Origin: a virus | IMG/VR virus record: IMGVR_UViG_3300033146_004399 | Location: 1 to 64,000 of that record | Reading direction: 5' to 3' (one strand) | DNA length: 64,000 nucleotides | Shown here: positions 1-64,000 of the stretch, piece after piece | Layout of the letters: each line of letters opens with the position of its first letter | Position numbering within the stretch: the stretch's first letter is position 1 | Notes under the pieces: generated by a model | Told to the model about the DNA's origin: nothing | What the model saw: only the letters and a program-made list of their open reading frames with translations | Database searches by the model: none | Position numbers and translations under genes: made by a program

Positions 1-1
1 T

Positions 2-133
2 ACTTGTTCAAATGGCTGCTCAACTAATTGTTCTTTAGGCTGTGGACAATCATGCCAAACAAGTTGTAAAGCAACATGTCTTAATGGATGTGAAAATTCA
101 TGTACTGCTTCGTGTGTAAATACTAATAGTTAA
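2..133 (+). CDS. 3' end of a CXXX-repeat (Cys every 4th residue) peptide/protein, putative radical SAM modification target; 5'-truncated by window edge
   Basis: Manual translation of frame 2: TCSNGCSTNCSLGCGQSCQTSCKATCLNGCENSCTASCVNTNS*, with 10 Cys at exact 4-residue spacing and TAA at 131-133. Not in the ORF track. Lies next to a CXXX-type maturase operon. Confidence 0.9.
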   Translation, partial: TCSNGCSTNCSLGCGQSCQTSCKATCLNGCENSCTASCVNTNS

Positions 134-165
134 AAAAAATCCTCTCTTTTTAGAGAGGATTTTTT
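132..165. terminator. Bidirectional intrinsic terminator
   Basis: Inverted repeat AAAAAATCCTCTCT-TTTT-AGAGAGGATTTTTT with A/T tracts on both sides, between convergent genes (stop at 133 on +, stop at 169 on -). Confidence 0.85.
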
Positions 166-168
166 AAA

Positions 169-426
169 TTACAACAGTTGAATTTTTTTGTTATCAAAAT
201 CAACATTCCAACTATTAGTAGGCGTTGTTTGAACGTTTAATCTTTTTTCAGTTTTAGAAAACCATTCATCATATTCTTTACGTGCTGTGATCAATTTATC
301 AACAATAGATTCAGCTATATTTTTGCTGTGATCATCTTTCGCGAGATTATTTAATGCAGCTAAACGTGTATTTAACTCATTAATCTCTTCAATTTCTTTG
401 TCAGTTAAATCAAATTCTTTAATCAT
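169..426 (-). CDS. CXXX-repeat peptide modification system small protein (TIGR04116-like)
   Basis: 85 aa with pattern LTDKEIEEINEL..R..AL.NL...Y.EW...W.VDF...I.L, matching my recollection of that family. In an operon with the CXXX-type rSAM. Confidence 0.65.
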   Translation of the reverse strand: MIKEFDLTDKEIEEINELNTRLAALNNLAKDDHSKNIAESIVDKLITARKEYDEWFSKTEKRLNVQTTPTNSWNVDFDNKKIQLL

Positions 427-430
427 AATA

Positions 431-706
431 TTACTCCTTTTTCGTTATATATATTTTTTTTTTAAAATCAACATAATTGCTTGGTGAAGAAACTACATTA
501 AATTTTTTATTTAAATTTTCAATCTCTTTATCAAAAGCCATTTTTGCTTCTACATAGTCATCAATATAAATATTTTCTATATTATCTATTGTATGAAGTA
601 TGCTTAAAAGTTCATATTTATAATATGTTGCTTTTAATATTTCTGTTTCTTTTTCAGTTAATTTAAATATTGAATTAAGTTCTAATGGTTTAAGTTGTAA
701 ATCCAA
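431..706 (-). CDS. Small protein, probable paralog of 169-426
   Basis: 91 aa; shares LTEKE.E.L and the C-terminal YVDFKKKIYI pattern with the neighbouring ORF; TTG start preceded by GGAGG. Confidence 0.5.
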   Translation of the reverse strand: MDLQLKPLELNSIFKLTEKETEILKATYYKYELLSILHTIDNIENIYIDDYVEAKMAFDKEIENLNKKFNVVSSPSNYVDFKKKIYITKKE

Positions 707-1662
707 TTTTGATTATCCTCCGCTAATTGTAAATAATTAATATAATAATTTTTTATTTTATTAACAAGACACATTTCATTATGAAGTGTAAAATATTCAG
801 TTTCAGCATCAAATTCGTCATTTAATTTATCGAGTATTTGAATCTCATCTAGTGTGATATTGTTTTGTATTTTATTAAATATATGTTTCTGGAATACTGA
901 AATAAAAGTTGTTTTTTTACATTCTGTAAATGCGGGTACTTTATATTCTGTTGTTTCGTTAAAATTAAAATAAATATTTCTATCACAGTAAAAAGTTTCA
1001 CAATTATGGCAAACTGTGTGTGGTTTTGATAAATGAATATATTTTTCATTAAAATTAAAATCTTCAATTTTAACGAAATGTGAAGATTTAGTCCAATATG
1101 ATATAGGATGTCTGTAGACATTTAATTTTGGTGATATGAATACTGAATTTTCTCCAAATGTTTCAAATTTTTCTTTATTAAAAAAACTTGTTAATTGTTT
1201 TATATGTTTATATTTTTTTTCATTAATATTTTTTATAATAAAATCTGCTAATATTTCAAATTGATCAGAAAGTATGTTTTTATCAAAATAATTTTTTATT
1301 TTAAAATCTATAAAACCAGCAGTATTATTATATAAATAAATCATTGATTTTAAAAAATTATTTTCGTCATCTACAATTAAAATAACATTATTAAAAGTAT
1401 TATTGTTAAAATCATTATATTGTGAAGTTTTTAAAATAGTAATATCAGCATTATAATTGTTTGATATCCAAGTATATTTATCAAAAAGTTTTTTTTCTGA
1501 TATATAAAAAATATTAAATTTTTCATTATTTTTTTTTAATATTTCTGACAATTTATCCATATCAGCGTTTATATTATCTTTTATATTATAATTAACGTCA
1601 TTATAATATACTAAATTTTCTGAATCTTCTATTTGAAAATAGAGATTAAATTCTTTATACAT
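682..1662 (-). CDS. CXXX-repeat peptide maturase-like accessory protein (TIGR04119-like, degenerate rSAM/SPASM)
   Basis: No CxxxCxxC. The C-terminal VCHNCETFYCDRNIYFNFNETTEYKVPAFTEC resembles the CxxC...C...N..T.E...P...C tail of this family. Translationally coupled to the upstream rSAM. Confidence 0.6.
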   Translation of the reverse strand: MYKEFNLYFQIEDSENLVYYNDVNYNIKDNINADMDKLSEILKKNNEKFNIFYISEKKLFDKYTWISNNYNADITILKTSQYNDFNNNTFNNVILIVDDENNFLKSMIYLYNNTAGFIDFKIKNYFDKNILSDQFEILADFIIKNINEKKYKHIKQLTSFFNKEKFETFGENSVFISPKLNVYRHPISYWTKSSHFVKIEDFNFNEKYIHLSKPHTVCHNCETFYCDRNIYFNFNETTEYKVPAFTECKKTTFISVFQKHIFNKIQNNITLDEIQILDKLNDEFDAETEYFTLHNEMCLVNKIKNYYINYLQLAEDNQNWIYNLNH

Positions 1663-2924
1663 TAAGTAAGTTCCTTATTTATTTTATTAACAAGTTCTCG
1701 ATTAATTTCTCTTTTTAGTTTAACTGCATATTTATATTGTAATTTTTGAAATTCACAATGATGTGTCGTTCGATAATAAACAGATTTAGTTTCTTCCCAC
1801 GACCCGCCATAACACATATGGCAAGATGATAATAAATCACAACTTAAACATTCATAATTTGAATTGTCTAAAGCATTTATAGAATGTAACGCTCTTAAAG
1901 GTCCTTCCACAAAATGATGTTTATTGATATTATAAGGTGAAGGTTCATTTAAAGAGTATGGTGACAACCTAAAACATGGATATATTTGTCCATCTACATC
2001 AATGGATCTCATAACCGCAGCACCGCAGTATGGTTTATTAGTAAAAGCATTTTGAATATTAATCTTTTTAGAATATAAATTAGAAGAATTTTGCTTATCA
2101 CCTAATACAATTGAATTTGTTTTATATTGAGGTATATGACGATCTCCTACCACAGAAACATATTTATTTTGTTCCCATAGTTTATATTTAATAATATAAT
2201 CTGTTAATAATATTAATTGTTCTTCATATATTTCAAGCGATATTTGCTTTTCTTTTTCAGAGCCCCAAACATCTTCAAATACAACATTCATATTTACTGT
2301 ATTTAAATTTAATTCATTCCATAAATATTTTGTTGATTCAAATATATATTTTAAAGTATCTGGCCCAATTGTAACTTTAGTTCCATAAATATTAAATTTT
2401 TTTTGATATTTACGGACATTACTTACAATTTTGTCCCAACTACCAGATCCGTCTGCTTTAACACGGTATAGATCATGTTGTTCTTTTATACCATCTACAG
2501 TCACTGATACAGACACTTTTCCAATTTTATTAATTTTTTCTACAATAGGTATTTTTTTCTCTAAAAGTAAACCATTAGTTCCTAAAGAGATTACCCATTT
2601 ATCATAGAAGCGAGGATATTTATATAATAATTTAAGAGATTCTTCTATAAGTTTATTTGTTCTTTTTATATTTACCCATGGTTCTGGATAAAATTCCAAT
2701 ATTATTCCGTTTTTAGCTCTATAAGAATGATTTGAGTTATTATGATAATAATCTAATAATTCATCTAATGAATTTAACACTTTATTTATATCATAATCAT
2801 TATCAGGACTTTTGTGCAAGTAACAATAAGAACACCTTAATGAACAATCTCTTGAAGTTATAACAGAAATTGATGTATAATTATTCAAATTACTAATTTC
2901 ATCTACATATTTTTTAAATTCCAT
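1662..2924 (-). CDS. Radical SAM/SPASM peptide maturase, CXXX-repeat target family (TIGR04115-like)
   Basis: CSLRCSYC motif; SVTVDGIKEQHDLYRV..DGSGSWDKI; SPASM CGAAVMRSIDVDGQIYPCFRL...CLSCDLLSSCHMC...YYRTTHHC. Confidence 0.85.
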   Translation of the reverse strand: MEFKKYVDEISNLNNYTSISVITSRDCSLRCSYCYLHKSPDNDYDINKVLNSLDELLDYYHNNSNHSYRAKNGIILEFYPEPWVNIKRTNKLIEESLKLLYKYPRFYDKWVISLGTNGLLLEKKIPIVEKINKIGKVSVSVTVDGIKEQHDLYRVKADGSGSWDKIVSNVRKYQKKFNIYGTKVTIGPDTLKYIFESTKYLWNELNLNTVNMNVVFEDVWGSEKEKQISLEIYEEQLILLTDYIIKYKLWEQNKYVSVVGDRHIPQYKTNSIVLGDKQNSSNLYSKKINIQNAFTNKPYCGAAVMRSIDVDGQIYPCFRLSPYSLNEPSPYNINKHHFVEGPLRALHSINALDNSNYECLSCDLLSSCHMCYGGSWEETKSVYYRTTHHCEFQKLQYKYAVKLKREINRELVNKINKELT

Positions 2925-2985
2925 ATATTTAATTATGCTTTAATTTTGGATATTTAATCAAATATGTTATAAAAAAGGAAATAAT

Positions 2986-3371
2986 ATGAAAATTATGTAT
3001 GTTTTATTATTATTGAAATTATAAATAGAGATAGTTTTGCTGTAGAAATTGATTTGTTAAGAAGTACTATCGATGGCTGGTGTGAAAAAGGTATATATGT
3101 TGAAACTCCTCAGTATAAATTTAATTATGTTGATTTAAATAGAAATTGATCAATAAAAAATTTAATTACAGATATTCATTACGGCGATAATAGCATAAAA
3201 CCTAGCACCGAAGAGTCTGCATCATTTTCAGAACCTGAAACAAAAACTATGTATTCATTTATTTTAAAATTAAAACATCAATATTTAGATTTAATTATAA
3301 TAATAAGTTATTATAGTTATACTCTTAACCATGATTCTAATTGGTATGATATAATCAGTTTATATTTATAA
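2986..3371 (+). pseudogene. Zinc carboxypeptidase (M14 family) remnant
   Basis: Frame reads YVDLNRN*(TGA 3147-3149)S...HYG...SASFSEPETKTMYSFI, the M14 DLNRNW and FSEPET motifs. The ATG at 2986 (after AAGGA) is out of frame with the motifs. Confidence 0.7.
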
Positions 3372-4130
3372 CAATGGTAACTGTATTGCAGTAGATAAAA
3401 TCTTTAAAAATAGCTGCAATATGTTGTAACACAAATAATTACAAATTAGTAGAAAAATGGACCAAATATGAAATAAATGATGAATTTATAAATTAAACAG
3501 GAGAGTAAAATACAACAGCTATAGATGTAGAACCTCTTAATAATAAAAATATATATTTTTCATTTGAAGAAACAAATAATTATATATTAAATTTTGATGC
3601 TATTCAAACATTACGCCAACAGTAAACATAATTTATTATATTGTAATAAAAAGTGTTCTTATTTGAATTTAATTATAAATTCAACACCTTTATTTTTCTC
3701 ACTTATACATTCTATCACACCGCAAGATTTCTCATATATAAGTGTATAAACTATATTTAAGCCTAAACCAGTGAATCCTCTTCCTCTCTTAGTTGTATAG
3801 AATGGTTCATATATTTTACTTATATCTTCTATACCTATACCGTTATCTTTGTAGATTAAACACCAATTATCTCCACATTTATCAAAACTAATGTTTATTA
3901 AACCTTTTTCCACCCCTTCGAACCTATGATCAATCGAATTGGTAACAAAGTTTGTTAACACCTGTGCAAGAGCTGAAGGGAATGTCTCAATTTCAACGTC
4001 TAATATATCCAACTCATATGTATGCTTCGTCATTTTAAACCCTGGATAAAGAGAGTGCATTATTGAACTTATATACTCTTTAACATTTATAACTCTTTTG
4101 TTTTCTGTTGCTTGATCAATAGATATATCC

Positions 4131-4547
<417 letters not shown>

Positions 4548-4582
4548 ATCGATATTATCTTAAGTATTTATTAAATTAAGTT

Positions 4583-5545
4583 TTATTTATGAGGAAAACT
4601 ATAATTTTTAATATATTGAGGTATATTATATTCAATACCTAAATCGTCTTCATATAATATTTTATAAGTTAGATTATGCTCAGCGCAGTATTTTCTAGCA
4701 GCTTCTGCTTTAGCTTCTTTTTTAGTTTTATTTAAATAAAACACATTGTATGAATTTACTTCAATCAAATTTTTATTATTTATTAAAAAATCCGGTAAAT
4801 ATGTATGTTTTTCACCATTCACTTCATATGGAATACACGGATAATCTGTTTTATATTCGTTAACAGTATCATCACCTTCTAATTGTTCCATATATTTTAG
4901 TTCTAATTTTGATCTATAATGAATATATTTATTGTTTTTAATACTCCAATATTTACCAATAAATTTTCCCGTGGTCTTTCTTGTTCCGTCCGCAAAAGCT
5001 TTTCTATGCACCGCAGATATTTTTCGTTTCGTTTCTTCAGATAATGGAATACCTCGATGGCCTGCTGCAGATTTTTCTACTTGCTCTGGTGGAAGTTTTC
5101 GCCCAGTTAAAGCCTTCTTGACAGCCTCTTTTTGTTTAACAGTTTTATTTCTTTTAATAGCATTTTCAGACGCCTTCTTTCTAAATTCTTCTGTTTGTGA
5201 AGGGTGAGTACCATCTTTGGCACGTTGCCTTGTTATTTCAGCCATTTTTTTTCTTGCTTCCGGATCGTTAGCCCATCTAGCTTTACCACTTTCAGACAAT
5301 TTTAATTTAGTTTCTTTAGACGCCTTCTTACCCTTATTAGCAACAGCTGATTTTTCTGCTCTCCGTTTCTTTAATACTTCAGATGTAATTTCTGCGCCAT
5401 ACTTCTTCATATATTCACGAGGTTTAATTTCAGGATGTTTGAAACGTATATGATTCTGAATAGTTGTAGGATGAGTATACCCGCAGATTTGACATATAAC
5501 ATCTTTCTCAAATTTAATAGAACAAATTACTTTTTTATTAGTCAT
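4583..5545 (-). CDS. Putative homing endonuclease: zinc finger + NUMOD3-like repeats + PD-(D/E)XK (TnsA-like) nuclease
   Basis: CQICG...HIRFKH; SKETKLKLSE and LSEETKRKISA repeats; YRSKLE...IPY...HTYLPDFLI...LIEV. Confidence 0.75.
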   Translation of the reverse strand: MTNKKVICSIKFEKDVICQICGYTHPTTIQNHIRFKHPEIKPREYMKKYGAEITSEVLKKRRAEKSAVANKGKKASKETKLKLSESGKARWANDPEARKKMAEITRQRAKDGTHPSQTEEFRKKASENAIKRNKTVKQKEAVKKALTGRKLPPEQVEKSAAGHRGIPLSEETKRKISAVHRKAFADGTRKTTGKFIGKYWSIKNNKYIHYRSKLELKYMEQLEGDDTVNEYKTDYPCIPYEVNGEKHTYLPDFLINNKNLIEVNSYNVFYLNKTKKEAKAEAARKYCAEHNLTYKILYEDDLGIEYNIPQYIKNYSFPHK

Positions 5546-5652
5546 AGCATATCTCCTATATATCTTATAAGAAATATGCTTTTGATGTCGCTTTTAATTG
5601 AAATTGGAGAAAAGAAATAAACATTTAACTCCAAGACCAATTAAATACTACG

Positions 5653-6426
5653 TCAAAATTTCCAACTCCAATTGAAGACCACGTCAATTGATTCATCTTT
5701 AACTATACCTCTGAAAGTTCTATAAGAAAGCATCATACCAGTTCTCATGTTAACATTATCACCAACTTTAAGAGCAGCATCACAAAAAAGACCAGCTTCA
5801 GATATTACTTTTCCATTATATGGGTAAGAAGCATCACCTCCTGGAAGTTTAACCGAATAAGTTACTTTATTAATAGTATTAGACGAAGCTTCTGAAAGAA
5901 CAATATGCTGTGTAGTTATTGTTCTGTCTATAACAACAAAAGGATTTGTACTATCAAAACCCACAAGTTCAGTTGCATCTGTCTGAACATCTTCTTTAGG
6001 ATTTAATGAAGCATCCAAACCACCTGTACCAAATCTCATTTTTGTAGGGAAGAAAGGATATATAGGAGTCCCGTTTACAATATTAGCATCTAACGAATCA
6101 CCAGTCAAAACATCTCTTTTCTGTACTAAACCATTAAGAGAATTACTATAAGTCCATGGGCTAGAAGTTATGAGATTAGTGTTACTGCCGTCTTCGTAAT
6201 GATTTATTGTATAAGGTGTTCCCCCAACATCATTTACTTCTTCACCGTGATTTCCCCAAGTACAAAATGGTCTTCCAGCACTAAGGAAAGCTATAGAATG
6301 TTTAGCCCAATCCTGCAATTGATTATGGTCATCATCGTGTCTTATTATTTCTCCAGTATGGTGATCACTGACAATAACCTCTAGTGAACCATATGGTAAT
6401 TTAAAATTTTCTGTAAATCCAAACAT
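5653..6426 (-). CDS. Phage baseplate/tail-fibre attachment structural protein
   Basis: MRFGTGG...ISEAGLF...YRTF..IVKD...FNWSWKF pattern; last gene of the baseplate run. Confidence 0.6.
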   Translation of the reverse strand: MFGFTENFKLPYGSLEVIVSDHHTGEIIRHDDDHNQLQDWAKHSIAFLSAGRPFCTWGNHGEEVNDVGGTPYTINHYEDGSNTNLITSSPWTYSNSLNGLVQKRDVLTGDSLDANIVNGTPIYPFFPTKMRFGTGGLDASLNPKEDVQTDATELVGFDSTNPFVVIDRTITTQHIVLSEASSNTINKVTYSVKLPGGDASYPYNGKVISEAGLFCDAALKVGDNVNMRTGMMLSYRTFRGIVKDESIDVVFNWSWKF

Positions 6427-6450
6427 ATATAATCTCCTTAATTCTTATCT

Positions 6451-9400
6451 TTATACATCTATTGTAAATTGCATAATATCTTGGTAGTCAGACCAATCTT
6501 TATTATGTTTTTTGTATTTGTAAGCCCAATAATATATATTATTAGGTAAGTTTAACCTCACTTCAGTTGATGTAGTTTTTAAATTAAAAACTACATCAGT
6601 AAAATTAACGTCTCGTGCAACAATAATTTCATATTTTTCGACATTTAATCCGATTTTCCATCTAATACTAAAATTTATAGATGTTAACACTCCAGTTGAT
6701 TCTTCGTATACAGGTTCTATATATTGATAATTTAAATCATTTAATATTTGCCCATCATATGGGAAAAGAATACTATTTATTTCAAATCTATATATAGGAG
6801 ACCATTGACCCCAATCAAATTTGTTAGCAGTTATTGCTAATAAACTAATAAATCTGTCTTCTTGTTGAACGGTTAAATTCACTCTTTTTGTATATACAGT
6901 TCCATCAAACGTGAAATATTCAGTTTTAAAATTTGTGTCTCCCGGCTCCAACCATCTGTCTTCGGCTAAAAAAGTAGCTTCATATATTAAGAGTTCATTT
7001 ATAGATTGTTCAATTCCATTAATTTTTTCTATAGACCACTCATTAACATTAAGATTGTTTTTAGTTCTTATTCGCCAATAATAATTATCATTATCTAGTA
7101 TAACATTTTGAATATTAGTAGTTGTATTGTTCAAGAATTCATTTAATAAAATATTACTAAAATTGATATCTTTAGACACTTGAATCCAATAACCTTCTTG
7201 CGCTAATATTTCTTCCCATATAAAATTTATATTATTAACTCCTAATACCATACTAGGTGCAGGAACTACATTTATTGGATATGATGGGTAGGGACGATAA
7301 GAATAATTGAGCCATTTATTATATCTATCGTCTATAGCATGAAACCATGTTGCCGGTTCATTATGATATATATAATATTTTTCACTATCTTCTATTTTAT
7401 ATAAATCACCATCTGTAGCTGTAAAGAGAATTAGTTCTGAATATGTAGAAAATATATGATCTTCGGCAACAACCGGTGGATTAATATAAGTTACTAATTC
7501 CCATATTGGCGCAGGGTCTTTATATATATAATATAAATTTGTCTCTTCTACATAAGCTATTGTGCCTACTTCTTCTATAGTTGGAAGGTCTATATAATTA
7601 ATGTAGATATCATCATAATCTAAATCGTTAACATTTTTAATTACTATATCTAAATTATCAAAGTTTAAATATTTTGCCCCATTGTGATAAACATTTGTTA
7701 TGTGGGATGGATGTCCTGGTTGTCTAATATAGACGCCGTCATGTTTAAGAAAAGCTCCAACAGTATCATCTCCACCTAAATTCATATTATTTGTTATTGA
7801 AACAAACATAGAATCACTTTGCATATATGACATTTTATTATTACCATCTAGTGTATAGAAATAATCTTCAACATTTTCATAAGGGAAAAATTCTCCATTT
7901 TCCGTATTACCAAATGTTTTTGTAATTTCAGCCTCTAAATACTCATCGACATTTTCCATTATATTAACATTTTCAATCCATGGTAGAAGATTAATATTAA
8001 CCCATGTAAATAAATAAGTTGGAGATAGAAAGCGTATATACTTTTTAATCGTCTCATTATCCGTTGACGAAAGATTAACTTTATCAAAGAATGGATTGAG
8101 TTGATATTCTATTAAATTAGTTTTAAAATATTTCCATGGATTAGAATGATATTTTTGTTCCAGATTGTTATATGATTCTACACCAAGCATATAATTTACA
8201 GGATTTGAACAACCATTAGTAAGAAGAGTATCGTATTCTAGTGACCAATCATTTAGATTTCTAATTTGTTCTAAATTTGGAGCTGGACTATTATAATCGG
8301 TTTCATATATAGGGTTTAAAGTTGTTAAATAATATTCTACATTTTCGACATCTATACTTGGAAAACCTTCTGGATTTTTAACGTCTCTATTGAAATAAAA
8401 TTCTTTGAGATTAACGTTAAAACCAAGGAATTTGAAAAAGAATGAGAAGGAATAATTTGTACCTTTAATTTTATAAATTTCAATTATATTTTTTAATAAT
8501 TCTCTAAATGATACATTTGAGAGAGCAAAATCTTCTTTTTCATACCCAAGCATTTGACCTAAGTATTCTAACAACTCATCCGGTGTTTCATCAATATCAT
8601 ATACGTCTTGAAGACGAATCAATTTATCTTCAAGTTGATCCAATTTTCTGCCTATACTTTCCATGAAAAGTTTTATCTTTGGCTCTTCTTTCATTAAATC
8701 TCTATCATATTCAGGAATGAATTGCCAAATATTTTTTTCATAAAAATTGTCAGTAACACCATATCTGTAAAGATATACAGTCATATTTAAAAGTTCTAAA
8801 AGATTAGTATGAAGTGCAGATTGATATTGATTCCATGGCGGAGACATGCCCATATCCACAAGACCATAAAGAGAAGCAATTATATCTATTAAATCTTCGC
8901 CTAGTACTTCATATATATCACCTAAAATAGGATTTGGCATGAGGTCAGATATTCGTATAACAGTGCCAACGGCCGTTGTACTCTCTACTTTCTCCCAAAC
9001 AACATTACCATCGTTATCTTCTACAGCCATAAAATATCCACTTTCATCTTCCCAAACTTTATATCCATGTTGCTGGTAAAGAGAATCTAAATATACAAGT
9101 CTAGATTTGTCTCTAGATTCTGGATCTTCTGCCCAAAAACCGTCCCATATATAATATTTTCCTGGGTATGGGTTGGACACAAAATAAATATCACCTTGAT
9201 TTAAATTTATTGTAGGAAGATTTGCATATTCTGTAACTTCACCTTTGACGGGATTATCTTGGTCTGGTTCAAATGATGTAGGAGTTTTAGATTTATAAAT
9301 AGTTTGCAAATCATATTCTACTATTTTATCATGATTGAGGATAAAAAATTCAGCAACTCTTTTAATACCATCGATATCAATACCAAATTCTTCATACATC

Positions 9401-9480
9401 TGAGAGAGAGCAGGATGTTTTTTGAAAAGTTGATATACACGTTGTGTTGTATCATAATATATTCTTGCCACTATTCCCAC
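6451..9480 (-). CDS. Baseplate wedge protein (P2 gpI / T4 gp7-like) with added repeat domains
   Basis: YDIDETPDELLEYLGQMLGY...FRELLKNIIEIYKIKGT motif; follows the gp6-like gene; GTG start. Confidence 0.75.
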   Translation of the reverse strand: MGIVARIYYDTTQRVYQLFKKHPALSQMYEEFGIDIDGIKRVAEFFILNHDKIVEYDLQTIYKSKTPTSFEPDQDNPVKGEVTEYANLPTINLNQGDIYFVSNPYPGKYYIWDGFWAEDPESRDKSRLVYLDSLYQQHGYKVWEDESGYFMAVEDNDGNVVWEKVESTTAVGTVIRISDLMPNPILGDIYEVLGEDLIDIIASLYGLVDMGMSPPWNQYQSALHTNLLELLNMTVYLYRYGVTDNFYEKNIWQFIPEYDRDLMKEEPKIKLFMESIGRKLDQLEDKLIRLQDVYDIDETPDELLEYLGQMLGYEKEDFALSNVSFRELLKNIIEIYKIKGTNYSFSFFFKFLGFNVNLKEFYFNRDVKNPEGFPSIDVENVEYYLTTLNPIYETDYNSPAPNLEQIRNLNDWSLEYDTLLTNGCSNPVNYMLGVESYNNLEQKYHSNPWKYFKTNLIEYQLNPFFDKVNLSSTDNETIKKYIRFLSPTYLFTWVNINLLPWIENVNIMENVDEYLEAEITKTFGNTENGEFFPYENVEDYFYTLDGNNKMSYMQSDSMFVSITNNMNLGGDDTVGAFLKHDGVYIRQPGHPSHITNVYHNGAKYLNFDNLDIVIKNVNDLDYDDIYINYIDLPTIEEVGTIAYVEETNLYYIYKDPAPIWELVTYINPPVVAEDHIFSTYSELILFTATDGDLYKIEDSEKYYIYHNEPATWFHAIDDRYNKWLNYSYRPYPSYPINVVPAPSMVLGVNNINFIWEEILAQEGYWIQVSKDINFSNILLNEFLNNTTTNIQNVILDNDNYYWRIRTKNNLNVNEWSIEKINGIEQSINELLIYEATFLAEDRWLEPGDTNFKTEYFTFDGTVYTKRVNLTVQQEDRFISLLAITANKFDWGQWSPIYRFEINSILFPYDGQILNDLNYQYIEPVYEESTGVLTSINFSIRWKIGLNVEKYEIIVARDVNFTDVVFNLKTTSTEVRLNLPNNIYYWAYKYKKHNKDWSDYQDIMQFTIDV

Positions 9481-9720
9481 CCTTTTATTTTACTTAAATA
9501 AGGAGCTATAGCTCCCAATGCTATTTGTGTGTTTTCTAAGTTAAATATATGATCTATTATTATATTCTTCTTTTTAAAATATCCATTATCAATTAACATT
9601 TTTAACACCGCGTTTCATACAATTATTAAAATTTTTATGATTTATTACTTTATCATAATAATAATCAAGAGAGCCAAATATGAGGCCATTTTCAATATAT
9701 AAAAATATATATTTCATCAT
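9471..9720 (-). pseudogene. Small hypothetical gene broken by a 1-nt frameshift
   Basis: ATGA-coupled to the gp6-like stop; MKYIFLYIENG...CMKRGVK continues as MLIDNGYF...KIKGWE* after a shift in the T5 run at 9599-9603. Confidence 0.4.
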
Positions 9721-11972
9721 GCTTCTACAAATTTCAATATGATACCATGTCGTTTGTTTTCAAGTATTTTAACACCATCATATTCATCGTTAGCTAAAAC
9801 AATTATTTCATTATATTTTGGTATTATTTTATGTTCAACTTTATTTGCATTTACACTATTTAATTGTTCCAATGTTAATTCATTTTCAACATATTTTCTA
9901 TATATAGCATAATCTCTACCTAAATAATCTATTTCAACAAATCTAACACCACTTTGCCCCATAGTCAATGCTATTATTTCTGCTTTATTTATAGGATAAT
10001 TATAAGTGTTTGTTTCAATATTAAAATTTGCACGTAAATAATCTGGCATTGTTGATTCTACTTTTCTTTTAAAATTTTTATAACAATATATTGTTGCTAC
10101 TAAATCAAATGTACTATATACAGTTTCTTTTATATGATTATCTACACATAACATTTTTTTATCTTTAATAGAATCTAAAATAGTTTTTTCTTCACTTTCT
10201 CCTTCTACATCCCAATAATCTGCATATGTTACCAACACAGTATCTCCTTCTAATATATTACCAGATGGTATAAGTGAAATCGTATTAATCATATAATTTA
10301 TAGAATAATCTACACCCTCCCGATAAGTGATAGCCATAAATTTATCAGTTAATATTATAGGTACTGCTGGATATAGCTCTATTAATGCATTATCACTCAA
10401 TATTATTTTACCATTTGAGAAAGTTCGAAAACATTTGCTTTCAAATATTGTATTATTACTTTTTATATAAAATATTCTCAATGTTCTCGTATCAGCTGGA
10501 ATGGTCCCATTATCGATCGTTTGAATTCTTGTTATTTCACTTTTAGTATAATCCAAAGTAAAATCAACATCTGCAATAAATGTAGAAGTACAAACTCCAT
10601 TTATACCTTCCGCTGTATTTTCTAAAAGAGTTACGTGTTTATTATAGTATTGATATTTTCTTAATTTAAATAAATATGCTGTTTGTTGCACTGTCGAAAA
10701 CTCAAAATCTTCGTATTCATACCACCCATTATCAATATATGATTTAGATAATTGAAGATTTACATTATAATTTATTGGATTCATATCCTCTAAACTTTCT
10801 CTCTCTGGAGTTATATAAATCCATGTGTCTAATGGTGGAAGAAAGTACCCATAATCTTGATATAATTCGGGTGGTTCGTTTTCTTTGGCAATTATTTTAG
10901 CATGTTTTACTAGAGAATTTTCCTCAAGATGAGTTATATAATCCTCATTTGTAACAGTTTTATTGGCTGTCCTGAGACTAAGTGGAGCGGTAAGTTTCGC
11001 CTCTTCTATACTTTCAGAATCAACACCTCCAAAAGCCGCATATGGATTTGTAAAAATTGCAGTTATTCTTTCGTTATTTATAGTTAATGTCTTAGTTGTG
11101 TTAATATCACCTTTAACACTATTAGTTGTTGCACCACCACCTATACGATATATTACTTGTAATACCTCACCTTTCTCAGGAATTGTAACTATATTATTAT
11201 GACCAAAAATTACTTCAGCTTTATTTTCAGCATCTGTTTTAATCATAAAAGGTATCTGTTTTAAATTATTTGGAAGATTTTGCTGTTGAGCTTCTGGAGA
11301 AATAAATGATTCTACTTCTAAACATTCTCTACTTGTTGTTGACGAATATACACGAATAGAATTTTGAATAACTGGGCTGCTTTGAAGAGTAAAACGTTCA
11401 TTGCTCACTCCATCCATTACTATGCCTGTTTCTGTTCGTGTGCTTCCTTGATAAAAGGGGACATTATATATTTCACGAATTTTGTTATTTACGTCGCCCG
11501 TATCAACAGTATATATATAGTTATAATTTGGTTTGCCATCGTCAGCTATTTCAAGACATTCAAAGTTGATATTGGTTCCAGCAGTATTTTTGCCGGTTAT
11601 TGCAAAAAGAGCTGGAAGGTTAAACGGAGTAACCCATTTAGCTAATTTTAAATGTATTTTAACACTTGAAGCCGTAGGAAGTTTAGGCTTATAATTTATA
11701 AGTTGAAGAATATTTATTTGACTTTGTTTTTGAGTTGCTGTACCTATAAACATTTCTCGAGCAATCCAATCTAGCTTTGAAGTGAATTTCTCCATTATGA
11801 ATGCATTCATTTCAAGAAGCATTCTGCCTGCATCAGTTTCTAGAAACGAATCCCAATTCTCTAAATATTCAGGATGTTCCAATATTATACGCTGTATATC
11901 ATCTATAATAGACTCAAAATCAAGAGACGTATAATCGAAATTAGGCAACTGAATTAATGTGTTGCTCTTCAT
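9717..11972 (-). CDS. Baseplate wedge protein (T4 gp6 / baseplate J-like)
   Basis: FDYTSLDFESII...DAGRMLLE...REMFIGTATQKQS..NILQLINYKP; YRIGGG; AFGGVDSESIEE...RTANKTVT.EDY. Confidence 0.85.
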   Translation of the reverse strand: MKSNTLIQLPNFDYTSLDFESIIDDIQRIILEHPEYLENWDSFLETDAGRMLLEMNAFIMEKFTSKLDWIAREMFIGTATQKQSQINILQLINYKPKLPTASSVKIHLKLAKWVTPFNLPALFAITGKNTAGTNINFECLEIADDGKPNYNYIYTVDTGDVNNKIREIYNVPFYQGSTRTETGIVMDGVSNERFTLQSSPVIQNSIRVYSSTTSRECLEVESFISPEAQQQNLPNNLKQIPFMIKTDAENKAEVIFGHNNIVTIPEKGEVLQVIYRIGGGATTNSVKGDINTTKTLTINNERITAIFTNPYAAFGGVDSESIEEAKLTAPLSLRTANKTVTNEDYITHLEENSLVKHAKIIAKENEPPELYQDYGYFLPPLDTWIYITPERESLEDMNPINYNVNLQLSKSYIDNGWYEYEDFEFSTVQQTAYLFKLRKYQYYNKHVTLLENTAEGINGVCTSTFIADVDFTLDYTKSEITRIQTIDNGTIPADTRTLRIFYIKSNNTIFESKCFRTFSNGKIILSDNALIELYPAVPIILTDKFMAITYREGVDYSINYMINTISLIPSGNILEGDTVLVTYADYWDVEGESEEKTILDSIKDKKMLCVDNHIKETVYSTFDLVATIYCYKNFKRKVESTMPDYLRANFNIETNTYNYPINKAEIIALTMGQSGVRFVEIDYLGRDYAIYRKYVENELTLEQLNSVNANKVEHKIIPKYNEIIVLANDEYDGVKILENKRHGIILKFVEA

Positions 11973-12018
11973 TTTATTTCCTTTACAATTTTTTATTATC
12001 TTTATTTATATATAACAT

Positions 12019-12378
12019 TTATTCTGTTTCTATATCAAATTCTAACTTAAGTAATTTTTCATCCTCTATGAGATCACCATTTTCAATAAAACCAAGTGTT
12101 AACATTAAAGAATTGTTTAAAATTTCAGTATCAACTCTGGTTAATATTAGTTGAGGAAGGTATATATTTATTTGTTCTTTGATATCAGACTTGATAGCAC
12201 TTGTAGTTTCATCGTCCATGAGTTCAAACAAACGGCTGCGTAAACCAACGCCAAAAAAAGGTAATCCAAGCCTTTCTCCTGGATTAGTCATAACAACCCT
12301 AGTTATTGCTTCAGAATGAAGAGGCGCATTTTGTTTAATTGTAAAAAATTCATTTCCATAATAAGAAATTCCCCTCAT
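12019..12378 (-). CDS. Baseplate wedge subunit, gp25/gpW-like
   Basis: VVMTNPGER...PFFGVGLRSRLFE...IKEQINIYLP; directly upstream of the gp6-like gene. Confidence 0.85.
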   Translation of the reverse strand: MRGISYYGNEFFTIKQNAPLHSEAITRVVMTNPGERLGLPFFGVGLRSRLFELMDDETTSAIKSDIKEQINIYLPQLILTRVDTEILNNSLMLTLGFIENGDLIEDEKLLKLEFDIETE

Positions 12379-12462
12379 TATTTCATTCTTCCAAGATCAT
12401 AATAAAGAAAATATTCTACTTTTTTGAAATTATCATATATACATATTTTATTTTCCATGTAA

Positions 12463-12472
12463 TTATCTTTAC
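12463..12472 (-). promoter_or_regulatory. Candidate late promoter GTAAAGATAA upstream of the gp25-like gene
   Basis: Same motif recurs upstream of many structural genes (see findings). Confidence 0.5.
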
Positions 12473-12490
12473 ATCGAAATGGTTTTTATA

Positions 12491-13093
12491 TTACTTTTTA
12501 CCGTATAGTTGTTGTATATCTGAAGACAGTTGAGAATTATTAAATATTGTATCCATAACTTTAGTAGATATGGTGCTATAATCCATACCTGAAAGAATAG
12601 CTTCTTTAACTTGATGTTTATCTCTGAATGAAGCACCCACTAGATTGATATTGCTATTTGCAAGAGTTTTCAATTTATATGCATCATCAAACAATCCACT
12701 ATATTCATTTTTGCCTCTATATACCATAGTATAATTCGCACCTATTTCTATAGCCTGGTTTATTTGAACAATATCATATACAGTTGTAGCAGCTACTTTA
12801 AATCCGTTACTTTTTAAGTCTTGTATAACTTTATAAAATTTCGGATGCATTGTTATTTTAAATACTATGTCATCTGAAATATCTAAATCATATATTTTAC
12901 TAATTTCGTGTGCTTCTTTGCTATCAGTTATTTGTACGAATTTAGTAAATTTATAACCTTTTACCATATCTAAAAAATCATAATTTGTCATTTTTGCAGC
13001 TTCTAATAAAACAGGATTTGATGTAACTCCACTTATAATACTATGATATTTATCTATATCTTCTTTCTTGACACTGTCTAAAAAATATTTCAT
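12491..13093 (-). CDS. Transaldolase / fructose-6-phosphate aldolase family protein
   Basis: FLDS...GVTSNP...VFKI...VAATTVY...Q...A...GANY...VGASFR...AILSG.DYSTI. Confidence 0.8.
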   Translation of the reverse strand: MKYFLDSVKKEDIDKYHSIISGVTSNPVLLEAAKMTNYDFLDMVKGYKFTKFVQITDSKEAHEISKIYDLDISDDIVFKITMHPKFYKVIQDLKSNGFKVAATTVYDIVQINQAIEIGANYTMVYRGKNEYSGLFDDAYKLKTLANSNINLVGASFRDKHQVKEAILSGMDYSTISTKVMDTIFNNSQLSSDIQQLYGKK

Positions 13094-14002
13094 TTATAAC
13101 TCCTTGTAAGTTGTTGATAATCTACCAACTCTTTCTTTTTCTGTAAATTTACTATTATAATAAATTATGCTTCCTGTGTTTTTTAGTTGGTCACAATTAT
13201 TACATATTAAACTATCTACTACTTTTCCATCTTTGTGTAAGGCTACTATTTTGTTATACATATCACTATTATATATTTCTTTTAATGTTTGAGTCTTGAA
13301 ATCTCCTATTTCTAATTCCCCATTATAATCAAAACAACACATATTTATAGTTCCATCTACCTGTATTTGAAAAGGTCCATTAAAAGGTCTTCCACATGTT
13401 TGTTTAACTTTCTCACCTTCCCTATACGATCCCCAACTTGCCCAATTATGTGGTTTCCATACCTCTAATAAATCAATTTTTCCATCTAATAACTTACGTA
13501 ATAGTTTTATCTCTTCTTCAACATTATATATTACATCTGCAGTAATAATTAATTTTGTCTTAGTTTTTTGAGTGCTTATTTTATTAATGTTGCTCAACAC
13601 TTTGTCCCATTGATCGGCAGGACATTGCATTGTTTTCATATATATAGTTTTATTAGCAGAATGAAAACTTATACGTATAGTGTCAATTTCTAATTCTATT
13701 AATCTATTAATAATATCATCTGTTAACAATGAACCATTAGTTAATATTTCAATAGTATATCCTAACTTAGAAGCTAATTCAATTTTTTCCATTATACCTT
13801 TATCAACAAAAACTTCACCCATACCAGAAAAAGTTAATTGTGTAACTTGCGGTGCTTCTTTTTTTATTTTATTTATTAAAAATTCAAACAATTTATATGA
13901 CATTATTTTATTTTCTCTAATTAATTCATCATGAGGGCAAAATACACAAGCATTATTACATATAGTGCTAATTTCCATCCTGGCTTCATTTGTTGTTGTC
14001 AT
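13094..14002 (-). CDS. Radical SAM protein with SPASM/twitch domain
   Basis: CNNACVFC; FSGMGE; CGRPF...QVDGTINMCCFD...IGD...ICNNC. Confidence 0.9.
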   Translation of the reverse strand: MTTTNEARMEISTICNNACVFCPHDELIRENKIMSYKLFEFLINKIKKEAPQVTQLTFSGMGEVFVDKGIMEKIELASKLGYTIEILTNGSLLTDDIINRLIELEIDTIRISFHSANKTIYMKTMQCPADQWDKVLSNINKISTQKTKTKLIITADVIYNVEEEIKLLRKLLDGKIDLLEVWKPHNWASWGSYREGEKVKQTCGRPFNGPFQIQVDGTINMCCFDYNGELEIGDFKTQTLKEIYNSDMYNKIVALHKDGKVVDSLICNNCDQLKNTGSIIYYNSKFTEKERVGRLSTTYKEL

Positions 14003-14729
14003 TTAATTTATCCTCTAATTCTTTTATTTGATTTTGAGTATCTACTCCATAATATAAATGTTTTATTTCTAATAATTGTATTTTATATCCATTATCTAAA
14101 AACATATTTTGTTCCAGTCCTTCTATGGAGGCTAATTCGCTAACGGCCCACAAATTATTATGTAATATAGCATTTGAAAATATAAATATTCCAATATGTT
14201 TTTTATAAAAATCTAAATTTTTTATAATACCGCCATTTTTTAACGTCGGTATTACAGCTCTAGAAAAATACAATGCTTGTCCATTTTTATTACAAACTAT
14301 TTTGCACGATTGCGTTCTTTGCAAATGTTCTGCAGAATAAAACCTAGAAAAAAAAGTAAATATATCACTCTTATTATGTTGAAAAGAGCTCAATTGAAAA
14401 TTTACTTGTGTAGGGTCTACTAACGGCTCATCTGCTGGTATAGACATATAATAATTGTATCCTGGATATTTGTTATATACATATTTTATTCTCTCACTAC
14501 CGCAGCAGACTTTTTTTTCCATATAAAATATTTCAATATTAAGTTTTTTGTTTGATATATAATCTATCAACTCATTGGAATCAGTAGCTATAATTAATTT
14601 ATCAACATTAAATTGTTTTGCATTTTTTATTACTCTTTCTATTATTGATTTTCCATTTAATTCAGCTAATAATTTATTTGGAAATCTTTCACTTTTTAGC
14701 CTAGCGGGGATAACTCCTAGTATACTCAT
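13986..14729 (-). CDS. kdsB: CMP-KDO synthetase-like cytidylyltransferase (divergent)
   Basis: VIPARLKSERFPNK.L; ADEP; KIV....ALYFSRAVIP; HIGI; IEGLEQ; GVDT. Confidence 0.8.
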   Translation of the reverse strand: MSILGVIPARLKSERFPNKLLAELNGKSIIERVIKNAKQFNVDKLIIATDSNELIDYISNKKLNIEIFYMEKKVCCGSERIKYVYNKYPGYNYYMSIPADEPLVDPTQVNFQLSSFQHNKSDIFTFFSRFYSAEHLQRTQSCKIVCNKNGQALYFSRAVIPTLKNGGIIKNLDFYKKHIGIFIFSNAILHNNLWAVSELASIEGLEQNMFLDNGYKIQLLEIKHLYYGVDTQNQIKELEDKLNDNNK

Positions 14730-15688
14730 TTTAACAACCTTAATATTTTTTTCATTACTTTATTAGAACCAATACTTACCCGCAACACACCATCCATATA
14801 TGGGTGATTAAATTTTATACGTGTCAATATTTTATTTTCATATAGTTTATTATAATAATAAATATGCTTATTATCATTAAATCTTAAAATTATAAAATTA
14901 GTATATGTTATTTCATAATTATCCGGAAATTTTTTCATAAATATATTATGCCATTTTATTGCATGTTTTTTGTTTTTATTCGCTATGCTGGAATTAATAG
15001 CTTTGACACCTTCTATAACGGCTAAATCGTTGACTTCATCCATAGGACGATGTGTTCGTAATTCATTTATTATTTTTTTGTTTGCGTTAATACAACCTAC
15101 TCTTAAACCAGCTAGTCCATGACTTTTAGACAAAGAGTCTACTATAATAACATCTTCTGGTATAGTAGATTTAATAGTCATATATGAATAGTAGGTAAGA
15201 TCTAAAAGCACCTTTATTTTATATTTTTTTGCTCTTGAGACTATAGCTTTAAATAATGTATCTCCCATAAATATTCCGGTAGGATTATCAGGATATGCTA
15301 TATATATCAAAGATATTTTACTTTTATACTTTTCAATTGTTTTAAGCCAACTATATTCTATATTTTGACTATCATAACTTATAGTAATAACTTTAGCTTC
15401 ATTCATTTGCTCAAATACTTCAACCATACCAAATGTAGGGTCTGGCCGTAGAACAATTGAATTTGGAATTACGTATCTATTATATATAATTCTTAGACCT
15501 TCTTCTGCGCCTCTTGTAATAAGTATATTATCTATATTAGTATTCCACTTTTTGGCGAAAGCTTCATAAAGAGGGTAAGTATAGGGATATTTTTTATATT
15601 TTCCATATGCTGCTTGATTATTAGATAAATTAATAAAATTTTTTTCTTCCCATCTTTTAATTTTTGGCCTTTTAATATTATAATTCAT
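14726..15688 (-). CDS. PLP-dependent aminotransferase/decarboxylase, class I/II (HisC/CobD-like)
   Basis: ITRGAEEG; PTFG; PDNPTG; LLDLTY; SLSKSHGLAGLRVG (PLP-Lys); LRVSIG. Confidence 0.85.
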   Translation of the reverse strand: MNYNIKRPKIKRWEEKNFINLSNNQAAYGKYKKYPYTYPLYEAFAKKWNTNIDNILITRGAEEGLRIIYNRYVIPNSIVLRPDPTFGMVEVFEQMNEAKVITISYDSQNIEYSWLKTIEKYKSKISLIYIAYPDNPTGIFMGDTLFKAIVSRAKKYKIKVLLDLTYYSYMTIKSTIPEDVIIVDSLSKSHGLAGLRVGCINANKKIINELRTHRPMDEVNDLAVIEGVKAINSSIANKNKKHAIKWHNIFMKKFPDNYEITYTNFIILRFNDNKHIYYYNKLYENKILTRIKFNHPYMDGVLRVSIGSNKVMKKILRLLK

Positions 15689-16448
15689 TAATAAATTCCC
15701 ACAGCCTATAAAATTTATTAATCATTTTTTTTAATTCATTATTATATAACATTACTTCGCTATCACACAACGCTTCCTTACAGTTAGGATGCGTTTCTAA
15801 AAATAAACCATCTGCCCCGGCGGCTAAAGCGGTTACACCCAGTGTCTTTATTCTTTTTGTTTGGTTACCAGACCATCCCTTATTGGGATGCGTAATATCC
15901 CATAAAACTGGCATGTTATTTTCTTTCATAATTTCTATGTGCCGTGGGTCCATAAACACTTTATCATATCCTAACATAGTTCCTCTGTCAGTAAGTATGA
16001 TATCTTTAGCTCCAAATTCCAAAACATTATTTACTATATTCTTCATTTCCCATGGACTAACAAATTGAGGTTTTTTTATATGTAATTGCTTATCATATAC
16101 TTTACAATGATAAGCTGATGCTTTTAGTAAAGATTGTTGTTTGGCAAGATAGGCTGGTATCTGTATAACATCTACAAACTTTAATTCCTCCATTAGAAGA
16201 TGCTCAACATTGTGAACATCAGTACATATTTTTACATTATATTCATTTTTAATTTCTTGTAATAGAGATAAGGCCTCCTTCTCACATAAACCAGAAAATC
16301 CAGTGGAAAGAGTTCTATTATCTTTTTTAAACGATGATTTAAAAGTAAAATCTATATCTTTCCCTTTGACAGCTTCCAAAATAGATTCAATACTTTTTTT
16401 TAATTCATCCTTACTTTCTACTACACATGGTCCTGCTATCAATTTCAT
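15678..16448 (-). CDS. kdsA: KDO-8-phosphate synthase-like enzyme (metal-dependent type, divergent)
   Basis: IAGPCVVES; FKSSFKKDNRT; TDVH; QIPAYL; KKPQFVSP; DRG; DITH; GLFLETHP...ALCD. Confidence 0.85.
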   Translation of the reverse strand: MKLIAGPCVVESKDELKKSIESILEAVKGKDIDFTFKSSFKKDNRTLSTGFSGLCEKEALSLLQEIKNEYNVKICTDVHNVEHLLMEELKFVDVIQIPAYLAKQQSLLKASAYHCKVYDKQLHIKKPQFVSPWEMKNIVNNVLEFGAKDIILTDRGTMLGYDKVFMDPRHIEIMKENNMPVLWDITHPNKGWSGNQTKRIKTLGVTALAAGADGLFLETHPNCKEALCDSEVMLYNNELKKMINKFYRLWEFINEL

Positions 16449-17292
16449 TTTCGTCTCCTTCTGTTACTGCTAACTCGCAACTTTTACATATAAAATCTTC
16501 TGAAGATTTTATTTTACCATTAATTTTACTCATAATGGTTTTATATAATTTTGAATTATATATATCTTCCAACGTTTGATGTTTAATATTCCCTAAAACT
16601 ATAGATTTTGTATAATCCATGCAACAAAGAATTAACGAACCATCTGCTAACAAATTAAACCATTCGTATGGTATACCTTTTGTACAACCTTTAATTTTAT
16701 TATGAATAACTTTATCGATATGTTTTAATATTCCTCCACGAGTATAATTATAATTTTTTGATATAAAATATCGTTTTAAAAATTCTGCAGGTGTTTCATT
16801 TCTTTCATAATAACGATTTTTTATAACATTAAAATTTTTGTTATTTATTGAATAGTCATAAAGACTATTATATGCTTCAACCATTTTATTCCAATCAAAT
16901 TCGGTTATATTTGTATTATGAACAATGTTATACGTATCAGCGTTATATCCATCCAACGATACCATAATTTGATTTATTTTACTATTTTTAATATTATCAA
17001 TATTTTTATGTAATAATAGTCCATTAGTTACAAACCCGATATTAGAATTGGGTATAATATTTTTAATATATTCAACTCTATTAAATAAATATGGGTCTAA
17101 AAGTGGTTCATTTTCTAAATGTAAAAATATGTTTATATTATTAGCAGCGACTTCTTTCAATTCTTCAATAAATTTATTAAATACATATGATCTTATTGTA
17201 TCGTTATTATGATACACTAATCTATGTGGACATGAAATGCATTTTGCATTACAACTATCTATTGTTTGTATTTGAACATTGTTAATTTTCAT
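16411..17292 (-). CDS. Radical SAM protein with SPASM/twitch domain
   Basis: CNAKCISC; NEPLLDP; C...YEWFNLLADGSLILCCMDY...LGNI...ICKSC. Confidence 0.9.
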   Translation of the reverse strand: MKINNVQIQTIDSCNAKCISCPHRLVYHNNDTIRSYVFNKFIEELKEVAANNINIFLHLENEPLLDPYLFNRVEYIKNIIPNSNIGFVTNGLLLHKNIDNIKNSKINQIMVSLDGYNADTYNIVHNTNITEFDWNKMVEAYNSLYDYSINNKNFNVIKNRYYERNETPAEFLKRYFISKNYNYTRGGILKHIDKVIHNKIKGCTKGIPYEWFNLLADGSLILCCMDYTKSIVLGNIKHQTLEDIYNSKLYKTIMSKINGKIKSSEDFICKSCELAVTEGDENEIDSRTMCSRK

Positions 17293-18238
17293 TTTTTATT
17301 AAAAATTCCTCTCTATTAACCATTTTAGTATAATATTCAATTTGAGTATTTATAGTACTATATATATTTACATTATTCCATGATCCTATTCCAAGGGTAG
17401 AAATATTCGGTTTATTTTTTGTTATTTTTGTATTAAATGTATATTTAATAATATCATCATGGTTTAGTTCGTTTAGCGTTAATTGTATACCATTTTTTTT
17501 ATTCATCCAATCTAAAATATTAATAACATTATCTTGTTTTTTATAGTTACTTTCTTTAATAAATTTATTTATAACATTAACAAAATTTTCATTTATATTA
17601 CTATTACCTTTCCATTTATAATCATAAGCTGCAACTATTTCATCTACGTTAAATTTAGAAATTATATCTAAATCATTATAAAATAATTTTGAGCTAGAAC
17701 CTTCTAATACTAATAAATCAACAACAACAAACATCTTCCTAGAGTGTGCATATTCAATTAATTTTTTGAGCCTTTTTATATCTATTGAAATTCTATTATG
17801 AGCATCTAATATATTTTTATTAAATGTTTGCACTCCAATAATAATAGTATTTATATTATAATATTTAAATATATCAATTTGTTCAAAAGTTAATAACGAA
17901 GGATGTACCTCTATAGTTTTATGATTATCAATTTTATCAAAACTTAATAAAGAAAAAATATTATTCATATCACTAATTTTCATAATATTTGGTGTACCAC
18001 CACCAATCCAATAATATTGATTTTTAAACAAGCTAATTATAGAAAAATATTTTTTTATTAATTCAGGTAAATATTTTTTATAGTAAAAATCATAATCTTG
18101 TTTATTATATTTATATCCGCCATATGCACAAAAACTACATACTTTTTCACAAAATGGATTATGTAAATATACTTGAAAAATATCTTTATTTGTAATATTA
18201 TTATTCCAAATATTTTTAAGTTTATCATAATCAATCAT
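17282..18238 (-). CDS. HemN-like radical SAM protein
   Basis: YLHNPFCEKVCSFC; IGGGTP; TIEVHP; IGVQTFN. Confidence 0.8.
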   Translation of the reverse strand: MIDYDKLKNIWNNNITNKDIFQVYLHNPFCEKVCSFCAYGGYKYNKQDYDFYYKKYLPELIKKYFSIISLFKNQYYWIGGGTPNIMKISDMNNIFSLLSFDKIDNHKTIEVHPSLLTFEQIDIFKYYNINTIIIGVQTFNKNILDAHNRISIDIKRLKKLIEYAHSRKMFVVVDLLVLEGSSSKLFYNDLDIISKFNVDEIVAAYDYKWKGNSNINENFVNVINKFIKESNYKKQDNVINILDWMNKKNGIQLTLNELNHDDIIKYTFNTKITKNKPNISTLGIGSWNNVNIYSTINTQIEYYTKMVNREEFLIKNEN

Positions 18239-19079
18239 ATATTTTTACCCATTCATTAAAAAAGCTTTTACCTAAAAAATGACCATCCACGTCACAATGT
18301 TTACACGCGTCTATATCATGTCTTTTATTATTTATCATTTTTAATCTAATATCATCATTTTTCCATATATTAAAAATAGTAGTGTTTTTAATGTTTCCGA
18401 GTATATTTAATTTTGCAAAATTATGAGAACAAAACGTTACATCACCATTTAAGTCTAACATTAAAAAGTAAAATGGATAATAACAAGAAGTGTTATTGTT
18501 TGTATTGCTATTTAATAATCCACCTCTATTTGTTTTTTTAAATTCGCCATATCTTTTTCTAAAGAGTATATTATCAAAATTTACATTTTTATTCATATGA
18601 TTAAATTTTTTAATTTGCCAATCACCATCATATAAACTAATTAATAATACTTTTAAATTTACTTTTTTAAACTTTAACAACATATCATCGTTTAAAAGAT
18701 CACCATTTGTTACTATAACAGATTTTGCTTCAGGAATTTCGTGAGATATTATCTCTAAAAACTCTATAATATTTTTATGAAGTAAAGGCTCACACCAGCC
18801 TGAAAATACTAATTCTCCAGAATAATTAATTTGTTTTAAATTTTTAATAAAAATTTTAAAAATTTTCATAGTCATATAGTTTTTAACATATTTAAATTGT
18901 TCATAAAACCCATCTAATGAAACTGGGCAAAAAGAACAGGAACGAGTACAACCTGCAATAACATTTATTTCAATTTGGTTGGGTAATAATACACCATTAT
19001 AATATTGTTTTTTTATTTTTAAAATATTATTTTTATTTATAGGCCAATTACTAATTTTAGATTCCATTTTTTTATCCAT
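18231..19079 (-). CDS. Radical SAM protein with SPASM/twitch domain
   Basis: CTRSCSFC; FSGWCEPLLH; CYYPF...LNGDVTFC...ACKHC. Start moved to ATG 19079 to avoid overlap with the divergent gene. Confidence 0.85.
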   Translation of the reverse strand: MDKKMESKISNWPINKNNILKIKKQYYNGVLLPNQIEINVIAGCTRSCSFCPVSLDGFYEQFKYVKNYMTMKIFKIFIKNLKQINYSGELVFSGWCEPLLHKNIIEFLEIISHEIPEAKSVIVTNGDLLNDDMLLKFKKVNLKVLLISLYDGDWQIKKFNHMNKNVNFDNILFRKRYGEFKKTNRGGLLNSNTNNNTSCYYPFYFLMLDLNGDVTFCSHNFAKLNILGNIKNTTIFNIWKNDDIRLKMINNKRHDIDACKHCDVDGHFLGKSFFNEWVKIYD

Positions 19080-19127
19080 TATTTTTATATTATATAAATA
19101 ATTATGCTTTAAGGCATAATTATTTAT

Positions 19128-20123
19128 ATGAATAATTATATATGTTTCCAAGAATTTGGCCATGACGCTAATATAGCATTATATTTTAATAATCAATTAC
19201 TTCATTTAGAGGCTGAAAGATTTTCAAAAATTAAAAATGATGATAATATATCTAATATCAAATTGAATATGGATTTAACAAATTTTAAGCAGATATATAT
19301 TACCCATCGAACAAATGTAAGTTATTATGGCTTAAATAATATTAATTTTAATTTTCATGATAATATCATTAAAACTCGAAATAGATATCATCTTGAACAT
19401 CACACAGCTCATGCTGCATATGCCTATTATACTAAACCTCGAAATATGAATAAATGTGATATTCTTGTTCATGATGGATGGGGACTAATTACGGATCGTG
19501 TTTTTTTTGATGAAAATTTAAATAGAATTGATGATACTATTTCTGGAATTGGATTGTTATATAGTAGTATTGCTAAATTAATATTTGATAACACTCATCA
19601 TGCTGGAAAAGTAATGGGTTTATCTGCATATGGAAAATTTGATAATGAAATAACAAATTTATATCATACTCATTTGAATCAATATATAAATTTAAATCAA
19701 CATAAAAATAATATAAATTTACTTTTTGAAGAAAAAGCCCGAATAGGAGGTAGAAGAAGTATTATTGCTAATTTTTACGATAACAATAATAAACCAGATG
19801 CAGATTATGCATATGCTGTTCAAAAAATGTTTGAACAGTCCACTTTAAATTATTTAAAAAAATTTAAAACATCAAATAATTTATGTATAGCTGGTGGTTT
19901 AGGATTAAATGGCTATCTAAATAAAAAAATAATAGATGAAGGAATATATGAAAAAGTATACGTACCACCGGCATGTGGTGACTCTGGCCTTGCATTGGGC
20001 GGTGTATTATGGTTACTTAATAAATTAGAATCTAAAAATATAAACGATGATTTTATTGCGTATTTAGGAAATAATTATAATGTTAATGATAAAATAATTG
20101 AGGATATAATAAATGAATTATAA
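19128..20123 (+). CDS. Carbamoyltransferase, N-terminal (Kae1-like) domain (CmcH/NodU family)
   Basis: GHDAN; EAERFSKIK; EHHTAHA; DGWG; AGKVMGLSAYG; AGGLGLNG; PPACGDSGLALG. Confidence 0.9.
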   Translation: MNNYICFQEFGHDANIALYFNNQLLHLEAERFSKIKNDDNISNIKLNMDLTNFKQIYITHRTNVSYYGLNNINFNFHDNIIKTRNRYHLEHHTAHAAYAYYTKPRNMNKCDILVHDGWGLITDRVFFDENLNRIDDTISGIGLLYSSIAKLIFDNTHHAGKVMGLSAYGKFDNEITNLYHTHLNQYINLNQHKNNINLLFEEKARIGGRRSIIANFYDNNNKPDADYAYAVQKMFEQSTLNYLKKFKTSNNLCIAGGLGLNGYLNKKIIDEGIYEKVYVPPACGDSGLALGGVLWLLNKLESKNINDDFIAYLGNNYNVNDKIIEDIINEL

Positions 20124-20670
20124 AAAATATTCATATTCAGATATATATGACATTATATCTGATAAAATTATTGATGGTAAAATTATAGGGTGGTATCAAG
20201 GCAGAAGTGAATCTGGACCTAGAGCTTTGGGTAATCGTAGTATATTATGCGATCCGAGAGATCCAAAAATGAAAGATTATTTAAATGAAAGAATAAAACA
20301 TAGAGAAAACTTTAGGCCATTTGCGCCAACAATTATGAAAGATTATATTACAGAATGGTTTGAAGATATAGAAGAAGCTCCATATATGTTGAAAATTGCT
20401 AAATATATTAAAGGTATGGGTGAGAAAGTCCCGTCTGTTTGTCATATAGATTATACCGGAAGATTACAATCTATTACAGAAAATGATAATGTTTACTTTT
20501 ATAATTTAATAAAAACTTTTTACAATAAAACTGGTTGTCCAATATTATTAAATACATCATTTAATGATAACGGACAACCTATAATAGAAACGCCTGCAGA
20601 TGCTATACATACTTTTAATAATATCGATTTAGATTATTTAGTCTTGAAAAATTATATATTAACTAAATAA
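20113..20670 (+). CDS. Carbamoyltransferase, C-terminal (YrdC-like) domain
   Basis: GWYQGRSESGPRALGNRSIL; IKHRENFRPFAP; HIDYTGRLQ; LLNTSFN..GQPIIET. Confidence 0.9.
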   Translation: MNYKKYSYSDIYDIISDKIIDGKIIGWYQGRSESGPRALGNRSILCDPRDPKMKDYLNERIKHRENFRPFAPTIMKDYITEWFEDIEEAPYMLKIAKYIKGMGEKVPSVCHIDYTGRLQSITENDNVYFYNLIKTFYNKTGCPILLNTSFNDNGQPIIETPADAIHTFNNIDLDYLVLKNYILTK

Positions 20671-20671
20671 T

Positions 20672-21655
20672 TTAATTACGGCCTAAATTAATATTATCTA
20701 AATTATAAAATCCTAAACATGGGCCATTACACAAACCTTTATAAAATCTACATTCTAAACAAGGAGCTGGTGGTGTTATTATAGATTCTATTATTTTATA
20801 TCTAATAATAAGATCATTGGCTACTATATCGAGACTATCATATTTAGTAGAATCAACAGCTATAGTATCTTTTAATGGATAACAATAACTTACAGTATTA
20901 TCAGGAAAAATATCAGCTGGTACGCCATCCACACCGCACTTTAAACTAAGTCTATTTACAAATTTTTTAATATATTTATATTCTTCTTTGTTTTCGAACA
21001 TACATGGAAATAAAATGCAATCAATTGAAGGAGCAATTCCATTATGAACTGCTCCGCTCACAAGAGCTAAAACTATTTTACCTAATTCTTTATTATTTAT
21101 AAAGTAAAAATCTTCTTTATCCTCTTTATTTCCTGGAAAATTTATACTTATTCGCAGCCTTTCTAGAGCAGGCACATTATTTATTAAAAAATTTAAATAA
21201 TTTATATAATATTTTTTATCATTATTATATATAGTTAATCCAACAGATATATTTTCTTCCTGATCATTTGGATATGCTGCCTTATATAAAGCAGTGTAAT
21301 TTTTACTCCATAATTTTATTCTATTAAATTTATCTAAATCTGTAGCATTAACTAAATATTGAATATTAATTTTTTTACCAGCATCAATTAATAATTCTAA
21401 AATATCGTTGTTAAATAAAAAATTACTTATTAGTGTAAAAGGTCTATTTTTTTTAATTAAAAGTTCAACAAATTCTTTAAATAATGGATGCTGAGTCGGT
21501 TCACCCCCTAAAAGTTTAATTCTCGTATTTGTTTTATCAATTAAATTTTCAAATTGTTCTAAACTCATTGTACTATTAGGATTATTTTCTTTATTTTCAT
21601 GTGCAAAACAATATGGACAACCCTTGTTACAAGACGTGGTTAAAATAAAATTCAT
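20672..21655 (-). CDS. Radical SAM/SPASM protein
   Basis: CNKGCPYC; LLGGEPTQHP; C...ADIFPD..VSYCYP...CLECRF...CNGPC. Confidence 0.9.
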   Translation of the reverse strand: MNFILTTSCNKGCPYCFAHENKENNPNSTMSLEQFENLIDKTNTRIKLLGGEPTQHPLFKEFVELLIKKNRPFTLISNFLFNNDILELLIDAGKKINIQYLVNATDLDKFNRIKLWSKNYTALYKAAYPNDQEENISVGLTIYNNDKKYYINYLNFLINNVPALERLRISINFPGNKEDKEDFYFINNKELGKIVLALVSGAVHNGIAPSIDCILFPCMFENKEEYKYIKKFVNRLSLKCGVDGVPADIFPDNTVSYCYPLKDTIAVDSTKYDSLDIVANDLIIRYKIIESIITPPAPCLECRFYKGLCNGPCLGFYNLDNINLGRN

Positions 21656-21672
21656 ATTTTCTCCGTTATATA

Positions 21673-22290
21673 TTATATTTTCATTATAGATATTAATAAA
21701 GATTTCCGTAGACTCAAATTTACATTTTTATTTTGACCAAAAAACAATTTTTTACTAGATTTAAATAAAAATTCATTAGTATAGTCTAAATCAACAATAT
21801 CAAAATTATCATAATTAGTTTCAGCATTTTTTATATTATTATTAATTTTAAATATTTTAATAAAGTCTCCTATTAAAGGTATAACATGAAAGCCATAAAT
21901 CATATCTTCTATTTTATTTTTAATATGTGTTGTAATTAAATCTAAATGTTCATCTTTACTCTGTACTATTGAAAATACAAATTCGTATTTTGCATCGGTA
22001 GGAACATTAAAAAATGTTTTTAATACATTAACATATTTTTCATTATTTAAAAATAATGAAAATAAATTTTTATCCTCAACTTCAAGTCTATCAAGTTGAT
22101 TACTTGAAAATTTGAATTCTTTAAAAAACACAAGTGGTCCATTGATTCCGGATTTATATTTATTAATATTAATTGCATTAACTGCTGTTTTGATATCTTC
22201 ATTAATTAAATTTGTTGTTAAAAACTCTTTATCACTATTATTTAAAATATATTGTAATTTATCTGTTTCATCAACATTAAATATTTCCAT
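21673..22290 (-). CDS. Hypothetical protein within the rSAM operon
   Basis: 205-aa ORF, translationally coupled to the upstream rSAM; no motif recognised. Confidence 0.6.
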   Translation of the reverse strand: MEIFNVDETDKLQYILNNSDKEFLTTNLINEDIKTAVNAININKYKSGINGPLVFFKEFKFSSNQLDRLEVEDKNLFSLFLNNEKYVNVLKTFFNVPTDAKYEFVFSIVQSKDEHLDLITTHIKNKIEDMIYGFHVIPLIGDFIKIFKINNNIKNAETNYDNFDIVDLDYTNEFLFKSSKKLFFGQNKNVNLSLRKSLLISIMKI

Positions 22291-23618
22291 TATGTTCTCC
22301 TTTTAATCATTAAAGATTGATTAAAATTAATCCCCAAACTACTTTTAAAATTCGGATCAATCGAAATCTCAAATCCCCTATTTTTTAAATCATTAATAAA
22401 TTTACTTTTAGCCATATTAATAATATTAGTTTTAGCATTAAAATACCAAATACCATCATTATTTTTGTTGGTTTCATACATTCTTTCAAATAATTTTATT
22501 TCATTTTTTATTAGAAATGTATGTAAAGGTTTAAATATATTACAAACTAAATTATCTCTTATACCAAATTCACCATATTTACTATAATGAAAAGCTATAC
22601 AACCATGATCGCAAATATTGTCGGCTGGGCATAAATCACAACCCAAATCATGCACTAATTTATCTTTAATCTTTATTGTGCTGAAAAATCTTTTTATTTG
22701 TTTTAATTCTAAAAATTCATCATCTTTAACATTTTGAACAAATGTTTCTTCAAAATCTTGAGAATATCTACCGCAAAAATGTACATCTCCGTTGGGATTA
22801 ATTTCTATAATATGCATTCCGCCGCCGCATAATTTTAATCCACAATTACTTTTATGTTCTTCAATTATTAAATTACCACTAATTATTTTAGCGAAATGTC
22901 TTTTAACTATTGTTTCAATATTATCTTCAACAATAGTTTGATATTTACCGTTAATAAAATTATTTAGTATTGGTATCCATGCTTTATTTACAAAATCTTC
23001 TCCGGATACTTCACTATTGCCCACATTATTAACATCTTCTGCATAATTTACTTTAATACCTGAAATATTATATTTATTAAGAACATAATCTATACTTTCC
23101 TCAATATTTTTAATATTTGCTTGGTTTACCACTATTAAAAATCCATATTTAATATTAAACTCTTCTAACATTAAAAAATATTTTTCAAATTTATCGGTAT
23201 TTATTTCTGTTCTAGCAGAATTAGATTCTCTAATCCCATCAAACGATACTCCAACACTAACATCAAAATCATGTAATATTGTTAATAATTCTTTATTTAT
23301 TAAAGTAAGATTTGTTTGTATACCAAAATTATAAACAATATTATTTGCTTTAAAAGCTCGTGAAGAATACGATAAAAATTTCATAAACTTTTGTACACCT
23401 AATAATAATGGTTCACCCCCATGAAAAATTAAAGTAAATGTGCCATTATATTTGTTTTTTTTTCTATCACTAATAATTCTTTGTATAATAATTTTAAAAG
23501 TATCAAACTCCATCATTTCACCTTTAAAATTATCTTTATTTTTTACATAACAGTAAGAACATCTTAAATTGCAATCACGAGTGACTTTGAGTATTAACAT
23601 GTTTGTATTTCCAAACAT
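22290..23618 (-). CDS. Radical SAM/SPASM peptide maturase (anaerobic-sulfatase-maturase-like; resembles cyclophane-forming XyeB/GrrM/FxsB type)
   Basis: LILKVTRDCNLRCSYCY; IFHGGEPLL; IQTN; VSFDG; C..C....EINPNGDVHFC...CDLC....CDHGC...C. Confidence 0.85.
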   Translation of the reverse strand: MFGNTNMLILKVTRDCNLRCSYCYVKNKDNFKGEMMEFDTFKIIIQRIISDRKKNKYNGTFTLIFHGGEPLLLGVQKFMKFLSYSSRAFKANNIVYNFGIQTNLTLINKELLTILHDFDVSVGVSFDGIRESNSARTEINTDKFEKYFLMLEEFNIKYGFLIVVNQANIKNIEESIDYVLNKYNISGIKVNYAEDVNNVGNSEVSGEDFVNKAWIPILNNFINGKYQTIVEDNIETIVKRHFAKIISGNLIIEEHKSNCGLKLCGGGMHIIEINPNGDVHFCGRYSQDFEETFVQNVKDDEFLELKQIKRFFSTIKIKDKLVHDLGCDLCPADNICDHGCIAFHYSKYGEFGIRDNLVCNIFKPLHTFLIKNEIKLFERMYETNKNNDGIWYFNAKTNIINMAKSKFINDLKNRGFEISIDPNFKSSLGINFNQSLMIKRRT

Positions 23619-23824
23619 TATTTTTTCCTCTTAAGCATTTCTGCGTTTAATCCTTCGGTGAAAGCATCAAAACATTCACTACATAAAATTTCTGTAGTTG
23701 TTATATCCATATTCGGAATATGTTCCCAGGTATCGTCTGTTCTTATTCTTTGAGAATTGATATTAAAATTAACTTCAACCTTAATATTATTAAATTGTTT
23801 ACCGCAAAATGTACATTTTTCCAT
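23618..23824 (-). CDS. Small zinc-ribbon-like protein (CxxC...CxxC)
   Basis: 68 aa, CTFC and CSEC; sits between the repeat protein and an rSAM, with RBS GGAG. Confidence 0.6.
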   Translation of the reverse strand: MEKCTFCGKQFNNIKVEVNFNINSQRIRTDDTWEHIPNMDITTTEILCSECFDAFTEGLNAEMLKRKK

Positions 23825-23844
23825 TTTTTCTCCTATAAAATATA

Positions 23845-24768
23845 TTATATTGTATTTGCATAATTAGCATGATTAGTATAAGCCGCAGCTGTATAACTTA
23901 TTGTATTTGAATAAGAAGGATCAACATACCCAGCAAGTTCATCAGTTTTTATTTTTAAATTCTCCCAATCTGATTTAGTTATTATATCTCCAGGAGCTTT
24001 ATCAGCTAAGGCTGGGGTAGATGAGTCATCGTCACCTCTGATCTCAGCCCATAAACTATATAAACTATCTCTTAACGCAATATATTGATTATCTTCTACA
24101 AATTCAGGAGTAGCAGGATTTGCGTCGTTAAATTTTGCATCACCAACATTAGCAGAGGAAGCAGCAACATCAACAGAAGCATTCTGTTGACTTTTTATTG
24201 TACTTAAAATATTAATATTATCTCTAATATTTTTTATGGCTTCAATACCATCTGATATGAGGGTTGTATTTAAAACATTTTCAGTCCAAGGTTCACTCCA
24301 AGTTAATGTTTGGGCGTTACCACTATCTTGATTAGCATAATTGACATGATTTGTATAATCTTGAGAAGTATTACAGTTATCTGACGCATTATTATAATAT
24401 GTCGAGCATGCATTATTTGAATTTGAATAGGATGTCGAGCATGCATTATTTGAATTTGAATGGGATGTTGAACAATAATTATTTGTATTCGCGTGGTATG
24501 TTGAACAATAATTATTTGAATTCGCGTGGGACGTCGACCAACTATTATCATGAGATGTTGCACAGGCATTATTTGAATTTGAATAGGATGTCGAGCATGC
24601 ATTATTTGAATTTGAATGGGATGTTGAACAATAATTATTTGTATTCCCGTAGTATGTTGAACAATAATTATTTGAATTCGAATATGCGACGTTACACACG
24701 TTTGTGTAATCTGTATATACTATACCTGTTGTACAATTATTATAATCGAAATATTCATTATAAGCCAC
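23845..24768 (-). CDS. Putative radical SAM modification target: 11-aa Cys/[Y,H]-x-N repeat protein with a non-repetitive C-terminal domain
   Basis: Cys at residues 12, 25, 36, 47, 58, 69, 88, 99, 110, 121, 132; unit CSTx[YH]xN[ST]NN[YA]; YTN-HVN-YAN and terminal YTN-HAN-YAN; RBS GGAG; flanked by rSAM/SPASM genes. Confidence 0.8.
   Translation of the reverse strand: MAYNEYFDYNNCTTGIVYTDYTNVCNVAYSNSNNYCSTYYGNTNNYCSTSHSNSNNACSTSYSNSNNACATSHDNSWSTSHANSNNYCSTYHANTNNYCSTSHSNSNNACSTSYSNSNNACSTYYNNASDNCNTSQDYTNHVNYANQDSGNAQTLTWSEPWTENVLNTTLISDGIEAIKNIRDNINILSTIKSQQNASVDVAASSANVGDAKFNDANPATPEFVEDNQYIALRDSLYSLWAEIRGDDDSSTPALADKAPGDIITKSDWENLKIKTDELAGYVDPSYSNTISYTAAAYTNHANYANTI
24373..24696 (-). repeat. 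33-bp coding tandem repeats including an exact 81-bp duplication
   Basis: 24410-24490 is identical to 24566-24646 (offset 156 bp = 52 aa). Confidence 0.9.
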
Positions 24769-24778
24769 GTTAATTCTC

Positions 24779-25849
24779 CTAAGTTCTAAAAATTTTATTT
24801 AATATTAAATTTATCTTACATAAAACAGGAGAAATAATGTTATAATTTCCAGAATTTATTCGCATAGCTGCTAAGCATCCCCCCTTACACCAATCTACAG
24901 CAGGGCATGTTTCACAAATTTTATTAATTTTAAACTTATCGATATTAACTCTTTCTGTAAGTTTTGAATAATATTCATTATTATAATAACCGGTATATAT
25001 ATCACCGTAAAACTCGTTATAATTATCATCAAAATCTTTCATTTTAGGAACTAACTGGTGACAAAAGAATAATTTACCATTGGGGGCAATAGTTGTCACG
25101 GAATTTGGTTTATGACAAAAATTTTGTTGCATATAAAAATTATTATTTAATATACGATTTATTGCGTCAACATATGGCGGTAACTTCTTAATTTTAAACA
25201 ATGATGTTAATTGTTTTTCTATTGATGTATATGCTTCATCTGTATATTCAACATTAAAATTATATAATATATTAACATTTACTCCAAGACTAATTAAAAA
25301 TTCATAACTTTCTTCTAAATATTGATAATTATTATTACTAACCACCATAAGAACTGTCGGTATTATACCGATATATTTAAATTTAGAAATTAATTCTGGA
25401 AATATTTTCATTGTTTGATCCCAACTGCCAGTGTTATTTTGTGTTATTCTGTTGATATCGTGTGATTTTCGAGTACCATCTAAAGATATAATTGGATATA
25501 TTTTATGTTTTAACATAAATTCAATCATATCACTATTTAATAACAATAAATTTGAATTCATAGTATATTTAAATTTATTGTTTAAAGATTTTTCAACGAA
25601 TTTTTTTATAAATTCCCAGTTCATAGTAGGTTCACCACCAAAAAAACTTATCGACGGTGATTCAGAGCACGTTTCTTTAATAAATAAAAGTATATCATCG
25701 ATCATGTCTAACTGCATAGTATAATTATAGTTACATATTGTACGGTCTGAGAATGCGTCATCAAAGCAATATTTACATCTTAAATTACAATTTTCAGTTA
25801 ATATTAACTCATAATAATTTATAGATAAATTTTTCGGTTTATTAATCAT
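24779..25849 (-). CDS. Radical SAM/SPASM peptide maturase-like protein
   Basis: CNLRCKYC; FFGGEPTMN; ISLDG; FC...TIAPNGKLFFCHQ...CETC...WCKGGC...C. Confidence 0.9.
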   Translation of the reverse strand: MINKPKNLSINYYELILTENCNLRCKYCFDDAFSDRTICNYNYTMQLDMIDDILLFIKETCSESPSISFFGGEPTMNWEFIKKFVEKSLNNKFKYTMNSNLLLLNSDMIEFMLKHKIYPIISLDGTRKSHDINRITQNNTGSWDQTMKIFPELISKFKYIGIIPTVLMVVSNNNYQYLEESYEFLISLGVNVNILYNFNVEYTDEAYTSIEKQLTSLFKIKKLPPYVDAINRILNNNFYMQQNFCHKPNSVTTIAPNGKLFFCHQLVPKMKDFDDNYNEFYGDIYTGYYNNEYYSKLTERVNIDKFKINKICETCPAVDWCKGGCLAAMRINSGNYNIISPVLCKINLILNKIFRT

Positions 25850-25851
25850 TT

Positions 25852-26760
25852 TTATTCCTTTATTGGTATTAAGTCTAAATTATTTTTATATTTTTCATAG
25901 TATTCTTTCCATACTCCAATGCAACGTTTATTATAGATGCAATCTTCACATGTTTTTGGCTTTCTATATTCTTCACGAATAAGTTTATTGTAATCTTCAA
26001 TGGCAACATCATTAATAGCATGGTCATGGCCTCTATTACCATTAGATAATAATCTATCTCCATCAGAATAATATACTTGATTTACATATGGATGAATATA
26101 ACACAATGGTATCGCTTCAACATATAATAAATTACCATATTTTTCAAAACATTGATGTATTGATTTTTTTATAGTAATGTATTGAGGGACAACAACATCA
26201 ATGTTTGTAAATGCGTTACCATTAGGATGCGGAAATGTCATATTCATAGCATTTATTCCTAAAACATTATGTATAAAATCATATGTTTTTAATAAATTAT
26301 CCACGTTCATTTTAGATAAAACTGTTTGCGAATTTATGATAGAATTTGTTTTATATTTATTTAAATATTTAATACCTTGTATTGTTTCGGCCCAACTACC
26401 TTTTCTATCCGTAATAGCATCATGTATAAATTCATTATGAGAATGAATAGCTATTAAATAATAATCTATATATTTTACAGATTCTTTTGTGAATTCTTCA
26501 TCATTAAAACGTCTCCCATTAGTTTGTAATATTATTGGACTTTTAGTTTCTTCTTTTATATATTTTATTATTTCTATAAAATCTTTTCGTATAGTTGGTT
26601 CTCCGCCTGTTATTACAATTCTTTCACCTGGTTTTACTTCTTTATATATAATATCTTTTATTTGTTGCGTTGATAAATTTCCAGAATTAATTTTATCAGT
26701 TATTACGCAATGAACGCAATTATTATTACAAGAAAAACCAACTTTTAAATCAAACGACAT
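25852..26760 (-). CDS. Radical SAM protein, HxsC-like (His-Xaa-Ser system maturase type)
   Basis: CNNNCVHC; ITGGEPT; LQTNGRRF; HDAIT..KGSW.ETIQGI; EAIPLC; K...CEDC.....CIGVW..Y tail. Confidence 0.75.
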   Translation of the reverse strand: MSFDLKVGFSCNNNCVHCVITDKINSGNLSTQQIKDIIYKEVKPGERIVITGGEPTIRKDFIEIIKYIKEETKSPIILQTNGRRFNDEEFTKESVKYIDYYLIAIHSHNEFIHDAITDRKGSWAETIQGIKYLNKYKTNSIINSQTVLSKMNVDNLLKTYDFIHNVLGINAMNMTFPHPNGNAFTNIDVVVPQYITIKKSIHQCFEKYGNLLYVEAIPLCYIHPYVNQVYYSDGDRLLSNGNRGHDHAINDVAIEDYNKLIREEYRKPKTCEDCIYNKRCIGVWKEYYEKYKNNLDLIPIKE

Positions 26761-26770
26761 TTTGTCTCCT

Positions 26771-28762
26771 TTAATATGCTATTTTTATATCTTTATCATA
26801 TAAATTAGAAATAATAATTTCATCAAGTTTTTGTTTGCCTTGTTGATAAGTATTAAATATGTCAATTAATTTATATAGTCCACCAGATATATTATAATGT
26901 TCATTTGTTACAAAACTTTTTTGTTTTTGAAACATCGAATAATAATTAAAAATTATACTATTTTCAACAAATTGTACTATAGATATATTTTTATTTTTAT
27001 CTGATTGTAAATTCATATTATATGCTACAAAAAAATCTGTATTCATTTGAAGGTTAATATATTTTTTTAATTCTTTCATATATATATCAGTTAAGTTTTT
27101 TCTTTTATAAAATGGTAATGCGTTATATAGCCCTTGAACTTCACCCAACGTCTGAATGGTTTTCATAAAAACACCAGAAGTGGTGGTATGAAAATTATTA
27201 TTTATAAAATTTAATACATCATCTTCAAAATTTTGAATAATTATTTCTGTATCAAGTTTATTATTATCTAAATTATAACGGGCTTGAATAATATGCGTTG
27301 CGCTAATTAACGATATTAATCGTTGCAACGAATGCTGGTGAGCTATATCTTTAATTTTAAACATATTTTTAATTATTAAATTTGACTTTTTTAATATATA
27401 TTCAATATAATAATTATTGTGTTTCCACTTATATGTATTTACAATATTCCTAGTAAATACATATAAAAATTTAGTTAAACTTACAATTTTTAAATTTAAT
27501 TGCCAATTAATATCTTTTAATTCTGATTCGTCAAATGATTTCCCATTATTTATATAATTTATTGTTAACCTTATAAATGGAGATTTATTACTCATTTCGT
27601 CCATATGAAATCTATTTTTCATTGTAAAAAAATTATTATTAATATTGTATTTATTTAAAAATATTTCATAATCTTTGTCATTATTTAATTTATCTAATTT
27701 TAATGTAGATAAGTATTCATTAGTTAAAAATTTATAAGCTAAATCATCTTTATATTCTATATCTGGATATATATGTATAAAATGTTTTAATATAATTTGT
27801 TTAAAATAATTTACAAAATAAATATCAACGCTATTGCATTCTTTTATAAATTCATTTAATCCTTTTATCATTAACACATACATTTTATAGTTGTATGATA
27901 AATAAAATATTCGTATAAATATTTTATTATAATGTATAAAATTATCATCATGTAATATCATTTTATCTAGTAAATATTGCATCATGGCCATAATATATTC
28001 TATATTTTTATATTGAAATAAATATGTAAACTGTCTATCATCTTGCAATTTATTTGCCAAATCTATATAATTTATATCTTCTATATTTTCCATAATAGAA
28101 TAAGGTTCAATATCGAAAAATTTAAACACATAATCAATATGAGATTTGTAATTATATTTAAATTCTTTATTAAACCAATACATGATATTATCGCTATCAA
28201 CTTCATTTACATAATTAATGTTATTTTCTTTTAATAAATTTTTAAGATATTCTGCATAATATTGATTGTTTCCAGTTATTTTATATTCTTTATTTTCAAC
28301 TTTAAAATTTTGTAACTTAGTAAAAGTTAAAGTATCAACATTAATATGTATATTTTTTTTATTTGATGTAGTATTATCGGTATAAGGTAATAAGTCAAAT
28401 AAATCAATAATAAATTTATTTTTAATGTTAATTTCATCAAAATGAGTAATCTTATTTTTAAATATAATATTATCCATTTTAGTTTTAATAAACATTACAA
28501 CAGAATTTATTTTTGATTCAACAAATATATTATAATTAATAATAATGTCGGTAATTTCTATTTGGTCTGTTATATTAAAAATAGAATCATATAGCTCTTT
28601 ATTATAATTGTTTGTATTTAAAATAGATTTAACCCATTTAATATCAACGTTATAATAATATAAAATATCATTAAACAATTTAAAAATATTTATATTAAAA
28701 ATATTTTTATCAGTTTTACGAGTTGTTAAAATATTTTTATTATTTTTATTAAAACTATACAT
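26771..28762 (-). CDS. Large hypothetical protein, paralog of 28755-30587
   Basis: 663-aa ORF; C-terminal half aligns by eye with the neighbour (IEYI...QR.ISL...RYN.DN.K.D...Q.LYNA). Confidence 0.65.
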   Translation of the reverse strand: MYSFNKNNKNILTTRKTDKNIFNINIFKLFNDILYYYNVDIKWVKSILNTNNYNKELYDSIFNITDQIEITDIIINYNIFVESKINSVVMFIKTKMDNIIFKNKITHFDEINIKNKFIIDLFDLLPYTDNTTSNKKNIHINVDTLTFTKLQNFKVENKEYKITGNNQYYAEYLKNLLKENNINYVNEVDSDNIMYWFNKEFKYNYKSHIDYVFKFFDIEPYSIMENIEDINYIDLANKLQDDRQFTYLFQYKNIEYIMAMMQYLLDKMILHDDNFIHYNKIFIRIFYLSYNYKMYVLMIKGLNEFIKECNSVDIYFVNYFKQIILKHFIHIYPDIEYKDDLAYKFLTNEYLSTLKLDKLNNDKDYEIFLNKYNINNNFFTMKNRFHMDEMSNKSPFIRLTINYINNGKSFDESELKDINWQLNLKIVSLTKFLYVFTRNIVNTYKWKHNNYYIEYILKKSNLIIKNMFKIKDIAHQHSLQRLISLISATHIIQARYNLDNNKLDTEIIIQNFEDDVLNFINNNFHTTTSGVFMKTIQTLGEVQGLYNALPFYKRKNLTDIYMKELKKYINLQMNTDFFVAYNMNLQSDKNKNISIVQFVENSIIFNYYSMFQKQKSFVTNEHYNISGGLYKLIDIFNTYQQGKQKLDEIIISNLYDKDIKIAY

Positions 28763-30587
28763 ATATATAACTCATATTTAATACATTTTTTGTTAAATGA
28801 AAAGTATTAGGAATAATTTTATTATTAGACTTATCAATTCCCTCATGAATTATTTCTAATAAATATTCACCATCATATATATGATTTTGTATAAATCTAT
28901 ATGGTATAGTCATAGATGGAAACATTGTATACGAAGCTAATAAAAATATTTGTTCATATATATCATGACGATTATTAATCTCATATTTTTCATTAACATT
29001 TGATATATCATTTTGCTTAAATCCATACATTGAAGCTACAAAGTCATAATGATTAAGTGAAATAATATTTTTGAATTCATTTAATATATCATTAAAAATA
29101 TTTGATACATCTACTCTTTTTAAAATATGTTGAGCATTATATAATGATTGTATTTGAGAAATTATTTCTATTACTTTATATATTGCTAATGGCAAATAAT
29201 GATATTTATTATCAGTAATAAATTTGATTTCTTTTACATAATCTTCTAATAAAGAAATATTATCCCATTTTTTATTATCCATATTATATCTATATTTTAT
29301 AGAATTTTTAAAATATATTAAACTAATAAATCTTTGATAAAAAAATGTATTAAATTTATCATGGTTTAACATTACTTTATTAATTATTTTTTCTAATCTT
29401 AGTATAATATATTCTATATTTATATTATTTTTTTTCCAACCTTGAAAAGAATATTTTCTAGCATATGATATTGCTGCAACACCTAAGATTATCATTTTAA
29501 CGTTTTCATTTTCAAGATCAACATCAGGTATATTAAAATTTTCAGATATGCAATTAATATAATCATAAATATCATAGTTTGTTTGCATATCTGCATTTCC
29601 ATATTTTTCCGGTATTAAACTATACATATCCATTCCAAACACATATAATTCTTTCATCAATTCTTTCTTATTAAAATCCATATCATATTTTGGTAATTTC
29701 ATATAAATATTTATTATTTTATATGAAACATTATTATCATTTTTAATATATTCAATCATAGCAAGATAATATCGAATTATTAGTTTTTGATAATGATAAA
29801 TATATTTTTTATTTTTAACAAAATGTAACATTTTATTTGTTACCAATAATATTGAATATATTATTTTTTCATTTGTTATATAGTTCAATAAATGAAAAAA
29901 ATTTTTAATATATTTTTTTAATAATATTTCGTTATTTTCCGTATGTATTATTACTGCTAATTCACTTAAACTATCAATATAATTAGTTTTATTAATATAC
30001 ATAAAATTTTTTATAAAAAATTTATTATTAATATCAATATCAATATTTTTAATTAAATCATTGCATGTAATATGCTTAGTAACAATTTTTGGTTCTAATA
30101 CATCAAATAATTTATCTATTCTTTCTTTTTCATTATTACCGATAATATTAAGCTCAGACTGCTCAGACTGCTCAGACTGCTCAGACTGCTCAGACTGCTC
30201 AGACTGCTCAGACTGCTCAGACTGCTTAAGCTTTATATTATTATAATCATTAATTATTAATAATTCATAAAGTGTTTCTGAATCAGTATACACTTCCACA
30301 TTTTTATTTGTTAAAACAATAAAATCAAATATATATTTGTTGATTGTACTTATAAACAAATGCGTATCAATATCAAAACTTAAAGCTGATAATATTTTAA
30401 TATACAAATTTCCTTCAGCATTATACTGTTTTAAACTTTGATACCATTCTTTGTTATATTTATTTATAGTAAATCTTAAATATTCTTCTTTTGTAATATT
30501 TCCATATTGTTTAATTAAATCTATAATATATGCAGGATTAAATCCCTTAGCTTTTTTATTACATTTATCATAAAATACTTTATTCAT
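28755..30587 (-). CDS. Large hypothetical protein with (QSE)8 insert
   Basis: 610-aa ORF overlapping the start of the downstream paralog. Confidence 0.65.
   Translation of the reverse strand: MNKVFYDKCNKKAKGFNPAYIIDLIKQYGNITKEEYLRFTINKYNKEWYQSLKQYNAEGNLYIKILSALSFDIDTHLFISTINKYIFDFIVLTNKNVEVYTDSETLYELLIINDYNNIKLKQSEQSEQSEQSEQSEQSEQSEQSELNIIGNNEKERIDKLFDVLEPKIVTKHITCNDLIKNIDIDINNKFFIKNFMYINKTNYIDSLSELAVIIHTENNEILLKKYIKNFFHLLNYITNEKIIYSILLVTNKMLHFVKNKKYIYHYQKLIIRYYLAMIEYIKNDNNVSYKIINIYMKLPKYDMDFNKKELMKELYVFGMDMYSLIPEKYGNADMQTNYDIYDYINCISENFNIPDVDLENENVKMIILGVAAISYARKYSFQGWKKNNINIEYIILRLEKIINKVMLNHDKFNTFFYQRFISLIYFKNSIKYRYNMDNKKWDNISLLEDYVKEIKFITDNKYHYLPLAIYKVIEIISQIQSLYNAQHILKRVDVSNIFNDILNEFKNIISLNHYDFVASMYGFKQNDISNVNEKYEINNRHDIYEQIFLLASYTMFPSMTIPYRFIQNHIYDGEYLLEIIHEGIDKSNNKIIPNTFHLTKNVLNMSYIYV
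30152..30226 (-). repeat. 9-bp tandem repeat, 8 perfect copies (GCTCAGACT)
   Basis: Read directly; encodes QSE x8 in frame. Confidence 0.95.
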
Positions 30588-30608
30588 ATTATTATATATG
30601 CTTTTAAG

Positions 30609-30628
30609 CCCCCCGATTTTTCGGGGAA
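30609..30628 (-). terminator. GC-rich hairpin, putative terminator after the tail-fibre gene
   Basis: CCCCGA-TTTT-TCGGGG stem-loop just downstream of the 30639 stop. Confidence 0.6.
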
Positions 30629-30638
30629 CTTAAAGATA

Positions 30639-33344
30639 TTAAGCCATTAATATTAATACTTCTACTCTTTGTGGAGAAGAATCTGTTTTTTCTTCCATTA
30701 CTTTAGCAAATACTTTACCAAGTCCATCTTCAGTATTTTGCTTAACTGTACCAAATCCAACCTTTTCAGAAGTTATCAATAAGTCGCCGAAAAAACAAGG
30801 TTCTTCAACCCACACCCATACTCTACCAGATAATCCAACTGGTACCTTACCTTCACTTTTTTCATCACCACCTAAAGCATAACCATAAGAATCTGAATAA
30901 ACACCAACAACCGTTCCATCACCCCTTTTACTTGCAGGTTTGACACCATCAGCAGTTTGAACTAATACTTGTCCAACTTCACATTCTTCGGCAGCTGGAA
31001 AAAATTCTGCAAGGTCATTGTAAACTGCGTTATAAACTCTTGTTGCATAAAAATAACCATCATAGTTAAGTCTCGTCGAAGATGAAGGGGCTGTAGCTCC
31101 ACCATAAAGTTTACCAGCTGCTTTTGTGTTTCCGTTGTAAGCAAGAAAACCAACACTTGCAGTACCAGCAGCATAATCTGGTAGAGTAGCATTGCTATGT
31201 GTATGCGAATCATTATTAACCGCTGCGCTTATTGCTATATTAGCACTTCCATCGAAGGCAACTGCAGTTGCAGTTATATCACCAGTAATATCAATAGTTC
31301 TAGCAGTTGCTAATTTAGTAGCTGTAGAAGCATTACCCGTAAGAGTACCACTTATGCCTGCAGAAGCTGTAACAGCTTTAGAAAGTGTAATGAGTGAAGG
31401 TGTAAGAGTCATCACATTTGCAAGTGCAGCTGTTTCACCAACTGCTTGAGAAGTAGGTGTTATCTTAAAACTCCAGATACCGTTAGTTTGGTCCCAAATT
31501 TCATGAAATCCATATCCAGTTTCTGTCATCTCGTGTTGCGAATTGATAAATCTGTTACCAATTCTAAAATTAAAGTTACCACCGCCGTCGTTTGATGTTA
31601 TTTGATGCTTTCCAGCTTCAAACAATATACCTCCACCTAAGCCACCACTTACTTCCAAACCAGTTACTTCAAGATCAGTACCGTTAAATTTTATAGCTGC
31701 TGTTGTTTTAAAACTTTGAGAAGTTCCATCCCAATAAGGTACTCCATTTGTTATAGGCGTGTCTTCTCTTGTTGCTACTGCTTGAAGGGAACCTACCATA
31801 CCAACTTCAAAGGTATCGCTTGCTTCATCGAAAAGGAATTGATAATTTGTTTCTGTACCTCTTTCAATTTCCAACCCAGCATTTTGTGAAGGAGTACCAG
31901 CTTCATTACTATTAAGAATGATTATATTATCAGCCATAGCAATAGTTTCAGTATTAATAGTGGTAGTGGTGCCGGAAACAGTTAAATCACCTTGAACTAT
32001 AAGAGAGCCAGACATAGTATCACCATTTATATTAATAAATCTAGCATCACTTTCAGTCTCTGTATAATATCTAGTATCATGAGTATGTGAATCATTGTTA
32101 ACTGATGCGGTGATTGTTATATTAGTACTCCCATCAAAAATTACCGCATCTGATGTTATATCACCACTAATATTAATAGTTCTACCTGTTTCAAGTATTG
32201 TCGCTGTTGAAGCATTACCATTTATTGTATTTATATAAGCTGAAGAAAATATTTGTGTAGCAGAACCTATGTTTCTTACAGAAATATTGCCAATTGCACC
32301 AGTCATTTCTGGGAGTATATCACCATCAATAAATATACCAGTATCCGAAGTTAACGTTATTGTTTCTCCGGTAGGAGTTTCCATATTAATAGCTGCAGGC
32401 GAAACTGCGCCTGATAAAACAACTTCATTGTATGTAGAGCCGTCATAACTAACATTGAACGTGTCGTTGGTACCAGATATAGCGACTCCACCTAAATAAA
32501 TAGTGTTAGCGGCAAAATGACCTTCATCAGCATAAACATTACCAAAAGGTTTTGTTGCAGAACCCAAATCAACAGCATTAGTATTAGGGATAATATTATG
32601 TACAACAGCATTCAAAGACGTAGCTGTTATTGCTGTGTTAAAATCTAATTGATTTGAATCTATACCATCATGATCGTGACCTGATTGACCAAAGAATTTT
32701 TCATCAACATATATTTTAGTTGCATAATTTACTAAGTCTGAAGCTGAATTTATAACAGCTGTTAATTTTTGATCTGGTCCTTCAATATTATATGTAAATT
32801 GAATTTTATCAGTTTGTGGATCCCCATCTGAATAAATAAGATAATCATTCCCTGAACCTTGCTCTTGTAAAACACCATTTAAAAAAACCATAAGGTTTGA
32901 CCCATCTGCCGCAGCAGTATCTGAACCTAAATCAAAAATACTACCTGTTCCTTGGGGATCATTATCATCAACACCAGTCCAATTTGTAGCTTCATAAGAC
33001 ATTTTTAATACTAATTCTCTATCTTCATCACCTGAAGCAACACCAGTACCTGCTATTAATTGGTGATAAGGTTCTGTTGATAAACCAATCCACAATTCAT
33101 TCGTATTAATATCATAATACATTTGACCTGCCTGAGAGCCATCCCAAATTGGAAGTTCTGCAGTTGTAACCATCTTGATAAGACCTTCGGTTATCCAACC
33201 AGTAGCATCATTTTGCCATGCTTCTATTTTAGATTGTTTAATTTCTGCGTCATTTGCTATATGTGCGTTAGTAAGTCTGTGATCTATCCCATTAACTATA
33301 TCATTACCAATACCAAATATTTGTTCTGCTCGTAATCTCGGCAT
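30639..33344 (-). CDS. Tail-fibre-like protein with a C-terminal peptidase G2/IMC-like chaperone domain
   Basis: GNASTAT.L.T.RTI.I.GDIT...FDGS..I.I.A.VNNDSHTH repeated twice; HTHDTRYYTETE; NAGLEIERG; C-terminal NDLAEFF...VGVYSD...VPVGLSGRVWV...GDLLITS. Confidence 0.75.
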   Translation of the reverse strand: MPRLRAEQIFGIGNDIVNGIDHRLTNAHIANDAEIKQSKIEAWQNDATGWITEGLIKMVTTAELPIWDGSQAGQMYYDINTNELWIGLSTEPYHQLIAGTGVASGDEDRELVLKMSYEATNWTGVDDNDPQGTGSIFDLGSDTAAADGSNLMVFLNGVLQEQGSGNDYLIYSDGDPQTDKIQFTYNIEGPDQKLTAVINSASDLVNYATKIYVDEKFFGQSGHDHDGIDSNQLDFNTAITATSLNAVVHNIIPNTNAVDLGSATKPFGNVYADEGHFAANTIYLGGVAISGTNDTFNVSYDGSTYNEVVLSGAVSPAAINMETPTGETITLTSDTGIFIDGDILPEMTGAIGNISVRNIGSATQIFSSAYINTINGNASTATILETGRTINISGDITSDAVIFDGSTNITITASVNNDSHTHDTRYYTETESDARFININGDTMSGSLIVQGDLTVSGTTTTINTETIAMADNIIILNSNEAGTPSQNAGLEIERGTETNYQFLFDEASDTFEVGMVGSLQAVATREDTPITNGVPYWDGTSQSFKTTAAIKFNGTDLEVTGLEVSGGLGGGILFEAGKHQITSNDGGGNFNFRIGNRFINSQHEMTETGYGFHEIWDQTNGIWSFKITPTSQAVGETAALANVMTLTPSLITLSKAVTASAGISGTLTGNASTATKLATARTIDITGDITATAVAFDGSANIAISAAVNNDSHTHSNATLPDYAAGTASVGFLAYNGNTKAAGKLYGGATAPSSSTRLNYDGYFYATRVYNAVYNDLAEFFPAAEECEVGQVLVQTADGVKPASKRGDGTVVGVYSDSYGYALGGDEKSEGKVPVGLSGRVWVWVEEPCFFGDLLITSEKVGFGTVKQNTEDGLGKVFAKVMEEKTDSSPQRVEVLILMA

Positions 33345-33387
33345 CTTATATCTCCTCTATGATAAATTTTTAATTTAATTTTCTAAT

Positions 33388-33398
33388 ATATCTTTACA
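33388..33398 (-). promoter_or_regulatory. Candidate late promoter TGTAAAGATAT upstream of the 901-aa fibre
   Basis: Recurring motif, placed just after the upstream terminator. Confidence 0.5.
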
Positions 33399-33426
33399 AA
33401 TAGAATGCCTTTGTGAGCATTTTTAT

Positions 33427-33459
33427 AAAAAAAGAGCCAGGAAAATCTCCTGGCTCTTT
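33427..33459 (-). terminator. Intrinsic terminator after the 2300-aa gene
   Basis: AAAGAGCCAGGA-AAATC-TCCTGGCTCTTT stem, followed by a U-tract on the - strand. Confidence 0.85.
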
Positions 33460-33479
33460 AAGTTCAATTAAATCAATTA

Positions 33480-36400
33480 CTATGCAGTAGCTGATCTATT
33501 ATAAGTACAATCAAACACAATATGATCAGTTACACTTAAAGCAATAGCGTCAACAGCGTTAGCCGCGGTGGCCCAAGTGAAGTCTGAGGTTGAGTGATCG
33601 TTGTTAAATGTTACATATTTTTCGCCAGAAGCTTGATCATAGATATATCCCCATTCTGAATCGGAGAGTCTTAAACCATTTAAATATACAACAAGATAAA
33701 CACCATATGTAGCTCTTAACTGACTAGGTGTTAGTGCGAGGTTTGAACCTCCACCAGGTAAGTCATAAGCATCATTTGTACCAGCAGCAGCAACAGCAAG
33801 ACCGTTAAAAGTAAATGTTTCATCTGAAACCTGAAGGTAAGCTTTAGATACATCAGTAGAACTGAGTGTAGGAGCTTCCATGTAAGATTTCTTAGATACA
33901 TCACCAGTATTACTATATGCTCTGTTAATAGCATCGTAAATTGATACAGGAGCAGAAGCTTGAGCATCAAACGTAAAGGCAACGTTTGAAGGATCAGTAA
34001 GTGGCATAGCAGCAGCCATATCCCAATCTTTAAATGCTATTCCACCAGAACCAATTGTCTGGAGAGTTAAATCAGCAGCAGTTGTTCTAATAAAAGAATT
34101 AGCAGCACCGTCAAGAGTGAAAGCGCCAGAAGCATTCATATCGAATGTAGTAACATTTTGAGTTAATGTTGTTGAAGTTTCAACTATATCACCGGCAGAT
34201 GTAATATTAACATCACCAGAAGTAGTAGTACTAAGAGTTAGTGCAGCACCATCAACTGTAAAATTAGAAGCAGAAGAAGCATCAAGTGAAATACCACCAG
34301 CCATAAGAGCATCAAAAGTTGTACCATCAATATCAAAAGTAACAGCATCCATATCCATAACTGCAGCAGTTACAAGATTAAGTCCGGTTGCACCGTCAAC
34401 AGTAACTGTGGACGCACCGTCAACAAGAACAGCATTATTAGCAACAATATCAAATGTTGAAGTACTAATATCAAAATCTGCAGTAGCAAGACTTATTTTT
34501 GAAGTTGTGCTTACAAAGAATTCAGCATCGCCCATAGGTCTAGCAGAACCATGTACATAATCCCAATCAACGCCTTCGGCAGTTGCAAGACCTTGAACTT
34601 TAACAATAGCAGTTCTATTAGTATCAAGTATGTGAATATGTTCATTTAATTTAAAGAAAGTGCCCGCAGCTTTAGCAGCTAAAAATGTAGCTTCATCAGT
34701 ATAAGTTTTACCACCACCACCTGCAAGAGCAAGACCTTCTAACATAGCTTGAAGATTTGAATCGTCACCTACAGAACCACCAGTTGGTAGAATACCAGTT
34801 ATACCATCAACACCAATAAGGTTTGCACCAGCAGCTGTACCAAAAGCAGCACCTTGTGTAGATAATAATTCGATGTATTCCCACATATCTTCTCTATTAA
34901 CGTTAATAGCGCCAAGTACAGAAGTAATAGCATCTGTTCCAGTTTCTCGTGTGGTAAAATCAAAATCAGTTTGAGAATTATAAGCAAAATCAGTTACAAG
35001 ACCATCAACGAGATTTTGAGCGAACGTAATAGGAACTGTTTGATATTGATCACTGAATGTAACGTTAGCAGCAGAATCAATAACAACATCACCAGAAGTA
35101 GCAGTACTTACAGTTAAATTAGCACCGTTTACGTTAATTGAAGAAGCAGCATCAGCTTCAGCAACAAGAGCACCAGTTCCAGCTTCGATTGTAATACCAA
35201 CAGCAGTTAAGCTAGCAGCATCAGCAGAAGAAAGAGCTAAGTGTGTTCCACCAGTTCCAGCAGCAGCGATGTTAATATCGGTACCGTCGGCATCAATAGA
35301 ACCATCAAGGTCCATATCACCAACAACTTGCGTAGCACCAGTTTGAAGGAGTATACCAGTTGTATTTATATTTGTGGCGCCTAAGTCAAAGGAAGAAGCA
35401 GCAACAACATCCATACCACCAGCAGAAGTAATGCTTACAGCATCAGCTGCAGTAGCAGTTGTATTAATTAAGAAAGTATAGTTACCTGATTGATCAAATG
35501 AACCATCAAGGTCTAAATCACCAACTATTTGAGCATTACCAGTTTGTGTAAGTACACCAGTTGTATCAATAGCAGGAGCATCAACAGTTACAGAAGTAAC
35601 AGCATCAATGTCTACAGTAGTAGCAGCAGATATACCGACATTACCAGAAGTTGTAGTTGAAAGAGTTAAATTAGCTTCGGCAACAGTAAAATTTGAAGCA
35701 ACAGTTGAATCAAGTTCGATACCAGCAGCATCAACGTCGACCTTAAGAGTCGCATTAACATCAATTCCGCCACCAGTAGAATTAATAAATATTGAATCGG
35801 CATCTGATGAGCCAGCTATATTTAACTTAATTTGTTCATCAGTAATTAAAAGTTGTTTTAACCCGTCACTAGTAGCAATATCAACATCTCCACCAGTATT
35901 ACCCGCTCTTACTAATACTGTACCGTCAATACCAATAAATCCTACGGAGTTTGCAGCTAACGAATTTCCAAATGTCATTTTAGAAGCAAGGAATGACACT
36001 CCACCAGTTGTATCAATTTTTACAGAATCAGCAGCAGAACCAGCAGTAACAACAAATTTAGCTGTATCAACAGCATCAGCAAGTATAAATGATTTAGTAG
36101 TATCCATTGTAAAGGTAACATCTGTGTCATCGACGTCAACTGCAGAACCACCATCATATGCAATATCCATACTTATAGTAGTTGACCCGGTAGCAGATGT
36201 CATAATAGTTTCAAATTGTGTGTTAGAATGATTATAAAGTTCCCACGTGTCAGTGCTTTCATTCCATTTAATTTGTGCGTTAGTTTCATCACCTCTTTCA
36301 ACTGTATAAAAAGCATCAAGAGTAGGAGAGCCAGTAACATTTGTATTAAGAACGATTTGATTATCAGCAACCAATAAATCTTGTGAATTAATAGTAGTTG

Positions 36401-39400
36401 TTGTACCAGTAACATTTAAATCACCAAGAATTTCAACTGTATCTTGGTTAATTCTCATAAGGTCAGAAGTAGCTGTACCTTCAGATCTAAATATAATTTG
36501 ATCATTATCTTCATCACCAACAGTAAATACAAGGTTGGAAAAGTAAGTTGTAAAATAATCTGTAGCAGCGCCAGAACCAGTTTCAAGCATAGCAGCATCA
36601 AAGAATATATCTGATTCTTCGGTACCAGCATTAACAATTTGAACAACTATATCTTCGTTAGTAGCACCAGCAACAGCAACCGCTTCATATCTTACCCACG
36701 CACCAGTAGCAGCACCAGTTGCAATAAGCTCAACAGCAGTTCCACCACCAAGACTAACTTGTACAGGAGCAGCGTTTACACCTTTAGCGTAAATTGAAAA
36801 CACATAACTAGCAGCATCAGTAAGAGGAGCATCAGCAGTTTGTGTAAGAATAGCAACAGTTCCAGCAGCAGCAGGAGCAGCGTTAAAATATCTTAAAGAA
36901 TAAGCATTATAAAACTGTTCAGCACCTGTTCTAAGGGCTTCAGCATCTTGTGTCCAGTTATCAGCGACAACAGCAGAACCAGCTTCAAAACCACTATTAA
37001 CAAGTAGGTTGGCAACATTTAAATCACCACCACGAGTACCTGTAATTGTAGCATAATCGGAAGGGTCTACAGAAGTAATATTAATTTTATCGACATAAAG
37101 CTGTTTATTAGATTCGATAACTACGTCGCCGTGGATATCTACCAGCGGAGCGTTAAGATCAACTTCTACTTCAGAGTTAACTTGAACTTGACCTGTGCCA
37201 GTTGTATTCATAATAATATTATCATTAAGAGCACCAGTCGCAGTAAGTTGTCCATCAATAGTAATTGTAGTTGCATTAATGTCTACAACATCAGCTGTAA
37301 TATCAGCTTCGGTATCACTAGTTGTGATAGCAGCACCACCAGTAGTTGCCATAGAAGCAGTTTGTCCTGTAGCAGAATGTAAATCTAATGAACCGTTAAT
37401 ATTAAGTTTAACTTGATTACCAGAATCATCAGTAAGAGCAATACCTTCATCAGAATTGATAATAACACCGCCAACCGTTTCAATAGTAAAAGAATCAATA
37501 CCAGTATCAGTAAGTGTAGAGTTAAAAGTAGCACCATCATGGTCAATAGAACCATCAAGATCCATATCACCAATAACTTGTGTAGCACCTGTTTGTGTTA
37601 AAATACCGTCAGTTGTAATGTTAGTAGCGTCTATGTCTACAAGAGCTCCGCCATTAATTTGAACTTCAGTATCAGAATCGATAAATACTTCTTTACCAGC
37701 ACCTGCGTTAATATCAATAATTCCACCAGTAAGGTCGATTTCATCAGCAGCAGAAAGTTGAATTTGACCAGTTCCAGAAGTTGTAACAACCATGTTATCG
37801 TCAGCAGCACCAGTTGCAGTTAATTGACCGTCCATAGTAATAGCAGCACCATCAATATCTACAAGAGTTCCACCATTAAGTTCAATTTCAGTATCAGAAG
37901 CTACAGTAATTGTTTGACCAGCAGCAGAATCTATATCAACTTGACCAACAGCACTTATATTTACATGAGCACCAGAGTCATCAGCAAGAATTAAACCACC
38001 ATCAACGTTTACAGTCATAGCACCAGTCGTATCGACAGTAACAGCATCAGAAGTTACATTAAATTCATCTCCGCCCATAGGTTCATTAGAACCCCATAAA
38101 TAATCCCAATCTGTTCCTTCAACAAGAGCAGTGGTTCCAGTTTTAACTATAACATATCTGTTTGTATCTAATACATAAACTATTTCATTATTTTTAAAAT
38201 ACATTCCAGAAGCTTTTTCATCAAGTAAATTACCAGGGTTAGTTGGATCACCACTTTCTGTACCACCAGCTCCAGTTCCTAATGAAGGAAATACTTTTCC
38301 ACCAGCAGAGCCAAGTGCAATACCTTCTAACATAGCTTGTACTGTAGCATCGCCACCAAGAGTTCCACCTGTTGGGATAACGCCAGTAATACCAGTTGCA
38401 CCAACTTGGTCAGCACCAGCGGAACCGTCAAGAGTTGCAGGGAGTGTTGTGTTTATTAAGTAATAAAGGTCGTCAGCATTCTCATTAATACCACCAATAA
38501 TAGAAGTAGCAGTATCAAAATTAGCAGAAAGACTAGTTGTTCCACTTTGTGAAAGAGGAAGCGCAGCGCCAAGGAAACTATCTTTAACAAGAAGATTAGC
38601 AACAGATTTAACTGTTAAATCTCCAGAAGTTACAGTTTCAATATTAAGTGGAGCACCAGTTGTTTTAAAAGATGAAGCAGCAGTACCATCAATGGTTACG
38701 TTTGCAGCATCAATATCTACACCGTCAACAGCATTAAGTATAACGTTACCAGAAGTAGTTGTTATAATAGAAGTGTCAGCACCAACATTTGTAAACACAG
38801 AATTATCAGCAGCGTTTACTGTAAAACGTGCAACATCAAACTCAACCACATCACCAGTCGCTAATGCTTCTACATTAATTAAATTAGTAGCGCCAGTATC
38901 AGCTGTAATTTTAAATGATTTAGTATCAGTTAATTGCCAATCAACAAGCGTGTCATCAACAGCAACTACAGAACCATCATCATAAGCATCATCAAGAGAA
39001 AAGTTAATATTTGCTGTACCATCAAGTATATTATCAATATCACCTTGTAATTCTTCAAGAGCATTTTGAACTGTGGCAGAAGCCATAGAACCTGTTGGTG
39101 TTACTCCAACTAAATCAGCACCAGAAGAACCATTAGACGTAGATATAAGTTCACTTTCTAAAAAGTATCTTGTATCAAGTTTAGCTGTACCTGTATCTGT
39201 ACCTGGATTAGGGTCAATTTCACTTTCAGTATAATATCTATTATCTAATTGTCCGCCATCCATTTGTGTTTTATTATAGTATCTGTTATCTAATTGTCCA
39301 GATTCTAATTCAATTTTTGTGTAATAAAGATCATGGTGGTTATGTGAACCAGAAATACCTACAACATCTGCAAATCCAATACCAGTAATAAAAGCAGTAT

Positions 39401-40382
39401 AAGGAGCAGTTAAATAAGAATAAATTTCTGAGAACATAAAGTCAATTAACACTGGAGAACCAGCGGTAACAACTTCAATACCAAAACCCGTTTCCATTCC
39501 GCCAGCACCATCTTGAGGGACTGTAGGTATGCCCGAAACGGCATTAGTAATTGTTACAACAGCCATAGAAGAAGATGCACTAAAAGCTGCATTTGTACCA
39601 ATAGCACTTGCTGTAGCAGAAGCAACCGTATTAGCATCCGCAAGAGGTGCTACTGTAACAGCAATACCTGTTCTTCCAGGATTCGACATTGCAGGGTCTA
39701 TAGAACTTTCACCTGAAACGGTATACCAAACATAGTAATCTATTGAAGGAGAAGAGATTCTAAAATATTTACCATTAAGAGAATGGTAATAAGTTGGCGA
39801 AGCAGTACCAGTAGCAACATTTTCTACTGAATAATCTGCAACAGTTGTAATTTCGGTTACTTCTGCGACAGCCATTGTAAAAGCTGTACCATCAGTTTTC
39901 TTAAATGCAAGAGTATAATTTCCTACACCACCACCAATGTCATCATTGGAAAGTTCACCGTAAACTTGTCCACCAAGACCATCTTGTATAGGGTCCTTAG
40001 TTGATGCATCTCTAATTTGAACTTGATAATTTTCTGTACCAGTACCAGATCCAGACGTACCTGTTGTAAGTACACCTTTTTCAGTACCTGCTAGTACTGC
40101 TGTATCTGTTGTTGCAGTAGATGAAACTACTGTTGTTACATCTATTGATGCTCCAGATACGGCTTGAGATGTTGCGACATCCCATAGTGCGATTAATTGA
40201 GAGTCGAGAACCGCTTGGTGTACTGATTCATTTGAATGTAAATCAGTTGCAACAAGTGAATTGGTTAAGTTTAATTTTTCGTAAACTATACCACTATCCC
40301 ATCGACTGTCTGTATTACCCGCAACATTGTAATTGTTAATTTGACCACCTTGAATTTGGTCACCACGAATGGCTGTTAACAT
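33480..40382 (-). CDS. Giant (2300 aa) tail-fibre/virion structural protein
   Basis: Rich in G/A/T/D/S with beta-repeat character; LDNRYYTESE repeats; GDLNVTGTTTTINS and ERGDE.NA...WNE motifs shared with the 901-aa fibre; strong RBS AGGAGG. Confidence 0.75.
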   Translation of the reverse strand: MLTAIRGDQIQGGQINNYNVAGNTDSRWDSGIVYEKLNLTNSLVATDLHSNESVHQAVLDSQLIALWDVATSQAVSGASIDVTTVVSSTATTDTAVLAGTEKGVLTTGTSGSGTGTENYQVQIRDASTKDPIQDGLGGQVYGELSNDDIGGGVGNYTLAFKKTDGTAFTMAVAEVTEITTVADYSVENVATGTASPTYYHSLNGKYFRISSPSIDYYVWYTVSGESSIDPAMSNPGRTGIAVTVAPLADANTVASATASAIGTNAAFSASSSMAVVTITNAVSGIPTVPQDGAGGMETGFGIEVVTAGSPVLIDFMFSEIYSYLTAPYTAFITGIGFADVVGISGSHNHHDLYYTKIELESGQLDNRYYNKTQMDGGQLDNRYYTESEIDPNPGTDTGTAKLDTRYFLESELISTSNGSSGADLVGVTPTGSMASATVQNALEELQGDIDNILDGTANINFSLDDAYDDGSVVAVDDTLVDWQLTDTKSFKITADTGATNLINVEALATGDVVEFDVARFTVNAADNSVFTNVGADTSIITTTSGNVILNAVDGVDIDAANVTIDGTAASSFKTTGAPLNIETVTSGDLTVKSVANLLVKDSFLGAALPLSQSGTTSLSANFDTATSIIGGINENADDLYYLINTTLPATLDGSAGADQVGATGITGVIPTGGTLGGDATVQAMLEGIALGSAGGKVFPSLGTGAGGTESGDPTNPGNLLDEKASGMYFKNNEIVYVLDTNRYVIVKTGTTALVEGTDWDYLWGSNEPMGGDEFNVTSDAVTVDTTGAMTVNVDGGLILADDSGAHVNISAVGQVDIDSAAGQTITVASDTEIELNGGTLVDIDGAAITMDGQLTATGAADDNMVVTTSGTGQIQLSAADEIDLTGGIIDINAGAGKEVFIDSDTEVQINGGALVDIDATNITTDGILTQTGATQVIGDMDLDGSIDHDGATFNSTLTDTGIDSFTIETVGGVIINSDEGIALTDDSGNQVKLNINGSLDLHSATGQTASMATTGGAAITTSDTEADITADVVDINATTITIDGQLTATGALNDNIIMNTTGTGQVQVNSEVEVDLNAPLVDIHGDVVIESNKQLYVDKINITSVDPSDYATITGTRGGDLNVANLLVNSGFEAGSAVVADNWTQDAEALRTGAEQFYNAYSLRYFNAAPAAAGTVAILTQTADAPLTDAASYVFSIYAKGVNAAPVQVSLGGGTAVELIATGAATGAWVRYEAVAVAGATNEDIVVQIVNAGTEESDIFFDAAMLETGSGAATDYFTTYFSNLVFTVGDEDNDQIIFRSEGTATSDLMRINQDTVEILGDLNVTGTTTTINSQDLLVADNQIVLNTNVTGSPTLDAFYTVERGDETNAQIKWNESTDTWELYNHSNTQFETIMTSATGSTTISMDIAYDGGSAVDVDDTDVTFTMDTTKSFILADAVDTAKFVVTAGSAADSVKIDTTGGVSFLASKMTFGNSLAANSVGFIGIDGTVLVRAGNTGGDVDIATSDGLKQLLITDEQIKLNIAGSSDADSIFINSTGGGIDVNATLKVDVDAAGIELDSTVASNFTVAEANLTLSTTTSGNVGISAATTVDIDAVTSVTVDAPAIDTTGVLTQTGNAQIVGDLDLDGSFDQSGNYTFLINTTATAADAVSITSAGGMDVVAASSFDLGATNINTTGILLQTGATQVVGDMDLDGSIDADGTDINIAAAGTGGTHLALSSADAASLTAVGITIEAGTGALVAEADAASSINVNGANLTVSTATSGDVVIDSAANVTFSDQYQTVPITFAQNLVDGLVTDFAYNSQTDFDFTTRETGTDAITSVLGAINVNREDMWEYIELLSTQGAAFGTAAGANLIGVDGITGILPTGGSVGDDSNLQAMLEGLALAGGGGKTYTDEATFLAAKAAGTFFKLNEHIHILDTNRTAIVKVQGLATAEGVDWDYVHGSARPMGDAEFFVSTTSKISLATADFDISTSTFDIVANNAVLVDGASTVTVDGATGLNLVTAAVMDMDAVTFDIDGTTFDALMAGGISLDASSASNFTVDGAALTLSTTTSGDVNITSAGDIVETSTTLTQNVTTFDMNASGAFTLDGAANSFIRTTAADLTLQTIGSGGIAFKDWDMAAAMPLTDPSNVAFTFDAQASAPVSIYDAINRAYSNTGDVSKKSYMEAPTLSSTDVSKAYLQVSDETFTFNGLAVAAAGTNDAYDLPGGGSNLALTPSQLRATYGVYLVVYLNGLRLSDSEWGYIYDQASGEKYVTFNNDHSTSDFTWATAANAVDAIALSVTDHIVFDCTYNRSATA

Positions 40383-40423
40383 AATTATTGCCTCCTAAAA
40401 TTTCTTTTTGTAAAGATTCAATA

Positions 40424-40433
40424 TTATCTTACA
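40424..40433 (-). promoter_or_regulatory. Candidate late promoter TGTAAGATAA upstream of the 2300-aa gene
   Basis: Recurring motif; a + strand TGTAAAGAT nearby faces the divergent gene. Confidence 0.5.
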
Positions 40434-40467
40434 AGATAGTTATATAATAGTTGATTTAGGAGAAAAA

Positions 40468-42060
40468 ATGTTATTAAAAATAAATGATGAAAAAATATTA
40501 AATATTAAAACAACAGATGGTAAACTATTTTTAAATGAGAAAAAGGTAAAAAAATATGATAAAATTGAATATAGGTGCGATAAATGTTCAATTACGGAAA
40601 CCATACATTATAGATATAATAAAAAATTTAATAATCATATAATTCTTTGTACAAAATGTGCTCGAAAACAAACTAATATAGAACACTTCGGTGTAGAAAA
40701 TATATCACAATCTTCTATTATACAAAAAACTATAAGAGAAAAATCAATAGAAAAATATGGCACTAAGCATTTTCTATCTTCACCTAAAGTAAGAAAGAAA
40801 ATAAAACAAACTAATATAGAGAAATATGGTGTAGACGAAATATTTAAACTAAAAGGTTTTAAAGAAGAAACAAAAAAAATTATGATTGAAAGGTATGGTG
40901 TTGAGTATTCTCTTCAATCTAATGAAATTAAGAATAAATATAAAACTACAATGCTTGAAAAATATAAAGTAGATAAACCAATGCATTCTACTATTATTAA
41001 AGATAAAAGACGTTTAACTATACAAAGCAATATTAAAAATGAATTGATGAATTTCAAAGAATTCGAACCTCTTTTTGCACTAAACAGATTTCGTGGAATA
41101 AATCATATCTATATGTGGAAATGTAATAAATGTAATTCAAAATTTGAAGACCATCTTAAAAATGGACATATACCTAGATGCCCTAAGTGTTATCCTCGTA
41201 ATATTAAAATAGATAGAAAGGTAAATAATCTTCACGAGTGGTTAAAGACATTAAATATAGGAGAAATACAATTAAACAATAAAGAGTTAATTAAACCTTT
41301 TAATATAAGTATATATCTCCCTAATCATAATTTGGCTATAGAGTTAGTAAGTCTTTATTGGCACTCTGAGATACAAGGCAGAAGTAAAGATTACCATTTA
41401 ATTAAGTCATTACGTTGCTCTGCGCAAAACATTCAAATGATTTATATATTTGAAGATGAGTGGGTTTATAAACAGGAAGCCGTTAAATCTATTATAAAAA
41501 GAAAATTAAATTTAATCACAAACAATATAAATGCAAAAGAATGTAAAGTTGGTATTATTAGCAACAAACAAGCAAAAGCATTTTATGTAATAAATAATAT
41601 TAAAAGTTTTATATATAATAAAATTAATATAGCTCTTTTTTATAATAATGAAATTGTAAGTTGTTTAAGTATATCTAAACCTAGATTTAATAAAAATTAT
41701 AACTGGGAAATAACACGTTTCTCTAACAAAACAGATTTATATATTATAAATGGTTTTAATAAAATGTTGCAATATTTTAAGAAAGAACACAATGGTTCTA
41801 TTATTGCTTACGGTGATTGTCGTTATTATGATTCTAATATATATGAGAATAATAATTTTGAACATATTAATCAATCTGAACCAAATTATCATTATACAAA
41901 TTATGTAGAGAGATTTGCAAGATTTAAGTTTAATAAAAAAAAGTTGAAAAAAATAATTACAAATTATAATCCTAATTTAACTGAATGGCAAAACATGCAA
42001 CTAGAAGGGTGGGATAGAGTATGGGACGTGGGTAATGATGTTTATGTTCTCATTTCATAA
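40468..42060 (+). CDS. Hef-like homing endonuclease, possibly catalytically degenerate
   Basis: KYG repeats; C..C...HIPRCPKC; IYLP..NLAIE...LYWHSE; IFEDEW; EI.RF; WDVGN tail. Confidence 0.75.
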   Translation: MLLKINDEKILNIKTTDGKLFLNEKKVKKYDKIEYRCDKCSITETIHYRYNKKFNNHIILCTKCARKQTNIEHFGVENISQSSIIQKTIREKSIEKYGTKHFLSSPKVRKKIKQTNIEKYGVDEIFKLKGFKEETKKIMIERYGVEYSLQSNEIKNKYKTTMLEKYKVDKPMHSTIIKDKRRLTIQSNIKNELMNFKEFEPLFALNRFRGINHIYMWKCNKCNSKFEDHLKNGHIPRCPKCYPRNIKIDRKVNNLHEWLKTLNIGEIQLNNKELIKPFNISIYLPNHNLAIELVSLYWHSEIQGRSKDYHLIKSLRCSAQNIQMIYIFEDEWVYKQEAVKSIIKRKLNLITNNINAKECKVGIISNKQAKAFYVINNIKSFIYNKINIALFYNNEIVSCLSISKPRFNKNYNWEITRFSNKTDLYIINGFNKMLQYFKKEHNGSIIAYGDCRYYDSNIYENNNFEHINQSEPNYHYTNYVERFARFKFNKKKLKKIITNYNPNLTEWQNMQLEGWDRVWDVGNDVYVLIS

Positions 42061-42333
42061 TTTATAATCAATACTTGAATGCCATTCACATTCGAATAAC
42101 TGTCTTATTAAAGAAGTAGGTAAGGAACCTTTAGTATTTTCTATATCAACTAATTCACATTCTTGTTCAAACCATTCAAGCCAATCGTTTTTAGTAATAT
42201 AATCAATTTCAATAATGTCACCAAAGAAACCAAATCCATAAAAAGTATTTTCATCTTTTTTAAATATAGCCATATATGGTGGTGGAGAAAACTTTCTAAA
42301 AACCATTCCATCTTTTAAGTCTTCAAACTTCAT
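42055..42333 (-). CDS. Small hypothetical protein (MKFxDLKxGM family)
   Basis: 92 aa with RBS GAGGAG; N-terminus resembles 56139-56435. Confidence 0.7.
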   Translation of the reverse strand: MKFEDLKDGMVFRKFSPPPYMAIFKKDENTFYGFGFFGDIIEIDYITKNDWLEWFEQECELVDIENTKGSLPTSLIRQLFECEWHSSIDYKL

Positions 42334-42505
42334 ATAATCTCCTCAAAATTGGGACATGTATAAATTACAAGTTCCATAACCGACTCATTATTATTTTGTA
42401 TATCTTTTGTTGATGCTTTAATTGCTTTTTGTATACTACAATTATTATGTTTTTACAGATAGAGCATACACCGGTATCTTTTGATGAAAAAGCTATTTTT
42501 ACCAA
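42330..42505 (-). pseudogene. Small Cys-containing ORF broken by a frameshift
   Basis: TTG-VKIAFSSKDTGVCSICK continues as HNNCSIQK...YTCPNFEEII* after a shift in the T5 run at 42450-42454; its stop is ATGA-coupled to 42333. Confidence 0.4.
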
Positions 42506-45500
42506 TCTTCCATCCTTATACCTTCAATATAGTTTGTATCTGCGAAAAGGGTTATTTTTAATATAATTAAATAACTTGAATTAGCTGTGTTAAATATACC
42601 AGAAGTCCATTCATAACTCTCCCCTTTGTTATGTATTAGACAACCATCACCATTGGCACCTGTAAAATCTGCTTCGTTATATAAGGTGGCTAAATCCAAC
42701 CAACCAGTAAGACCCGGAAGTTTTATTTCAGCTTTTATATTTGAATCAGCATTGTAAAAATTCTGTATTATTAACTTTCCATTACTGTGTGGATTTGCAT
42801 GATGAAAAACACGATAATAATATTTAGGTCCTGAACAATTCTCATAATTAACAGTTTGTGAAGGGAAATAATTTGTGAAATTTTGGTTAGGATATATTAG
42901 TCTCCCTCCAAAAACTTGTAAATCATCTGGTGTTAATTGTTGTTCAGAATTCCATTGACCAGTATATGCAGTGATAGAATTATAATCTCCATGAAGAAGA
43001 CGATAATATTCATCTACAAATTGTTCTGTTAAAGGTGTTGATTTAACATCTACAGTATTGATTAAAATTTGAGTATTTGTTTTAGAATGTTGTTGAACAC
43101 CAAATGGGTTTTTTGCTTCCAATTTTAAATTAGGTTGAGAAGAATAAACACCGCTCAACTCTAGTTCAAGTGTATTCATATAATATATATCTTCTCCTAT
43201 TCTTGTAACTGGAACACCAAGAATATTAATATCTTCATAGTTTATATAGAAGGGAGTAATCCCAAATTCATCTAAATTGAGAAATATTTGTTCATCTTTT
43301 ACAAATGTATTATTGAATAAATTTTCAACTTTAAAACGGAAACGCAATTTATCACCCATAGAATAATATCTAACTCCAGATAAATATTTATTTGAATTCA
43401 ATTCCATCTCATCTATATATATTTCTTTGAAACCCATATATCCATCAAATTCGTCCCAAAAGACAGTGAAATCTTCTGTTGAATTTATATCACCTGCTGA
43501 ATTACCTATTTCATGTACCAATTTAATATTATTTTCCCCTTGCAGTAAAAGTCTTGATTTTATGTTAAGTTGAAAATCTGCTCTCTGATATATAGGATAT
43601 TGATTATAAGGACCAACCGAAAGAATTTCTATGATATTGTTTAAACCAAATTGTCTAGGATATGTTTGTCCATTTATTCTTTCATCTTCATTAAACCATT
43701 CAGCTAAATTGAATTCATCAACTTGCTCACCGTTTATGTAACAATATAAAATACCTTTGTCTGCGTCTTTAAATTGTGTAACATCATTGTTAGAGAGAAT
43801 AAAAGATGTATCTTTTATTATTTTATTAAAATAATCTCCTGCTGCTAAAGTATTATATCTTAATATAGACCTACCTTCTGAAAGATAACCAGAATATATT
43901 TTAGTACCAGTTATAGCAAAATTACCAGATAAAGGTTGAGCATCTTTAGGCTTTAAAGATTCTAATAAATTTAATCTTTCTTCCATAGTTCCATGATATT
44001 CATCAAGTTCTGATTTAGGATAATAACGTGCGTCGTGGTCATCAACTATTTCCCAATCTTCATCTCTTAATTCCTCATGAATAAGATCTACATCTGCAAT
44101 TATAGGTTTCCATTCCCTATCCCAAGCAAACCATCGATACAATTTATTTTCATTTAATACAAGACGTAAATCTCCTTCACCATTATTTGACATTGGAAGG
44201 TCTGTGACATTATTTACTAAATCTCTTAGATAAGATGAAGAAGATGCACTCGTTACACGAATCCATTCATTTTGTGTTGAACTCCATCTATAAAAACTTT
44301 CTTCAGAAATTATAAATACAACAGTACCATTAGATAACGTATTAGATTCTATTTCTAACAAATCATCAGAAGTATCTACGGGTGGTAACCAACTACCACC
44401 AGTTGACCCAGATATTTTAACCCATTCTTCTTGAGCTGAAACCCATCTATAAAGGGTTGATGAATCTAATACCATTCTAATATCACCATCAACATTTAAA
44501 GAAGTCGGTAATTGTGTAAATGAGTTTACAGGATCACGCCATATAGATGAACCATTTGGGTCTCCGACTAGACGCCATTCACCAGGAGGATCAACCCATT
44601 GATAATAAGCACCAGGGGACGGCTCTTCCACAAAATATATATCTCCGTTTTCTACATCAGGTGGAAATGGTAAATCACCATATACGGAGACAGTTCCATA
44701 ATCGCCGCTTTTAGCAAAACTTCTTAAGAAAACTACTAAGTTTACTTCAGAGTCTATTGCTATATTCAAGTTAAATCTTATTTTATATATATCAAGTAAT
44801 TCGTAATCACCTTCATCTTCTGTTAAACCTTGATTTTTAAACTCACCATCAACAAATACCATAAGGTTTGAGCCTGTAGAATCAAACGGAGCTTCAGATT
44901 CAAATAATCTTCTTTCAAAGTCTAAACTTTCTCCACCTTTGAAAGTAGTAACCCATGCAAGTGTGTTAGGCGGAATAGAAGGACCCGTTGGTGTTGTAGT
45001 TACAGCTTTTTGTGCTGTTCCTCTAGGCCCTGAATGCTGTGCAGTAGAATCTCCTCCAAAAGGGAAAGCAGCAGGATTTTGAGGTTCGCACTCCTCGGAC
45101 ATTGTATCACTTCTATCATAATCACCACTTCCAGCGTTCACATCATATGCTTTAACTTTATAATATGGATGTGTTATTGTAGCTGGATCTACATCGTTAG
45201 GTATTGGGTCCACATCACCATCTATAATATAAGTTAGGACCTTCCCGGTATTCGCGTCAATATCAGTCATTGTATAATTAGTATTACTAACTTCTAATTT
45301 ATTCCATGTACCTTGTTTTGTTTCAGGGTCGTAATCATCACTTTTCCAAACATCATAACCGTTGCAATGTGTTTGTCCACCCCACGCAACCAACCAACCA
45401 CCAATTTCCATTTCAAACGTTGTTTGGTTCATAACAGGGTAAGCTTCAATACCAACTATTATCGGAGTTGGTATAAATTTAGGTTCTGTTATACCAAACA

Positions 45501-47157
45501 TATATAACTCTTCTTCAGCTTTTTTCAACTTCTTTTCCATAATGTCAATAGCCATACCAGTAGCATTTACTGCTGTTTTAGAACCTTCATTGGGATCTAC
45601 AATAGATCTAATCCACATAAATCTATGACCATATAAAGTTAAAGGATTATCTATTGTACCAAATATAGAAGTACTATCTATTGCAGCTCCTAAAGCAGTT
45701 ACTGTCGTAAGAGCCCCTAAAAGGTAAGCTTTTATACTAATTAATTCTTGATCCACAATATTACGCGCTGAAGCATTGGTAAGAGAAGAACCATTTTTAT
45801 GCACATCAATAAAATCAAGTGATTGTTGTATTCTATCTTTTATCGTTGTTAATGTATTTATCCATCCATTTTGTAAATTCCATGAAAAACCTATATTACT
45901 ATTTACATCATCTGGATCATAATTTGGGTCTATGCCTGGTATAATCATATAATTAACAAAATATGTAAAATTAGTTATTTTAGTATAATCAATATAAGTT
46001 ATTATATCATTTATTTTAGAAATAATAGCTAACGCAGCTGAATCATATGATGAAGTCCAATAATCTTGAGATGGAGTATAACCTGGTGGATATGAGTATT
46101 GTGTCCCATTAACATCCCAAGTTCCATTACCAAACACCGTTTCTCCATCAACGTCATGAGTTAAAAACCCTTCAGTGCGGGGGGTATTAATAGCATTTGG
46201 AAGATTAATAATTCCAGGAGAATCATTAATCTCTAACAAACTAGTAGCATCAGTACTAACAATATTATTAATAAGAATATTATTTGTTTTATCGGTACCA
46301 CTACCAAAAAAAGAAAATGTTCTTGTTGGCTCAGTATAAGTATAAGGCGCGACGTCTCTATGCCTTATACCTAAAAGAGTATTATTAGTATAATAAGTAT
46401 ATGGAACTGGAGAAGAACCATAAGATACCGATTTTATATGAGGGCCAACAGGACTCTCTGTACCTATAACTGCAAGAAGATCATCAATTTTACCAAGAAG
46501 AGACTGTGACCTTTCATCTGGAGGATATATCCAAATTAAACTTCCAGGCGTAGGGCCTGGAGGATCATACCAAATTTGATATTTATCTCTGTTAATAGTA
46601 AATGAAGTACTATAATTTGGTTTGCCTAATTGTGAAGCTAATGTTGTCCACCCTTTAGTCATAGGTACATCAAATTCACCTTTTCTTCCTCGGCTTAATA
46701 CGTTATTTAATTTTATTTTCGTAGTTGTGTTACTGGTATTTGCAATTTCTGATTCTAATGTCTTCCAGCCGATATAAAAACCTGATTTATATCCTTGACC
46801 ATCTGTAAGATTATTAGCAGCTGCCCGTAAACCAGATCTTTCTGTCGAATTATGAGAAGTAAACGAAGTATTATTACCACCTTCTTTAATTATATTATTT
46901 CTTACTGTACCCCGAAGTTTATATATTATTTCGTAATAACATCGTATTAAGCCTTCAACGCCCATACTTGTCCATGTAATATTTTCATTTCTTGAATAAC
47001 CAAATAAAAGACCTAAATTAAATAAATCTTCATCAGCCATAGAATCAATTGGGGGAGCAACAGAACCATCTCTTGCCATCAATACATTTAATTTAGCCAT
47101 AAGAGCATCAGAACGTTTTTGTTTCAGTTCAAATTTTCTTTCATTTATTGTTGGCAT
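42499..47157 (-). CDS. Large (1552 aa) virion structural protein with internal repeats
   Basis: Repeated W.DPV....LP...N..GD.R.VL....LYRW units; HDARYYPKSEL; lies in the structural run; RBS GAGGTG. Confidence 0.7.
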   Translation of the reverse strand: MPTINERKFELKQKRSDALMAKLNVLMARDGSVAPPIDSMADEDLFNLGLLFGYSRNENITWTSMGVEGLIRCYYEIIYKLRGTVRNNIIKEGGNNTSFTSHNSTERSGLRAAANNLTDGQGYKSGFYIGWKTLESEIANTSNTTTKIKLNNVLSRGRKGEFDVPMTKGWTTLASQLGKPNYSTSFTINRDKYQIWYDPPGPTPGSLIWIYPPDERSQSLLGKIDDLLAVIGTESPVGPHIKSVSYGSSPVPYTYYTNNTLLGIRHRDVAPYTYTEPTRTFSFFGSGTDKTNNILINNIVSTDATSLLEINDSPGIINLPNAINTPRTEGFLTHDVDGETVFGNGTWDVNGTQYSYPPGYTPSQDYWTSSYDSAALAIISKINDIITYIDYTKITNFTYFVNYMIIPGIDPNYDPDDVNSNIGFSWNLQNGWINTLTTIKDRIQQSLDFIDVHKNGSSLTNASARNIVDQELISIKAYLLGALTTVTALGAAIDSTSIFGTIDNPLTLYGHRFMWIRSIVDPNEGSKTAVNATGMAIDIMEKKLKKAEEELYMFGITEPKFIPTPIIVGIEAYPVMNQTTFEMEIGGWLVAWGGQTHCNGYDVWKSDDYDPETKQGTWNKLEVSNTNYTMTDIDANTGKVLTYIIDGDVDPIPNDVDPATITHPYYKVKAYDVNAGSGDYDRSDTMSEECEPQNPAAFPFGGDSTAQHSGPRGTAQKAVTTTPTGPSIPPNTLAWVTTFKGGESLDFERRLFESEAPFDSTGSNLMVFVDGEFKNQGLTEDEGDYELLDIYKIRFNLNIAIDSEVNLVVFLRSFAKSGDYGTVSVYGDLPFPPDVENGDIYFVEEPSPGAYYQWVDPPGEWRLVGDPNGSSIWRDPVNSFTQLPTSLNVDGDIRMVLDSSTLYRWVSAQEEWVKISGSTGGSWLPPVDTSDDLLEIESNTLSNGTVVFIISEESFYRWSSTQNEWIRVTSASSSSYLRDLVNNVTDLPMSNNGEGDLRLVLNENKLYRWFAWDREWKPIIADVDLIHEELRDEDWEIVDDHDARYYPKSELDEYHGTMEERLNLLESLKPKDAQPLSGNFAITGTKIYSGYLSEGRSILRYNTLAAGDYFNKIIKDTSFILSNNDVTQFKDADKGILYCYINGEQVDEFNLAEWFNEDERINGQTYPRQFGLNNIIEILSVGPYNQYPIYQRADFQLNIKSRLLLQGENNIKLVHEIGNSAGDINSTEDFTVFWDEFDGYMGFKEIYIDEMELNSNKYLSGVRYYSMGDKLRFRFKVENLFNNTFVKDEQIFLNLDEFGITPFYINYEDINILGVPVTRIGEDIYYMNTLELELSGVYSSQPNLKLEAKNPFGVQQHSKTNTQILINTVDVKSTPLTEQFVDEYYRLLHGDYNSITAYTGQWNSEQQLTPDDLQVFGGRLIYPNQNFTNYFPSQTVNYENCSGPKYYYRVFHHANPHSNGKLIIQNFYNADSNIKAEIKLPGLTGWLDLATLYNEADFTGANGDGCLIHNKGESYEWTSGIFNTANSSYLIILKITLFADTNYIEGIRMEDW

Positions 47158-48229
47158 TTAACACCTCTAATATATTTTCTATATTATATTTTTCATTAAA
47201 GTATAATATATTCACTTGTTTTTTTATTTCTTTCATTTTCCACTTAAACTTATCATCCCAATAATAATTTGAATGAGGCTCTAAATACAAATCATAATCA
47301 AGCAAATAAAAGTCTGGGGCATAAAGTCCATCTAATTTATTTTCTTTTTTATATTTTATAAATTTTAAACCATTATGAGCAATAAAATTTATATTATTAT
47401 TTACAAGAAATTTTGCAACTTTTAGTTCGAACTTACCTTGTACTTTTTGACCATTTATATTAAACCATGCACATTTATTGTTTGAATTATTCTCTCTTGC
47501 AGTTTTCATCATTTTTATCTTAAATTCATATAACTGAGCCGGTCTCTTAACACCATATTTATTCATAAAATAAGATGTCATCCTGTCTTGCATGCCTTCA
47601 ATCTTTGAAGGGTGAGTAACACCATAATTATTATATAATGTTTGTTTACATTTCTCTTTTACGTCTTTATTCTGTAATGAACATTTAGTACCATACTTGT
47701 CTAAATTGGTATTTTGTGCTTTTAATATATTATTATATTTTTTATTTCCGTATTTTTTTAATTTAGTTTCTTCAGATTTATTTATTATAATTTTATTACC
47801 TAAACTACAAATATTACCGTATCTTTTTAAATTAGTTTTTTGTGCTTTTTTGAGTAATTTATTCGATTGTCCACTATATTCAACACCATATCGTTTTAAC
47901 ATTGTTTTAGTACGTTTCTCTGTATTAAAAGCTAATTTACCGTTATTATTTAATCTTTGAGTATTTTGAGCTTTTCTAGATATATCTTTATTCATCATAC
48001 AATTTTTAACTCCATAATTTAACATGTGCACATATTCAGTTTGATGTTTTTGACATAAACATTTCTCATGTTCTTTATAAAATTTTTTAAAACGCTTGAT
48101 GGCTTTAGATACTTTTATCCCGCATTCTTCACATATAATATCTAAACGGTCATAATTATTAAGTTTTTTACCATTTACATATATACAATTCTGCTTCAGT
48201 TCAAATTTTCTTTTATCTATTGTAGGCAT
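47141..48229 (-). CDS. Putative homing endonuclease (KYG-repeat, PD-(D/E)XK-like) carrying a copy of the downstream gene's N-terminus
   Basis: QGKFELKV...PDFYLLDYDLYLEPH tail; begins MPTIDKRKFELKQ. Confidence 0.75.
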   Translation of the reverse strand: MPTIDKRKFELKQNCIYVNGKKLNNYDRLDIICEECGIKVSKAIKRFKKFYKEHEKCLCQKHQTEYVHMLNYGVKNCMMNKDISRKAQNTQRLNNNGKLAFNTEKRTKTMLKRYGVEYSGQSNKLLKKAQKTNLKRYGNICSLGNKIIINKSEETKLKKYGNKKYNNILKAQNTNLDKYGTKCSLQNKDVKEKCKQTLYNNYGVTHPSKIEGMQDRMTSYFMNKYGVKRPAQLYEFKIKMMKTARENNSNNKCAWFNINGQKVQGKFELKVAKFLVNNNINFIAHNGLKFIKYKKENKLDGLYAPDFYLLDYDLYLEPHSNYYWDDKFKWKMKEIKKQVNILYFNEKYNIENILEVLNANNK

Positions 48230-48258
48230 TTATATTTTCCTAAATATTTTATATGATT

Positions 48259-48268
48259 TTATCTTTAC
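48259..48268 (-). promoter_or_regulatory. Candidate late promoter GTAAAGATAA upstream of the endonuclease/1552-aa unit
   Basis: Recurring motif. Confidence 0.5.
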
Positions 48269-48283
48269 CAAACAAGATAAATT

Positions 48284-48367
48284 TATAGTGAATTGTAAAA
48301 GATTAAATATATAGTGAATTGTAAAAGATTAAATATATAGTGAATTGTAAAAGATTAAATATATAGT
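48284..48367 (+). repeat. 26-bp direct repeat x3 upstream of 48386
   Basis: TATAGTGAATTGTAAAAGATTAAATA at 48284, 48310 and 48336, then a partial TATAGT. Confidence 0.95.
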
Positions 48368-48385
48368 AAATGATTAGGAGTTAAA

Positions 48386-49924
48386 ATGTCAATAATAGTA
48401 AATAGAATGATGGCCTTAGAATTAGAATTTGTTAATTCAGAAGCGTTTGGATATATCGCTTGGTTCGATGTACCACCAGAACCGGAAAACGAAAACGACC
48501 CAATAATACCTCAAACGCAAGTCGCAACACTTGGCTTGGGGTCTACTACAGATAAATTTATAACATGGTCTTTAGCTGAATTAGATTATATTAAAATAAC
48601 AGGTGGAGGCTTACAATTTGATTCTACAGCTTGGTTTAAAACAAAAAATTCAAAACCTCAGTTTAATGAATATGGTGATCCAATAGAAGATAAAATATTT
48701 ACAAATTGTAAAGTTAGTTTTAATCAAGATCTTACAGGTATGGAATATGCATCATATTTACCGATTGGTCCTGATTTAACTATAGACCCAGAGAATTATA
48801 CAGATGAAGAAAAAAGATATGAAGAATTAAAAGCTATAAAAGAAGAATATGCTAATAATAATACAGCTCTCCTTATTGAACATGAAAATGCTATAGCTTT
48901 TTCTAATCCTGTAACTGGCAGACTTATAGGTTCTATAGATACTGTAGGCGAAGCATTTAATTGGTATGGTGCTTTCTCCTTGGGTTCTGAAACAGAAGAT
49001 TCAACATTTGAAGTTAAAAGAGTTGACGTAAATAAATTTAATATAACTCTTAATGCTGATACTAATTTAATGCCAGAATTAGCTTTTAAATATGAAAATA
49101 TTAAGTCATGGAGTATTTATATGGATACAGACCTTCATATAAAAAATAATAATGATAATGGAATAATAATAAAAAACACTGAAATAGAATTTACTGGCGA
49201 GATAATTTATCAAGATGTATTTTTATCAGATTATTTTTACGCACAAACTGAATTAAATGACGGAATACTAGATGAAAGATATTATACTGAAACTGAATTA
49301 AATGACGGAATACTAGATGAAAGATATTATACTGAAACCGAATTAAATGACGGAATACTAGATGAAAGATATTATACTAAAACTGAAGTTGATGATATAA
49401 TTTCCGCATTAGATTTAAATTCTTTAAAACCAATATATTATGAATTTATAAATGATGAATGGGTTGAGATTACTCTTAATATTACTGATGAATATTATGA
49501 TCTTCAAAATGAAACTGTAGAAGATGACGAATATTGGCTGGCAGAGTTAGAAGACGATATTTATAAACGTGTATCTGATTCTTGGGTCTCAATTATTCAA
49601 GTCGAAATAACATATCCAGAACTTTTACCTCACGTTTTAGTAATAGGAGAAACTGGAATTACTAATGATAAATTATATGAATGGAATGGGAACAATTGGC
49701 AATTTATTAAAAATGAAAATGAATTAACATATACTATAGTATTACACAAATCAGATATTATTGATCCTATGGAAGGCGACGAATTTAAAATCAATGCAAC
49801 AAATAAATTTTATAGATACGAAAATGGTGAACTTGTAATTATGGATACACCACATCCTCTATATGATAGTCTTCCGTCACAATATGACATTATTAATAAA
49901 GTAGTAAAATACTCATTCACATAA
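48386..49924 (+). CDS. Probable virion/fibre-associated protein with (TELNDGILDERYYTE)3 repeats
   Basis: 512 aa, RBS AGGAG; 45-bp repeats at 49246-49380; the DxRYYTE motif is shared with the fibre proteins. Confidence 0.65.
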   Translation: MSIIVNRMMALELEFVNSEAFGYIAWFDVPPEPENENDPIIPQTQVATLGLGSTTDKFITWSLAELDYIKITGGGLQFDSTAWFKTKNSKPQFNEYGDPIEDKIFTNCKVSFNQDLTGMEYASYLPIGPDLTIDPENYTDEEKRYEELKAIKEEYANNNTALLIEHENAIAFSNPVTGRLIGSIDTVGEAFNWYGAFSLGSETEDSTFEVKRVDVNKFNITLNADTNLMPELAFKYENIKSWSIYMDTDLHIKNNNDNGIIIKNTEIEFTGEIIYQDVFLSDYFYAQTELNDGILDERYYTETELNDGILDERYYTETELNDGILDERYYTKTEVDDIISALDLNSLKPIYYEFINDEWVEITLNITDEYYDLQNETVEDDEYWLAELEDDIYKRVSDSWVSIIQVEITYPELLPHVLVIGETGITNDKLYEWNGNNWQFIKNENELTYTIVLHKSDIIDPMEGDEFKINATNKFYRYENGELVIMDTPHPLYDSLPSQYDIINKVVKYSFT

Positions 49925-49962
49925 TGAACATGTATATTCATATAGTGAAGAGTGTCTTCATA

Positions 49963-49984
49963 CTATGAACACTAGTGTTCATAG
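49963..49984. other. Perfect 22-bp palindrome within a cluster of inverted repeats
   Basis: CTATGAACACTAGTGTTCATAG equals its own reverse complement; lies between convergent genes. Confidence 0.9.
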
Positions 49985-50127
49985 GATGAACCGATAAATA
50001 TATAATAAATAGATCTTATATAAACATAATACTACTATAGAATTTTACCTTTATACTAAATATATTATATTATTAAATTCAATACTAGTGAATTAATCAC
50101 TGCTTAAAATTTGTATAATATTGTATT

Positions 50128-51231
50128 TTATCCATTTAATAGTTCCTTAATTTTTTCTATATTATATTCTTCATCAAAGTAAAATATCTTTACTTGTTTC
50201 TCTATTTCCTGCATCTTCCACTCAAATTTATCATCCCACCAATATTTAGCATGTGGTTCTAAATATAAATCGTATTCTGGTAAATAAAAATCTGGGTGAT
50301 AATAATGTTTATTACCATCTTCTGCATAATATTTTATACTTTTTAATCCTTTATGCGCTATAAATTTAATTCCATTTTTTAATAAATAATTTGCCACTTT
50401 TAATTCAAACATACCTTGGAGCTTATGGTCTTCAATTAAATACCACTTGCATCTACCACCTTTCCCCCACGAATTATTTTTGTTTTTAGTTTTGCGGATT
50501 TTTTGTTTTATTTCTTCAATTTGTGTACAACTTTTTGCACCATATTTTTTTAACATTGTTGCCTGCGATTTCAACATCATATCAGCTACAACTTTTGGGT
50601 CTTTCATTCTATGTTCATAGCCATATTTCTCAAGATTAGTTTTCTTTATTCTCTCTTTTATTTCTTCAGATTGAAAACCATTTTTAACACCATATTTTTT
50701 AATCATACCTTCTTCTAATAAATCTCTTCTCTTTAATATTTCATTTACACCGTATTTCTTTAATACGGTAGCTGTTTGCTTTTCTTTTAATTCTTTATTT
50801 TGTGTCGCGTACTTTACACCATATCGTTTTATCATAGTATTTTCTTGTTTCATTTTAACATCTTTAATTTGTAAAGCATGTTCAACACCATATCGTTTTA
50901 ACATGGTATTTTTGCCCTTATTTTTTACATCTTCAATTTGCATAGGATTAGAGACACCATACTTTTCCATATTGGTATGTTTCTGCTGACAAGCTTTACA
51001 ATATTGTTTCACATTAAGGAAATTTTTATTATAATCAAAATAAGACTTAAATTTTTTTTTACATTCATCACAAATGTATATTACTTTATCTCTTTGAGTA
51101 AGATTAATTTTATTATTTATAAGGAGTGTTTTTACTTTCTCTTTTCGATGGTAAGGTAAAAAATCTACAATATTTATAGATTTAATATCTACTATTTCTT
51201 TAGTTTTATACAATTTAATTTGTTTTATCAT
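50128..51231 (-). CDS. Putative homing endonuclease (KYG-repeat family), paralog of 47141 and 52214
   Basis: CDEC/CKAC; KYGV repeats; QGMFELKV...HPDFYLPEYDLYLEPHAKYWWDDKF. Confidence 0.75.
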   Translation of the reverse strand: MIKQIKLYKTKEIVDIKSINIVDFLPYHRKEKVKTLLINNKINLTQRDKVIYICDECKKKFKSYFDYNKNFLNVKQYCKACQQKHTNMEKYGVSNPMQIEDVKNKGKNTMLKRYGVEHALQIKDVKMKQENTMIKRYGVKYATQNKELKEKQTATVLKKYGVNEILKRRDLLEEGMIKKYGVKNGFQSEEIKERIKKTNLEKYGYEHRMKDPKVVADMMLKSQATMLKKYGAKSCTQIEEIKQKIRKTKNKNNSWGKGGRCKWYLIEDHKLQGMFELKVANYLLKNGIKFIAHKGLKSIKYYAEDGNKHYYHPDFYLPEYDLYLEPHAKYWWDDKFEWKMQEIEKQVKIFYFDEEYNIEKIKELLNG

Positions 51232-51260
51232 ATAGTTATCTTATAAAATAGTGTCAAGCT

Positions 51261-52235
51261 TTAGATCACAATTCCTAAACTTTTAACAATTCCATCCGTT
51301 ATAGATTCCATTTTAGCTGCAGCAGGAGGTGGCAATGTAGGCATTTGTGCTCTAACACATTCTAACATTCCACCTATAGCTAGACCTATAGGGAGGATCA
51401 TTGGACATGTAATCCATTTCCCTAACATTTGTCTTACTTTATCTGTTATACAATTACCTTTAGGGAGTACAGGGAGAGTTGGTAAAGATGGAGGATCTGG
51501 AAGATCAGGATAGTATGGTACAGGAACTTCAAAATCATCTGCATAATCTTCCAAGAATTCCCAATCTTTTTTTAATTGAATAAGAGTTAAAGGGGTTATT
51601 CTTTTGACAGCTCGTTCCATTTCCCACACTTCCAACTTTTTATTCATAATTTCTATAGTTATAAGGAGAATGGCAACAAGCCATTCATCAAGAGAAGTTA
51701 TCATATCTTGCCATGTTTGTGACATCTCTTCGTTACCTTCCTCTTCTGCAGCTTTAGCTTTTTCTGAGTATTTAAATACTGTATCTTTATATTTAGCTAA
51801 TTCTGCAGCTTGATAAACCTTTAATTCATCCATCTCAATATATATTTCTGGTATTCTTTCTTCATATTCTTTGAGTTGAATTTTCATTTTATCTTGAGCT
51901 TCTTTTTCGTCTATGTAGAGTTTTTTTAATGCAGCAGCCCTTTGCGTTTTTGCTTTTCTCAATTGTTTAGCATACATTTCAACCATTTTCTGAATAATTT
52001 TAGCAATTAATTCAAAAAAGAAATTTATTAAATACTCTAACAATTGTAAGATAAAAGATATTGCAGCACCGAAAGGGATTGCTGGTATTGCTATAATACC
52101 CATAGGTATAAGCCCCATAGAATCCATTATAACTTCAGATATAGTTTTAATACCTGCAACAAGGATTGGAGGAGCTGCTGCTGTAAAATCTAAGCCTAAT
52201 TTAATCGCTTCGCCTATGCTGGGTAGAACCGGGAT
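51261..52235 (-). CDS. Pro-rich/coiled-coil hypothetical protein; probable ATC start at 52235
   Basis: The frame stays open 36 codons upstream of the annotated ATG (52127) to an ATC 7 nt after GAGGAGG; there is an in-frame TAA shortly upstream. Confidence 0.6.
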   Translation of the reverse strand: MPVLPSIGEAIKLGLDFTAAAPPILVAGIKTISEVIMDSMGLIPMGIIAIPAIPFGAAISFILQLLEYLINFFFELIAKIIQKMVEMYAKQLRKAKTQRAAALKKLYIDEKEAQDKMKIQLKEYEERIPEIYIEMDELKVYQAAELAKYKDTVFKYSEKAKAAEEEGNEEMSQTWQDMITSLDEWLVAILLITIEIMNKKLEVWEMERAVKRITPLTLIQLKKDWEFLEDYADDFEVPVPYYPDLPDPPSLPTLPVLPKGNCITDKVRQMLGKWITCPMILPIGLAIGGMLECVRAQMPTLPPPAAAKMESITDGIVKSLGIVI

Positions 52236-53392
52236 AGTAGTACCTCCTCTATATTATATTTTTCATTAAAGTATAATATTTTCACTTGTTTTTTTACCTC
52301 TTTCATTTTCCACTTAAACTTATCATCCCACCAATACTTAGCATGTGGTTCTAAATATAAATTATATTCAGGTAAATAAAAATCTGGATAATAATTACTT
52401 TCTACATTATCTTCATTTAAATATTTAATTGATGCTATATTATCATGTGTAATAAATTTAATTTTATTTTCTACCAACCAGTTAGCTACTTCTAATTCAA
52501 AAGTACCTTGTATTTGTTGCCCCTCTATTTTAAACCATTTACAGGAATTTTTAACAGAAGTACCATAACGTTTTAACATTGTTTCTTTTGATTTATCAAG
52601 CCGGGCAATTGAAGTAACGCCATGATTTTTAATAAATGTTTCTTGCCTCCGCTTAACTATATCAGGATGTTTAGAGGGGTTATCAACTCCCCAATTATTT
52701 AACATAGTTTGTTTCATTTTGTCTTTTACCTCTTTCAGTTGTGTAGTGCTTTCAACACCATATTTATTTAAGTTGTTTTCTTTTATTTTATTTTGTATTT
52801 CTTTTGATTGTGACGGGTTTTCTACACCCCAATTATTTAACATAGTTTGCTTTATTTTATTTTGTATTTTTTCCGATTGAAAAGGATTTTTCACTCCGTA
52901 TTTTTTAAGATTAGTTTTCTCCATTTTTTCTATATTATGGTATCCTTCATTACCATATCTCTCTAATTTAGTTTGTTTAATTTTAACTTTGACAAAATCT
53001 AATGTATTTACATTATTTGTTCCATACTTCTTGTTTATAAGATTGTTATGTTCTTTAGTCCCATAACCATAAGCCACTTTTGAGCCATATCGTTCTATAC
53101 ATGTTTGTTCTGTTTTGTCTCTTACTATTTTTGATTGTGTTGGCCATTCAGTACCATACTTATTTAGATTCGCTTCTTTTCTATGACATTTGGTACATAG
53201 AATTTTATCATTCCAGTATCTTGGTCTTCGTTTGAATACAGCCTTTTCTTCTTTACCACATTCATCACACTCAATAACAATATAATCAATAGCATTTATT
53301 TTTTTATTATTTACATGAATGTTTTTATCATCTATAACTATATTGCCTTTTACTGTCTCGTTTGTTTTTCTATCTATAAAATATTTTATCAT
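52214..53392 (-). CDS. Putative homing endonuclease (KYG-repeat family)
   Basis: CDEC/CTKC; KYG and WGV repeats; QGTFELEV...YPDFYLPEYNLYLEPHAKYWWDDKF. Confidence 0.75.
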   Translation of the reverse strand: MIKYFIDRKTNETVKGNIVIDDKNIHVNNKKINAIDYIVIECDECGKEEKAVFKRRPRYWNDKILCTKCHRKEANLNKYGTEWPTQSKIVRDKTEQTCIERYGSKVAYGYGTKEHNNLINKKYGTNNVNTLDFVKVKIKQTKLERYGNEGYHNIEKMEKTNLKKYGVKNPFQSEKIQNKIKQTMLNNWGVENPSQSKEIQNKIKENNLNKYGVESTTQLKEVKDKMKQTMLNNWGVDNPSKHPDIVKRRQETFIKNHGVTSIARLDKSKETMLKRYGTSVKNSCKWFKIEGQQIQGTFELEVANWLVENKIKFITHDNIASIKYLNEDNVESNYYPDFYLPEYNLYLEPHAKYWWDDKFKWKMKEVKKQVKILYFNEKYNIEEVLLSRFYPA

Positions 53393-53544
53393 TACATTCT
53401 CCTATAGTAGGTATTACAGGATTATCTTAGTAAAAAATAATAAAAAGTGGTATTTTCCAAAGCATATCTTGTTATGAAATGACAGATGATAAAAAAGCTA
53501 AAAAATGCTTACAGACTCCATACTGAAAGTTTTATATTTTTTGA

Positions 53545-53733
53545 ATGGTAACCACTACAACACTCTATGAACAAGCAGACCCGCAGCATATCCCAAAAAA
53601 AGATGATTATGTGGTTATTGATGGGGAAGAATATATAGTACGTTATAATATATTTGAACCTACAAGAGAACAAATTACTATCAGCTTAATGTCTTTAGCT
53701 GAATACAATAAATACCAAAGAAGAAAAAACTAA
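53545..53733 (+). CDS. Small hypothetical protein
   Basis: 62-aa ORF with normal composition. Confidence 0.45.
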   Translation: MVTTTTLYEQADPQHIPKKDDYVVIDGEEYIVRYNIFEPTREQITISLMSLAEYNKYQRRKN

Positions 53734-53762
53734 CCTCCTTTTAATCATTTTATTCCTTTCAC

Positions 53763-53772
53763 GTAAAGATAA
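53763..53772 (+). promoter_or_regulatory. Candidate late promoter GTAAAGATAA upstream of the holin-like gene
   Basis: Recurring motif. Confidence 0.5.
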
Positions 53773-53793
53773 TTTTATAGGAAGGGGGATAAT

Positions 53794-54180
53794 ATGAATG
53801 ATCAAACAGGTATGCTCACACCGCAACAATACCAAGATCAAGTGGCAGCACGGAATGGGCTTAACCAGAGATTAGGTTCAAGTAGTATGCATTATGAGAT
53901 GGGCACAGAAAATCTTAACGTAAATAAAAAAAGTAAATCAACATCTAAATTATTAATAAATATAGCTTTTATGGCGATACTCACTGCTGGGATAGGGGGC
54001 TCATTTGTATCATTTTTTGATATGGATAAATTTGTTTCTTTCCTTGAAGTGTTTGGATATATATGGGCTCCTTTAATCATAGCAGTAGGTGGAGGCAGAG
54101 CTCTAAAGGGCTATACTGAAAAAAAGTATTTAGCTAATAAAAATCAACAACAAATGGACATGACACAACCACCAGTATAA
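53794..54180 (+). CDS. Small membrane protein, holin-like
   Basis: Two hydrophobic segments (LLINIAFMAILTAGIGGSFVSFF; FLEVFGYIWAPLIIAVGGG), basic C-terminus, preceded by GTAAAGATAA. Confidence 0.5.
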   Translation: MNDQTGMLTPQQYQDQVAARNGLNQRLGSSSMHYEMGTENLNVNKKSKSTSKLLINIAFMAILTAGIGGSFVSFFDMDKFVSFLEVFGYIWAPLIIAVGGGRALKGYTEKKYLANKNQQQMDMTQPPV

Positions 54181-54193
54181 AACGGAGAAGAAA

Positions 54194-54466
54194 ATGAAAT
54201 TTGTAATTTTAATTGAAGAAAGTGGGTATGAACTTAGATATTGGGACGAAGTAAACGAAGAAATAAGAGATTCAATTGTTACATGTTGGGATAAGAATGA
54301 ATTTTATGATAAACTTGTTGAAATGGGTTTTCATATGAGTAAAAGAGTATTAGAGCGTGTGTTCTTTTTGATTGAGGATGGTAAACCATTTGTAGTACTT
54401 TCCTCAGTAAATAATCTAAACCATTTAGACAATCTTCATTATGATGAATTTGTGATAGAAGAATAA
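54194..54466 (+). CDS. Hypothetical protein
   Basis: RBS GGAG; 90 aa. Confidence 0.7.
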   Translation: MKFVILIEESGYELRYWDEVNEEIRDSIVTCWDKNEFYDKLVEMGFHMSKRVLERVFFLIEDGKPFVVLSSVNNLNHLDNLHYDEFVIEE

Positions 54467-54546
54467 TATTAAGTGAATGGAATCAAGATATTGAACTTGA
54501 TAGTGGAGATATATAACAGAAGAAATAATAATGTTTAAGAGAGGAC

Positions 54547-54807
54547 ATGATGCCGAAAAACATACCATTGAAAATAAAGCCAACAAAAGCAACAACGACT
54601 ATAGCAATATCACAAATTGATTTTTTAAATAAATTTAAAGAAAAATTTAAAAATAAGCAAGTTTATAACTTCTTCATATTTGGAAAAACCACAGTTGGTC
54701 ATGATATATATTTCGAAATACGTTCTATGCGTGTTAATGAGTTTGTATATATGTTGGACGATTTTTCTATTCGCTGGAAGCACATAACTGATAGGAGGTA
54801 TAAATAA
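54547..54807 (+). CDS. Hypothetical protein
   Basis: RBS GAGG; 86 aa; coupled to the next gene. Confidence 0.65.
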   Translation: MMPKNIPLKIKPTKATTTIAISQIDFLNKFKEKFKNKQVYNFFIFGKTTVGHDIYFEIRSMRVNEFVYMLDDFSIRWKHITDRRYK

Positions 54808-55070
54808 TGTTATACGAGGATACTGAAACTGCCAGATTATTTTTAATGTTAAAACCTTTAACCGGAGTGAAAAGTCATTTATATAGTTGCATAGAAATAT
54901 CACGTAAAAATAAAGTTAAATATTCGCAAGTTGGTATGCATTGGATAAATCAAGGGTTAAGAGAGGGTATTTTAACAGAAGTAGAAGTAGATGATGCTTT
55001 GGGTAAATTACATGGTAAAAAGATATTTAAACATCTTTTTAAAAATAAACCGTCTAAGGAACGGGAATGA
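54807..55070 (+). CDS. Hypothetical protein
   Basis: RBS GGAGG; 87 aa. Confidence 0.7.
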   Translation: MLYEDTETARLFLMLKPLTGVKSHLYSCIEISRKNKVKYSQVGMHWINQGLREGILTEVEVDDALGKLHGKKIFKHLFKNKPSKERE

Positions 55071-55318
55071 AAAGTAAATATATAAATAAAATATGTTTTG
55101 ATAGTATTGGAAAGGATTATAAAAATAAATCAGATTATATGGTTATTACTAGTATAGAGAAGAAAGAAAATAGTATGGTGAGAATAGAAGGTATCTATTT
55201 TAATGGTAAAGAGTTTAATAGATATATGCCATTAAATCTTTTGTATAAAAAGTTAAAAATATTAGATCCACCGCCTTCTCATTTAATAAAAGAATTTATA
55301 AAGAGGATATTTATATAA
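55067..55318 (+). CDS. Hypothetical protein, paralog of 55520-55768
   Basis: MKSKYINKIC...LDPPPSHLIKEFIKRIFI. Confidence 0.75.
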   Translation: MKSKYINKICFDSIGKDYKNKSDYMVITSIEKKENSMVRIEGIYFNGKEFNRYMPLNLLYKKLKILDPPPSHLIKEFIKRIFI

Positions 55319-55519
55319 TAGAAAAAATGAAAGATATAATAACACTATGTGGCTTCCAGTGGAGTAAAGCCCAAGAAATAATAATAACAGTATTTAAGAG
55401 GATATAATGCCGAAAAATATACCATGGAAAATAAAACTTTTAGACGGAACGAAAAGTCATTTATATAGTAAGAAAATAATCAAAACATTTTTTCAAGAGA
55501 AATTATTCAAGGGATAGAA

Positions 55520-55768
55520 GTGAAAAGTAAATATTTAAATAAAATATGTATTGATAATAATATTAGTAAAAATAATAGATCAGGTTATATATTTATTATT
55601 AATATAAAGAATAAAAAAAATAATATGATTATGTTAAAAGGGGTTTATCTTGATGGTAAAAAGTTTCAAAACAATATATCATTAAATATTTTATACAAAA
55701 AAGTAGAAATATTAGATCCGCCGCCTTCTCATTTAATAAAAGAGTTTATAAAGAGGATATTTATATGA
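55520..55768 (+). CDS. Hypothetical protein, paralog of 55067-55318
   Basis: GTG start; identical C-terminal ILDPPPSHLIKEFIKRIFI. Confidence 0.75.
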   Translation: MKSKYLNKICIDNNISKNNRSGYIFIINIKNKKNNMIMLKGVYLDGKKFQNNISLNILYKKVEILDPPPSHLIKEFIKRIFI

Positions 55769-56142
55769 TAATTAAAAAATCAGACTTTAACACAAAAATG
55801 TTTAGCACCCTATTTAATCCTAATGTGGGGTCTTCACATAAAGGTGATAGGTTTGTTACTTATGTATTAGAAATGAACAAATTATTTGTAGATGGGAGTT
55901 TTAGTTTAGGAAAGGCGATAAGTACTATCGATTTTAAATCTGATATAGTTAAAATATCTAATTACGAATATTTAGAAATAGATTTAAACAGGATTTCATG
56001 TTTAGGTATGATGAGTTTAAATGGTGATGAGAAAATAAGGTGTTTCATTGATATTCACCCCAGTGAAGTTGAAAATATATTTTATATATCTGTCATGATA
56101 ACCAGTACTGGTTATACAGTAAATGGAATATATAAAGTATGA
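55765..56142 (+). CDS. Hypothetical protein
   Basis: 125 aa; ATGA-coupled at both ends. Confidence 0.7.
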   Translation: MIIKKSDFNTKMFSTLFNPNVGSSHKGDRFVTYVLEMNKLFVDGSFSLGKAISTIDFKSDIVKISNYEYLEIDLNRISCLGMMSLNGDEKIRCFIDIHPSEVENIFYISVMITSTGYTVNGIYKV

Positions 56143-56435
56143 AATTTAATGATTTAAAAGTAGGTATGGTAGTAGGCGAAGTAGTATTTAAAGACGATCC
56201 TCAAACAAGTACCTATTATACAATTAAAATTATTAATAGCATTAAAGATGGAAGAGCAGATATAACAGTTTATGGTTATTCTGAAGATGGTGGAGAGTAT
56301 CACTTTTTTACGGGGAAGTTACCTAAAACTGGAGGACTTAAAGATTTTGGTCTCTCCAGAAATATAAATGATTTTGGCGATGACGATAAAATGGAATTTA
56401 TTAAAGCAGTATTTGAGAGTAATTCAAGATGGTAG
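56139..56435 (+). CDS. Hypothetical protein (MKFxDLKxGM family)
   Basis: N-terminus resembles 42055-42333. Confidence 0.7.
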   Translation: MKFNDLKVGMVVGEVVFKDDPQTSTYYTIKIINSIKDGRADITVYGYSEDGGEYHFFTGKLPKTGGLKDFGLSRNINDFGDDDKMEFIKAVFESNSRW

Positions 56436-56656
56436 GAATAGTTGGATTAAAGGGTAATTTTACAATATTTGAATTTTATAATGATACTATATATAGTGAT
56501 TATAAAGTATTATTTACAGTATTGAATAAATATCAAGTATCTAACCTAAGAAATAGAAAGGATTTTAAAGATATTATACATCTCGAGTTCAATGATGAAT
56601 TTGATAATAAAACATTTATAAGAAAATTATTTCGTTCAAAGGAATATGATGATTAG
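56429..56656 (+). CDS. Hypothetical protein
   Basis: 75 aa; overlaps the upstream stop. Confidence 0.6.
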   Translation: MVGIVGLKGNFTIFEFYNDTIYSDYKVLFTVLNKYQVSNLRNRKDFKDIIHLEFNDEFDNKTFIRKLFRSKEYDD

Positions 56657-56742
56657 AATATGTAATTCTGATAGTGAGAAATATATAGATTCTAATCTTC
56701 CACTTAACAAATGTAAGAGTATCACATGGAAAATGAAAATTT

Positions 56743-56931
56743 ATGAACATTAATTATTATAAAAGTGATATAGTTAAACGTTCTCCAGGAGCTCGTGGTA
56801 CAATTGTTGGTTCTGAAATGTTTTTCTATACTAAAGACGAAGATTATAGAGTCATTAAACATACTGTTAAGACAGTAGTAGATTTAAAGCGTTTCATTAA
56901 AAAAGTGAATGCTAAAGAGGTAATATTATGA
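56743..56931 (+). CDS. Hypothetical protein
   Basis: 62 aa; coupled to the next gene. Confidence 0.55.
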   Translation: MNINYYKSDIVKRSPGARGTIVGSEMFFYTKDEDYRVIKHTVKTVVDLKRFIKKVNAKEVIL

Positions 56932-57206
56932 TAGAGTGGAAAACAATACATGAAGACTCACGGTATAGAGAATTTCGGGGTATTATTGGTGATAAAACTA
57001 TTTTACATTTAGAATGTCAAAAAAATAAAGATGGTAGCTGGTCTATATTTATTATAAGTAGAAAAATATCAAATTTTAAAATGATATCTTGGAACAATAG
57101 ATGGAATAAAGATAAAGTATTAGCTTATGTATGGGAAAAAGCTCAAGAAAACGGTGAAATAAGAGATTTAATATTTGATATGATATTCAACGGAGGAATA
57201 CAATGA
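56928..57206 (+). CDS. Hypothetical protein
   Basis: RBS GAGG; 92 aa. Confidence 0.7.
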   Translation: MIEWKTIHEDSRYREFRGIIGDKTILHLECQKNKDGSWSIFIISRKISNFKMISWNNRWNKDKVLAYVWEKAQENGEIRDLIFDMIFNGGIQ

Positions 57207-57826
57207 AATTAGAAAATGCAGTAGGTGAAACACAGTTATATGAAGCAAAAATAAAGAAATTATTATTACTTGATATAGATGATACTATAGTAAGTGCTAG
57301 AAATATTTACATATATAAAAAAATGCCTAATGGTAGAGAGATGGCTTTAACACCTGAAGAATTTTCTAAGGAAAATGTAAATTCAGAAACTAATCATTTA
57401 TATGACTTTAGGGAATTCAAAGATGCAGAAATTGTTAAAAATTCCATTCGTACTGGTAAACCTATATTACATGTCCTTCAGTATATGGATCATATGATTA
57501 CTAAAGGTTATAAAATAGGTATACTTACAGCACGTGGTATGGAGCCAGTTATTCGGGACACTCTTCAGTCTTGGTTAATGTATAAGAAGAGAGGTAAATT
57601 GAGAGCTATAGGTGCTAAACTTAAAGAAGTATTTGCTATCAGTGATGAGATTAAAAATTATGATGGTGATACATCATTTGTAAAGAAAGCTAATGTAATT
57701 AAGAGCTTAGTTAAAAAATATCATAAAATTATTTTTATAGATGATGATATAAAAAATATAAATGCAGTAAATGATTTAAGACTTCGTGGTGTGGTATCAA
57801 AACATATTAATGACGTAACATTCTAA
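57203..57826 (+). CDS. HAD-superfamily hydrolase/phosphatase
   Basis: LLLLDIDDT (motif I), ILTARG (II), K (III), FIDDDIKNI (IV). Confidence 0.8.
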   Translation: MKLENAVGETQLYEAKIKKLLLLDIDDTIVSARNIYIYKKMPNGREMALTPEEFSKENVNSETNHLYDFREFKDAEIVKNSIRTGKPILHVLQYMDHMITKGYKIGILTARGMEPVIRDTLQSWLMYKKRGKLRAIGAKLKEVFAISDEIKNYDGDTSFVKKANVIKSLVKKYHKIIFIDDDIKNINAVNDLRLRGVVSKHINDVTF

Positions 57827-58092
57827 TGATTGAATTATTTCAGGTATATACCAATGACGGTAAAGATTTATATATCCCTATATTGATAAAACAGATTCAT
57901 GTAGGAGTAAAAATATTTGTTTATAAATATAAAAGTTTCGTTAAAAAATGGGTGTTATCAAGTGTTTTATATGACACAGAAAACGAATTTAATAAGTATA
58001 CAACTAAATATAAAGGAAGTATAGATTATCATAAATTATTTAAATGTGTGTTTATTTATGAAAACAAAACTGAGTATGGAGATATGATATAA
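57826..58092 (+). CDS. Hypothetical protein
   Basis: 88 aa; coupled. Confidence 0.6.
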   Translation: MIELFQVYTNDGKDLYIPILIKQIHVGVKIFVYKYKSFVKKWVLSSVLYDTENEFNKYTTKYKGSIDYHKLFKCVFIYENKTEYGDMI

Positions 58093-58143
58093 AATTTGTT
58101 ATTTTTAATGGCAAATTATTAAGATAAGCAGAGAGGTATAAAA

Positions 58144-58818
58144 ATGAAAGAAAAAATGTTAAGATTATATGAAGATTGGGAACGATCACAAGATATCAGT
58201 AAAGTAAGAGAAGCAAGACGAGCACTAAAAGCTTCACAAACAAATCCTGCTCACTTTAGTAAAGTTGGTAAGATGATGGGTTTAGATGGTTCAAGATTTA
58301 ATAAATATTTCGAGGAGTCTAAATCTGAATTTTCTGATAATGTGTTTGCAGCTAAAAGAGCAGCAGCAACATTTATTCTTGAGGCTAAGGATATAGAAGT
58401 TGCAAAGCCTATAACTGCTCTTGGTATAGATAATTTTGCTCTTGCTTATGAACCAGTAACTAGCGGAGGTAGTAAGTCTATGACTTCCCATATTGAAGCT
58501 GGTACAGCAAATGGAACTGTAACAAAAATTCTTAGAGCTATTGTTGGTGGTAACATACAGCTGGCATCTGCTCTCACTATGGCAGCTTGGGGACATTTAT
58601 CTATAGGTGATCGAAACACTATATTAAATTTAGCTAAAGTGCATGGGCAGTACAATATAGGGTCTGATGTTGATAAAGATGCTGGTAACACAGTATTTTA
58701 TGGTGTTGAAGCAAAAGATGAAATTAAGAAAAAAGGTGATGTATCTAAAAATGAATTTTTAGCAATGGCTTTTCCTATGGCTGATCCACAACATACAAAA
58801 ATATATGGTGAGAAATAG
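58144..58818 (+). CDS. Hypothetical protein, possibly late/virion
   Basis: 224 aa; RBS GAGG; preceded by TTAAGATAA. Confidence 0.7.
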   Translation: MKEKMLRLYEDWERSQDISKVREARRALKASQTNPAHFSKVGKMMGLDGSRFNKYFEESKSEFSDNVFAAKRAAATFILEAKDIEVAKPITALGIDNFALAYEPVTSGGSKSMTSHIEAGTANGTVTKILRAIVGGNIQLASALTMAAWGHLSIGDRNTILNLAKVHGQYNIGSDVDKDAGNTVFYGVEAKDEIKKKGDVSKNEFLAMAFPMADPQHTKIYGEK

Positions 58819-58976
58819 TAATAATTTTACCATTTTTACTATGGAGGCGAAGACTATTAAAAATTTTAACGATGAATTGGTAGATATACGGAAATATATA
58901 AATATTATATAAGTAAAAAATAGTACAAAAATAAGCATATTTATTCTTAAGTTGATCTATATTTAAGGGGTAAAAA

Positions 58977-59321
58977 ATGGAAATGTTTAATAAAGATGGT
59001 GATCCAACTAAAGAATTTTTTGTATTTTTAAAATATAATACTATACCTTCAACTGAAGTTAAATTATTAGAATCAGACATAATGCTATATAATGATTTTT
59101 CTAGTAAAATGAGATTATTAACAAAATATGTTAATAATGATGATGATAGAATGAAAGTTATCTCGTCCTCATTGTTTTCTATGTTTGGTTATAGTAGACA
59201 CTATTGCAGTATGACTGGTTCACCTATAATCGGGAAGTATTTCAAAATTAATGGTAAAGTTGTAAGTCGTGAAGCCTATGAGTCATATAAAATAATTCAA
59301 GAAATTGAGGATAAATATTAA
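58977..59321 (+). CDS. Hypothetical protein
   Basis: 114 aa; RBS AAGGGG. Confidence 0.7.
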   Translation: MEMFNKDGDPTKEFFVFLKYNTIPSTEVKLLESDIMLYNDFSSKMRLLTKYVNNDDDRMKVISSSLFSMFGYSRHYCSMTGSPIIGKYFKINGKVVSREAYESYKIIQEIEDKY

Positions 59322-61041
59322 AATGACTATTGAAATTGATAATAAATTTGTAGAATACAATCATGATTTATTATTAGAAGATAAAAATAAAAAACGAAAT
59401 AAATTTACATATGATAACAAATCAATTTCAGTAACAAATAGAATGCAATTTTATTGTTCTAAGTGTGGCAAAACCGTAAATACTATATTTAGATACTATA
59501 ATGATTCTTTTGTAACTTTATGCAAAAATTGTAAAAAAGAATCAACTATGATAAAAAATTATGGTGTAAAATCTAATTTTTCTCGTGAAAAAGTTTTAAA
59601 CAAAATAAAACAAACTAATTTAAAACGATATGGTGTTGAAAATCCTTTTCAGTCTGAAGAAATAAAAGAGAAGATAAAGCAAACTAATTTAAAAAAATAC
59701 GGACATGTTCATGCGATGAACAATGATAATATAAAAAATAAATGTAAAGCAACTCAATTTAAAAATAATAATGGGAAATTTGCTTTTAACAGTAAAAAAC
59801 AAGAATTGACTATGATTAAAAAATATGATGTCAAACATGCTTTACAGAACAAAGAAGTTTGCCAGAAACAAAAAGAAATAATGATTAGCAAATATGGCAA
59901 CAAAAATAATTTTAATAAAATTAAAAAAACAAATTTAAAACGATATGGTGTTGAAAATCAATTTAATAGAAATTCTATAAAACAACGAATAGCAAAACAA
60001 AAAAAAATAAATTTTTTTAAATATTTAAAAAAACGAAATGAAAATATAGTTCCATTGTTTAATATTGAAGAATATACTAATGTTAGTTTAAGCTATAAAT
60101 GGCAATGTAACAAATGTAATACTAAATTTAAAGACAATATAGATGACGGTCATATACCTAGATGTCCTACTTGTTTTCCTAAATACAAATCTAAACCTGA
60201 AAAAGAAATTACTGAGTGGATTAAATCTTTAAACATTTCTAACATCATTGAAAATGACAGATCTATTTTAAGCGGTAAAGAGTTAGACATTTATTTACCT
60301 GATTATAATCTAGCTATTGAATTTAATGGACTTTACTGGCATTCAGAATTAAATGGTAAAGACAGAAATTATCATTTTAATAAAACTATTGAATGTGAGA
60401 AACAAGGTATACAATTGCTTCATATATTTGAAGATGAATGGATCGATAAACAGAATATTATAAAGAATATAATTAAAGTTAAATTAGGTTTAATAGATAA
60501 AAAAATATCTGCTAACGAGTGCACAATAAAAGAAATAGATAATCAAGAAGACTTTTTAAATGTAAACCACGTACAAGGATATATACCTGCTGAAATAAAT
60601 ATAGGTTTATATCATGAAGAAGAATTGGTTGGTCTTCTTACGTTTAGTAAATTTAGATATAATGAAGATTATGACTGGGAAATACTTAGATGTGTTGATA
60701 GATTAGATACACATGTGGTCGGTGGGTTTGCTAAAATATTGAAATATTTTACAAATAAATACAAAGGTAGTATAATAGCATACTCAGACAGAAGATTATG
60801 CAGTGTGAATATATATGAAAATAATGGATTTATGAAATTAAAATTTACCAGGCCAAGGTGTTATTATTTAAATAATAATAATTATTTTATACGCTACAAC
60901 AGACAACAATTTCAAAAACATAAACTAGATACTTTTGATCCTTCGTTAACAGAATGGCAAAATATGCAGTTAAATGGTTGGGATAGAATATGGGATGTTG
61001 GCAACAATATATTTATATATAAAGGAGAACTATATGTCTAA
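59305..61041 (+). CDS. Hef-like homing endonuclease
   Basis: KYG repeats; HIPRCPTC; KSKPEKEI...ELDIYLPDYNLAIEFNGLYWHSE; IFEDEW; WDVGN. Confidence 0.8.
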   Translation: MRINIKMTIEIDNKFVEYNHDLLLEDKNKKRNKFTYDNKSISVTNRMQFYCSKCGKTVNTIFRYYNDSFVTLCKNCKKESTMIKNYGVKSNFSREKVLNKIKQTNLKRYGVENPFQSEEIKEKIKQTNLKKYGHVHAMNNDNIKNKCKATQFKNNNGKFAFNSKKQELTMIKKYDVKHALQNKEVCQKQKEIMISKYGNKNNFNKIKKTNLKRYGVENQFNRNSIKQRIAKQKKINFFKYLKKRNENIVPLFNIEEYTNVSLSYKWQCNKCNTKFKDNIDDGHIPRCPTCFPKYKSKPEKEITEWIKSLNISNIIENDRSILSGKELDIYLPDYNLAIEFNGLYWHSELNGKDRNYHFNKTIECEKQGIQLLHIFEDEWIDKQNIIKNIIKVKLGLIDKKISANECTIKEIDNQEDFLNVNHVQGYIPAEINIGLYHEEELVGLLTFSKFRYNEDYDWEILRCVDRLDTHVVGGFAKILKYFTNKYKGSIIAYSDRRLCSVNIYENNGFMKLKFTRPRCYYLNNNNYFIRYNRQQFQKHKLDTFDPSLTEWQNMQLNGWDRIWDVGNNIFIYKGELYV

Positions 61042-61651
61042 TTATACAATGGATGACTTACTTGATGAATGTTTATATGGTAAAAAGAAAAAAAAGAAAA
61101 AGAAAATCAAAAAAATAATAGAAACAAAAGTAAATGTAAAAGAAATACTAGGTGAAGCTGAGGATAAAGATAAGGCTGAAAATGAAAAAACAGCTGATGA
61201 TGCCTCTACTCTTGATGCTAAAGATGCTACAGCTGAAAAATCGAAAGAAGACGCTGATAAAAAAGAATTAAAAGGTGATTTAGTAATGACTATCTCTTTA
61301 ACTATTTCAAACTCTAATCAAGGTAAGTTAGAAATTGGTGAGGAAGAATACGCGTCTATAACTAATATAAATTCGCTCTTAAGTCTTTACGATATTGATA
61401 CTAAAAATCTTATAGACCCTGAAAAGGCTACAGATACACTTACGTTAACTATTGAGGAACAGGTATCAAAATCAGATAAAAATAATATAGCATTAGTAAT
61501 GCGTTCTAACGTAGATGGAACTCTCTCTATTAATATTCTTATAAATGAAATGGGTCAACCATTTGATAATATAGAAGCAGCAATAGTATATTTTAACCAA
61601 CAATACCAAAATAATATTTTAAATATTATTAATAAAGAAGTCAGAGCTTAG
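61034..61651 (+). CDS. Hypothetical protein
   Basis: Start reassigned to ATG 61034 after AAGGAG; poly-Lys stretch near the N-terminus. Confidence 0.7.
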   Translation: MSNYTMDDLLDECLYGKKKKKKKKIKKIIETKVNVKEILGEAEDKDKAENEKTADDASTLDAKDATAEKSKEDADKKELKGDLVMTISLTISNSNQGKLEIGEEEYASITNINSLLSLYDIDTKNLIDPEKATDTLTLTIEEQVSKSDKNNIALVMRSNVDGTLSINILINEMGQPFDNIEAAIVYFNQQYQNNILNIINKEVRA

Positions 61652-61699
61652 TGTTAAATTACATTATTATTAAAAAAGAAAAAATAAAAGTTAATTCAA

Positions 61700-62004
61700 T
61701 AGATGGTATAGTTATCAAAATCTTTCAGAATTTCAATGTATTGAATATTGCTAAAATAATAATATTAACATATGGGATGGTTCTTCTATACCATATAGAT
61801 TTGAAAATAAAAAACACATTTATCATATAGATTTCGAAACTAATAAATATTTAATAGAAATTAAAGGTTCACACCATTGGTATAAAGAAAATTTAGCCTT
61901 AGGTAAAATAGAAGCCAAAAATAAAGCAGCTAAAGAATATGCTTCATCTATAAATAAAGAATTTTTTTCTTTTAGATGTTAAAGATTATTCTAAACATCT
62001 ATAA
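61700..62004 (+). pseudogene. PD-(D/E)XK endonuclease C-terminal remnant
   Basis: SYQNLSEFQCIEYC*NNNINIWDGSSIPYRFENKKHIYHIDFETNKYLIEIKG...KIEAKNKAAKEY; internal TAA and a T7 frameshift at 61962-61968; resembles the C-terminus of 4583-5545. Confidence 0.7.
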
Positions 62005-62025
62005 ATCATTACAGGAGTAAAACTA

Positions 62026-62679
62026 GTGGCAAATTATTATAATAACGACGAAGTACAAAATTGGGTAGTCTCATATTTAGATTATGAAAAAGAAGAAAGA
62101 AAGACAGAAGAAGGAGCATTATTTTTACGTCAAAAAATAATGATTGAGGTAGGTAAAATAGTAAACGGAATAATATTTAAACATAGATTTACAGTATGGG
62201 AATCATATGATGATTTATATCAAGAAGCTATGGAAGCATGTACTAAAGCATTAGAGAAGTTTAACCCTTTCTTTGTCACCTCTAAAGGTGAATATGCTAC
62301 TACTTTTAACTACTTCTCTTTAACTGCAAAGAGATGTTTGAAGTTTTATACCATGCGTAATCAAAAGAATAGAAATAATTACGCTCTCGAAGATTATTCC
62401 AATACTCTTCAATATACAGAAGAATTGACAGAACACTCTCAAGAAATGATTTCAGAAGAATTTATAAAACATTTAAAGGAAATTTTTATGGAATCAGGAC
62501 ATAAAAAATTTCTACCTCTTATAGATATACTCAAAGAATATTTAGAAAAAATTGGTTCATTTAATAAACGTGATTTCTTCAGATTTTCAAAATCGTATGG
62601 ATGGAGTCCCAACCTTATACGTAAATTTCTTAAAATAATTAAAGATAATAAAGACGCATTTTATGAAGTAAATGTATAA
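62026..62679 (+). CDS. Phage sigma factor, T4 gp55-like (sigma region 2)
   Basis: NYYNN start; YDDLYQEAMEAC.KALEKFNP...FNYFSL.AKR region-2 pattern; no region 4. Confidence 0.65.
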   Translation: MANYYNNDEVQNWVVSYLDYEKEERKTEEGALFLRQKIMIEVGKIVNGIIFKHRFTVWESYDDLYQEAMEACTKALEKFNPFFVTSKGEYATTFNYFSLTAKRCLKFYTMRNQKNRNNYALEDYSNTLQYTEELTEHSQEMISEEFIKHLKEIFMESGHKKFLPLIDILKEYLEKIGSFNKRDFFRFSKSYGWSPNLIRKFLKIIKDNKDAFYEVNV

Positions 62680-62711
62680 GATAATTGTATAATCGCGTAA
62701 GGAGTAATATA

Positions 62712-63872
62712 ATGTTTAACGAAAAACCAATCGATCAATTCTTATTTGAATTAGATAACAGATATCCAAATATGACCATAACAGATGACGACTCAGGTAG
62801 TCAAACTATGTTTTCTGCCAATTCTTTTAACGGTGTTAAAAGTGATCTTGGCTCATTTGAGAAAATGATGGCCATTCTAACAGGTCAGGAGAAGTTTGAA
62901 TATGGTCTACTAGATGATAAAAGAAATGTTCGAGTTCTTATTGATCAAATTAAAAATATTAATGACAGAAAAGAAGAATTAAAAAAACAAAATAAAACTG
63001 TTAATGATCAAATTAAGAGTTTAGAAAGTAATGAACATAGAAGTCCAGAAGAAAGTGAAATACTAGATAATCTTAAAAGTAAATATAAAACTTATCAACT
63101 ACAAAAACGTTTGACTCAATTTGGAACTAAAATTAAAGACCTTGATGATATTCTTAAAGATATTGAAGATGGTGTTAACGTCGGTGAAAAGAGAATAGAT
63201 AAGTATGATAGTATTGTTGGTGATCTTGAAGATGCTCTCTTCGATGAAACTTACGTTAAAAGAAATCTCAACTCTCCTAAAGGTGAAATAGGACCTAAAA
63301 ATATACGTCCTAAAGTTATGAATAATTTTCCTATAAAATATATTTCAGATACCGGAATAACATACTTTGGTATAGTTAGACCCCCATCTGGTATAATAAC
63401 CTGGGAAGGTTCAGAAGCAAGACAGGCTTGGTTGGCAGATGAAGATATTAAATCTCTGTTTCGAAGTTTTGAAAATTCAAAACGTTTTTCAAAGAATGAC
63501 ATTCTTAAAATAAGACTTAATTCAGATTATACTGTCGCTAAAGAACAAATTAATGATGCACTTTTATCTATGCGAGCTAAAACTAGTATCAGAAAGATAA
63601 CTGTTAAAGATGACAGTTCGACCATTTTGGCAGTTAAAGATTACATATTTAATGGTATGGAAAATACTGGTCTACATCCAGGTAGAGCAGATAAATTACC
63701 TGGTATTGAAACAAGAAGTAAATCTCTCGGCAGCTTCATGGATAAAATGAAAGATACAACTTCCGATAAAGAAATAAGTGTTGGTATTGACAAAAGAACT
63801 GCATATTCTAAAGGTGTTATTGAAGTAATTGATACAGTAGAATTTTGGCGGTTTATTAGAAGTCTATTCTAA
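62712..63872 (+). CDS. Hypothetical protein with coiled coil
   Basis: Start reassigned to ATG 62712 after AAGGAG. Confidence 0.7.
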   Translation: MFNEKPIDQFLFELDNRYPNMTITDDDSGSQTMFSANSFNGVKSDLGSFEKMMAILTGQEKFEYGLLDDKRNVRVLIDQIKNINDRKEELKKQNKTVNDQIKSLESNEHRSPEESEILDNLKSKYKTYQLQKRLTQFGTKIKDLDDILKDIEDGVNVGEKRIDKYDSIVGDLEDALFDETYVKRNLNSPKGEIGPKNIRPKVMNNFPIKYISDTGITYFGIVRPPSGIITWEGSEARQAWLADEDIKSLFRSFENSKRFSKNDILKIRLNSDYTVAKEQINDALLSMRAKTSIRKITVKDDSSTILAVKDYIFNGMENTGLHPGRADKLPGIETRSKSLGSFMDKMKDTTSDKEISVGIDKRTAYSKGVIEVIDTVEFWRFIRSLF

Positions 63873-64000
63873 TGTTCTATCCTGTATATGAAAATGACAA
63901 TAAATTAATTGTTGCTATATTTGAATTTACTGAAGATGATATAAATTATGAACCTGCACCGGCAAGTGGTTCCGATTATGATGAATATGTTTATTCAGAT
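63872..64000 (+). CDS. 5' part of a hypothetical protein, truncated by window end
   Basis: ATG overlaps the upstream TAA; open frame MFYPVYENDNKLIVAIFEF... to the window end. Confidence 0.6.
   Translation, partial: MFYPVYENDNKLIVAIFEFTEDDINYEPAPASGSDYDEYVYSD

Follow-up and report, generated by a model that had tools for sequence, protein, structure and literature searches.

The 64,000-nucleotide stretch of DNA analysed here (the window), from a large phage that has not been cultured, whose base 1 is base 1 of a linear virus record of 179,366 bp (IMG/VR record IMGVR_UViG_3300033146_004399), begins with the end of a gene for a cysteine-repeat protein that faces an operon encoding a radical SAM/SPASM enzyme and three smaller proteins. 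This locus raises the question whether a phage carries a CXXX-repeat radical SAM maturation system of its own and, if so, which kind of protein this system modifies. To our knowledge, the CXXX-repeat radical SAM system has so far been defined by computation only. Our literature search found no chemistry for any TIGR04115-type enzyme and no paper on the CXXX system in phages, and it returned nothing relevant on the radical SAM protein of phage SPN3US or on radical SAM proteins in connection with cysteine-rich tail fibers.

Results

A cysteine-repeat target gene truncated by the contig end

On the plus strand, positions 2..133 comprise 43 codons and a TAA stop codon and constitute the 3' end of a CXXX-repeat target gene, the 5' side of which is cut by the contig end, leaving the frame open; promoter, start codon and N-terminus of the target lie beyond this end. 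As stated in the preliminary description, this fragment encodes 10 Cys at i+4, and all nine spacings are exactly 4; the substrate had been missed by the open reading frame track because the gene is cut at the contig end, not by a stop codon. The fragment aligns with 54-67% identity to the C-termini of Cys-repeat proteins in the four closest related contigs (L011-L014), and eight Cys columns are invariant in the alignment with the relatives' C-termini. This homology together with the invariant Cys argues that the frame is not a chance occurrence, and an off-frame artefact is ruled out by the same homology and by the terminator behind the frame. By comparison with the relatives, the full target protein would probably have a length of ~150-340 aa and contain some 30-60 Cys. 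Among the NCBIfam HMMs, TIGR04118, TIGR04114 and TIGR04117 match the fragment weakly, the TIGR04114 repeat model giving 14.9 bits on the 43 residues versus a cut-off of 20. The X positions of the repeat are occupied by S, T, G, N and A, with D at ~4% and E at no more than 4% at any position. A six-frame scan of the 179,366-bp record detected no second Cys array with period 4, the record contains no target of the type that carries a tail-like domain fusion, and exact-word scans of viral and metagenome contigs gave no match to the first bases of the window.

The target gene and the maturase operon share a bidirectional intrinsic terminator (134..165), which was recognized as a self-complementary match and has a 14-bp stem with an A-run and a T-run at its flanks. 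The hairpin folds with an energy of -18.2 kcal/mol (z -5.2) on one strand and -17.3 kcal/mol (z -5.6) on the other; a simple terminator scan did not pick it up. The convergence of the target gene on the operon across a shared terminator, as first proposed, is thus borne out. The operon consists of four tightly packed minus-strand genes, the open reading frames of which are all intact.

A TIGR04115-like maturase and a paralog without the SAM cluster

The first gene of the operon (1662..2924, minus strand) encodes a 420-aa radical SAM/SPASM maturase that is TIGR04115-like based on NCBIfam HMMs, conserved Cys and a PDB profile. TIGR04115 is the best of 46 families (E 1.2e-53; 182.8 bits versus a cut-off of 350), followed by the PapB model (E 2.4e-33; 115.8 bits versus a cut-off of 340), and TIGR04463 matches with E 3.3e-13 and 49 bits. 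In an alignment of 18 sequences, the three Cys of the CX3CX2C motif (C27, C31 and C34) are nearly invariant, and C300, C317, C359, C362, C368, C371 and C390 of the SPASM domain are invariant. The best PDB profile match is CteB (E 6.5e-35), which has an N-terminal RRE (peptide-recognition) domain. Because the alignment begins at CteB residue 86 (residues 86-449 are covered), the phage maturase lacks such a domain, and only 26 residues precede its cluster motif. The enzyme belongs to a separate clade of ~39 related protein clusters, the stem of which is long (1.14 changes per column). A scan of IMG/VR with the single protein found no relative; the IMG/VR relatives described below were obtained by profile scan.

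The second gene (682..1662, minus strand), the start of which overlaps the upstream stop codon as TAATG, encodes a 326-aa TIGR04119-like paralog of the maturase, as supported by HMM, hhalign and fold comparisons. TIGR04119 is its sole NCBIfam match (E 1.1e-14; 54.3 bits versus a cut-off of 150), and its counterpart in a bacterial contig, L017, reaches 212 bits to the same model. In the ESM Atlas the protein scores 0.96 to clusters named 'CXXX repeat peptide maturase'. The preliminary description regarded it as a degenerate SPASM-tail protein. Degeneration is evident, in that the protein contains no CX3CX2C motif and no Cys before residue 218, i.e. the SAM cluster has been lost, but the protein is a paralog with the whole radical SAM fold and not a tail alone: the 326-aa family aligns to residues 126-416 of the maturase family in hhalign (probability 87.5%, E 3.6e-6), and the best Foldseek match is CteB (5WGG; E 1.6e-4, probability 1.00). 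When the 326-aa family was run as a profile against the PDB, the sole match was at chance level. Four Cys (C218, C221, C226 and C248) are invariant, and proteins of 668-732 aa exist in which a maturase is fused to a partner of the 326-aa type.

Two small paralogs with a helical hairpin fold

The two remaining genes encode a 91-aa protein (431..706, minus strand; TTG start behind a GGAGGA ribosome-binding site) and an 85-aa protein (169..426, minus strand; AAGGAG upstream as ribosome-binding site). The two are paralogs, as the first reading had it, with 30% identity in BLASTP (E 5e-7). The 85-aa protein is a TIGR04116-like accessory protein based on an HMM, the ESM Atlas and an AlphaFold model: TIGR04116 is its sole NCBIfam match (E 5.7e-8; 32.8 bits versus a cut-off of 50), and its Atlas neighbours are clusters that bear the name 'CXXX repeat peptide modification system protein' (score 0.93, TM 0.87). 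For this protein 37 representative clusters were obtained. For the 91-aa protein no NCBIfam match was found, and it occupies the same position in all six relatives (L011-L016); moreover, in a protein of 178 aa (P0143) two domains of the 85/91-aa type are fused in tandem. The AlphaFold model of the 85-aa protein (pLDDT 95.6) has one strand, two long helices and then two strands, giving a helical hairpin on a three-stranded sheet; the fold of an RRE (PqqD-like) domain, which was our criterion for assigning the 85- and 91-aa proteins to this class, is a winged helix in which three helices come after a three-stranded sheet. Comparison of the model with solved structures by Foldseek and VIA-align returned generic helical hairpins only (Z <=7).

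A divergent branch of the CXXX-repeat system in phages

The families that had been named for this gene set fit: TIGR04115, TIGR04119 and TIGR04116 are the best or only NCBIfam matches of the respective proteins. All scores are below the curated cut-offs, and we therefore assign the proteins to a divergent branch and not to formal membership of these families. The NCBIfam CXXX system comprises a TIGR04115 maturase, a TIGR04119 'CXXX_matur' protein, a TIGR04116 associated protein and TIGR04114/04117/04118 targets, and these partner families are common to the set in the window. In addition, the gene order (target, enzyme, TIGR04119-like, TIGR04116-like) is the same in the phage relatives, and in both systems the Cys have a period of 4 with small residues in between. 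The phage version differs in that the small protein is duplicated, the enzyme forms its own clade and, in the window, the block is inverted.

In the six relatives, the same four genes adjoin Cys-repeat proteins of 150-680 aa that contain 20-110 Cys, mostly at a spacing of 4. The targets of L011, L013, L014 and L015 carry an F5/8-type-C (sugar-binding) domain, and in L011, L014 and L015 this domain matches PHROG 21973 'tail protein' with E 1e-12 to 1e-18. We used L017, a metagenome contig the maturase of which is attributed by NCBI to a Paludibacteraceae MAG, as bacterial comparator. In its target, a twin-arginine signal is accompanied by a lipobox-like Cys, whereas signal peptides are absent from the targets of the phage clade, several of which are fused to a tail-like domain.

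The pair of a Cys-repeat protein and a TIGR04115-type enzyme is common in viral contigs (235 matches in IMG/VR). Of the other viral loci examined, only L019 matches the profiles of both the 326-aa protein and the small proteins, a few others matching the small-protein profile only, and the full four-gene set therefore looks rarer than the pair. Ten Cys-repeat proteins from other viral loci contain no domain detectable by Pfam. A pair is also present in a cultured phage, the Salmonella jumbo phage SPN3US, in which gp100-gp103, surrounded by virion and tail genes, comprise tandem CXXX-repeat open reading frames that directly precede the gene of a TIGR04115-like enzyme; PHROG 6085 corresponds to the Cys-repeat protein, with unknown function, and PHROG 1802 to the radical SAM protein. 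The SPN3US enzyme is only 26% identical to the maturase in the window, the targets are short (68-134 aa), and neither the 326-aa profile nor the small-protein profile gave a match. Of the three SPN3US target frames, two lack an annotation, and in place of the third RefSeq lists an open reading frame in the wrong frame. Gene callers often miss Cys-repeat targets or pick the wrong frame, and proteomic searches based on annotation would miss them.

An oppositely oriented block beside baseplate genes

In the window, the four-gene block lies beside baseplate and tail genes, which include a P2 gpI-like gene (6451-9480), a baseplate-wedge gene (9717-11972) and a gp25-like gene (12019-12378). In three relatives the set is likewise near baseplate or tail genes, and L014 and L016 show the same neighbourhood; for most of the genes around the set in L011, L014 and L015, PHROG searches returned nothing. 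The target and maturase genes adjoin and converge in the window and are co-directional in L011-L017, and in 6/6 of the phage relatives examined the substrate is upstream of, and on the same strand as, the maturase set, so that the window alone has them on opposite strands. The preliminary description considered a full set in a phage with the substrate on the opposite strand unusual. This holds for the layout and, as far as rarity goes, for the four-gene set; it does not hold for the Cys-repeat/maturase pair, which is common in viral contigs and occurs in cultured jumbo phages.

Next to the operon, and outside the set of genes considered to work together, lies a decayed M14-peptidase gene (2997..3556, plus strand) that was detected by tblastn and represents the old right-hand flank of the cassette. 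It is 33-42% identical in two frames to the M14 genes of L011-L013, has a TGA codon at the conserved W of the DLNRNW motif and two TAA stops, and lacks ~85 N-terminal residues. The stop-rich region 2925-3660 does not speak for stop-codon recoding; one TGA, two TAA, a frameshift and a missing N-terminus indicate a pseudogene. In L011 and L013 the target, the four genes and the M14 gene are all on one strand, and in the window the target is on the plus strand, the four genes are on the minus strand and the M14 remnant is on the plus strand. The placement of target and operon on opposite strands is consistent, to judge from these gene orders, with the four-gene block having been inverted between the target and the M14 gene, which has since decayed.

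Discussion

Combining gene identities, retained metal ligands, gene partnership, the nature of the relatives' targets and the location next to baseplate genes, we suggest that the locus encodes a CXXX-repeat radical SAM maturation system in a divergent form carried by a phage, and that this system acts on a tail- or baseplate-type target by thioether modification, a reading that we hold with reasonable but limited confidence.

Thioether formation on the Cys array is suggested by analogy and seems to us somewhat better founded than its denial; the idea rests on maturase relatives at ~25-30% identity. PapB (freyrasin) and CteB (PDB 5WGG/5WHY), of the ranthipeptide/sactipeptide type, are thioether-forming enzymes that share the three-cluster radical SAM/SPASM architecture with the 420-aa maturase, and they differ in that the phage targets are hundreds of residues long and in that the phage enzyme comes with a dead paralog and two small proteins. 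Given the S, T, G, N and A residues at the X positions and the scarcity of D and E, the Cys-X3-Asp/Glu acceptor logic of PapB is inapplicable. A second parallel is offered by the radical SAM/SPASM protein CrpC of Methanococcus voltae, a TIGR04463 protein that installs thioether (ranthionine) links on the 28.8-kDa Cys-rich protein CrpA (PMC13692751). As proposed for the phage set, the substrate of this enzyme is not a short peptide but a large, repetitive protein rich in Cys; the repeat unit of CrpA, however, is 17 residues long and contains a C-X-X-Q/D motif, an RRE forms part of CrpC itself, and the system is archaeal and not viral (PMC13692751). Moreover, CrpC is only a distant relative of the phage maturase.

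By combining these parallels with the gene content, we propose the following scheme: (i) the 420-aa enzyme, with three [4Fe-4S] clusters, would cleave SAM, abstract a hydrogen from the carbon of a small residue neighbouring a Cys and join this carbon to the Cys sulfur, (ii) repetition of the cross-linking along the array would give rise to a ladder of small thioether rings, and (iii) the helper proteins would assist, in that the enzyme, having no recognition domain, probably acts in a complex with its catalytically dead 326-aa paralog, which appears to keep one four-Cys site, and in that the helical pair of 85 and 91 aa probably holds or presents the long substrate. Rather than a free peptide, the product would most likely be a stiff component, resistant to proteases, of an appendage on the tail or baseplate. 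That it is part of the virion is suggested by gene position and by one domain resemblance, and we consider this placement plausible but somewhat doubtful.

Alternatively, instead of forming part of the virion, the Cys-repeat product could be released as a free RiPP-like peptide or protein that acts, for example, as an antimicrobial or on the host. The family names define a peptide-modification system, SPN3US-type targets of 68-134 aa have a leader-like, Cys-free N-terminal part of ~50 aa, and the M14 peptidase gene adjoining the cassette in L011-L013 could encode a processing protease. Against this, the targets of the clade to which the window belongs have 152-680 aa and are not short leader-core peptides, and four carry as a fusion a folded sugar-binding domain with resemblance to a PHROG 'tail protein' family. 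Moreover, the contexts examined contain no transporter or immunity gene, and in the window the M14 gene has decayed to a pseudogene, in contrast to the four intact maturase genes. We therefore find a released product unlikely.

A further alternative is that the Cys array serves mainly in metal or iron-sulfur binding or storage, e.g. for the nine radical SAM enzymes of this phage, and that the radical SAM set has a task other than making a thioether ladder. The extreme Cys content (as many as 110 Cys among the relatives in the clade, and 160 Cys at one IMG/VR locus) would agree with this, as would the eight further radical SAM proteins encoded close by in the record and the target of L017, in which a twin-arginine-type signal and an adjacent TatA gene are found, as for exported proteins that bear cofactors; metal binding was also raised by the authors of the CrpA study (PMC13692751). 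It is at odds, however, with the tight linkage of a dedicated SPASM maturase to the arrays in both bacteria and phages and with thioether formation by the nearest characterised relatives of this maturase, and by informal inspection, with no systematic count, other radical SAM genes were not seen at most of the viral loci that carry the pair. We likewise regard a primary role in metal handling as improbable.

Finally, that the cassette is a decaying remnant, inverted relative to 6/6 relatives, with a broken flank (the M14 pseudogene), a perhaps truncated target and a TnsA-like endonuclease gene close by, is very improbable given four intact open reading frames that are translationally coupled or preceded by ribosome-binding sites, the retention of every cluster-ligand Cys, and a well-conserved target C-terminus followed by a strong terminator.

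Extending the proposed maturation of a tail- or baseplate-type target to its relatives, we tentatively envisage a huge-phage family in which a radical SAM complex would install dozens of thioether staples to form a 'cysteine ladder' rod with a sugar-binding head on the tail or baseplate, although we think it rather unlikely that this picture holds in full. The analysis reveals a distinct phage clade with a complete enzyme set and with full-size protein targets, some of which are fused to a tail-like sugar-binding domain. If the target is a cross-linked virion part, the system would represent a new viral way to harden or shape particles and a new class of protein-level thioether modification. 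If it exists, the cysteine-ladder rod would be the first known case of a virion component that matures by radical chemistry, and the chemistry carried out by the CXXX-repeat family as a whole would thereby come to light.

Results

The IMG/VR virus record, of which the window is the first 64 kb, is linear, 179,366 bp long, estimated to be 63% complete and has a G+C content of 30%. The contig end truncates the target gene, of which the window retains the 3' end at 2-133 on the plus strand in a frame that is open to the contig end. The preliminary description of this Cys-repeat frame is confirmed: the fragment comprises 43 residues and a stop codon, and contains 10 Cys with nine of nine spacings exactly four. 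A six-frame scan of the whole 179,366-bp record gave no second period-4 Cys array. Directly 3' of the stop codon is a 14-bp hairpin (134-165) with an A-run on one side and a T-run on the other; it folds at -18.2 and -17.3 kcal/mol on the two strands (z about -5) and, being equally stable on both, can terminate transcription from either side. Four minus-strand genes converge on this hairpin: (i) a radical SAM enzyme of 420 aa (1662-2924), (ii) a 326-aa protein (682-1662), the start of which overlaps the preceding stop as TAATG, (iii) a 91-aa protein (431-706) with a TTG start preceded by GGAGGA, and (iv) an 85-aa protein (169-426) preceded by AAGGAG.

The family assignment originally proposed is supported by NCBIfam: the top match of the 420-aa enzyme is TIGR04115 (CXXX-repeat-target radical SAM maturase; E 1.2e-53) followed by the thioether-forming PapB family, the sole match of the 326-aa protein is TIGR04119 (E 1.1e-14), and the 85-aa protein matches TIGR04116 (E 5.7e-8). 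In the ESM Atlas the 85-aa protein falls among clusters named for the TIGR04116 family (score 0.93, TM 0.87), and comparison with the 91-aa protein bears out that the two are paralogs. Every HMM score of the cassette proteins is below the NCBI cut-offs and, judged by these profiles, they are divergent relatives of the NCBIfam families that automatic annotation would leave hypothetical.

The enzyme has a CX3CX2C motif and seven cysteines of the SPASM type, which are conserved across 18 relatives. Its closest solved relative is CteB (E 6.5e-35), with an alignment that begins at CteB residue 86. CteB has an N-terminal peptide-recognition domain, whereas the 420-aa enzyme, with only 26 residues before the cluster motif, lacks this domain. 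The 326-aa protein had been described as a degenerate SPASM-tail protein; it is indeed a degenerate relative of the enzyme but not a SPASM tail alone, as its family aligns to the enzyme family over residues 126-416 of the latter (profile comparison; probability 87.5%, E 3.6e-6). The top structural match of its AlphaFold model (pLDDT 76) is CteB, followed by anSME, SuiB and SkfB. Cys is absent ahead of residue 218, and four invariant Cys are arranged as C-x2-C-x4-C ... C, a pattern that we take to resemble the second auxiliary cluster site of the anSME structure. Together, the profile alignment, fold matches and cysteine content identify the protein as an enzyme paralog that is catalytically dead.

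The same four genes occur in the same order in all six contexts fetched for relatives (contigs L011-L016). Moreover, fusion proteins of 668-732 aa consist of a TIGR04115-type enzyme and, C-terminal to it, a domain that matches the 326-aa family (E 1e-13 to 1e-25), and in the 178-aa protein P0143 two small-protein domains occur in tandem. The constant gene order and the fusion proteins are evidence that the four operon proteins would act together.

Relatives indicate what to expect of the missing upstream part of the target. Their enzyme genes are directly preceded by genes for Cys-repeat proteins (152-340 aa, 32-64 Cys), the C-termini of which are 54-67% identical to the window fragment. Three relatives (L011, L013, L014) encode a second target, 319 aa long, with an F5/8-type-C (discoidin-like) domain followed by 20 repeats; L015 combines a discoidin domain and 110 Cys in one 680-aa protein, and L016 has a different 390-aa domain ahead of the repeats. 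The discoidin-type domain of L011, L014 and L015 matches PHROG 21973 'tail protein' (E 1e-12 to 1e-18). For several of these Cys-repeat genes, public calls follow an incorrect frame that yields Val/Leu-rich products (L011 5211-6008; L012 1570-1968; L013 5200-5976); the real frames are L011 5015-5983, L012 1503-1961 and L013 4962-5984. The left 1.5 kb of L012 (1-1464), which encodes an apparent membrane protein (by eye), has 45% G+C compared with 27-33% for the rest of this 7-kb contig; the contig may be chimeric or may span a junction to host DNA. In the bacterial comparator L017, the maturase of which NCBI attributes to a Paludibacteraceae MAG, the CXXX target (3205-3891) has an N-terminal signal of the twin-arginine type with a lipobox-like Cys, and the cassette is followed by a TatA-family gene (7425-7634), which suggests that the product is exported once it is modified or folded.

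Close relatives of the enzyme (identities of 44-67%; about 39 clusters at the 90% level) group as a single long-stemmed clade, separate in the tree from all other TIGR04115-like proteins, and contigs that carry members of the enzyme family or of the partner families reach 428-499 kb. A profile scan of IMG/VR gave 235 more distant relatives; a Cys-repeat ORF of 105-769 aa is adjacent in 78 of the best 80 loci, and L019 alone among these 80 also matches both further profiles, that of the 326-aa protein and that of the small proteins. Among cultured phages, the enzyme has matches in 71 GenBank records, most of them from Erwinia and Salmonella jumbo phages. Salmonella phage SPN3US (NC_027402.1, about 143.2-144.2 kb; L018 2085-3114) has three tandem CXXX-repeat ORFs of 130, 134 and 68 aa just upstream of a TIGR04115-like enzyme, in front of gp101-gp103, where RefSeq has only a wrong-frame 111-aa ORF (gp100); the first matches PHROG 6085 full-length (E 7.5e-41). 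By these counts the target-enzyme pair is common in phages and the full four-gene set rarer. A literature search found no paper on the pair or the four-gene set in phages.

Discussion

In L011 and L013, the genes for target, enzyme, 328/330-aa protein, 91/88-aa protein, 85-aa protein and M14 peptidase are all on one strand. In the window, the target is on the plus strand, the four maturase genes are on the minus strand and an M14 remnant is on the plus strand (2997-3556). This remnant has lost about 85 N-terminal residues (the N-terminal third), is frameshifted and is interrupted by two TAA stops and by a TGA at the conserved Trp in DLNRNW. The layout fits an event in which the four-gene block was inverted and its flanks stayed as they were; the inversion and the pseudogene account for the ORF-free stretch of ~730 bp upstream of the operon (2925-3660). 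Between the rearranged cassette and the baseplate block lies a gene for a 320-aa protein (4583-5545, minus strand) with a TnsA-like/phage endonuclease I-like C-terminal domain, possibly a mobile endonuclease near the rearrangement. At 3659-4547 (minus strand) are two ORFs that share 32 bases and may be a single gene interrupted by a frameshift: one of 167 aa has a histidine-kinase-type ATPase domain (HATPase_c, E 1.5e-17), and the other, of 138 aa with a run of 15 Asp, by eye resembles a response-regulator receiver.

The window has baseplate-type genes for a P2 gpI-like protein (6451-9480), a baseplate-wedge protein (9717-11972) and a gp25-like protein (12019-12378). The 257-aa protein encoded at 5653-6426 is 75% identical to a protein encoded two genes beyond the cassette in L014, where a gpI-like gene follows, and in L016 the cassette is three genes upstream of gp25. 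On positional evidence, the system in the window, L014 and L016 lies at the far end of the block of baseplate genes, the usual location of tail-fibre genes. Adjoining the baseplate genes, a 14-kb stretch (13094-26760, minus strand) contains eight more radical SAM genes (at about 13.5, 16.8, 17.7, 18.6, 21.4, 23.1, 25.3 and 26.3 kb), at least one with a SPASM domain; a gene for a 200-aa transaldolase/fructose-6-phosphate-aldolase-like protein (E 1e-17; 12491-13093, minus strand) separates them from the gp25-like gene. In L016, three radical SAM genes lie directly upstream of the CXXX target.

The best-supported reading is that a long Cys-repeat protein undergoes enzymatic cross-linking through thioethers, based on the three-cluster SPASM architecture, PapB and CteB as the closest characterised relatives, and the precedent of CrpC, recently shown to add thioether links to a 28.8-kDa Cys-rich protein (PMC13692751). 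In this model, the 420-aa enzyme would cross-link the long Cys-repeat target through thioethers. S, T, G, N and A fill the positions between the target cysteines, and there is no fixed acidic acceptor. Alternatively, the Cys-repeat protein may act in metal binding or be released as a free product. As for the dead paralog and the small proteins, we infer their roles; the confident small-protein model is a helical hairpin on a three-stranded sheet, for which structure searches found no informative match. The cassette is a new phage-specific variant of a system that was known before but chemically uncharacterised.

Follow-up and report, generated by a model that had tools for sequence, protein, structure and literature searches.

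A phage-borne cassette of four radical SAM genes surrounds a Tyr/His-x-Asn repeat protein: a putative system for modification of a fibre-module protein

Introduction

HXS, a bacterial antiphage system, comprises the HxS-repeat protein HxsA and the HxsB, HxsC and HxsD proteins by which it is matured (Li et al., Nat Commun 2026, PMC13128918). Bacterial HxsA interferes with phage DNA entry and requires export and positive charge (PMC13128918). HXS is also the sole characterised relative of the system described here, and its modification is a +8 Da change of unknown nature, not a simple -2 Da crosslink (PMC13128918). Three-residue cyclophanes are formed by the rSAM/SPASM enzymes of triceptides (rSAM, radical SAM), for which PMC11851443 refers to Sugiyama et al. 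(2022) for Tyr and His motifs; the same paper describes NxxcB, which forms a thioether between the Asn beta-carbon and the Cys sulfur of an NxxC motif. CrpC, in turn, introduces ranthionine links into the full-size Cys-rich protein CrpA (PMC13692751).

Here, we analysed a phage locus in which a protein built of Cys-containing repeats and Tyr/His-x-Asn triplets is encoded among rSAM enzymes. A literature search identified no described phage system resembling this combination of repeat protein and rSAM cassette, in line with what an initial, sequence-only reading of the DNA had stated, and the repeat-protein system was not found in any cultured phage.

Results and discussion

Genomic context of the cassette

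The window (the whole stretch analysed; 64,000 nt, IMGVR_UViG_3300033146_004399:1-64000) belongs to an IMG/VR record of a large uncultured tailed phage. The record contains baseplate and tail-fibre genes, which agrees with the earlier view of the element as phage-borne. All nine rSAM genes of the 179-kb record are located within positions 2379-26739. The record encodes no CHxS-type tail, and oxygenases were not seen in the cassette. The cassette is packed in a single minus-strand run between tail-fibre-like genes (30639-33344 and 33480-40382) and a Tail_P2_I baseplate gene, and in several phages it is likewise embedded in a run of tail genes.

Directly upstream of the cassette, two paralogous proteins of 663 and 610 aa are encoded (26771-30587, minus strand). 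They gave no family match in profile searches, and their homologues are encoded either within the cassette or immediately upstream of it in loci L005, L006, L019 and L031. A lineage-specific ORF of 205 aa (21673-22290, minus strand), placed between two rSAM genes, has no family match and no counterpart in the related loci. A Kdo-type sugar island, which contains a further four small rSAM/SPASM genes, adjoins the locus, and it is also conserved beside the cassette in related loci.

The repeat protein

The presumed substrate is a protein of 307 aa (23845-24768), encoded, like the flanking rSAM genes, on the minus strand. Its GTG start codon is placed 7 nt downstream of an AGGAG ribosome-binding site, and in alignments the Met start of the homologues coincides with the N-terminus of the protein. 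Three regions were distinguished: (i) a repeat region (aa 12-146; 24331-24735, minus strand), composed of C-S-T-x-[YH]-x-N-[ST]-N-N-[YA] units followed by YTN-HVN-YAN, (ii) a conserved central helical domain (aa 147-285; 23914-24330, minus strand), distinguished by AF2 modelling and alignment, and (iii) a C-terminal tail (aa 286-307; 23848-23913, minus strand) with tandem [YH]-x-N triplets (YSN ... YTN-HAN-YAN).

The motif counts of the sequence-only reading proved accurate or nearly so. There are 11 Cys (residues 12, 25, 36, 47, 58, 69, 88, 99, 110, 121 and 132), spaced by 13, 11, 11, 11, 11, 19, 11, 11, 11 and 11 residues, so that eight of the ten gaps equal 11. The [YH]xN triplets, given earlier as about 19, number 20 (shuffle mean 5.7, sd 2.0), and the NxxC motifs, as previously counted, number eight (NNYC and NNAC, four each; shuffle mean 1.9); neither count was reached in any of 5000 shuffles. 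Both tandem runs that had been described are present, YTN-HVN-YAN at residues 138-146 and YTN-HAN-YAN at residues 297-305. In the DNA, the array repeats every 33 nt (8.5 copies, 72% matches) and is nested in a super-repeat of about 123 nt (81% matches), and the regularity of the protein is therefore in part inherited by duplication. The independent evidence for the motifs is their conservation across homologues, rather than repetition inside one protein.

Profile searches of the repeat protein gave no Pfam, NCBIfam or PHROG family match. The protein contains no CxPxR or CxAxR motif (the anSME-type target), no signal peptide, no peptidoglycan-binding domain and no basic residues in the repeats. 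In the AF2 model, the central domain (pLDDT >90) comprises helices 171-191, 226-244 and 265-280 and has no specific fold match in structure comparisons, while residues 16-140 have pLDDT below 50. Such predicted disorder of the repeats fits an enzyme substrate, and equally fits a trimeric fibre left unmodelled.

Conservation of the repeat-protein family

The repeat-protein family has at least 68 representatives, all on uncultured phage or metagenome contigs. The number of repeat units per homologue ranges from 0 to more than 20, with the central domain constant throughout: it is kept in 61 of 61 aligned members, with R182 and L239 at least 90% conserved. The unit consensus of the family is C1-x-[TVQ]-S-[YH]5-x-[ND]7-[Y..]8-x-[ND]10-(x), in which [YH]5 is conserved in about 90% and [ND]7 and [ND]10 in about 85-90%. 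The most conserved positions, at about 98%, are Y286 and N288: residue 286 is Tyr in 56 of the 61 aligned members and His in four more, and residue 288 is Asn in 60. In the tail, residues 297-305 follow a [HY]x[ND][HY]xN[YH] pattern across the family. The proposed conservation of [Y/H]xN was thus upheld, as it is the top-conserved feature of the family. The proposal of NxxC as a conserved motif was not: since the units recur with a period of either 10 or 11 residues, the conserved Asn/Asp lies one or two residues ahead of the next Cys, not three, and the register varies among homologues.

Four family members (P0050, P0052, P0053 and P0060) carry a C-terminal Peptidase_S74 tail-fibre chaperone domain, which a profile search did not find in the repeat protein of the window. 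Some Cys-free relatives have this domain at their end, and these score just under the HxsA models. The domain shared by the family therefore occurs in fibre proteins, and the copy in the window is a presumed fibre-module protein.

These data bear on whether the protein could be a multi-core RiPP precursor, from which small cyclic peptides (a toxin, a signal or an antibiotic released at lysis) would be excised after crosslinking of the 11-residue units. Tandem, near-identical units beside SPASM peptide maturases do resemble multi-core precursors, and the disorder predicted for the repeats by AF2 would suit them. However, no signal peptide, protease or exporter was seen in any cassette locus, there is no leader (the repeats begin at residue 12), after the repeats come a folded domain of high conservation and a triplet tail that is also conserved, the unit number varies from none to over 20 while the domain stays constant, and fusions to S74 exist. 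We consider this explanation very improbable.

The radical SAM enzymes and the zinc-ribbon protein

All four genes flanking the repeat protein gene encode rSAM proteins, as had been proposed and as profile searches bore out. The first, of 302 aa (25852-26760, minus strand), is an HxsC-like accessory member of the cassette (PF04055, 83.8 bits). Its best NCBIfam models, HxsC4 (NF038332; 113.5 bits, cut-off 500) and HxsC (TIGR03977; 105.1 bits, cut-off 267.9), both remain below cut-off, and its sequence has only CX2CX5C, not a full SPASM motif. Orthologues of 42-49% identity are encoded beside family members in eight loci (L005, L010, L014, L015, L016, L019, L023 and L030).

The second enzyme (356 aa; 24779-25849, minus strand) is a PapB/SCIFF-maturase-like rSAM/SPASM protein and a candidate Cys-directed thioether former. 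Its best NCBIfam model is PapB (NF047865; 136 bits, cut-off 340), with the SCIFF maturase and CcpM next in rank, and its closest solved structure is CteB (5wgg); the top models and this structure are all Cys-thioether formers. The CX12GX4C and CX2CX5CX3C motifs of a full SPASM domain are readable in its sequence.

The third, an anSME/DynA-like rSAM/SPASM enzyme of 442 aa (22290-23618, minus strand), was found in every locus with sufficient flank and is thus the universal enzyme of the cassette. It carries a full SPASM motif, and its rSAM and SPASM Cys are invariant across 12 orthologues. The highest-scoring NCBIfam models are DynA (125.5 bits, cut-off 450) and anSME TIGR03942 (116.9 bits, cut-off 349.45), with PapB (108), YhhB (98.6), DarE (98.3) and AmcB (95.8) after them; the cyclophane formers YhhB and AmcB score close behind the top model, and the closest solved structure is anSME (4k36). 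The CX3CX2C rSAM motif together with the seven-Cys SPASM motif (CX9-15GX4C ... CX2CX5CX3C ... C) is present in the 356-aa and 442-aa enzymes.

The fourth gene (20672-21655, minus strand) encodes an orphan rSAM protein of 327 aa, whose C-terminal Cys form a SPASM-like cluster, CX2CX6CX3C. PF04055 matches only its N-terminal half (45.5 bits), and no NCBIfam model exceeds 37 bits. The cassettes of L005, L006, L009, L011, L015, L018, L019 and L031 terminate in an orthologue of it (33-55% identity).

HMM placement did not assign the enzymes to the triceptide, NxxcB-type, ranthipeptide or Hxs families, to which the sequence-only reading had related them, as no curated cut-off was reached. HxsB (TIGR03978, cut-off 370) scored 89.3 bits with the 356-aa and 64.2 bits with the 442-aa enzyme, and the cyclophane models were also below their cut-offs (XyeB 56.4/450, GrrM/OscB 67.6/310, FxsB 73.7/370, YhhB 98.6/445 and AmcB 95.8/425). 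Because none of the enzymes reaches a cut-off, their chemistry is not readable from homology.

Between the anSME-like enzyme and the repeat protein, a zinc-ribbon protein of 68 aa is encoded (CTxC ... CxxCF; 23618-23824, minus strand), a predicted partner subunit of the anSME-like enzyme. Its gene has a strong ribosome-binding site and overlaps the anSME-like gene by 1 nt, and its four Cys are all invariant in 11 orthologues. Every locus has a zinc-ribbon gene beside an anSME-like one; in L005 and L019, three anSME-like genes lack their own ribbon gene, and in L019 the ribbon domain is naturally fused to an HxsC-like enzyme. No NCBIfam match was obtained for the protein at E 0.01, and so no assignment to HxsD (TIGR03976). 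The predicted complex with the anSME-like enzyme has an ipSAE of 0.81 (best control 0.35), a mark that 58 of 80 solved complexes and 2 of 110 mismatched pairs attained; these counts apply only approximately, as own alignments were used. Model runs have 88% or more of their contacts in common, the pLDDT of the partner is 88 or higher, and the contacts fall on residues 253-329 of the SPASM region. The zinc ribbon is therefore predicted, from structure modelling, to bind the anSME-like enzyme.

Cassette synteny and enzyme-motif co-variation

One conserved cassette surrounds a family member in 14 loci. Its core consists of the substrate, the zinc-ribbon protein of about 70 aa, the anSME/DynA-like SPASM enzyme and, usually, the orphan rSAM of about 325 aa. 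The cassette loci are the window, L005, L006/7/8, L009, L010, L011/12/13, L014, L015, L016, L017, L018, L019, L023, L030 and L031/32, where L011/12/13 come from the same record as L022, and identical genes recur in L024, a short record of its own. Between loci, orthologous enzymes are 30-55% identical. A check for homologues without adjacent rSAM genes showed that every homologue on a judgeably long contig sits in the same rSAM cassette, and the earlier inference that the repeat protein is a likely rSAM substrate is supported by this conservation in all judgeable loci. Since the same rSAM set accompanies it in many related phages, the repeat protein is very probably subject to a chemical modification by these enzymes, of a kind not known to have been described, and it is likely their substrate. 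Against this stand two enzyme modules, L020 (in G001) and L021, with no family member within 8 kb.

Particular enzymes also travel with particular motifs, across some twelve mutually related loci, which do not represent independent events. The PapB-like enzyme is adjacent in eight of eight loci with Cys-repeat substrates and occurs in none of the four Cys-free loci that have 8 kb or more of flanking sequence. Substrates beside an HxsC-like gene have 4-22 His triplets, and those with 0-1 lack such a neighbour; at four triplets the association is mixed, as L018 has no HxsC and L010 has one. On this basis, a division of labour among the enzymes is proposed. Homology points the same way as the co-variation, with thioether formation suggested for the PapB-like enzyme and cyclophane formers near the anSME-like one in the profile comparisons.

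The co-variation also bears on another explanation, namely that the repeats are an ordinary trimeric fibre segment, in which Cys, His, Tyr and Asn bind metal or pack along the threefold axis, and that the rSAM enzymes serve another task, e.g., in the Kdo-type sugar pathway. Periodic His- or Cys-rich motifs of fibres can be structural; the tip of the T4 long tail fibre has His-x-His metal sites. The adjoining sugar island, with its small rSAM/SPASM genes and its retention beside the cassette elsewhere, could be taken in the same sense. Yet in every locus the repeat gene lies between peptide-maturase-like enzymes and not beside the sugar genes, the PapB-like enzyme comes and goes with the Cys units, the flanking enzymes best match peptide or protein maturases and not sugar-modifying rSAM enzymes, and the cassettes of L018 and L009 have no Kdo genes nearby. 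This makes the structural explanation distinctly unlikely.

A different function of a modified protein was also considered: a phage-borne Hxs-type effector outside the virion, acting in the infected cell or its envelope, e.g., in superinfection exclusion through interference with DNA entry or in countering a host HXS-type defence. With its HxsC-like enzyme, its SPASM enzyme and its small partner, the cassette follows the four-part logic of HxsA-D (PMC13128918), and L023 encodes a substrate with a true His-x-Ser array. Cys-free relatives score 48.8, 31.8 and 23.8 bits with HxsA-type models (cut-offs 55, 121.65 and 65), i.e., just under HxsA4 for the first, and match HxsA and HxsA3; the repeat protein of the window matched none of the HxsA models (TIGR03979, NF038309 and NF038313). 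On the other hand, HxsA needs export and positive charge, whereas the phage protein lacks a signal peptide, a peptidoglycan-binding domain and basic repeats, relatives bear the tail-fibre S74 chaperone, and the locus lies within a tail-gene run in several phages. We regard an effector of this kind as unlikely.

Proposed mechanism

The reading that we favour, and hold to be reasonably probable, is that of a phage-encoded multi-enzyme rSAM system maturing a full-length fibre-module protein, not a leader-core peptide, with a division of labour between enzymes and motifs. The substrate would be a conserved helical domain flanked by arrays of aromatic-x-Asn triplets, here preceded by eight to ten Cys-containing 11-residue units. 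The complex of anSME/DynA-like enzyme and 68-aa zinc ribbon would act on the universally conserved Tyr/His-x-Asn triplets, most likely forming a cyclophane-type link in which the i+2 beta-carbon is joined to an aromatic carbon or nitrogen. The PapB-like SPASM enzyme may form a thioether between the Cys of each unit and a nearby Asn or Asp, and the HxsC-like enzyme may be directed to the His-containing triplets, as HxsC is to HxS motifs. The scheme covers these three rSAM enzymes, and the 327-aa orphan stands outside it. Modification would leave a rigid, covalently stapled segment in a protein produced late, along with the tail genes. We only infer a location in the virion, because the repeat protein of the window is without S74 and its central fold matches nothing specific.

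More speculatively, and with considerable doubt, large phages may covalently staple a tail-fibre-module protein with an enzyme-per-motif kit that is an evolutionary sister of the bacterial HXS defence. If true, this would be the first radical-SAM-crosslinked virion protein, and both sides of the phage-host conflict would use the same chemistry on triplet-repeat proteins.

Comparison with known systems

With NxxcB, the system shares the eight NxxC motifs of the window protein, and Asn-Cys chemistry thus has a precedent; unlike in NxxcB, the NxxC register varies in homologues, with Asn/Asp one or two residues before Cys, and no NxxcB-type family assignment was obtained for the cassette enzymes. 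With the ranthipeptide/SCIFF maturases, the likeness lies in the 356-aa enzyme, whose best HMM is PapB and best structure CteB, and in the regularly spaced Cys of the phage protein, with Asn/Asp nearby; CrpC is a precedent for the stapling of a full-size Cys-rich protein by such an enzyme. The Cys-Asn/Asp spacing, however, differs from the CX3D/E of PapA, the score is 136 bits against 340, and the PapB-like enzyme is here one of four in a phage cassette.

As in triceptides, tandem aromatic-X-X3 triplets (20 [YH]xN, conserved family-wide) occur beside an rSAM/SPASM maturase, and YhhB and AmcB are among the better matches of the 442-aa enzyme. In contrast to triceptides, the family substrates have 200-400 aa and a folded domain, and are not short leader-core peptides; neither an RRE nor a leader is present, the models score 56-99 bits where their cut-offs are 310-450, and the cyclophane link is here a putative one.

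From HXS, the phage system differs in being encoded within a tail-gene run, in having four rSAM enzymes instead of two, in its Tyr/His-x-Asn triplets in place of His-x-Ser, with Cys-containing 10-11-mers added, and in a substrate without signal peptide, peptidoglycan-binding domain or basic character. Its partner protein, a zinc ribbon, does not resemble HxsD (LYW and LLNDYxLRE motifs) and is thus analogous only, and the HMM scores are all far below cut-off. Both systems have a full-length protein with arrays of aromatic/His-x-small-polar triplets, an HxsC-type rSAM enzyme, a SPASM rSAM enzyme and a small rSAM-binding partner protein (in the phage, a predicted binding), and the locus is best read as a phage relative of the bacterial HXS system.

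Organization of the cassette and its surroundings

The window covers the initial 64 kb of an IMG/VR record of 179,366 bases (approximately 25% G+C). All genes of the cassette lie on the minus strand and, in reading order, encode: (i) an HxsC-like radical SAM (rSAM) enzyme (26760-25852) and (ii) a PapB/SCIFF-like rSAM/SPASM protein (25849-24779); (iii) the motif-bearing repeat protein of 307 residues (24768-23845); (iv) a four-Cys zinc-ribbon protein of 68 aa (23824-23618); (v) an anSME/DynA-like rSAM/SPASM protein (23618-22290), whose gene overlaps that of the zinc ribbon by one base; (vi) a 205-aa protein of unknown function (22290-21673); and (vii) an orphan rSAM with a SPASM-like tail (21655-20672). 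Upstream follow, without a gap, two paralogous genes of unknown function, a tail-fibre-like gene (30639-33344) and a gene for a 2300-aa protein. Downstream lies a Kdo-type sugar island, which includes four further small rSAM/SPASM genes and is followed by a Tail_P2_I baseplate gene. The 179-kb record contains nine PF04055 genes, every one between positions 2379 and 26739; the ninth (420 aa; 1662-2924, minus strand) is distant from the cassette. The smaller upstream paralogue (610 aa; 28755-30587, minus strand) carries a perfect (SEQ)x8 run, and homologues of it and of its 663-aa paralogue adjoin the cassette in four other phages.

The sugar island (12491-20670) encodes transaldolase-like, CMP-Kdo-synthetase-like (CTP_transf_3), aminotransferase and KdsA-like (DAHP_synth_1) proteins, with small rSAM or rSAM/SPASM genes interleaved (13094-14002, 16411-17292, 17282-18238 and 18231-19163). 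A carbamoyltransferase of the NodU/CmcH type is split into overlapping N- and C-terminal ORFs (19128-20123 and 20113-20670, plus strand), which converge on the end of the rSAM operon. Parts of the island (KdsA, KdsB and an rSAM/SPASM orthologue) also come after the cassette in the related loci L006/7, L015, L016 and L019. Its products may add sugars to the repeat protein or may change those on the host surface. Five DUF7487 paralogues scattered among the structural genes of the window (40468-42060, 47141-48229, 50128-51231, 52214-53392 and 59305-61041), some of them with zinc-ribbon motifs, probably constitute a family of mobile, endonuclease-like genes. For the T4 late-promoter word TATAAATA, 45 matches stand against 33 expected, which is uninformative in this AT-rich DNA.

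The repeat protein and its family

The repeat protein starts with GTG, located 7 nt 3' of AGGAG and aligning to the Met of its homologues. A recount confirmed the composition described in the sequence-only reading (about 19 [Y/H]-x-N triplets and eight NxxC motifs): the protein has 11 Cys (residues 12, 25, 36, 47, 58, 69, 88, 99, 110, 121 and 132), 20 [YH]xN triplets (shuffle mean 5.7) and 8 NxxC motifs (shuffle mean 1.9), neither motif count being reached in any of 5000 shuffles. At the DNA level, the array is a 33-nt repeat (8.5 copies, 72% matches) within a super-repeat of approximately 123 nt, so the regularity inside the protein stems partly from duplication and needs outside support. Across the whole 179-kb record, other triplet-rich proteins were limited to two with three tandem triplets, which is the chance level, and no (CHxS)n tails were found.

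A word-indexed search yielded only two close relatives, and pattern-based searches of IMG/VR none. Among 50,697 GenBank phages, tblastn with the repeat protein and two enzymes as queries detected no orthologue (matches of at most 28% identity). A profile search of 1.84 billion representatives recovered 68 family members, 47 of them with E < 1e-10. All share an N-terminal M-[AP]-Y-x-E-Y-F-N motif, 10- or 11-residue units numbering from 0 to more than 20, a Y-x-N-H-x-N-Y run, and a helical domain of approximately 130 residues with a tail of [YH]-x-N triplets. With the window protein left out, the consensus of the Cys-anchored unit is C-x-[TVQ]-S-[YH]-x-[ND]-[Y..]-x-[ND]-(x); an aromatic residue occupies position 5 in approximately 85-95% of units, and Asn/Asp occurs at positions 7 and 10 in approximately 68-87%. 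The best conserved positions of a 61-member alignment, Y286 (Y in 56 members, H in 4) and N288 (N in 60), together form one Y-x-N triplet. This conservation and the unit consensus strongly support the claimed [Y/H]xN motif. The NxxC motif found no such support: since periods of 10 and 11 both occur, the conserved Asn/Asp of the homologues stands one or two residues ahead of the next Cys. In a Cys-free subfamily, period-3 His-x-[N/S/G] arrays flank the domain in place of the units, and four of its members end in a C-terminal Peptidase_S74 tail-fibre chaperone.

An AF2 model built with the family alignment has three long helices and a small beta element at residues 145-295 (pLDDT >90); residues 16-140 have pLDDT <50. 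Fold searches with this model (Foldseek against PDB and BFVD, VIA-align wide, ESM Atlas) returned nothing but generic helical bundles (the top BFVD row was a phage protein automatically named 'SCIFF', E 0.07), and neither a profile search of PDB sequences nor an Atlas feature search gave a lead for the repeat protein. A viral cluster carrying the Pfam rSAM-target CXXX-repeat family likewise came up in the Atlas search. It is very improbable that the protein is a multi-core RiPP precursor.

The enzymes and the zinc ribbon

The HMM placement of the four rSAMs proposed in the sequence-only reading left them outside the curated families, as none reached the NCBIfam cut-offs; among solved structures, anSME (4k36) and CteB (5wgg) come nearest. 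Formylglycine formation, as in anSME, was rejected because the target motif is missing.

The four Cys of the zinc ribbon are invariant (4/4) among 11 orthologues, and its gene always touches one for an anSME-like enzyme. The predicted complex of the two proteins had an ipSAE of 0.81 versus 0.35 for the best control; 58 of 80 solved complexes attain the ipSAE mark, as do 2 of 110 mismatched pairs, counts which are only a rough guide here, as our own alignments were used. Contact agreement between runs was at least 88%, the pLDDT of the partner at least 88, and the predicted contacts fall in residues 253-329 of the enzyme, within its SPASM region. The model supports binding of the zinc ribbon to the anSME-like enzyme, and the predicted contact would be compatible with a role as a rubredoxin-like electron donor or as a substrate presenter. 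On a 201-kb IMG/VR phage contig, an HxsC-like rSAM (residues 5-306) is naturally fused to a C-terminal zinc-ribbon domain (residues 309-372; L019:2689-3816). As a Rosetta stone, this fusion supports the view that HxsC-type enzymes are served by the ribbon as well. The arrangement is similar to the HxsC-HxsD pair of the bacterial antiphage system HXS, shown there by pull-down (PMC13128918), although the zinc ribbon has no sequence similarity to HxsD.

Conservation and co-variation of the cassette

The genomic context of family members was recovered on contigs of 1.7-292 kb, and neighbouring genes were classified by BLAST against the window proteins. A core of one or more family members, the zinc ribbon and the anSME-like enzyme was present in every locus with sufficient flank, in agreement with the expectation that homologues of the repeat protein co-occur with rSAMs. 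We regard as quite unlikely the explanation that the repeat protein is a structural metal-binding fibre segment to which the rSAMs are unrelated.

The accessory enzymes vary. The 327-aa-type (orphan) rSAM occurs in nine loci. A PapB-like orthologue (32-55% identity) adjoins all eight Cys-unit loci (window, L005, L006, L009, L010, L011, L019 and L031) and was found in none of the four Cys-free loci with long flanks (L015, L016, L018 and L023). Substrates with 4-22 His triplets are accompanied by HxsC-like genes, whether single, doubled or fused; the two Tyr-only substrates have none beside them. Both associations come from a dozen related loci, with kinship ignored.

The enzyme modules L020 and L021 had no family member within 8 kb. 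The former is a second enzyme module, in G001 (contig positions 1-18201; L002/L020); directly following a putative major capsid gene, it comprises, besides an HxsC-HxsC fusion and an HxsC paralogue, an anSME-like enzyme and a zinc ribbon extended by a Cys-rich segment. In L023 (471-1235), the central domain of a 255-aa protein is flanked by long His-x-Ser/Asp arrays. This protein, encoded next to genes of the 327-type, anSME-like, HxsC-like and zinc-ribbon kinds, bridges the repeat protein family and HxsA-type arrays.

Interpretation and comparison with known systems

To our knowledge, radical SAM crosslinking has so far concerned almost exclusively short secreted peptides. Protein-sized substrates (HxsA, CrpA) are only now emerging. 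We favour, with some reserve, the reading that the repeat protein is a fibre-module protein matured by rSAMs, in which the anSME-like enzyme with its ribbon would act on [Y/H]xN, the PapB-like enzyme on the Cys units and the HxsC-like enzyme on the His triplets. That these enzymes modify the protein at all is a safer proposition, and the specific bond types are a less secure one. With a phage devoting at least four Fe-S enzymes to one protein of its tail-gene module, the maturation of virion or late proteins would gain a new type. The cassette offers natural enzyme-motif pairs for reading substrate rules, as well as a way into the chemistry of the HXS family, whose bacterial members are a newly recognised antiphage defence. 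Being small and without leader dependence, and having variable-number repeats as presumed substrate, its enzymes are attractive for the stapling of designed proteins.

In the literature searched, we found neither a phage version of Hxs nor an rSAM-modified virion protein; a 2017 survey only remarked on 12 rSAM genes in a T4-like genome of marine origin (PMC5332604). The closest described system is HXS, in which the HxS-repeat protein HxsA is matured by HxsB and HxsC with HxsD; it bears a +8 Da change on SHRSS and, once mature, blocks the entry of phage DNA in the periplasm (PMC13128918). The phage cassette follows the logic of HXS and is distantly homologous to it: HxsC and HxsC4 are the models that best match the 302-aa phage enzyme, Cys-free phage substrates score 48.8 bits on HxsA4 (below the cut-off of 55), and L023 has a true His-x-Ser array. 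The cassette falls below all the membership cut-offs, has no export signals and is the larger of the two. A non-virion effector of the Hxs type seems an unlikely identity for the repeat protein. As to the maturation that we prefer, CrpC/CrpA demonstrate that full-size proteins can be stapled by SPASM enzymes (PMC13692751), the chemistry of triceptides would fit the tandem aromatic-x-Asn triplets, and the thioether chemistry of PapB/CteB would fit the Cys units.

Follow-up and report, generated by a model that had tools for sequence, protein, structure and literature searches.

A phage tail-module repeat protein as a candidate full-length target of a conserved radical-SAM cassette

Cross-linking of polypeptides by radical-SAM enzymes has so far been known from small secreted peptides and from a few cellular proteins, namely sulfatases, QhpC and, since 2026, HxsA. 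The last of these is a 214-aa protein combining repeats with a domain, which is matured by two radical-SAM enzymes and used as a protein (PMC13128918). Triceptides are three-residue cyclophanes generated by radical-SAM/SPASM 3-CyFE enzymes, among them XyeB, GrrM, FxsB, YhhB, HaaB, HtkB and ChlB (PMC11499958). A further set of comparable enzymes comprises the ranthipeptide and sactipeptide maturases, such as PapB, the SCIFF maturase CteB and NxxcB. Substrates of PapB display a characteristic C-x3-D spacing. In the QhpC/QhpD and sulfatase/anSME pairs the radical-SAM/SPASM enzymes modify a protein that stays a protein, with QhpD being the radical-SAM enzyme that modifies QhpC, the gamma subunit of quinohemoprotein amine dehydrogenase. 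Among virion proteins, the relevant comparison is with fibres and spikes bearing the Peptidase_S74 domain, such as the K1F endosialidase and the T5 L-shaped fibre; this domain assists trimer folding. Independently, some marine T4-like phages have been found to possess 9 to 12 radical-SAM genes (PMC5332604).

In a stretch of viral DNA of 64,000 nucleotides, hereafter the window, we identified a 307-aa repeat-containing protein, here termed the substrate, which is encoded in the midst of several radical-SAM genes. We consider it somewhat probable that it is a full-length protein of the tail-fibre module, belonging to a new family and modified by a dedicated radical-SAM cassette. The island and its borders comprise the following features:

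9717..12378, minus strand: baseplate wedge genes, gp6-like and gp25-like (9717-11972 and 12019-12378; phrog_219, phrog_6, phrog_261, phrog_43), closing the island
12491..19163, minus strand: accessory Kdo-like sugar pathway (KdsA-like, aminotransferase, KdsB-like, aldolase) and four more radical-SAM genes
20672..21655, minus strand: 327-aa radical-SAM enzyme found in most cassettes
21673..22290, minus strand: 205-aa ORF without a family match, not conserved in other loci
22290..23618, minus strand: 442-aa radical-SAM/SPASM enzyme, the universal maturase and proposed cyclophane synthase on [H/Y]-x-[N/D]
23618..23824, minus strand: 68-aa CxxC...CxxC zinc-ribbon-like protein, a universal cassette member
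23845-24768, minus strand: substrate ORF, 307 aa, founder of a new family of about 65 proteins
24779..25849, minus strand: PapB/SCIFF-maturase-like radical-SAM/SPASM enzyme without an N-terminal RRE, proposed Cys-thioether synthase
25852..26760, minus strand: HxsC/HxsC4-like radical-SAM enzyme
26771..30587, minus strand: two paralogous proteins of 663 and 610 aa between fibre gene and cassette, without a family match but with relatives in L007, L008 and L014
30639..40382, minus strand: tail-fibre genes for 901 aa and 2300 aa, immediately upstream, recognized by tblastn

The substrate gene starts with GTG, preceded by a strong SD sequence (AGGAG), and this start is confirmed by two homologues that begin with M-x-Y-x-E-Y-F at the same point. 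It is separated from the neighbouring genes by gaps of 10-20 nt and shares its strand with the fibre and baseplate genes; a terminator scan found none between the substrate and its neighbours, and was otherwise uninformative in DNA this AT-rich. The protein can be divided into four parts:

24736..24768, minus strand: conserved N-terminal motif, aa 1-11, M-A-Y-x-E-Y-F-[N/D]-Y-x-N, directly before the first Cys
24331..24735, minus strand: repeat array, aa 12-146, with 11 Cys and 16 [H/Y]-x-N triplets, ending in Y-T-N-H-V-N-Y-A-N (residues 138-146)
23881..24330, minus strand: conserved helical domain, aa 147-296, with three long helices in the AF2 model
23854..23880, minus strand: C-terminal Y-T-N-H-A-N-Y-A-N, aa 297-305, an [H/Y]-x-N triplet tail conserved in the family

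The earlier note on this DNA had described the same layout from the letters alone, and our analysis bears out both the succession of a repeat array by a non-repetitive helical domain and the second YTN-HAN-YAN at the C-terminus. The array follows the pattern C-x-x-x-[Y/H]-x-N with an 11-residue period from Cys12 to residue 146, the repeat unit being C-S-T-S-[H/Y]-x-N-x-N-N-x, and its Cys residues (positions 12, 25, 36, 47, 58, 69, 88, 99, 110, 121 and 132) are mostly spaced by 11 residues. Aromatic-x-[N/D] triplets occur 18 times in aa 1-146, as against 7.8 +/- 2.1 in shuffled sequences, none of 5000 shuffles reaching 18. Thus, like triceptide precursors, the substrate contains recurring aromatic-x-x triplets (16 [H/Y]-x-N up to residue 146, plus four in the tail), often back to back and including His-first ones, and it is adjoined by a SPASM radical-SAM gene. 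It differs from them in its size of 307 aa, its folded domain, its lack of a classical leader and its setting in a phage tail module, and its cross-link is a predicted one. Likewise, the regularly spaced Cys are reminiscent of the ranthipeptide and sactipeptide systems, but here the spacing is C-x5-N/D, or N-x-x-C, which can also be read in eight repeat units, and neither an RRE nor a leader accompanies it.

The earlier note had also stated that there is no leader. This holds insofar as the first Cys repeat begins at residue 12, short of a leader of about 20 or more residues, and no RRE accompanies the system; it needs qualification in that a conserved 11-residue motif precedes the first Cys. 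Within this motif Y3, E5, Y6 and F7, followed by C12, are invariant in the three closest family members, and Y-x-E is present in 37 of 45 Cys-bearing family members versus 1 of 18 Cys-less ones. Since these 11 residues are kept across the Cys-bearing subfamily, a very short N-terminal recognition motif is possible, and the conserved motif could serve as a mini-leader. On the side of the enzymes, sequence comparisons show no leader-binding (RRE) domain in any maturase: no island protein matches PqqD/RRE, alignments of the PapB-like enzyme to RRE-bearing maturase models start only at about model position 75-115, and those of the 442-type enzyme to the anSME, DynA and PapB models start at position 2-7. 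The 68-aa zinc-ribbon protein, which has no family match in Pfam, PHROG or NCBIfam, could act as an RRE stand-in.

The repeat units, with their triceptide-type and Cys motifs, resemble those of multi-core precursors, and the location of the gene amid its maturases recalls a RiPP gene cluster. The substrate might accordingly be read as a multi-core RiPP precursor whose large C-terminal domain is a follower and whose repeats are cross-linked, cut by a host or unrecognized protease and released at lysis as bioactive peptides. We regard this as distinctly unlikely. Residues 1-146 are devoid of Lys and Arg as well as of any recurring cleavage motif, and the lack of an RRE in all maturases speaks in the same direction. 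Pfam, NCBIfam and PHROG scans recovered neither a protease nor a transporter in the island, in agreement with the earlier note; the 205-, 610- and 663-aa ORFs have no assignable function, and therefore a protease could be hidden among them. The earlier note had further named a linked protease or exporter elsewhere in the genome as evidence against its view, and none was encountered: ABC_tran and Peptidase_C39 have no match in the 179-kb record, which is estimated to be 63% complete, and the precomputed Pfam tables of the other loci yielded no protease or exporter family, so that none appeared in ten contexts in all. Finally, the domain that would have to be a mere follower, about 170 residues in length, is the best-conserved part of the family, and in four relatives it is succeeded by a tail-fibre chaperone domain.

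As the earlier note had proposed, the structure of aa 147-296 was predicted. AF2 with a 64-sequence alignment yielded a confident fold (pLDDT 89.1, pTM 0.81), and the predicted helices at about 171-191 and 265-280 contain both helices quoted there; the whole substrate, folded with only three sequences, gave an unusable model (pLDDT 31). The note's companion suggestion, a comparison with phage tail proteins, returned no match. Foldseek searches with the domain model against PDB and BFVD gave nothing at E<=0.001, and their top BFVD entry, a Myoviridae protein of 200 aa annotated as SCIFF (E 0.13), can serve only as a lead. Among the 48,161 chains compared by VIA-align, a designed helical filament reached the highest Z (7.8), which is within helical-bundle noise, and a profile search against PDB sequences found no match. 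Hence neither fold nor profile searches linked the helical domain to a known tail protein, and the predicted fold, though confident, appears to match no known one.

A profile of the C-terminal domain retrieved 65 proteins, including 45 with E<=1e-10, and nearly all 65 share the layout of the substrate, the array of C-x3-[Y/H]-x-[N/D] repeats being variable. Insertions of about 85 to 230 residues between the helices are tolerated (P0006, P0008, P0034, P0035). The family, which has neither a name nor a model in Pfam, PHROG or NCBIfam, is new and undescribed. In tblastn searches against 50,697 phage records neither the substrate in full nor its C-terminal domain nor a relative lacking Cys had any match, and no locus could be confirmed from scans of IMG/VR, JGI metagenome contigs and 185,579 species genomes. 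Four Cys-less members (P0047, P0050, P0051, P0054) end in Peptidase_S74 (PF13884; 57-60 bits versus a cut-off of 22), which directly follows their [H]-x-[N/S] tail and therefore marks the preceding part as a fibre-type protein. This is the likeness to the S74 fibres and spikes; the difference is that the substrate, its record and most Cys-bearing members are without S74, and that the helical domain has no match among solved fibre structures.

Wherever the DNA around a relative extends far enough, the cassette is present, consisting of the substrate, a zinc-ribbon protein of about 70 residues and a SPASM radical-SAM enzyme of about 440, with the other radical-SAM enzymes varying. Radical-SAM genes flank the substrate in nine of ten distinct contexts, the tenth (L009) stopping at the gene. 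Orthologues of the zinc-ribbon protein are found in all loci with downstream sequence, and those of the 442-type enzyme in L004, L007, L008, L010, L011, L013 (two copies) and L014, so that both are present in every locus long enough. The 327-aa enzyme has orthologues of 40-58% identity in L007, L008, L010, L011, L013 and L014.

All radical-SAM enzymes of the island score below the cut-offs of all named families, and the assigned chemistry therefore rests on resemblance. The 442-aa enzyme has DynA, anSME, PapB, YhhB, DarE and AmcB as its best NCBIfam matches, all below cut-off; against the 3-CyFE models (XyeB, GrrM/OscB, FxsB, YhhB, AmcB) the 442-type scores 56-99 bits where 310-450 are needed. 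Its relatives of known structure are anSME, CteB and ChlB, the last a triceptide synthase, and the closest is anSME, which acts on whole proteins. Its score to the anSME equivalog TIGR03942 (116.9 bits) nevertheless falls below the cut-off of 349.45, and anSME-type formylglycine formation was set aside because the target motif C/S-x-P/A-x-R is missing in the substrate. The enzyme directly upstream of the substrate has PapB (NF047865) as its best NCBIfam match, with 136 bits versus a cut-off of 340 and hence outside the PapB family proper, and bears the SPASM motif CX2CX5CX3C near its C-terminus as C-E-T-C-P-A-V-D-W-C-K-G-G-C. The QhpD model, too, matches both substrate-flanking enzymes, with E values between about 1e-23 and 1e-25 and scores below cut-off; here, in contrast to the QhpC and anSME systems, the context is viral and structural, and substrates and motifs are unrelated. 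An orthologue of the PapB-like enzyme lies directly upstream of the substrate in all six Cys-bearing loci (the window, L007, L008, L010, L011, L014) and is absent in both Cys-less loci (L004, L013), a co-variation resting on small counts and uncorrected for shared ancestry. PADLOC returned generic viperin-level matches only for the radical-SAM enzymes, and no HXS match in the library version used. Fe-S assembly carriers of the IscU and A-type families are absent from the 179-kb record.

The HxsC-like enzyme, with orthologues in L004, L006, L007, L008 and L013, invites a closer comparison with HXS (PMC13128918). The two systems have in common a protein-sized substrate in which short His-x-small repeats are combined with a folded domain, two adjacent radical-SAM genes and a small partner protein, and the product would here likewise serve as a protein and not be set free as a small peptide. 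HXS defence works through such a matured protein (PMC13128918), and HxsC-like and HxsB/PapB-like enzymes directly upstream of a repeat-plus-domain protein would fit an effector of this kind, that is, a full-length radical-SAM-matured protein whose site of action is the infected cell or the cell envelope, as in superinfection exclusion, and not the virion. We consider this unlikely on several grounds. The scores to HxsC4 (113.5 bits versus 500), HxsC (105 versus 267.9) and HxsB (89 versus 370) are far below the cut-offs, which places the enzymes outside the HxsC and HxsB equivalogs (TIGR03977, TIGR03978); none of the 68-, 205-, 610- and 663-aa products matches HxsD in NCBIfam; and the HxsC-like gene is dispensable, being missing in L010, L011 and L014. 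The HxsA type has a peptidoglycan-binding domain and N-terminal export processing, whereas the Pfam scan of the substrate detected neither this nor any other domain, and inspection of its sequence revealed no signal-like N-terminus. Its repeats are of the form [Y/H]-x-N with Cys and are neutral or acidic, as opposed to the basic His-x-Ser repeats of HxsA. Lastly, the present system is phage-encoded and lies in a tail module, and this synteny together with the S74 fusions points to the particle.

The island is situated, as the earlier note had placed it, between the baseplate genes and the tail-fibre genes at 30639-40382. One of the two fibre genes spans 30639-33344, and the tblastn matches of the pair are to the long tail-fibre distal subunits of Vibrio and Aeromonas phages. 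This position recurs: fibre homologues adjoin family members in L009 and L013, tail-fibre PHROGs are found at L011/L012, and gp25 and gp6-like orthologues close the island in L014, so that tail-fibre or baseplate genes adjoin the cassette in five of ten contexts, including the window. L010 has no recognizable structural neighbours in 18.7 kb, and the cassette takes up nearly all of the sequence of L007 and L008. Variable islands of T4-like phages often lie between structural genes without being structural. The proposal of the earlier note that the product remains a full-length fibre-type protein, as opposed to a leader-core precursor, thus finds agreement in the fold, the S74-bearing relatives, the synteny and the lack of RRE, protease and exporter; that the protein is in the virion is inferred. 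The C-terminal domain may, as the earlier note suggested, serve as an anchor or follower.

Genes for the Kdo-like sugar accompany the cassette in the window, L008, L013 and L014. This admits another explanation, in which the radical-SAM enzymes act on the Kdo-like sugar or another small molecule, and the substrate is an unmodified fibre or metal-binding protein with structural or metal-coordinating repeats. His- and Cys-rich repeats could indeed bind metal, and the fibre tip of T4, gp37, binds iron through His motifs. However, L007, L010 and L011 retain the substrate and at least four radical-SAM genes with no sugar genes in the sequence at hand, the two flanking enzymes resemble SPASM maturases of peptides and proteins and not sugar enzymes, and the PapB-like enzyme tracks the Cys of the substrate. 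We accordingly judge this explanation to be quite improbable.

Returning to the favoured interpretation, in which the substrate would be a dedicated full-length target of the conserved phage radical-SAM cassette, we infer from sequence both the modification itself and the bond attributed to each enzyme. The 442-aa SPASM enzyme, with the 68-aa zinc-ribbon protein as helper, would introduce triceptide-like cross-links from the aromatic residue to a beta-carbon at [Y/H]-x-[N/D], and the PapB-like SPASM enzyme would form Cys thioethers inside each repeat, while the HxsC-like and 327-aa enzymes might add further modifications. The substrate would be recognized directly without a classical leader, and be neither cleaved nor exported; the cross-linked protein would then join or decorate the tail-fibre apparatus. 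More tentatively, a lineage of large uncultivated T4-like phages may build a part of the tail-fibre apparatus from a protein stapled covalently by several radical-SAM enzymes. Each 11-residue repeat would then bear thioether and cyclophane rings, which might also connect separate chains, and a Kdo-like sugar may be added. If true, virions would owe part of their architecture to RiPP-type chemistry, in what would be the first modification of this kind to be described in a virus particle, and this extension of radical-SAM chemistry to virus structure could explain the abundance of radical-SAM genes in some marine T4-like phages. The substrate is tractable, in that no leader would be needed, each molecule has many sites and the enzymes are amenable to individual testing. 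Of the two subfamilies, the Cys-bearing one has the PapB-like enzyme and the Cys-less one lacks it, which allows enzyme to be matched to motif.

In the DNA of the array, TRF delineates 8.5 copies with a period of 33 nt, and an internal duplication relates residues 33-73 to 85-125, with 93.5% identity at the DNA level; these super-repeats are identical in 34 of 41 codons, and are too recent for a dN/dS reading.

Along the protein proposed as the substrate of the neighbouring rSAM enzymes, the sequence AGGAG lies 7 bases upstream of the GTG start and overlaps the stop codon of the preceding gene; the start point is common to two homologues, both of which open M-x-Y-x-E-Y-F. Its cysteines (positions 12, 25, 36, 47, 58, 69, 88, 99, 110, 121 and 132) are spaced mostly by 11 residues in a repeat unit C-S-T-S-[H/Y]-x-N-x-N-N-x, which Tandem Repeats Finder detects in the gene as a 33-nt period of 8.5 copies, and residues 33-73 and 85-125 represent a recent internal duplication (DNA identity 93.5%). 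Residues 1-146 contain 18 aromatic-x-[N/D] triplets versus 7.8 +/- 2.1 in composition-matched shuffles, with 18 being reached by none of 5000 shuffles, and have no Lys, no Arg and no recurring cleavage motif. The array ends in Y-T-N-H-V-N-Y-A-N at 138-146, and Y-T-N-H-A-N-Y-A-N is found again at 297-305. These features bear out the earlier note's description of the protein. Its statement that there is no leader holds for a classical one; however, a short conserved N-terminal motif precedes the array and may be a minimal recognition sequence, so that "no classical leader" is the better wording.

A word-indexed search of 5.8 billion proteins recovered only two homologues, both on 1-kb contigs with an rSAM enzyme upstream and a small CxxC protein downstream, as in the window. 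When a C-terminal-domain profile was run against 1.84 billion cluster representatives, 65 proteins were recovered (45 at E<=1e-10), none of them named, and the family has no match in Pfam, PHROGs or NCBIfam apart from S74 and Gly-rich domains in some members; no isolate phage with a member was found. The family splits into two subfamilies. Type A, which includes the target, opens M-A-Y-x-E-Y-F-N-Y-x-N-C and has 2 to 29 cysteines in its repeats, with Y or H at position +4 in 61% and N or D at position +6 in 57% of 240 Cys sites. Type B is devoid of Cys and displays N-terminal runs of His at every third residue. Common to both are the Y-x-N-H-x-N-Y junction, the helical domain and a tail of more [H/Y]-x-N triplets. 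Of the 45 Cys-bearing members, 37 have the N-terminal Y-x-E motif, versus 1 of the 18 Cys-less members; these are raw counts that ignore shared ancestry.

Conservation across the family is highest in the 170-residue domain, rather than in the repeats. Folding the substrate from three sequences gave an unusable prediction (pLDDT 31), and residues 137-307 were predicted with 64 sequences at pLDDT 89.1 and pTM 0.81. In the model, long helices span about residues 171-191, 226-244 and 265-280, and the first and third of these three contain the two helices quoted in the earlier note. As modelled, the C-terminal domain is a real, conserved, folded module. Foldseek against PDB and BFVD, VIA-align and a profile search of PDB sequences recovered no meaningful relative. 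Four members (P0006, P0008, P0034 and P0035) have insertions of about 85 to 230 residues between the helices, with no Pfam family match; such inserts would fit a scaffold displaying variable modules.

The IMG/VR record that begins with the 64-kb window is 179 kb long, with an estimated completeness of 63%, and all nine Radical_SAM matches in it fall between positions 2.3 and 26.8 kb in the window.

Genes of the island along the minus strand, fibre genes first and baseplate genes last
Minus strand: 2300-aa protein and 901-aa tail-fibre protein, with tblastn matches to Vibrio and Aeromonas phage long tail-fibre distal subunits
26771-30587, minus strand: two paralogues of 610 and 663 aa, function unassigned
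Minus strand: HxsC-like rSAM enzyme
Minus strand: PapB-like rSAM/SPASM enzyme
Minus strand: substrate (23845-24768, 307 residues, GTG start), then 68-aa CxxC...CxxC protein
Minus strand: 442-aa rSAM/SPASM enzyme
Minus strand: 205-aa protein, function unassigned
Minus strand: 327-aa rSAM enzyme
19128-20123 and 20113-20670, plus strand: NodU/CmcH-type carbamoyltransferase in two ORFs
12491-19163: four further rSAM enzymes among KdsA-like, aminotransferase, KdsB-like and aldolase genes
Minus strand: gp25-like and gp6-like baseplate wedge genes

The carbamoyltransferase ORFs encode separate N- and C-domains with an 11-nt overlap and constitute the island's only opposite-strand gene.

Family members are flanked by rSAM genes in nine contexts (the window and the loci L004/L005, L006, L007, L008, L010, L011/L012, L013 and L014); in a tenth, L009, the sequence stops at the family member's gene. 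With orthologous groups defined by local BLAST, every locus with enough sequence has both the 68-aa zinc-ribbon protein and the 442-type SPASM enzyme. L013 has tandem 442-type copies (7681-8895 and 9099-10379; 43% and 40% identical to the window's enzyme) on either side of the zinc-ribbon gene. Besides the window, the 327-type enzyme occurs in six loci and the HxsC-like enzyme in five, the latter being absent from L010, L011 and L014. In L004 (11777-13678) and L006 (1702-3579) the HxsC-like enzyme forms part of a 626-633-aa fusion protein that has two Radical_SAM domains and adjoins Cys-less, S74-bearing substrates. In all six Cys-bearing loci the gene directly upstream of the substrate encodes the PapB-like enzyme, and neither Cys-less locus with enough sequence (L004, L013) has an orthologue of it. 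As this enzyme tracks Cys in the substrate, it is suggested to act on Cys; likewise, the universal 442-type enzyme is suggested to act on the [H/Y]-x-[N/D/S] triplets common to all members. Such co-variation of enzyme and motif, seen in sequence comparisons, is the best evidence here for the protein being the substrate.

The best family matches of the 442-type enzyme, all below cut-off, are the cyclophane and other cross-link synthases DynA, YhhB, DarE and AmcB, plus anSME and PapB; among proteins of solved structure it is related to anSME, CteB and the triceptide synthase ChlB. No rSAM enzyme reaches the curated cut-off of any named family, and hence none is assignable to one.

Several lines favour a structural protein over a peptide, with presence in the virion and modification being predicted. 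Peptidase_S74 is an intramolecular chaperone of phage fibres and spikes, and four type B members end in this domain (57-60 bits versus a cut-off of 22), one of them also having a Gly_rich_2 domain. Both fibre genes of the window have close homologues ahead of the family member in L009 and L013, and the L011/L012 cassette is preceded at short distance by a gene whose product matches tail-fibre PHROGs. The gp25-like and gp6-like genes of the window have orthologues that close the L014 island, indicating that the fibre-to-baseplate slot is conserved. To these are added the lack of Lys/Arg or a cleavage motif, the superior conservation of the domain and the finding of no RRE in the maturases flanking the substrate; the closest solved relative of one such maturase acts on whole proteins. 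A direct precedent is HxsA (214 aa; described in 2026, PMC13128918), which combines repeats with a domain, is matured by HxsB, HxsC and HxsD, and does its work as a protein. Taken together, these lines make a multi-core RiPP carrying a follower domain quite improbable. They likewise make an HXS-like effector outside the virion unlikely. The earlier proposal of a full-length virion component gains from the same evidence, but the target itself lacks Peptidase_S74 and the searches gave its helical domain no meaningful structural relative. In line with that proposal, the island yielded no match to a protease or transporter family, and the 179-kb record, of 63% estimated completeness, contains no ABC_tran or Peptidase_C39 match; three ORFs without assigned function could harbour a protease or transferase.

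A Kdo-like sugar pathway (KdsA-like, aminotransferase, KdsB-like, aldolase or SIS, and extra rSAM enzymes) accompanies the cassette in four phage lineages (window 12491-19163, L008 10187-14173, L013 12293-17457 and L014 13637-16552). Its possible role is glycosylation of the Ser/Thr/Asn-rich substrate or of the fibres; no glycosyltransferase was recognised with it. That the neighbouring enzymes serve this pathway, the protein being an unmodified metal-binding fibre protein, is very unlikely in light of the S74 relatives, synteny and maturase features, and is weakened further by L007, L010 and L011, which have the cassette and no such sugar genes in the available sequence.

Literature searches turned up no case of rSAM enzymes modifying a virion or tail protein, the only near mention being a marine T4-like genome with 12 rSAM genes of unexplained role (PMC5332604). 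What is new is the protein family, the cassette and the setting; rSAM modification of whole proteins is already known.

Relatives of the 610- and 663-aa paralogues, which have no family or solved-structure match, occur just upstream of the cassette in L007 (5509-7683), L008 (3-2413) and L014 (7109-8911), and these proteins may be conserved parts of the system. A perfect 9-nt repeat of 8.3 copies (30152-30226) encodes an (S-E-Q) run in the 610-aa protein. In L009 (9333-10004) and L013 (5959-6615) the start of the Cys-less member is overlapped by a 218-223-aa ORF, which has no family match and no counterpart in the window and may be a fibre assembly factor. A ninth rSAM/SPASM enzyme (1662-2924, minus strand), best matching the CXXX-repeat peptide maturase TIGR04115 (183 bits versus a cut-off of 350), suggests that the phage has another rSAM system, separate from the first. 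The structural genes are interspersed with at least five homing-endonuclease genes, of HNH and other types (40468-42060, 47141-48229, 50128-51231, 52214-53392 and 59305-61041).
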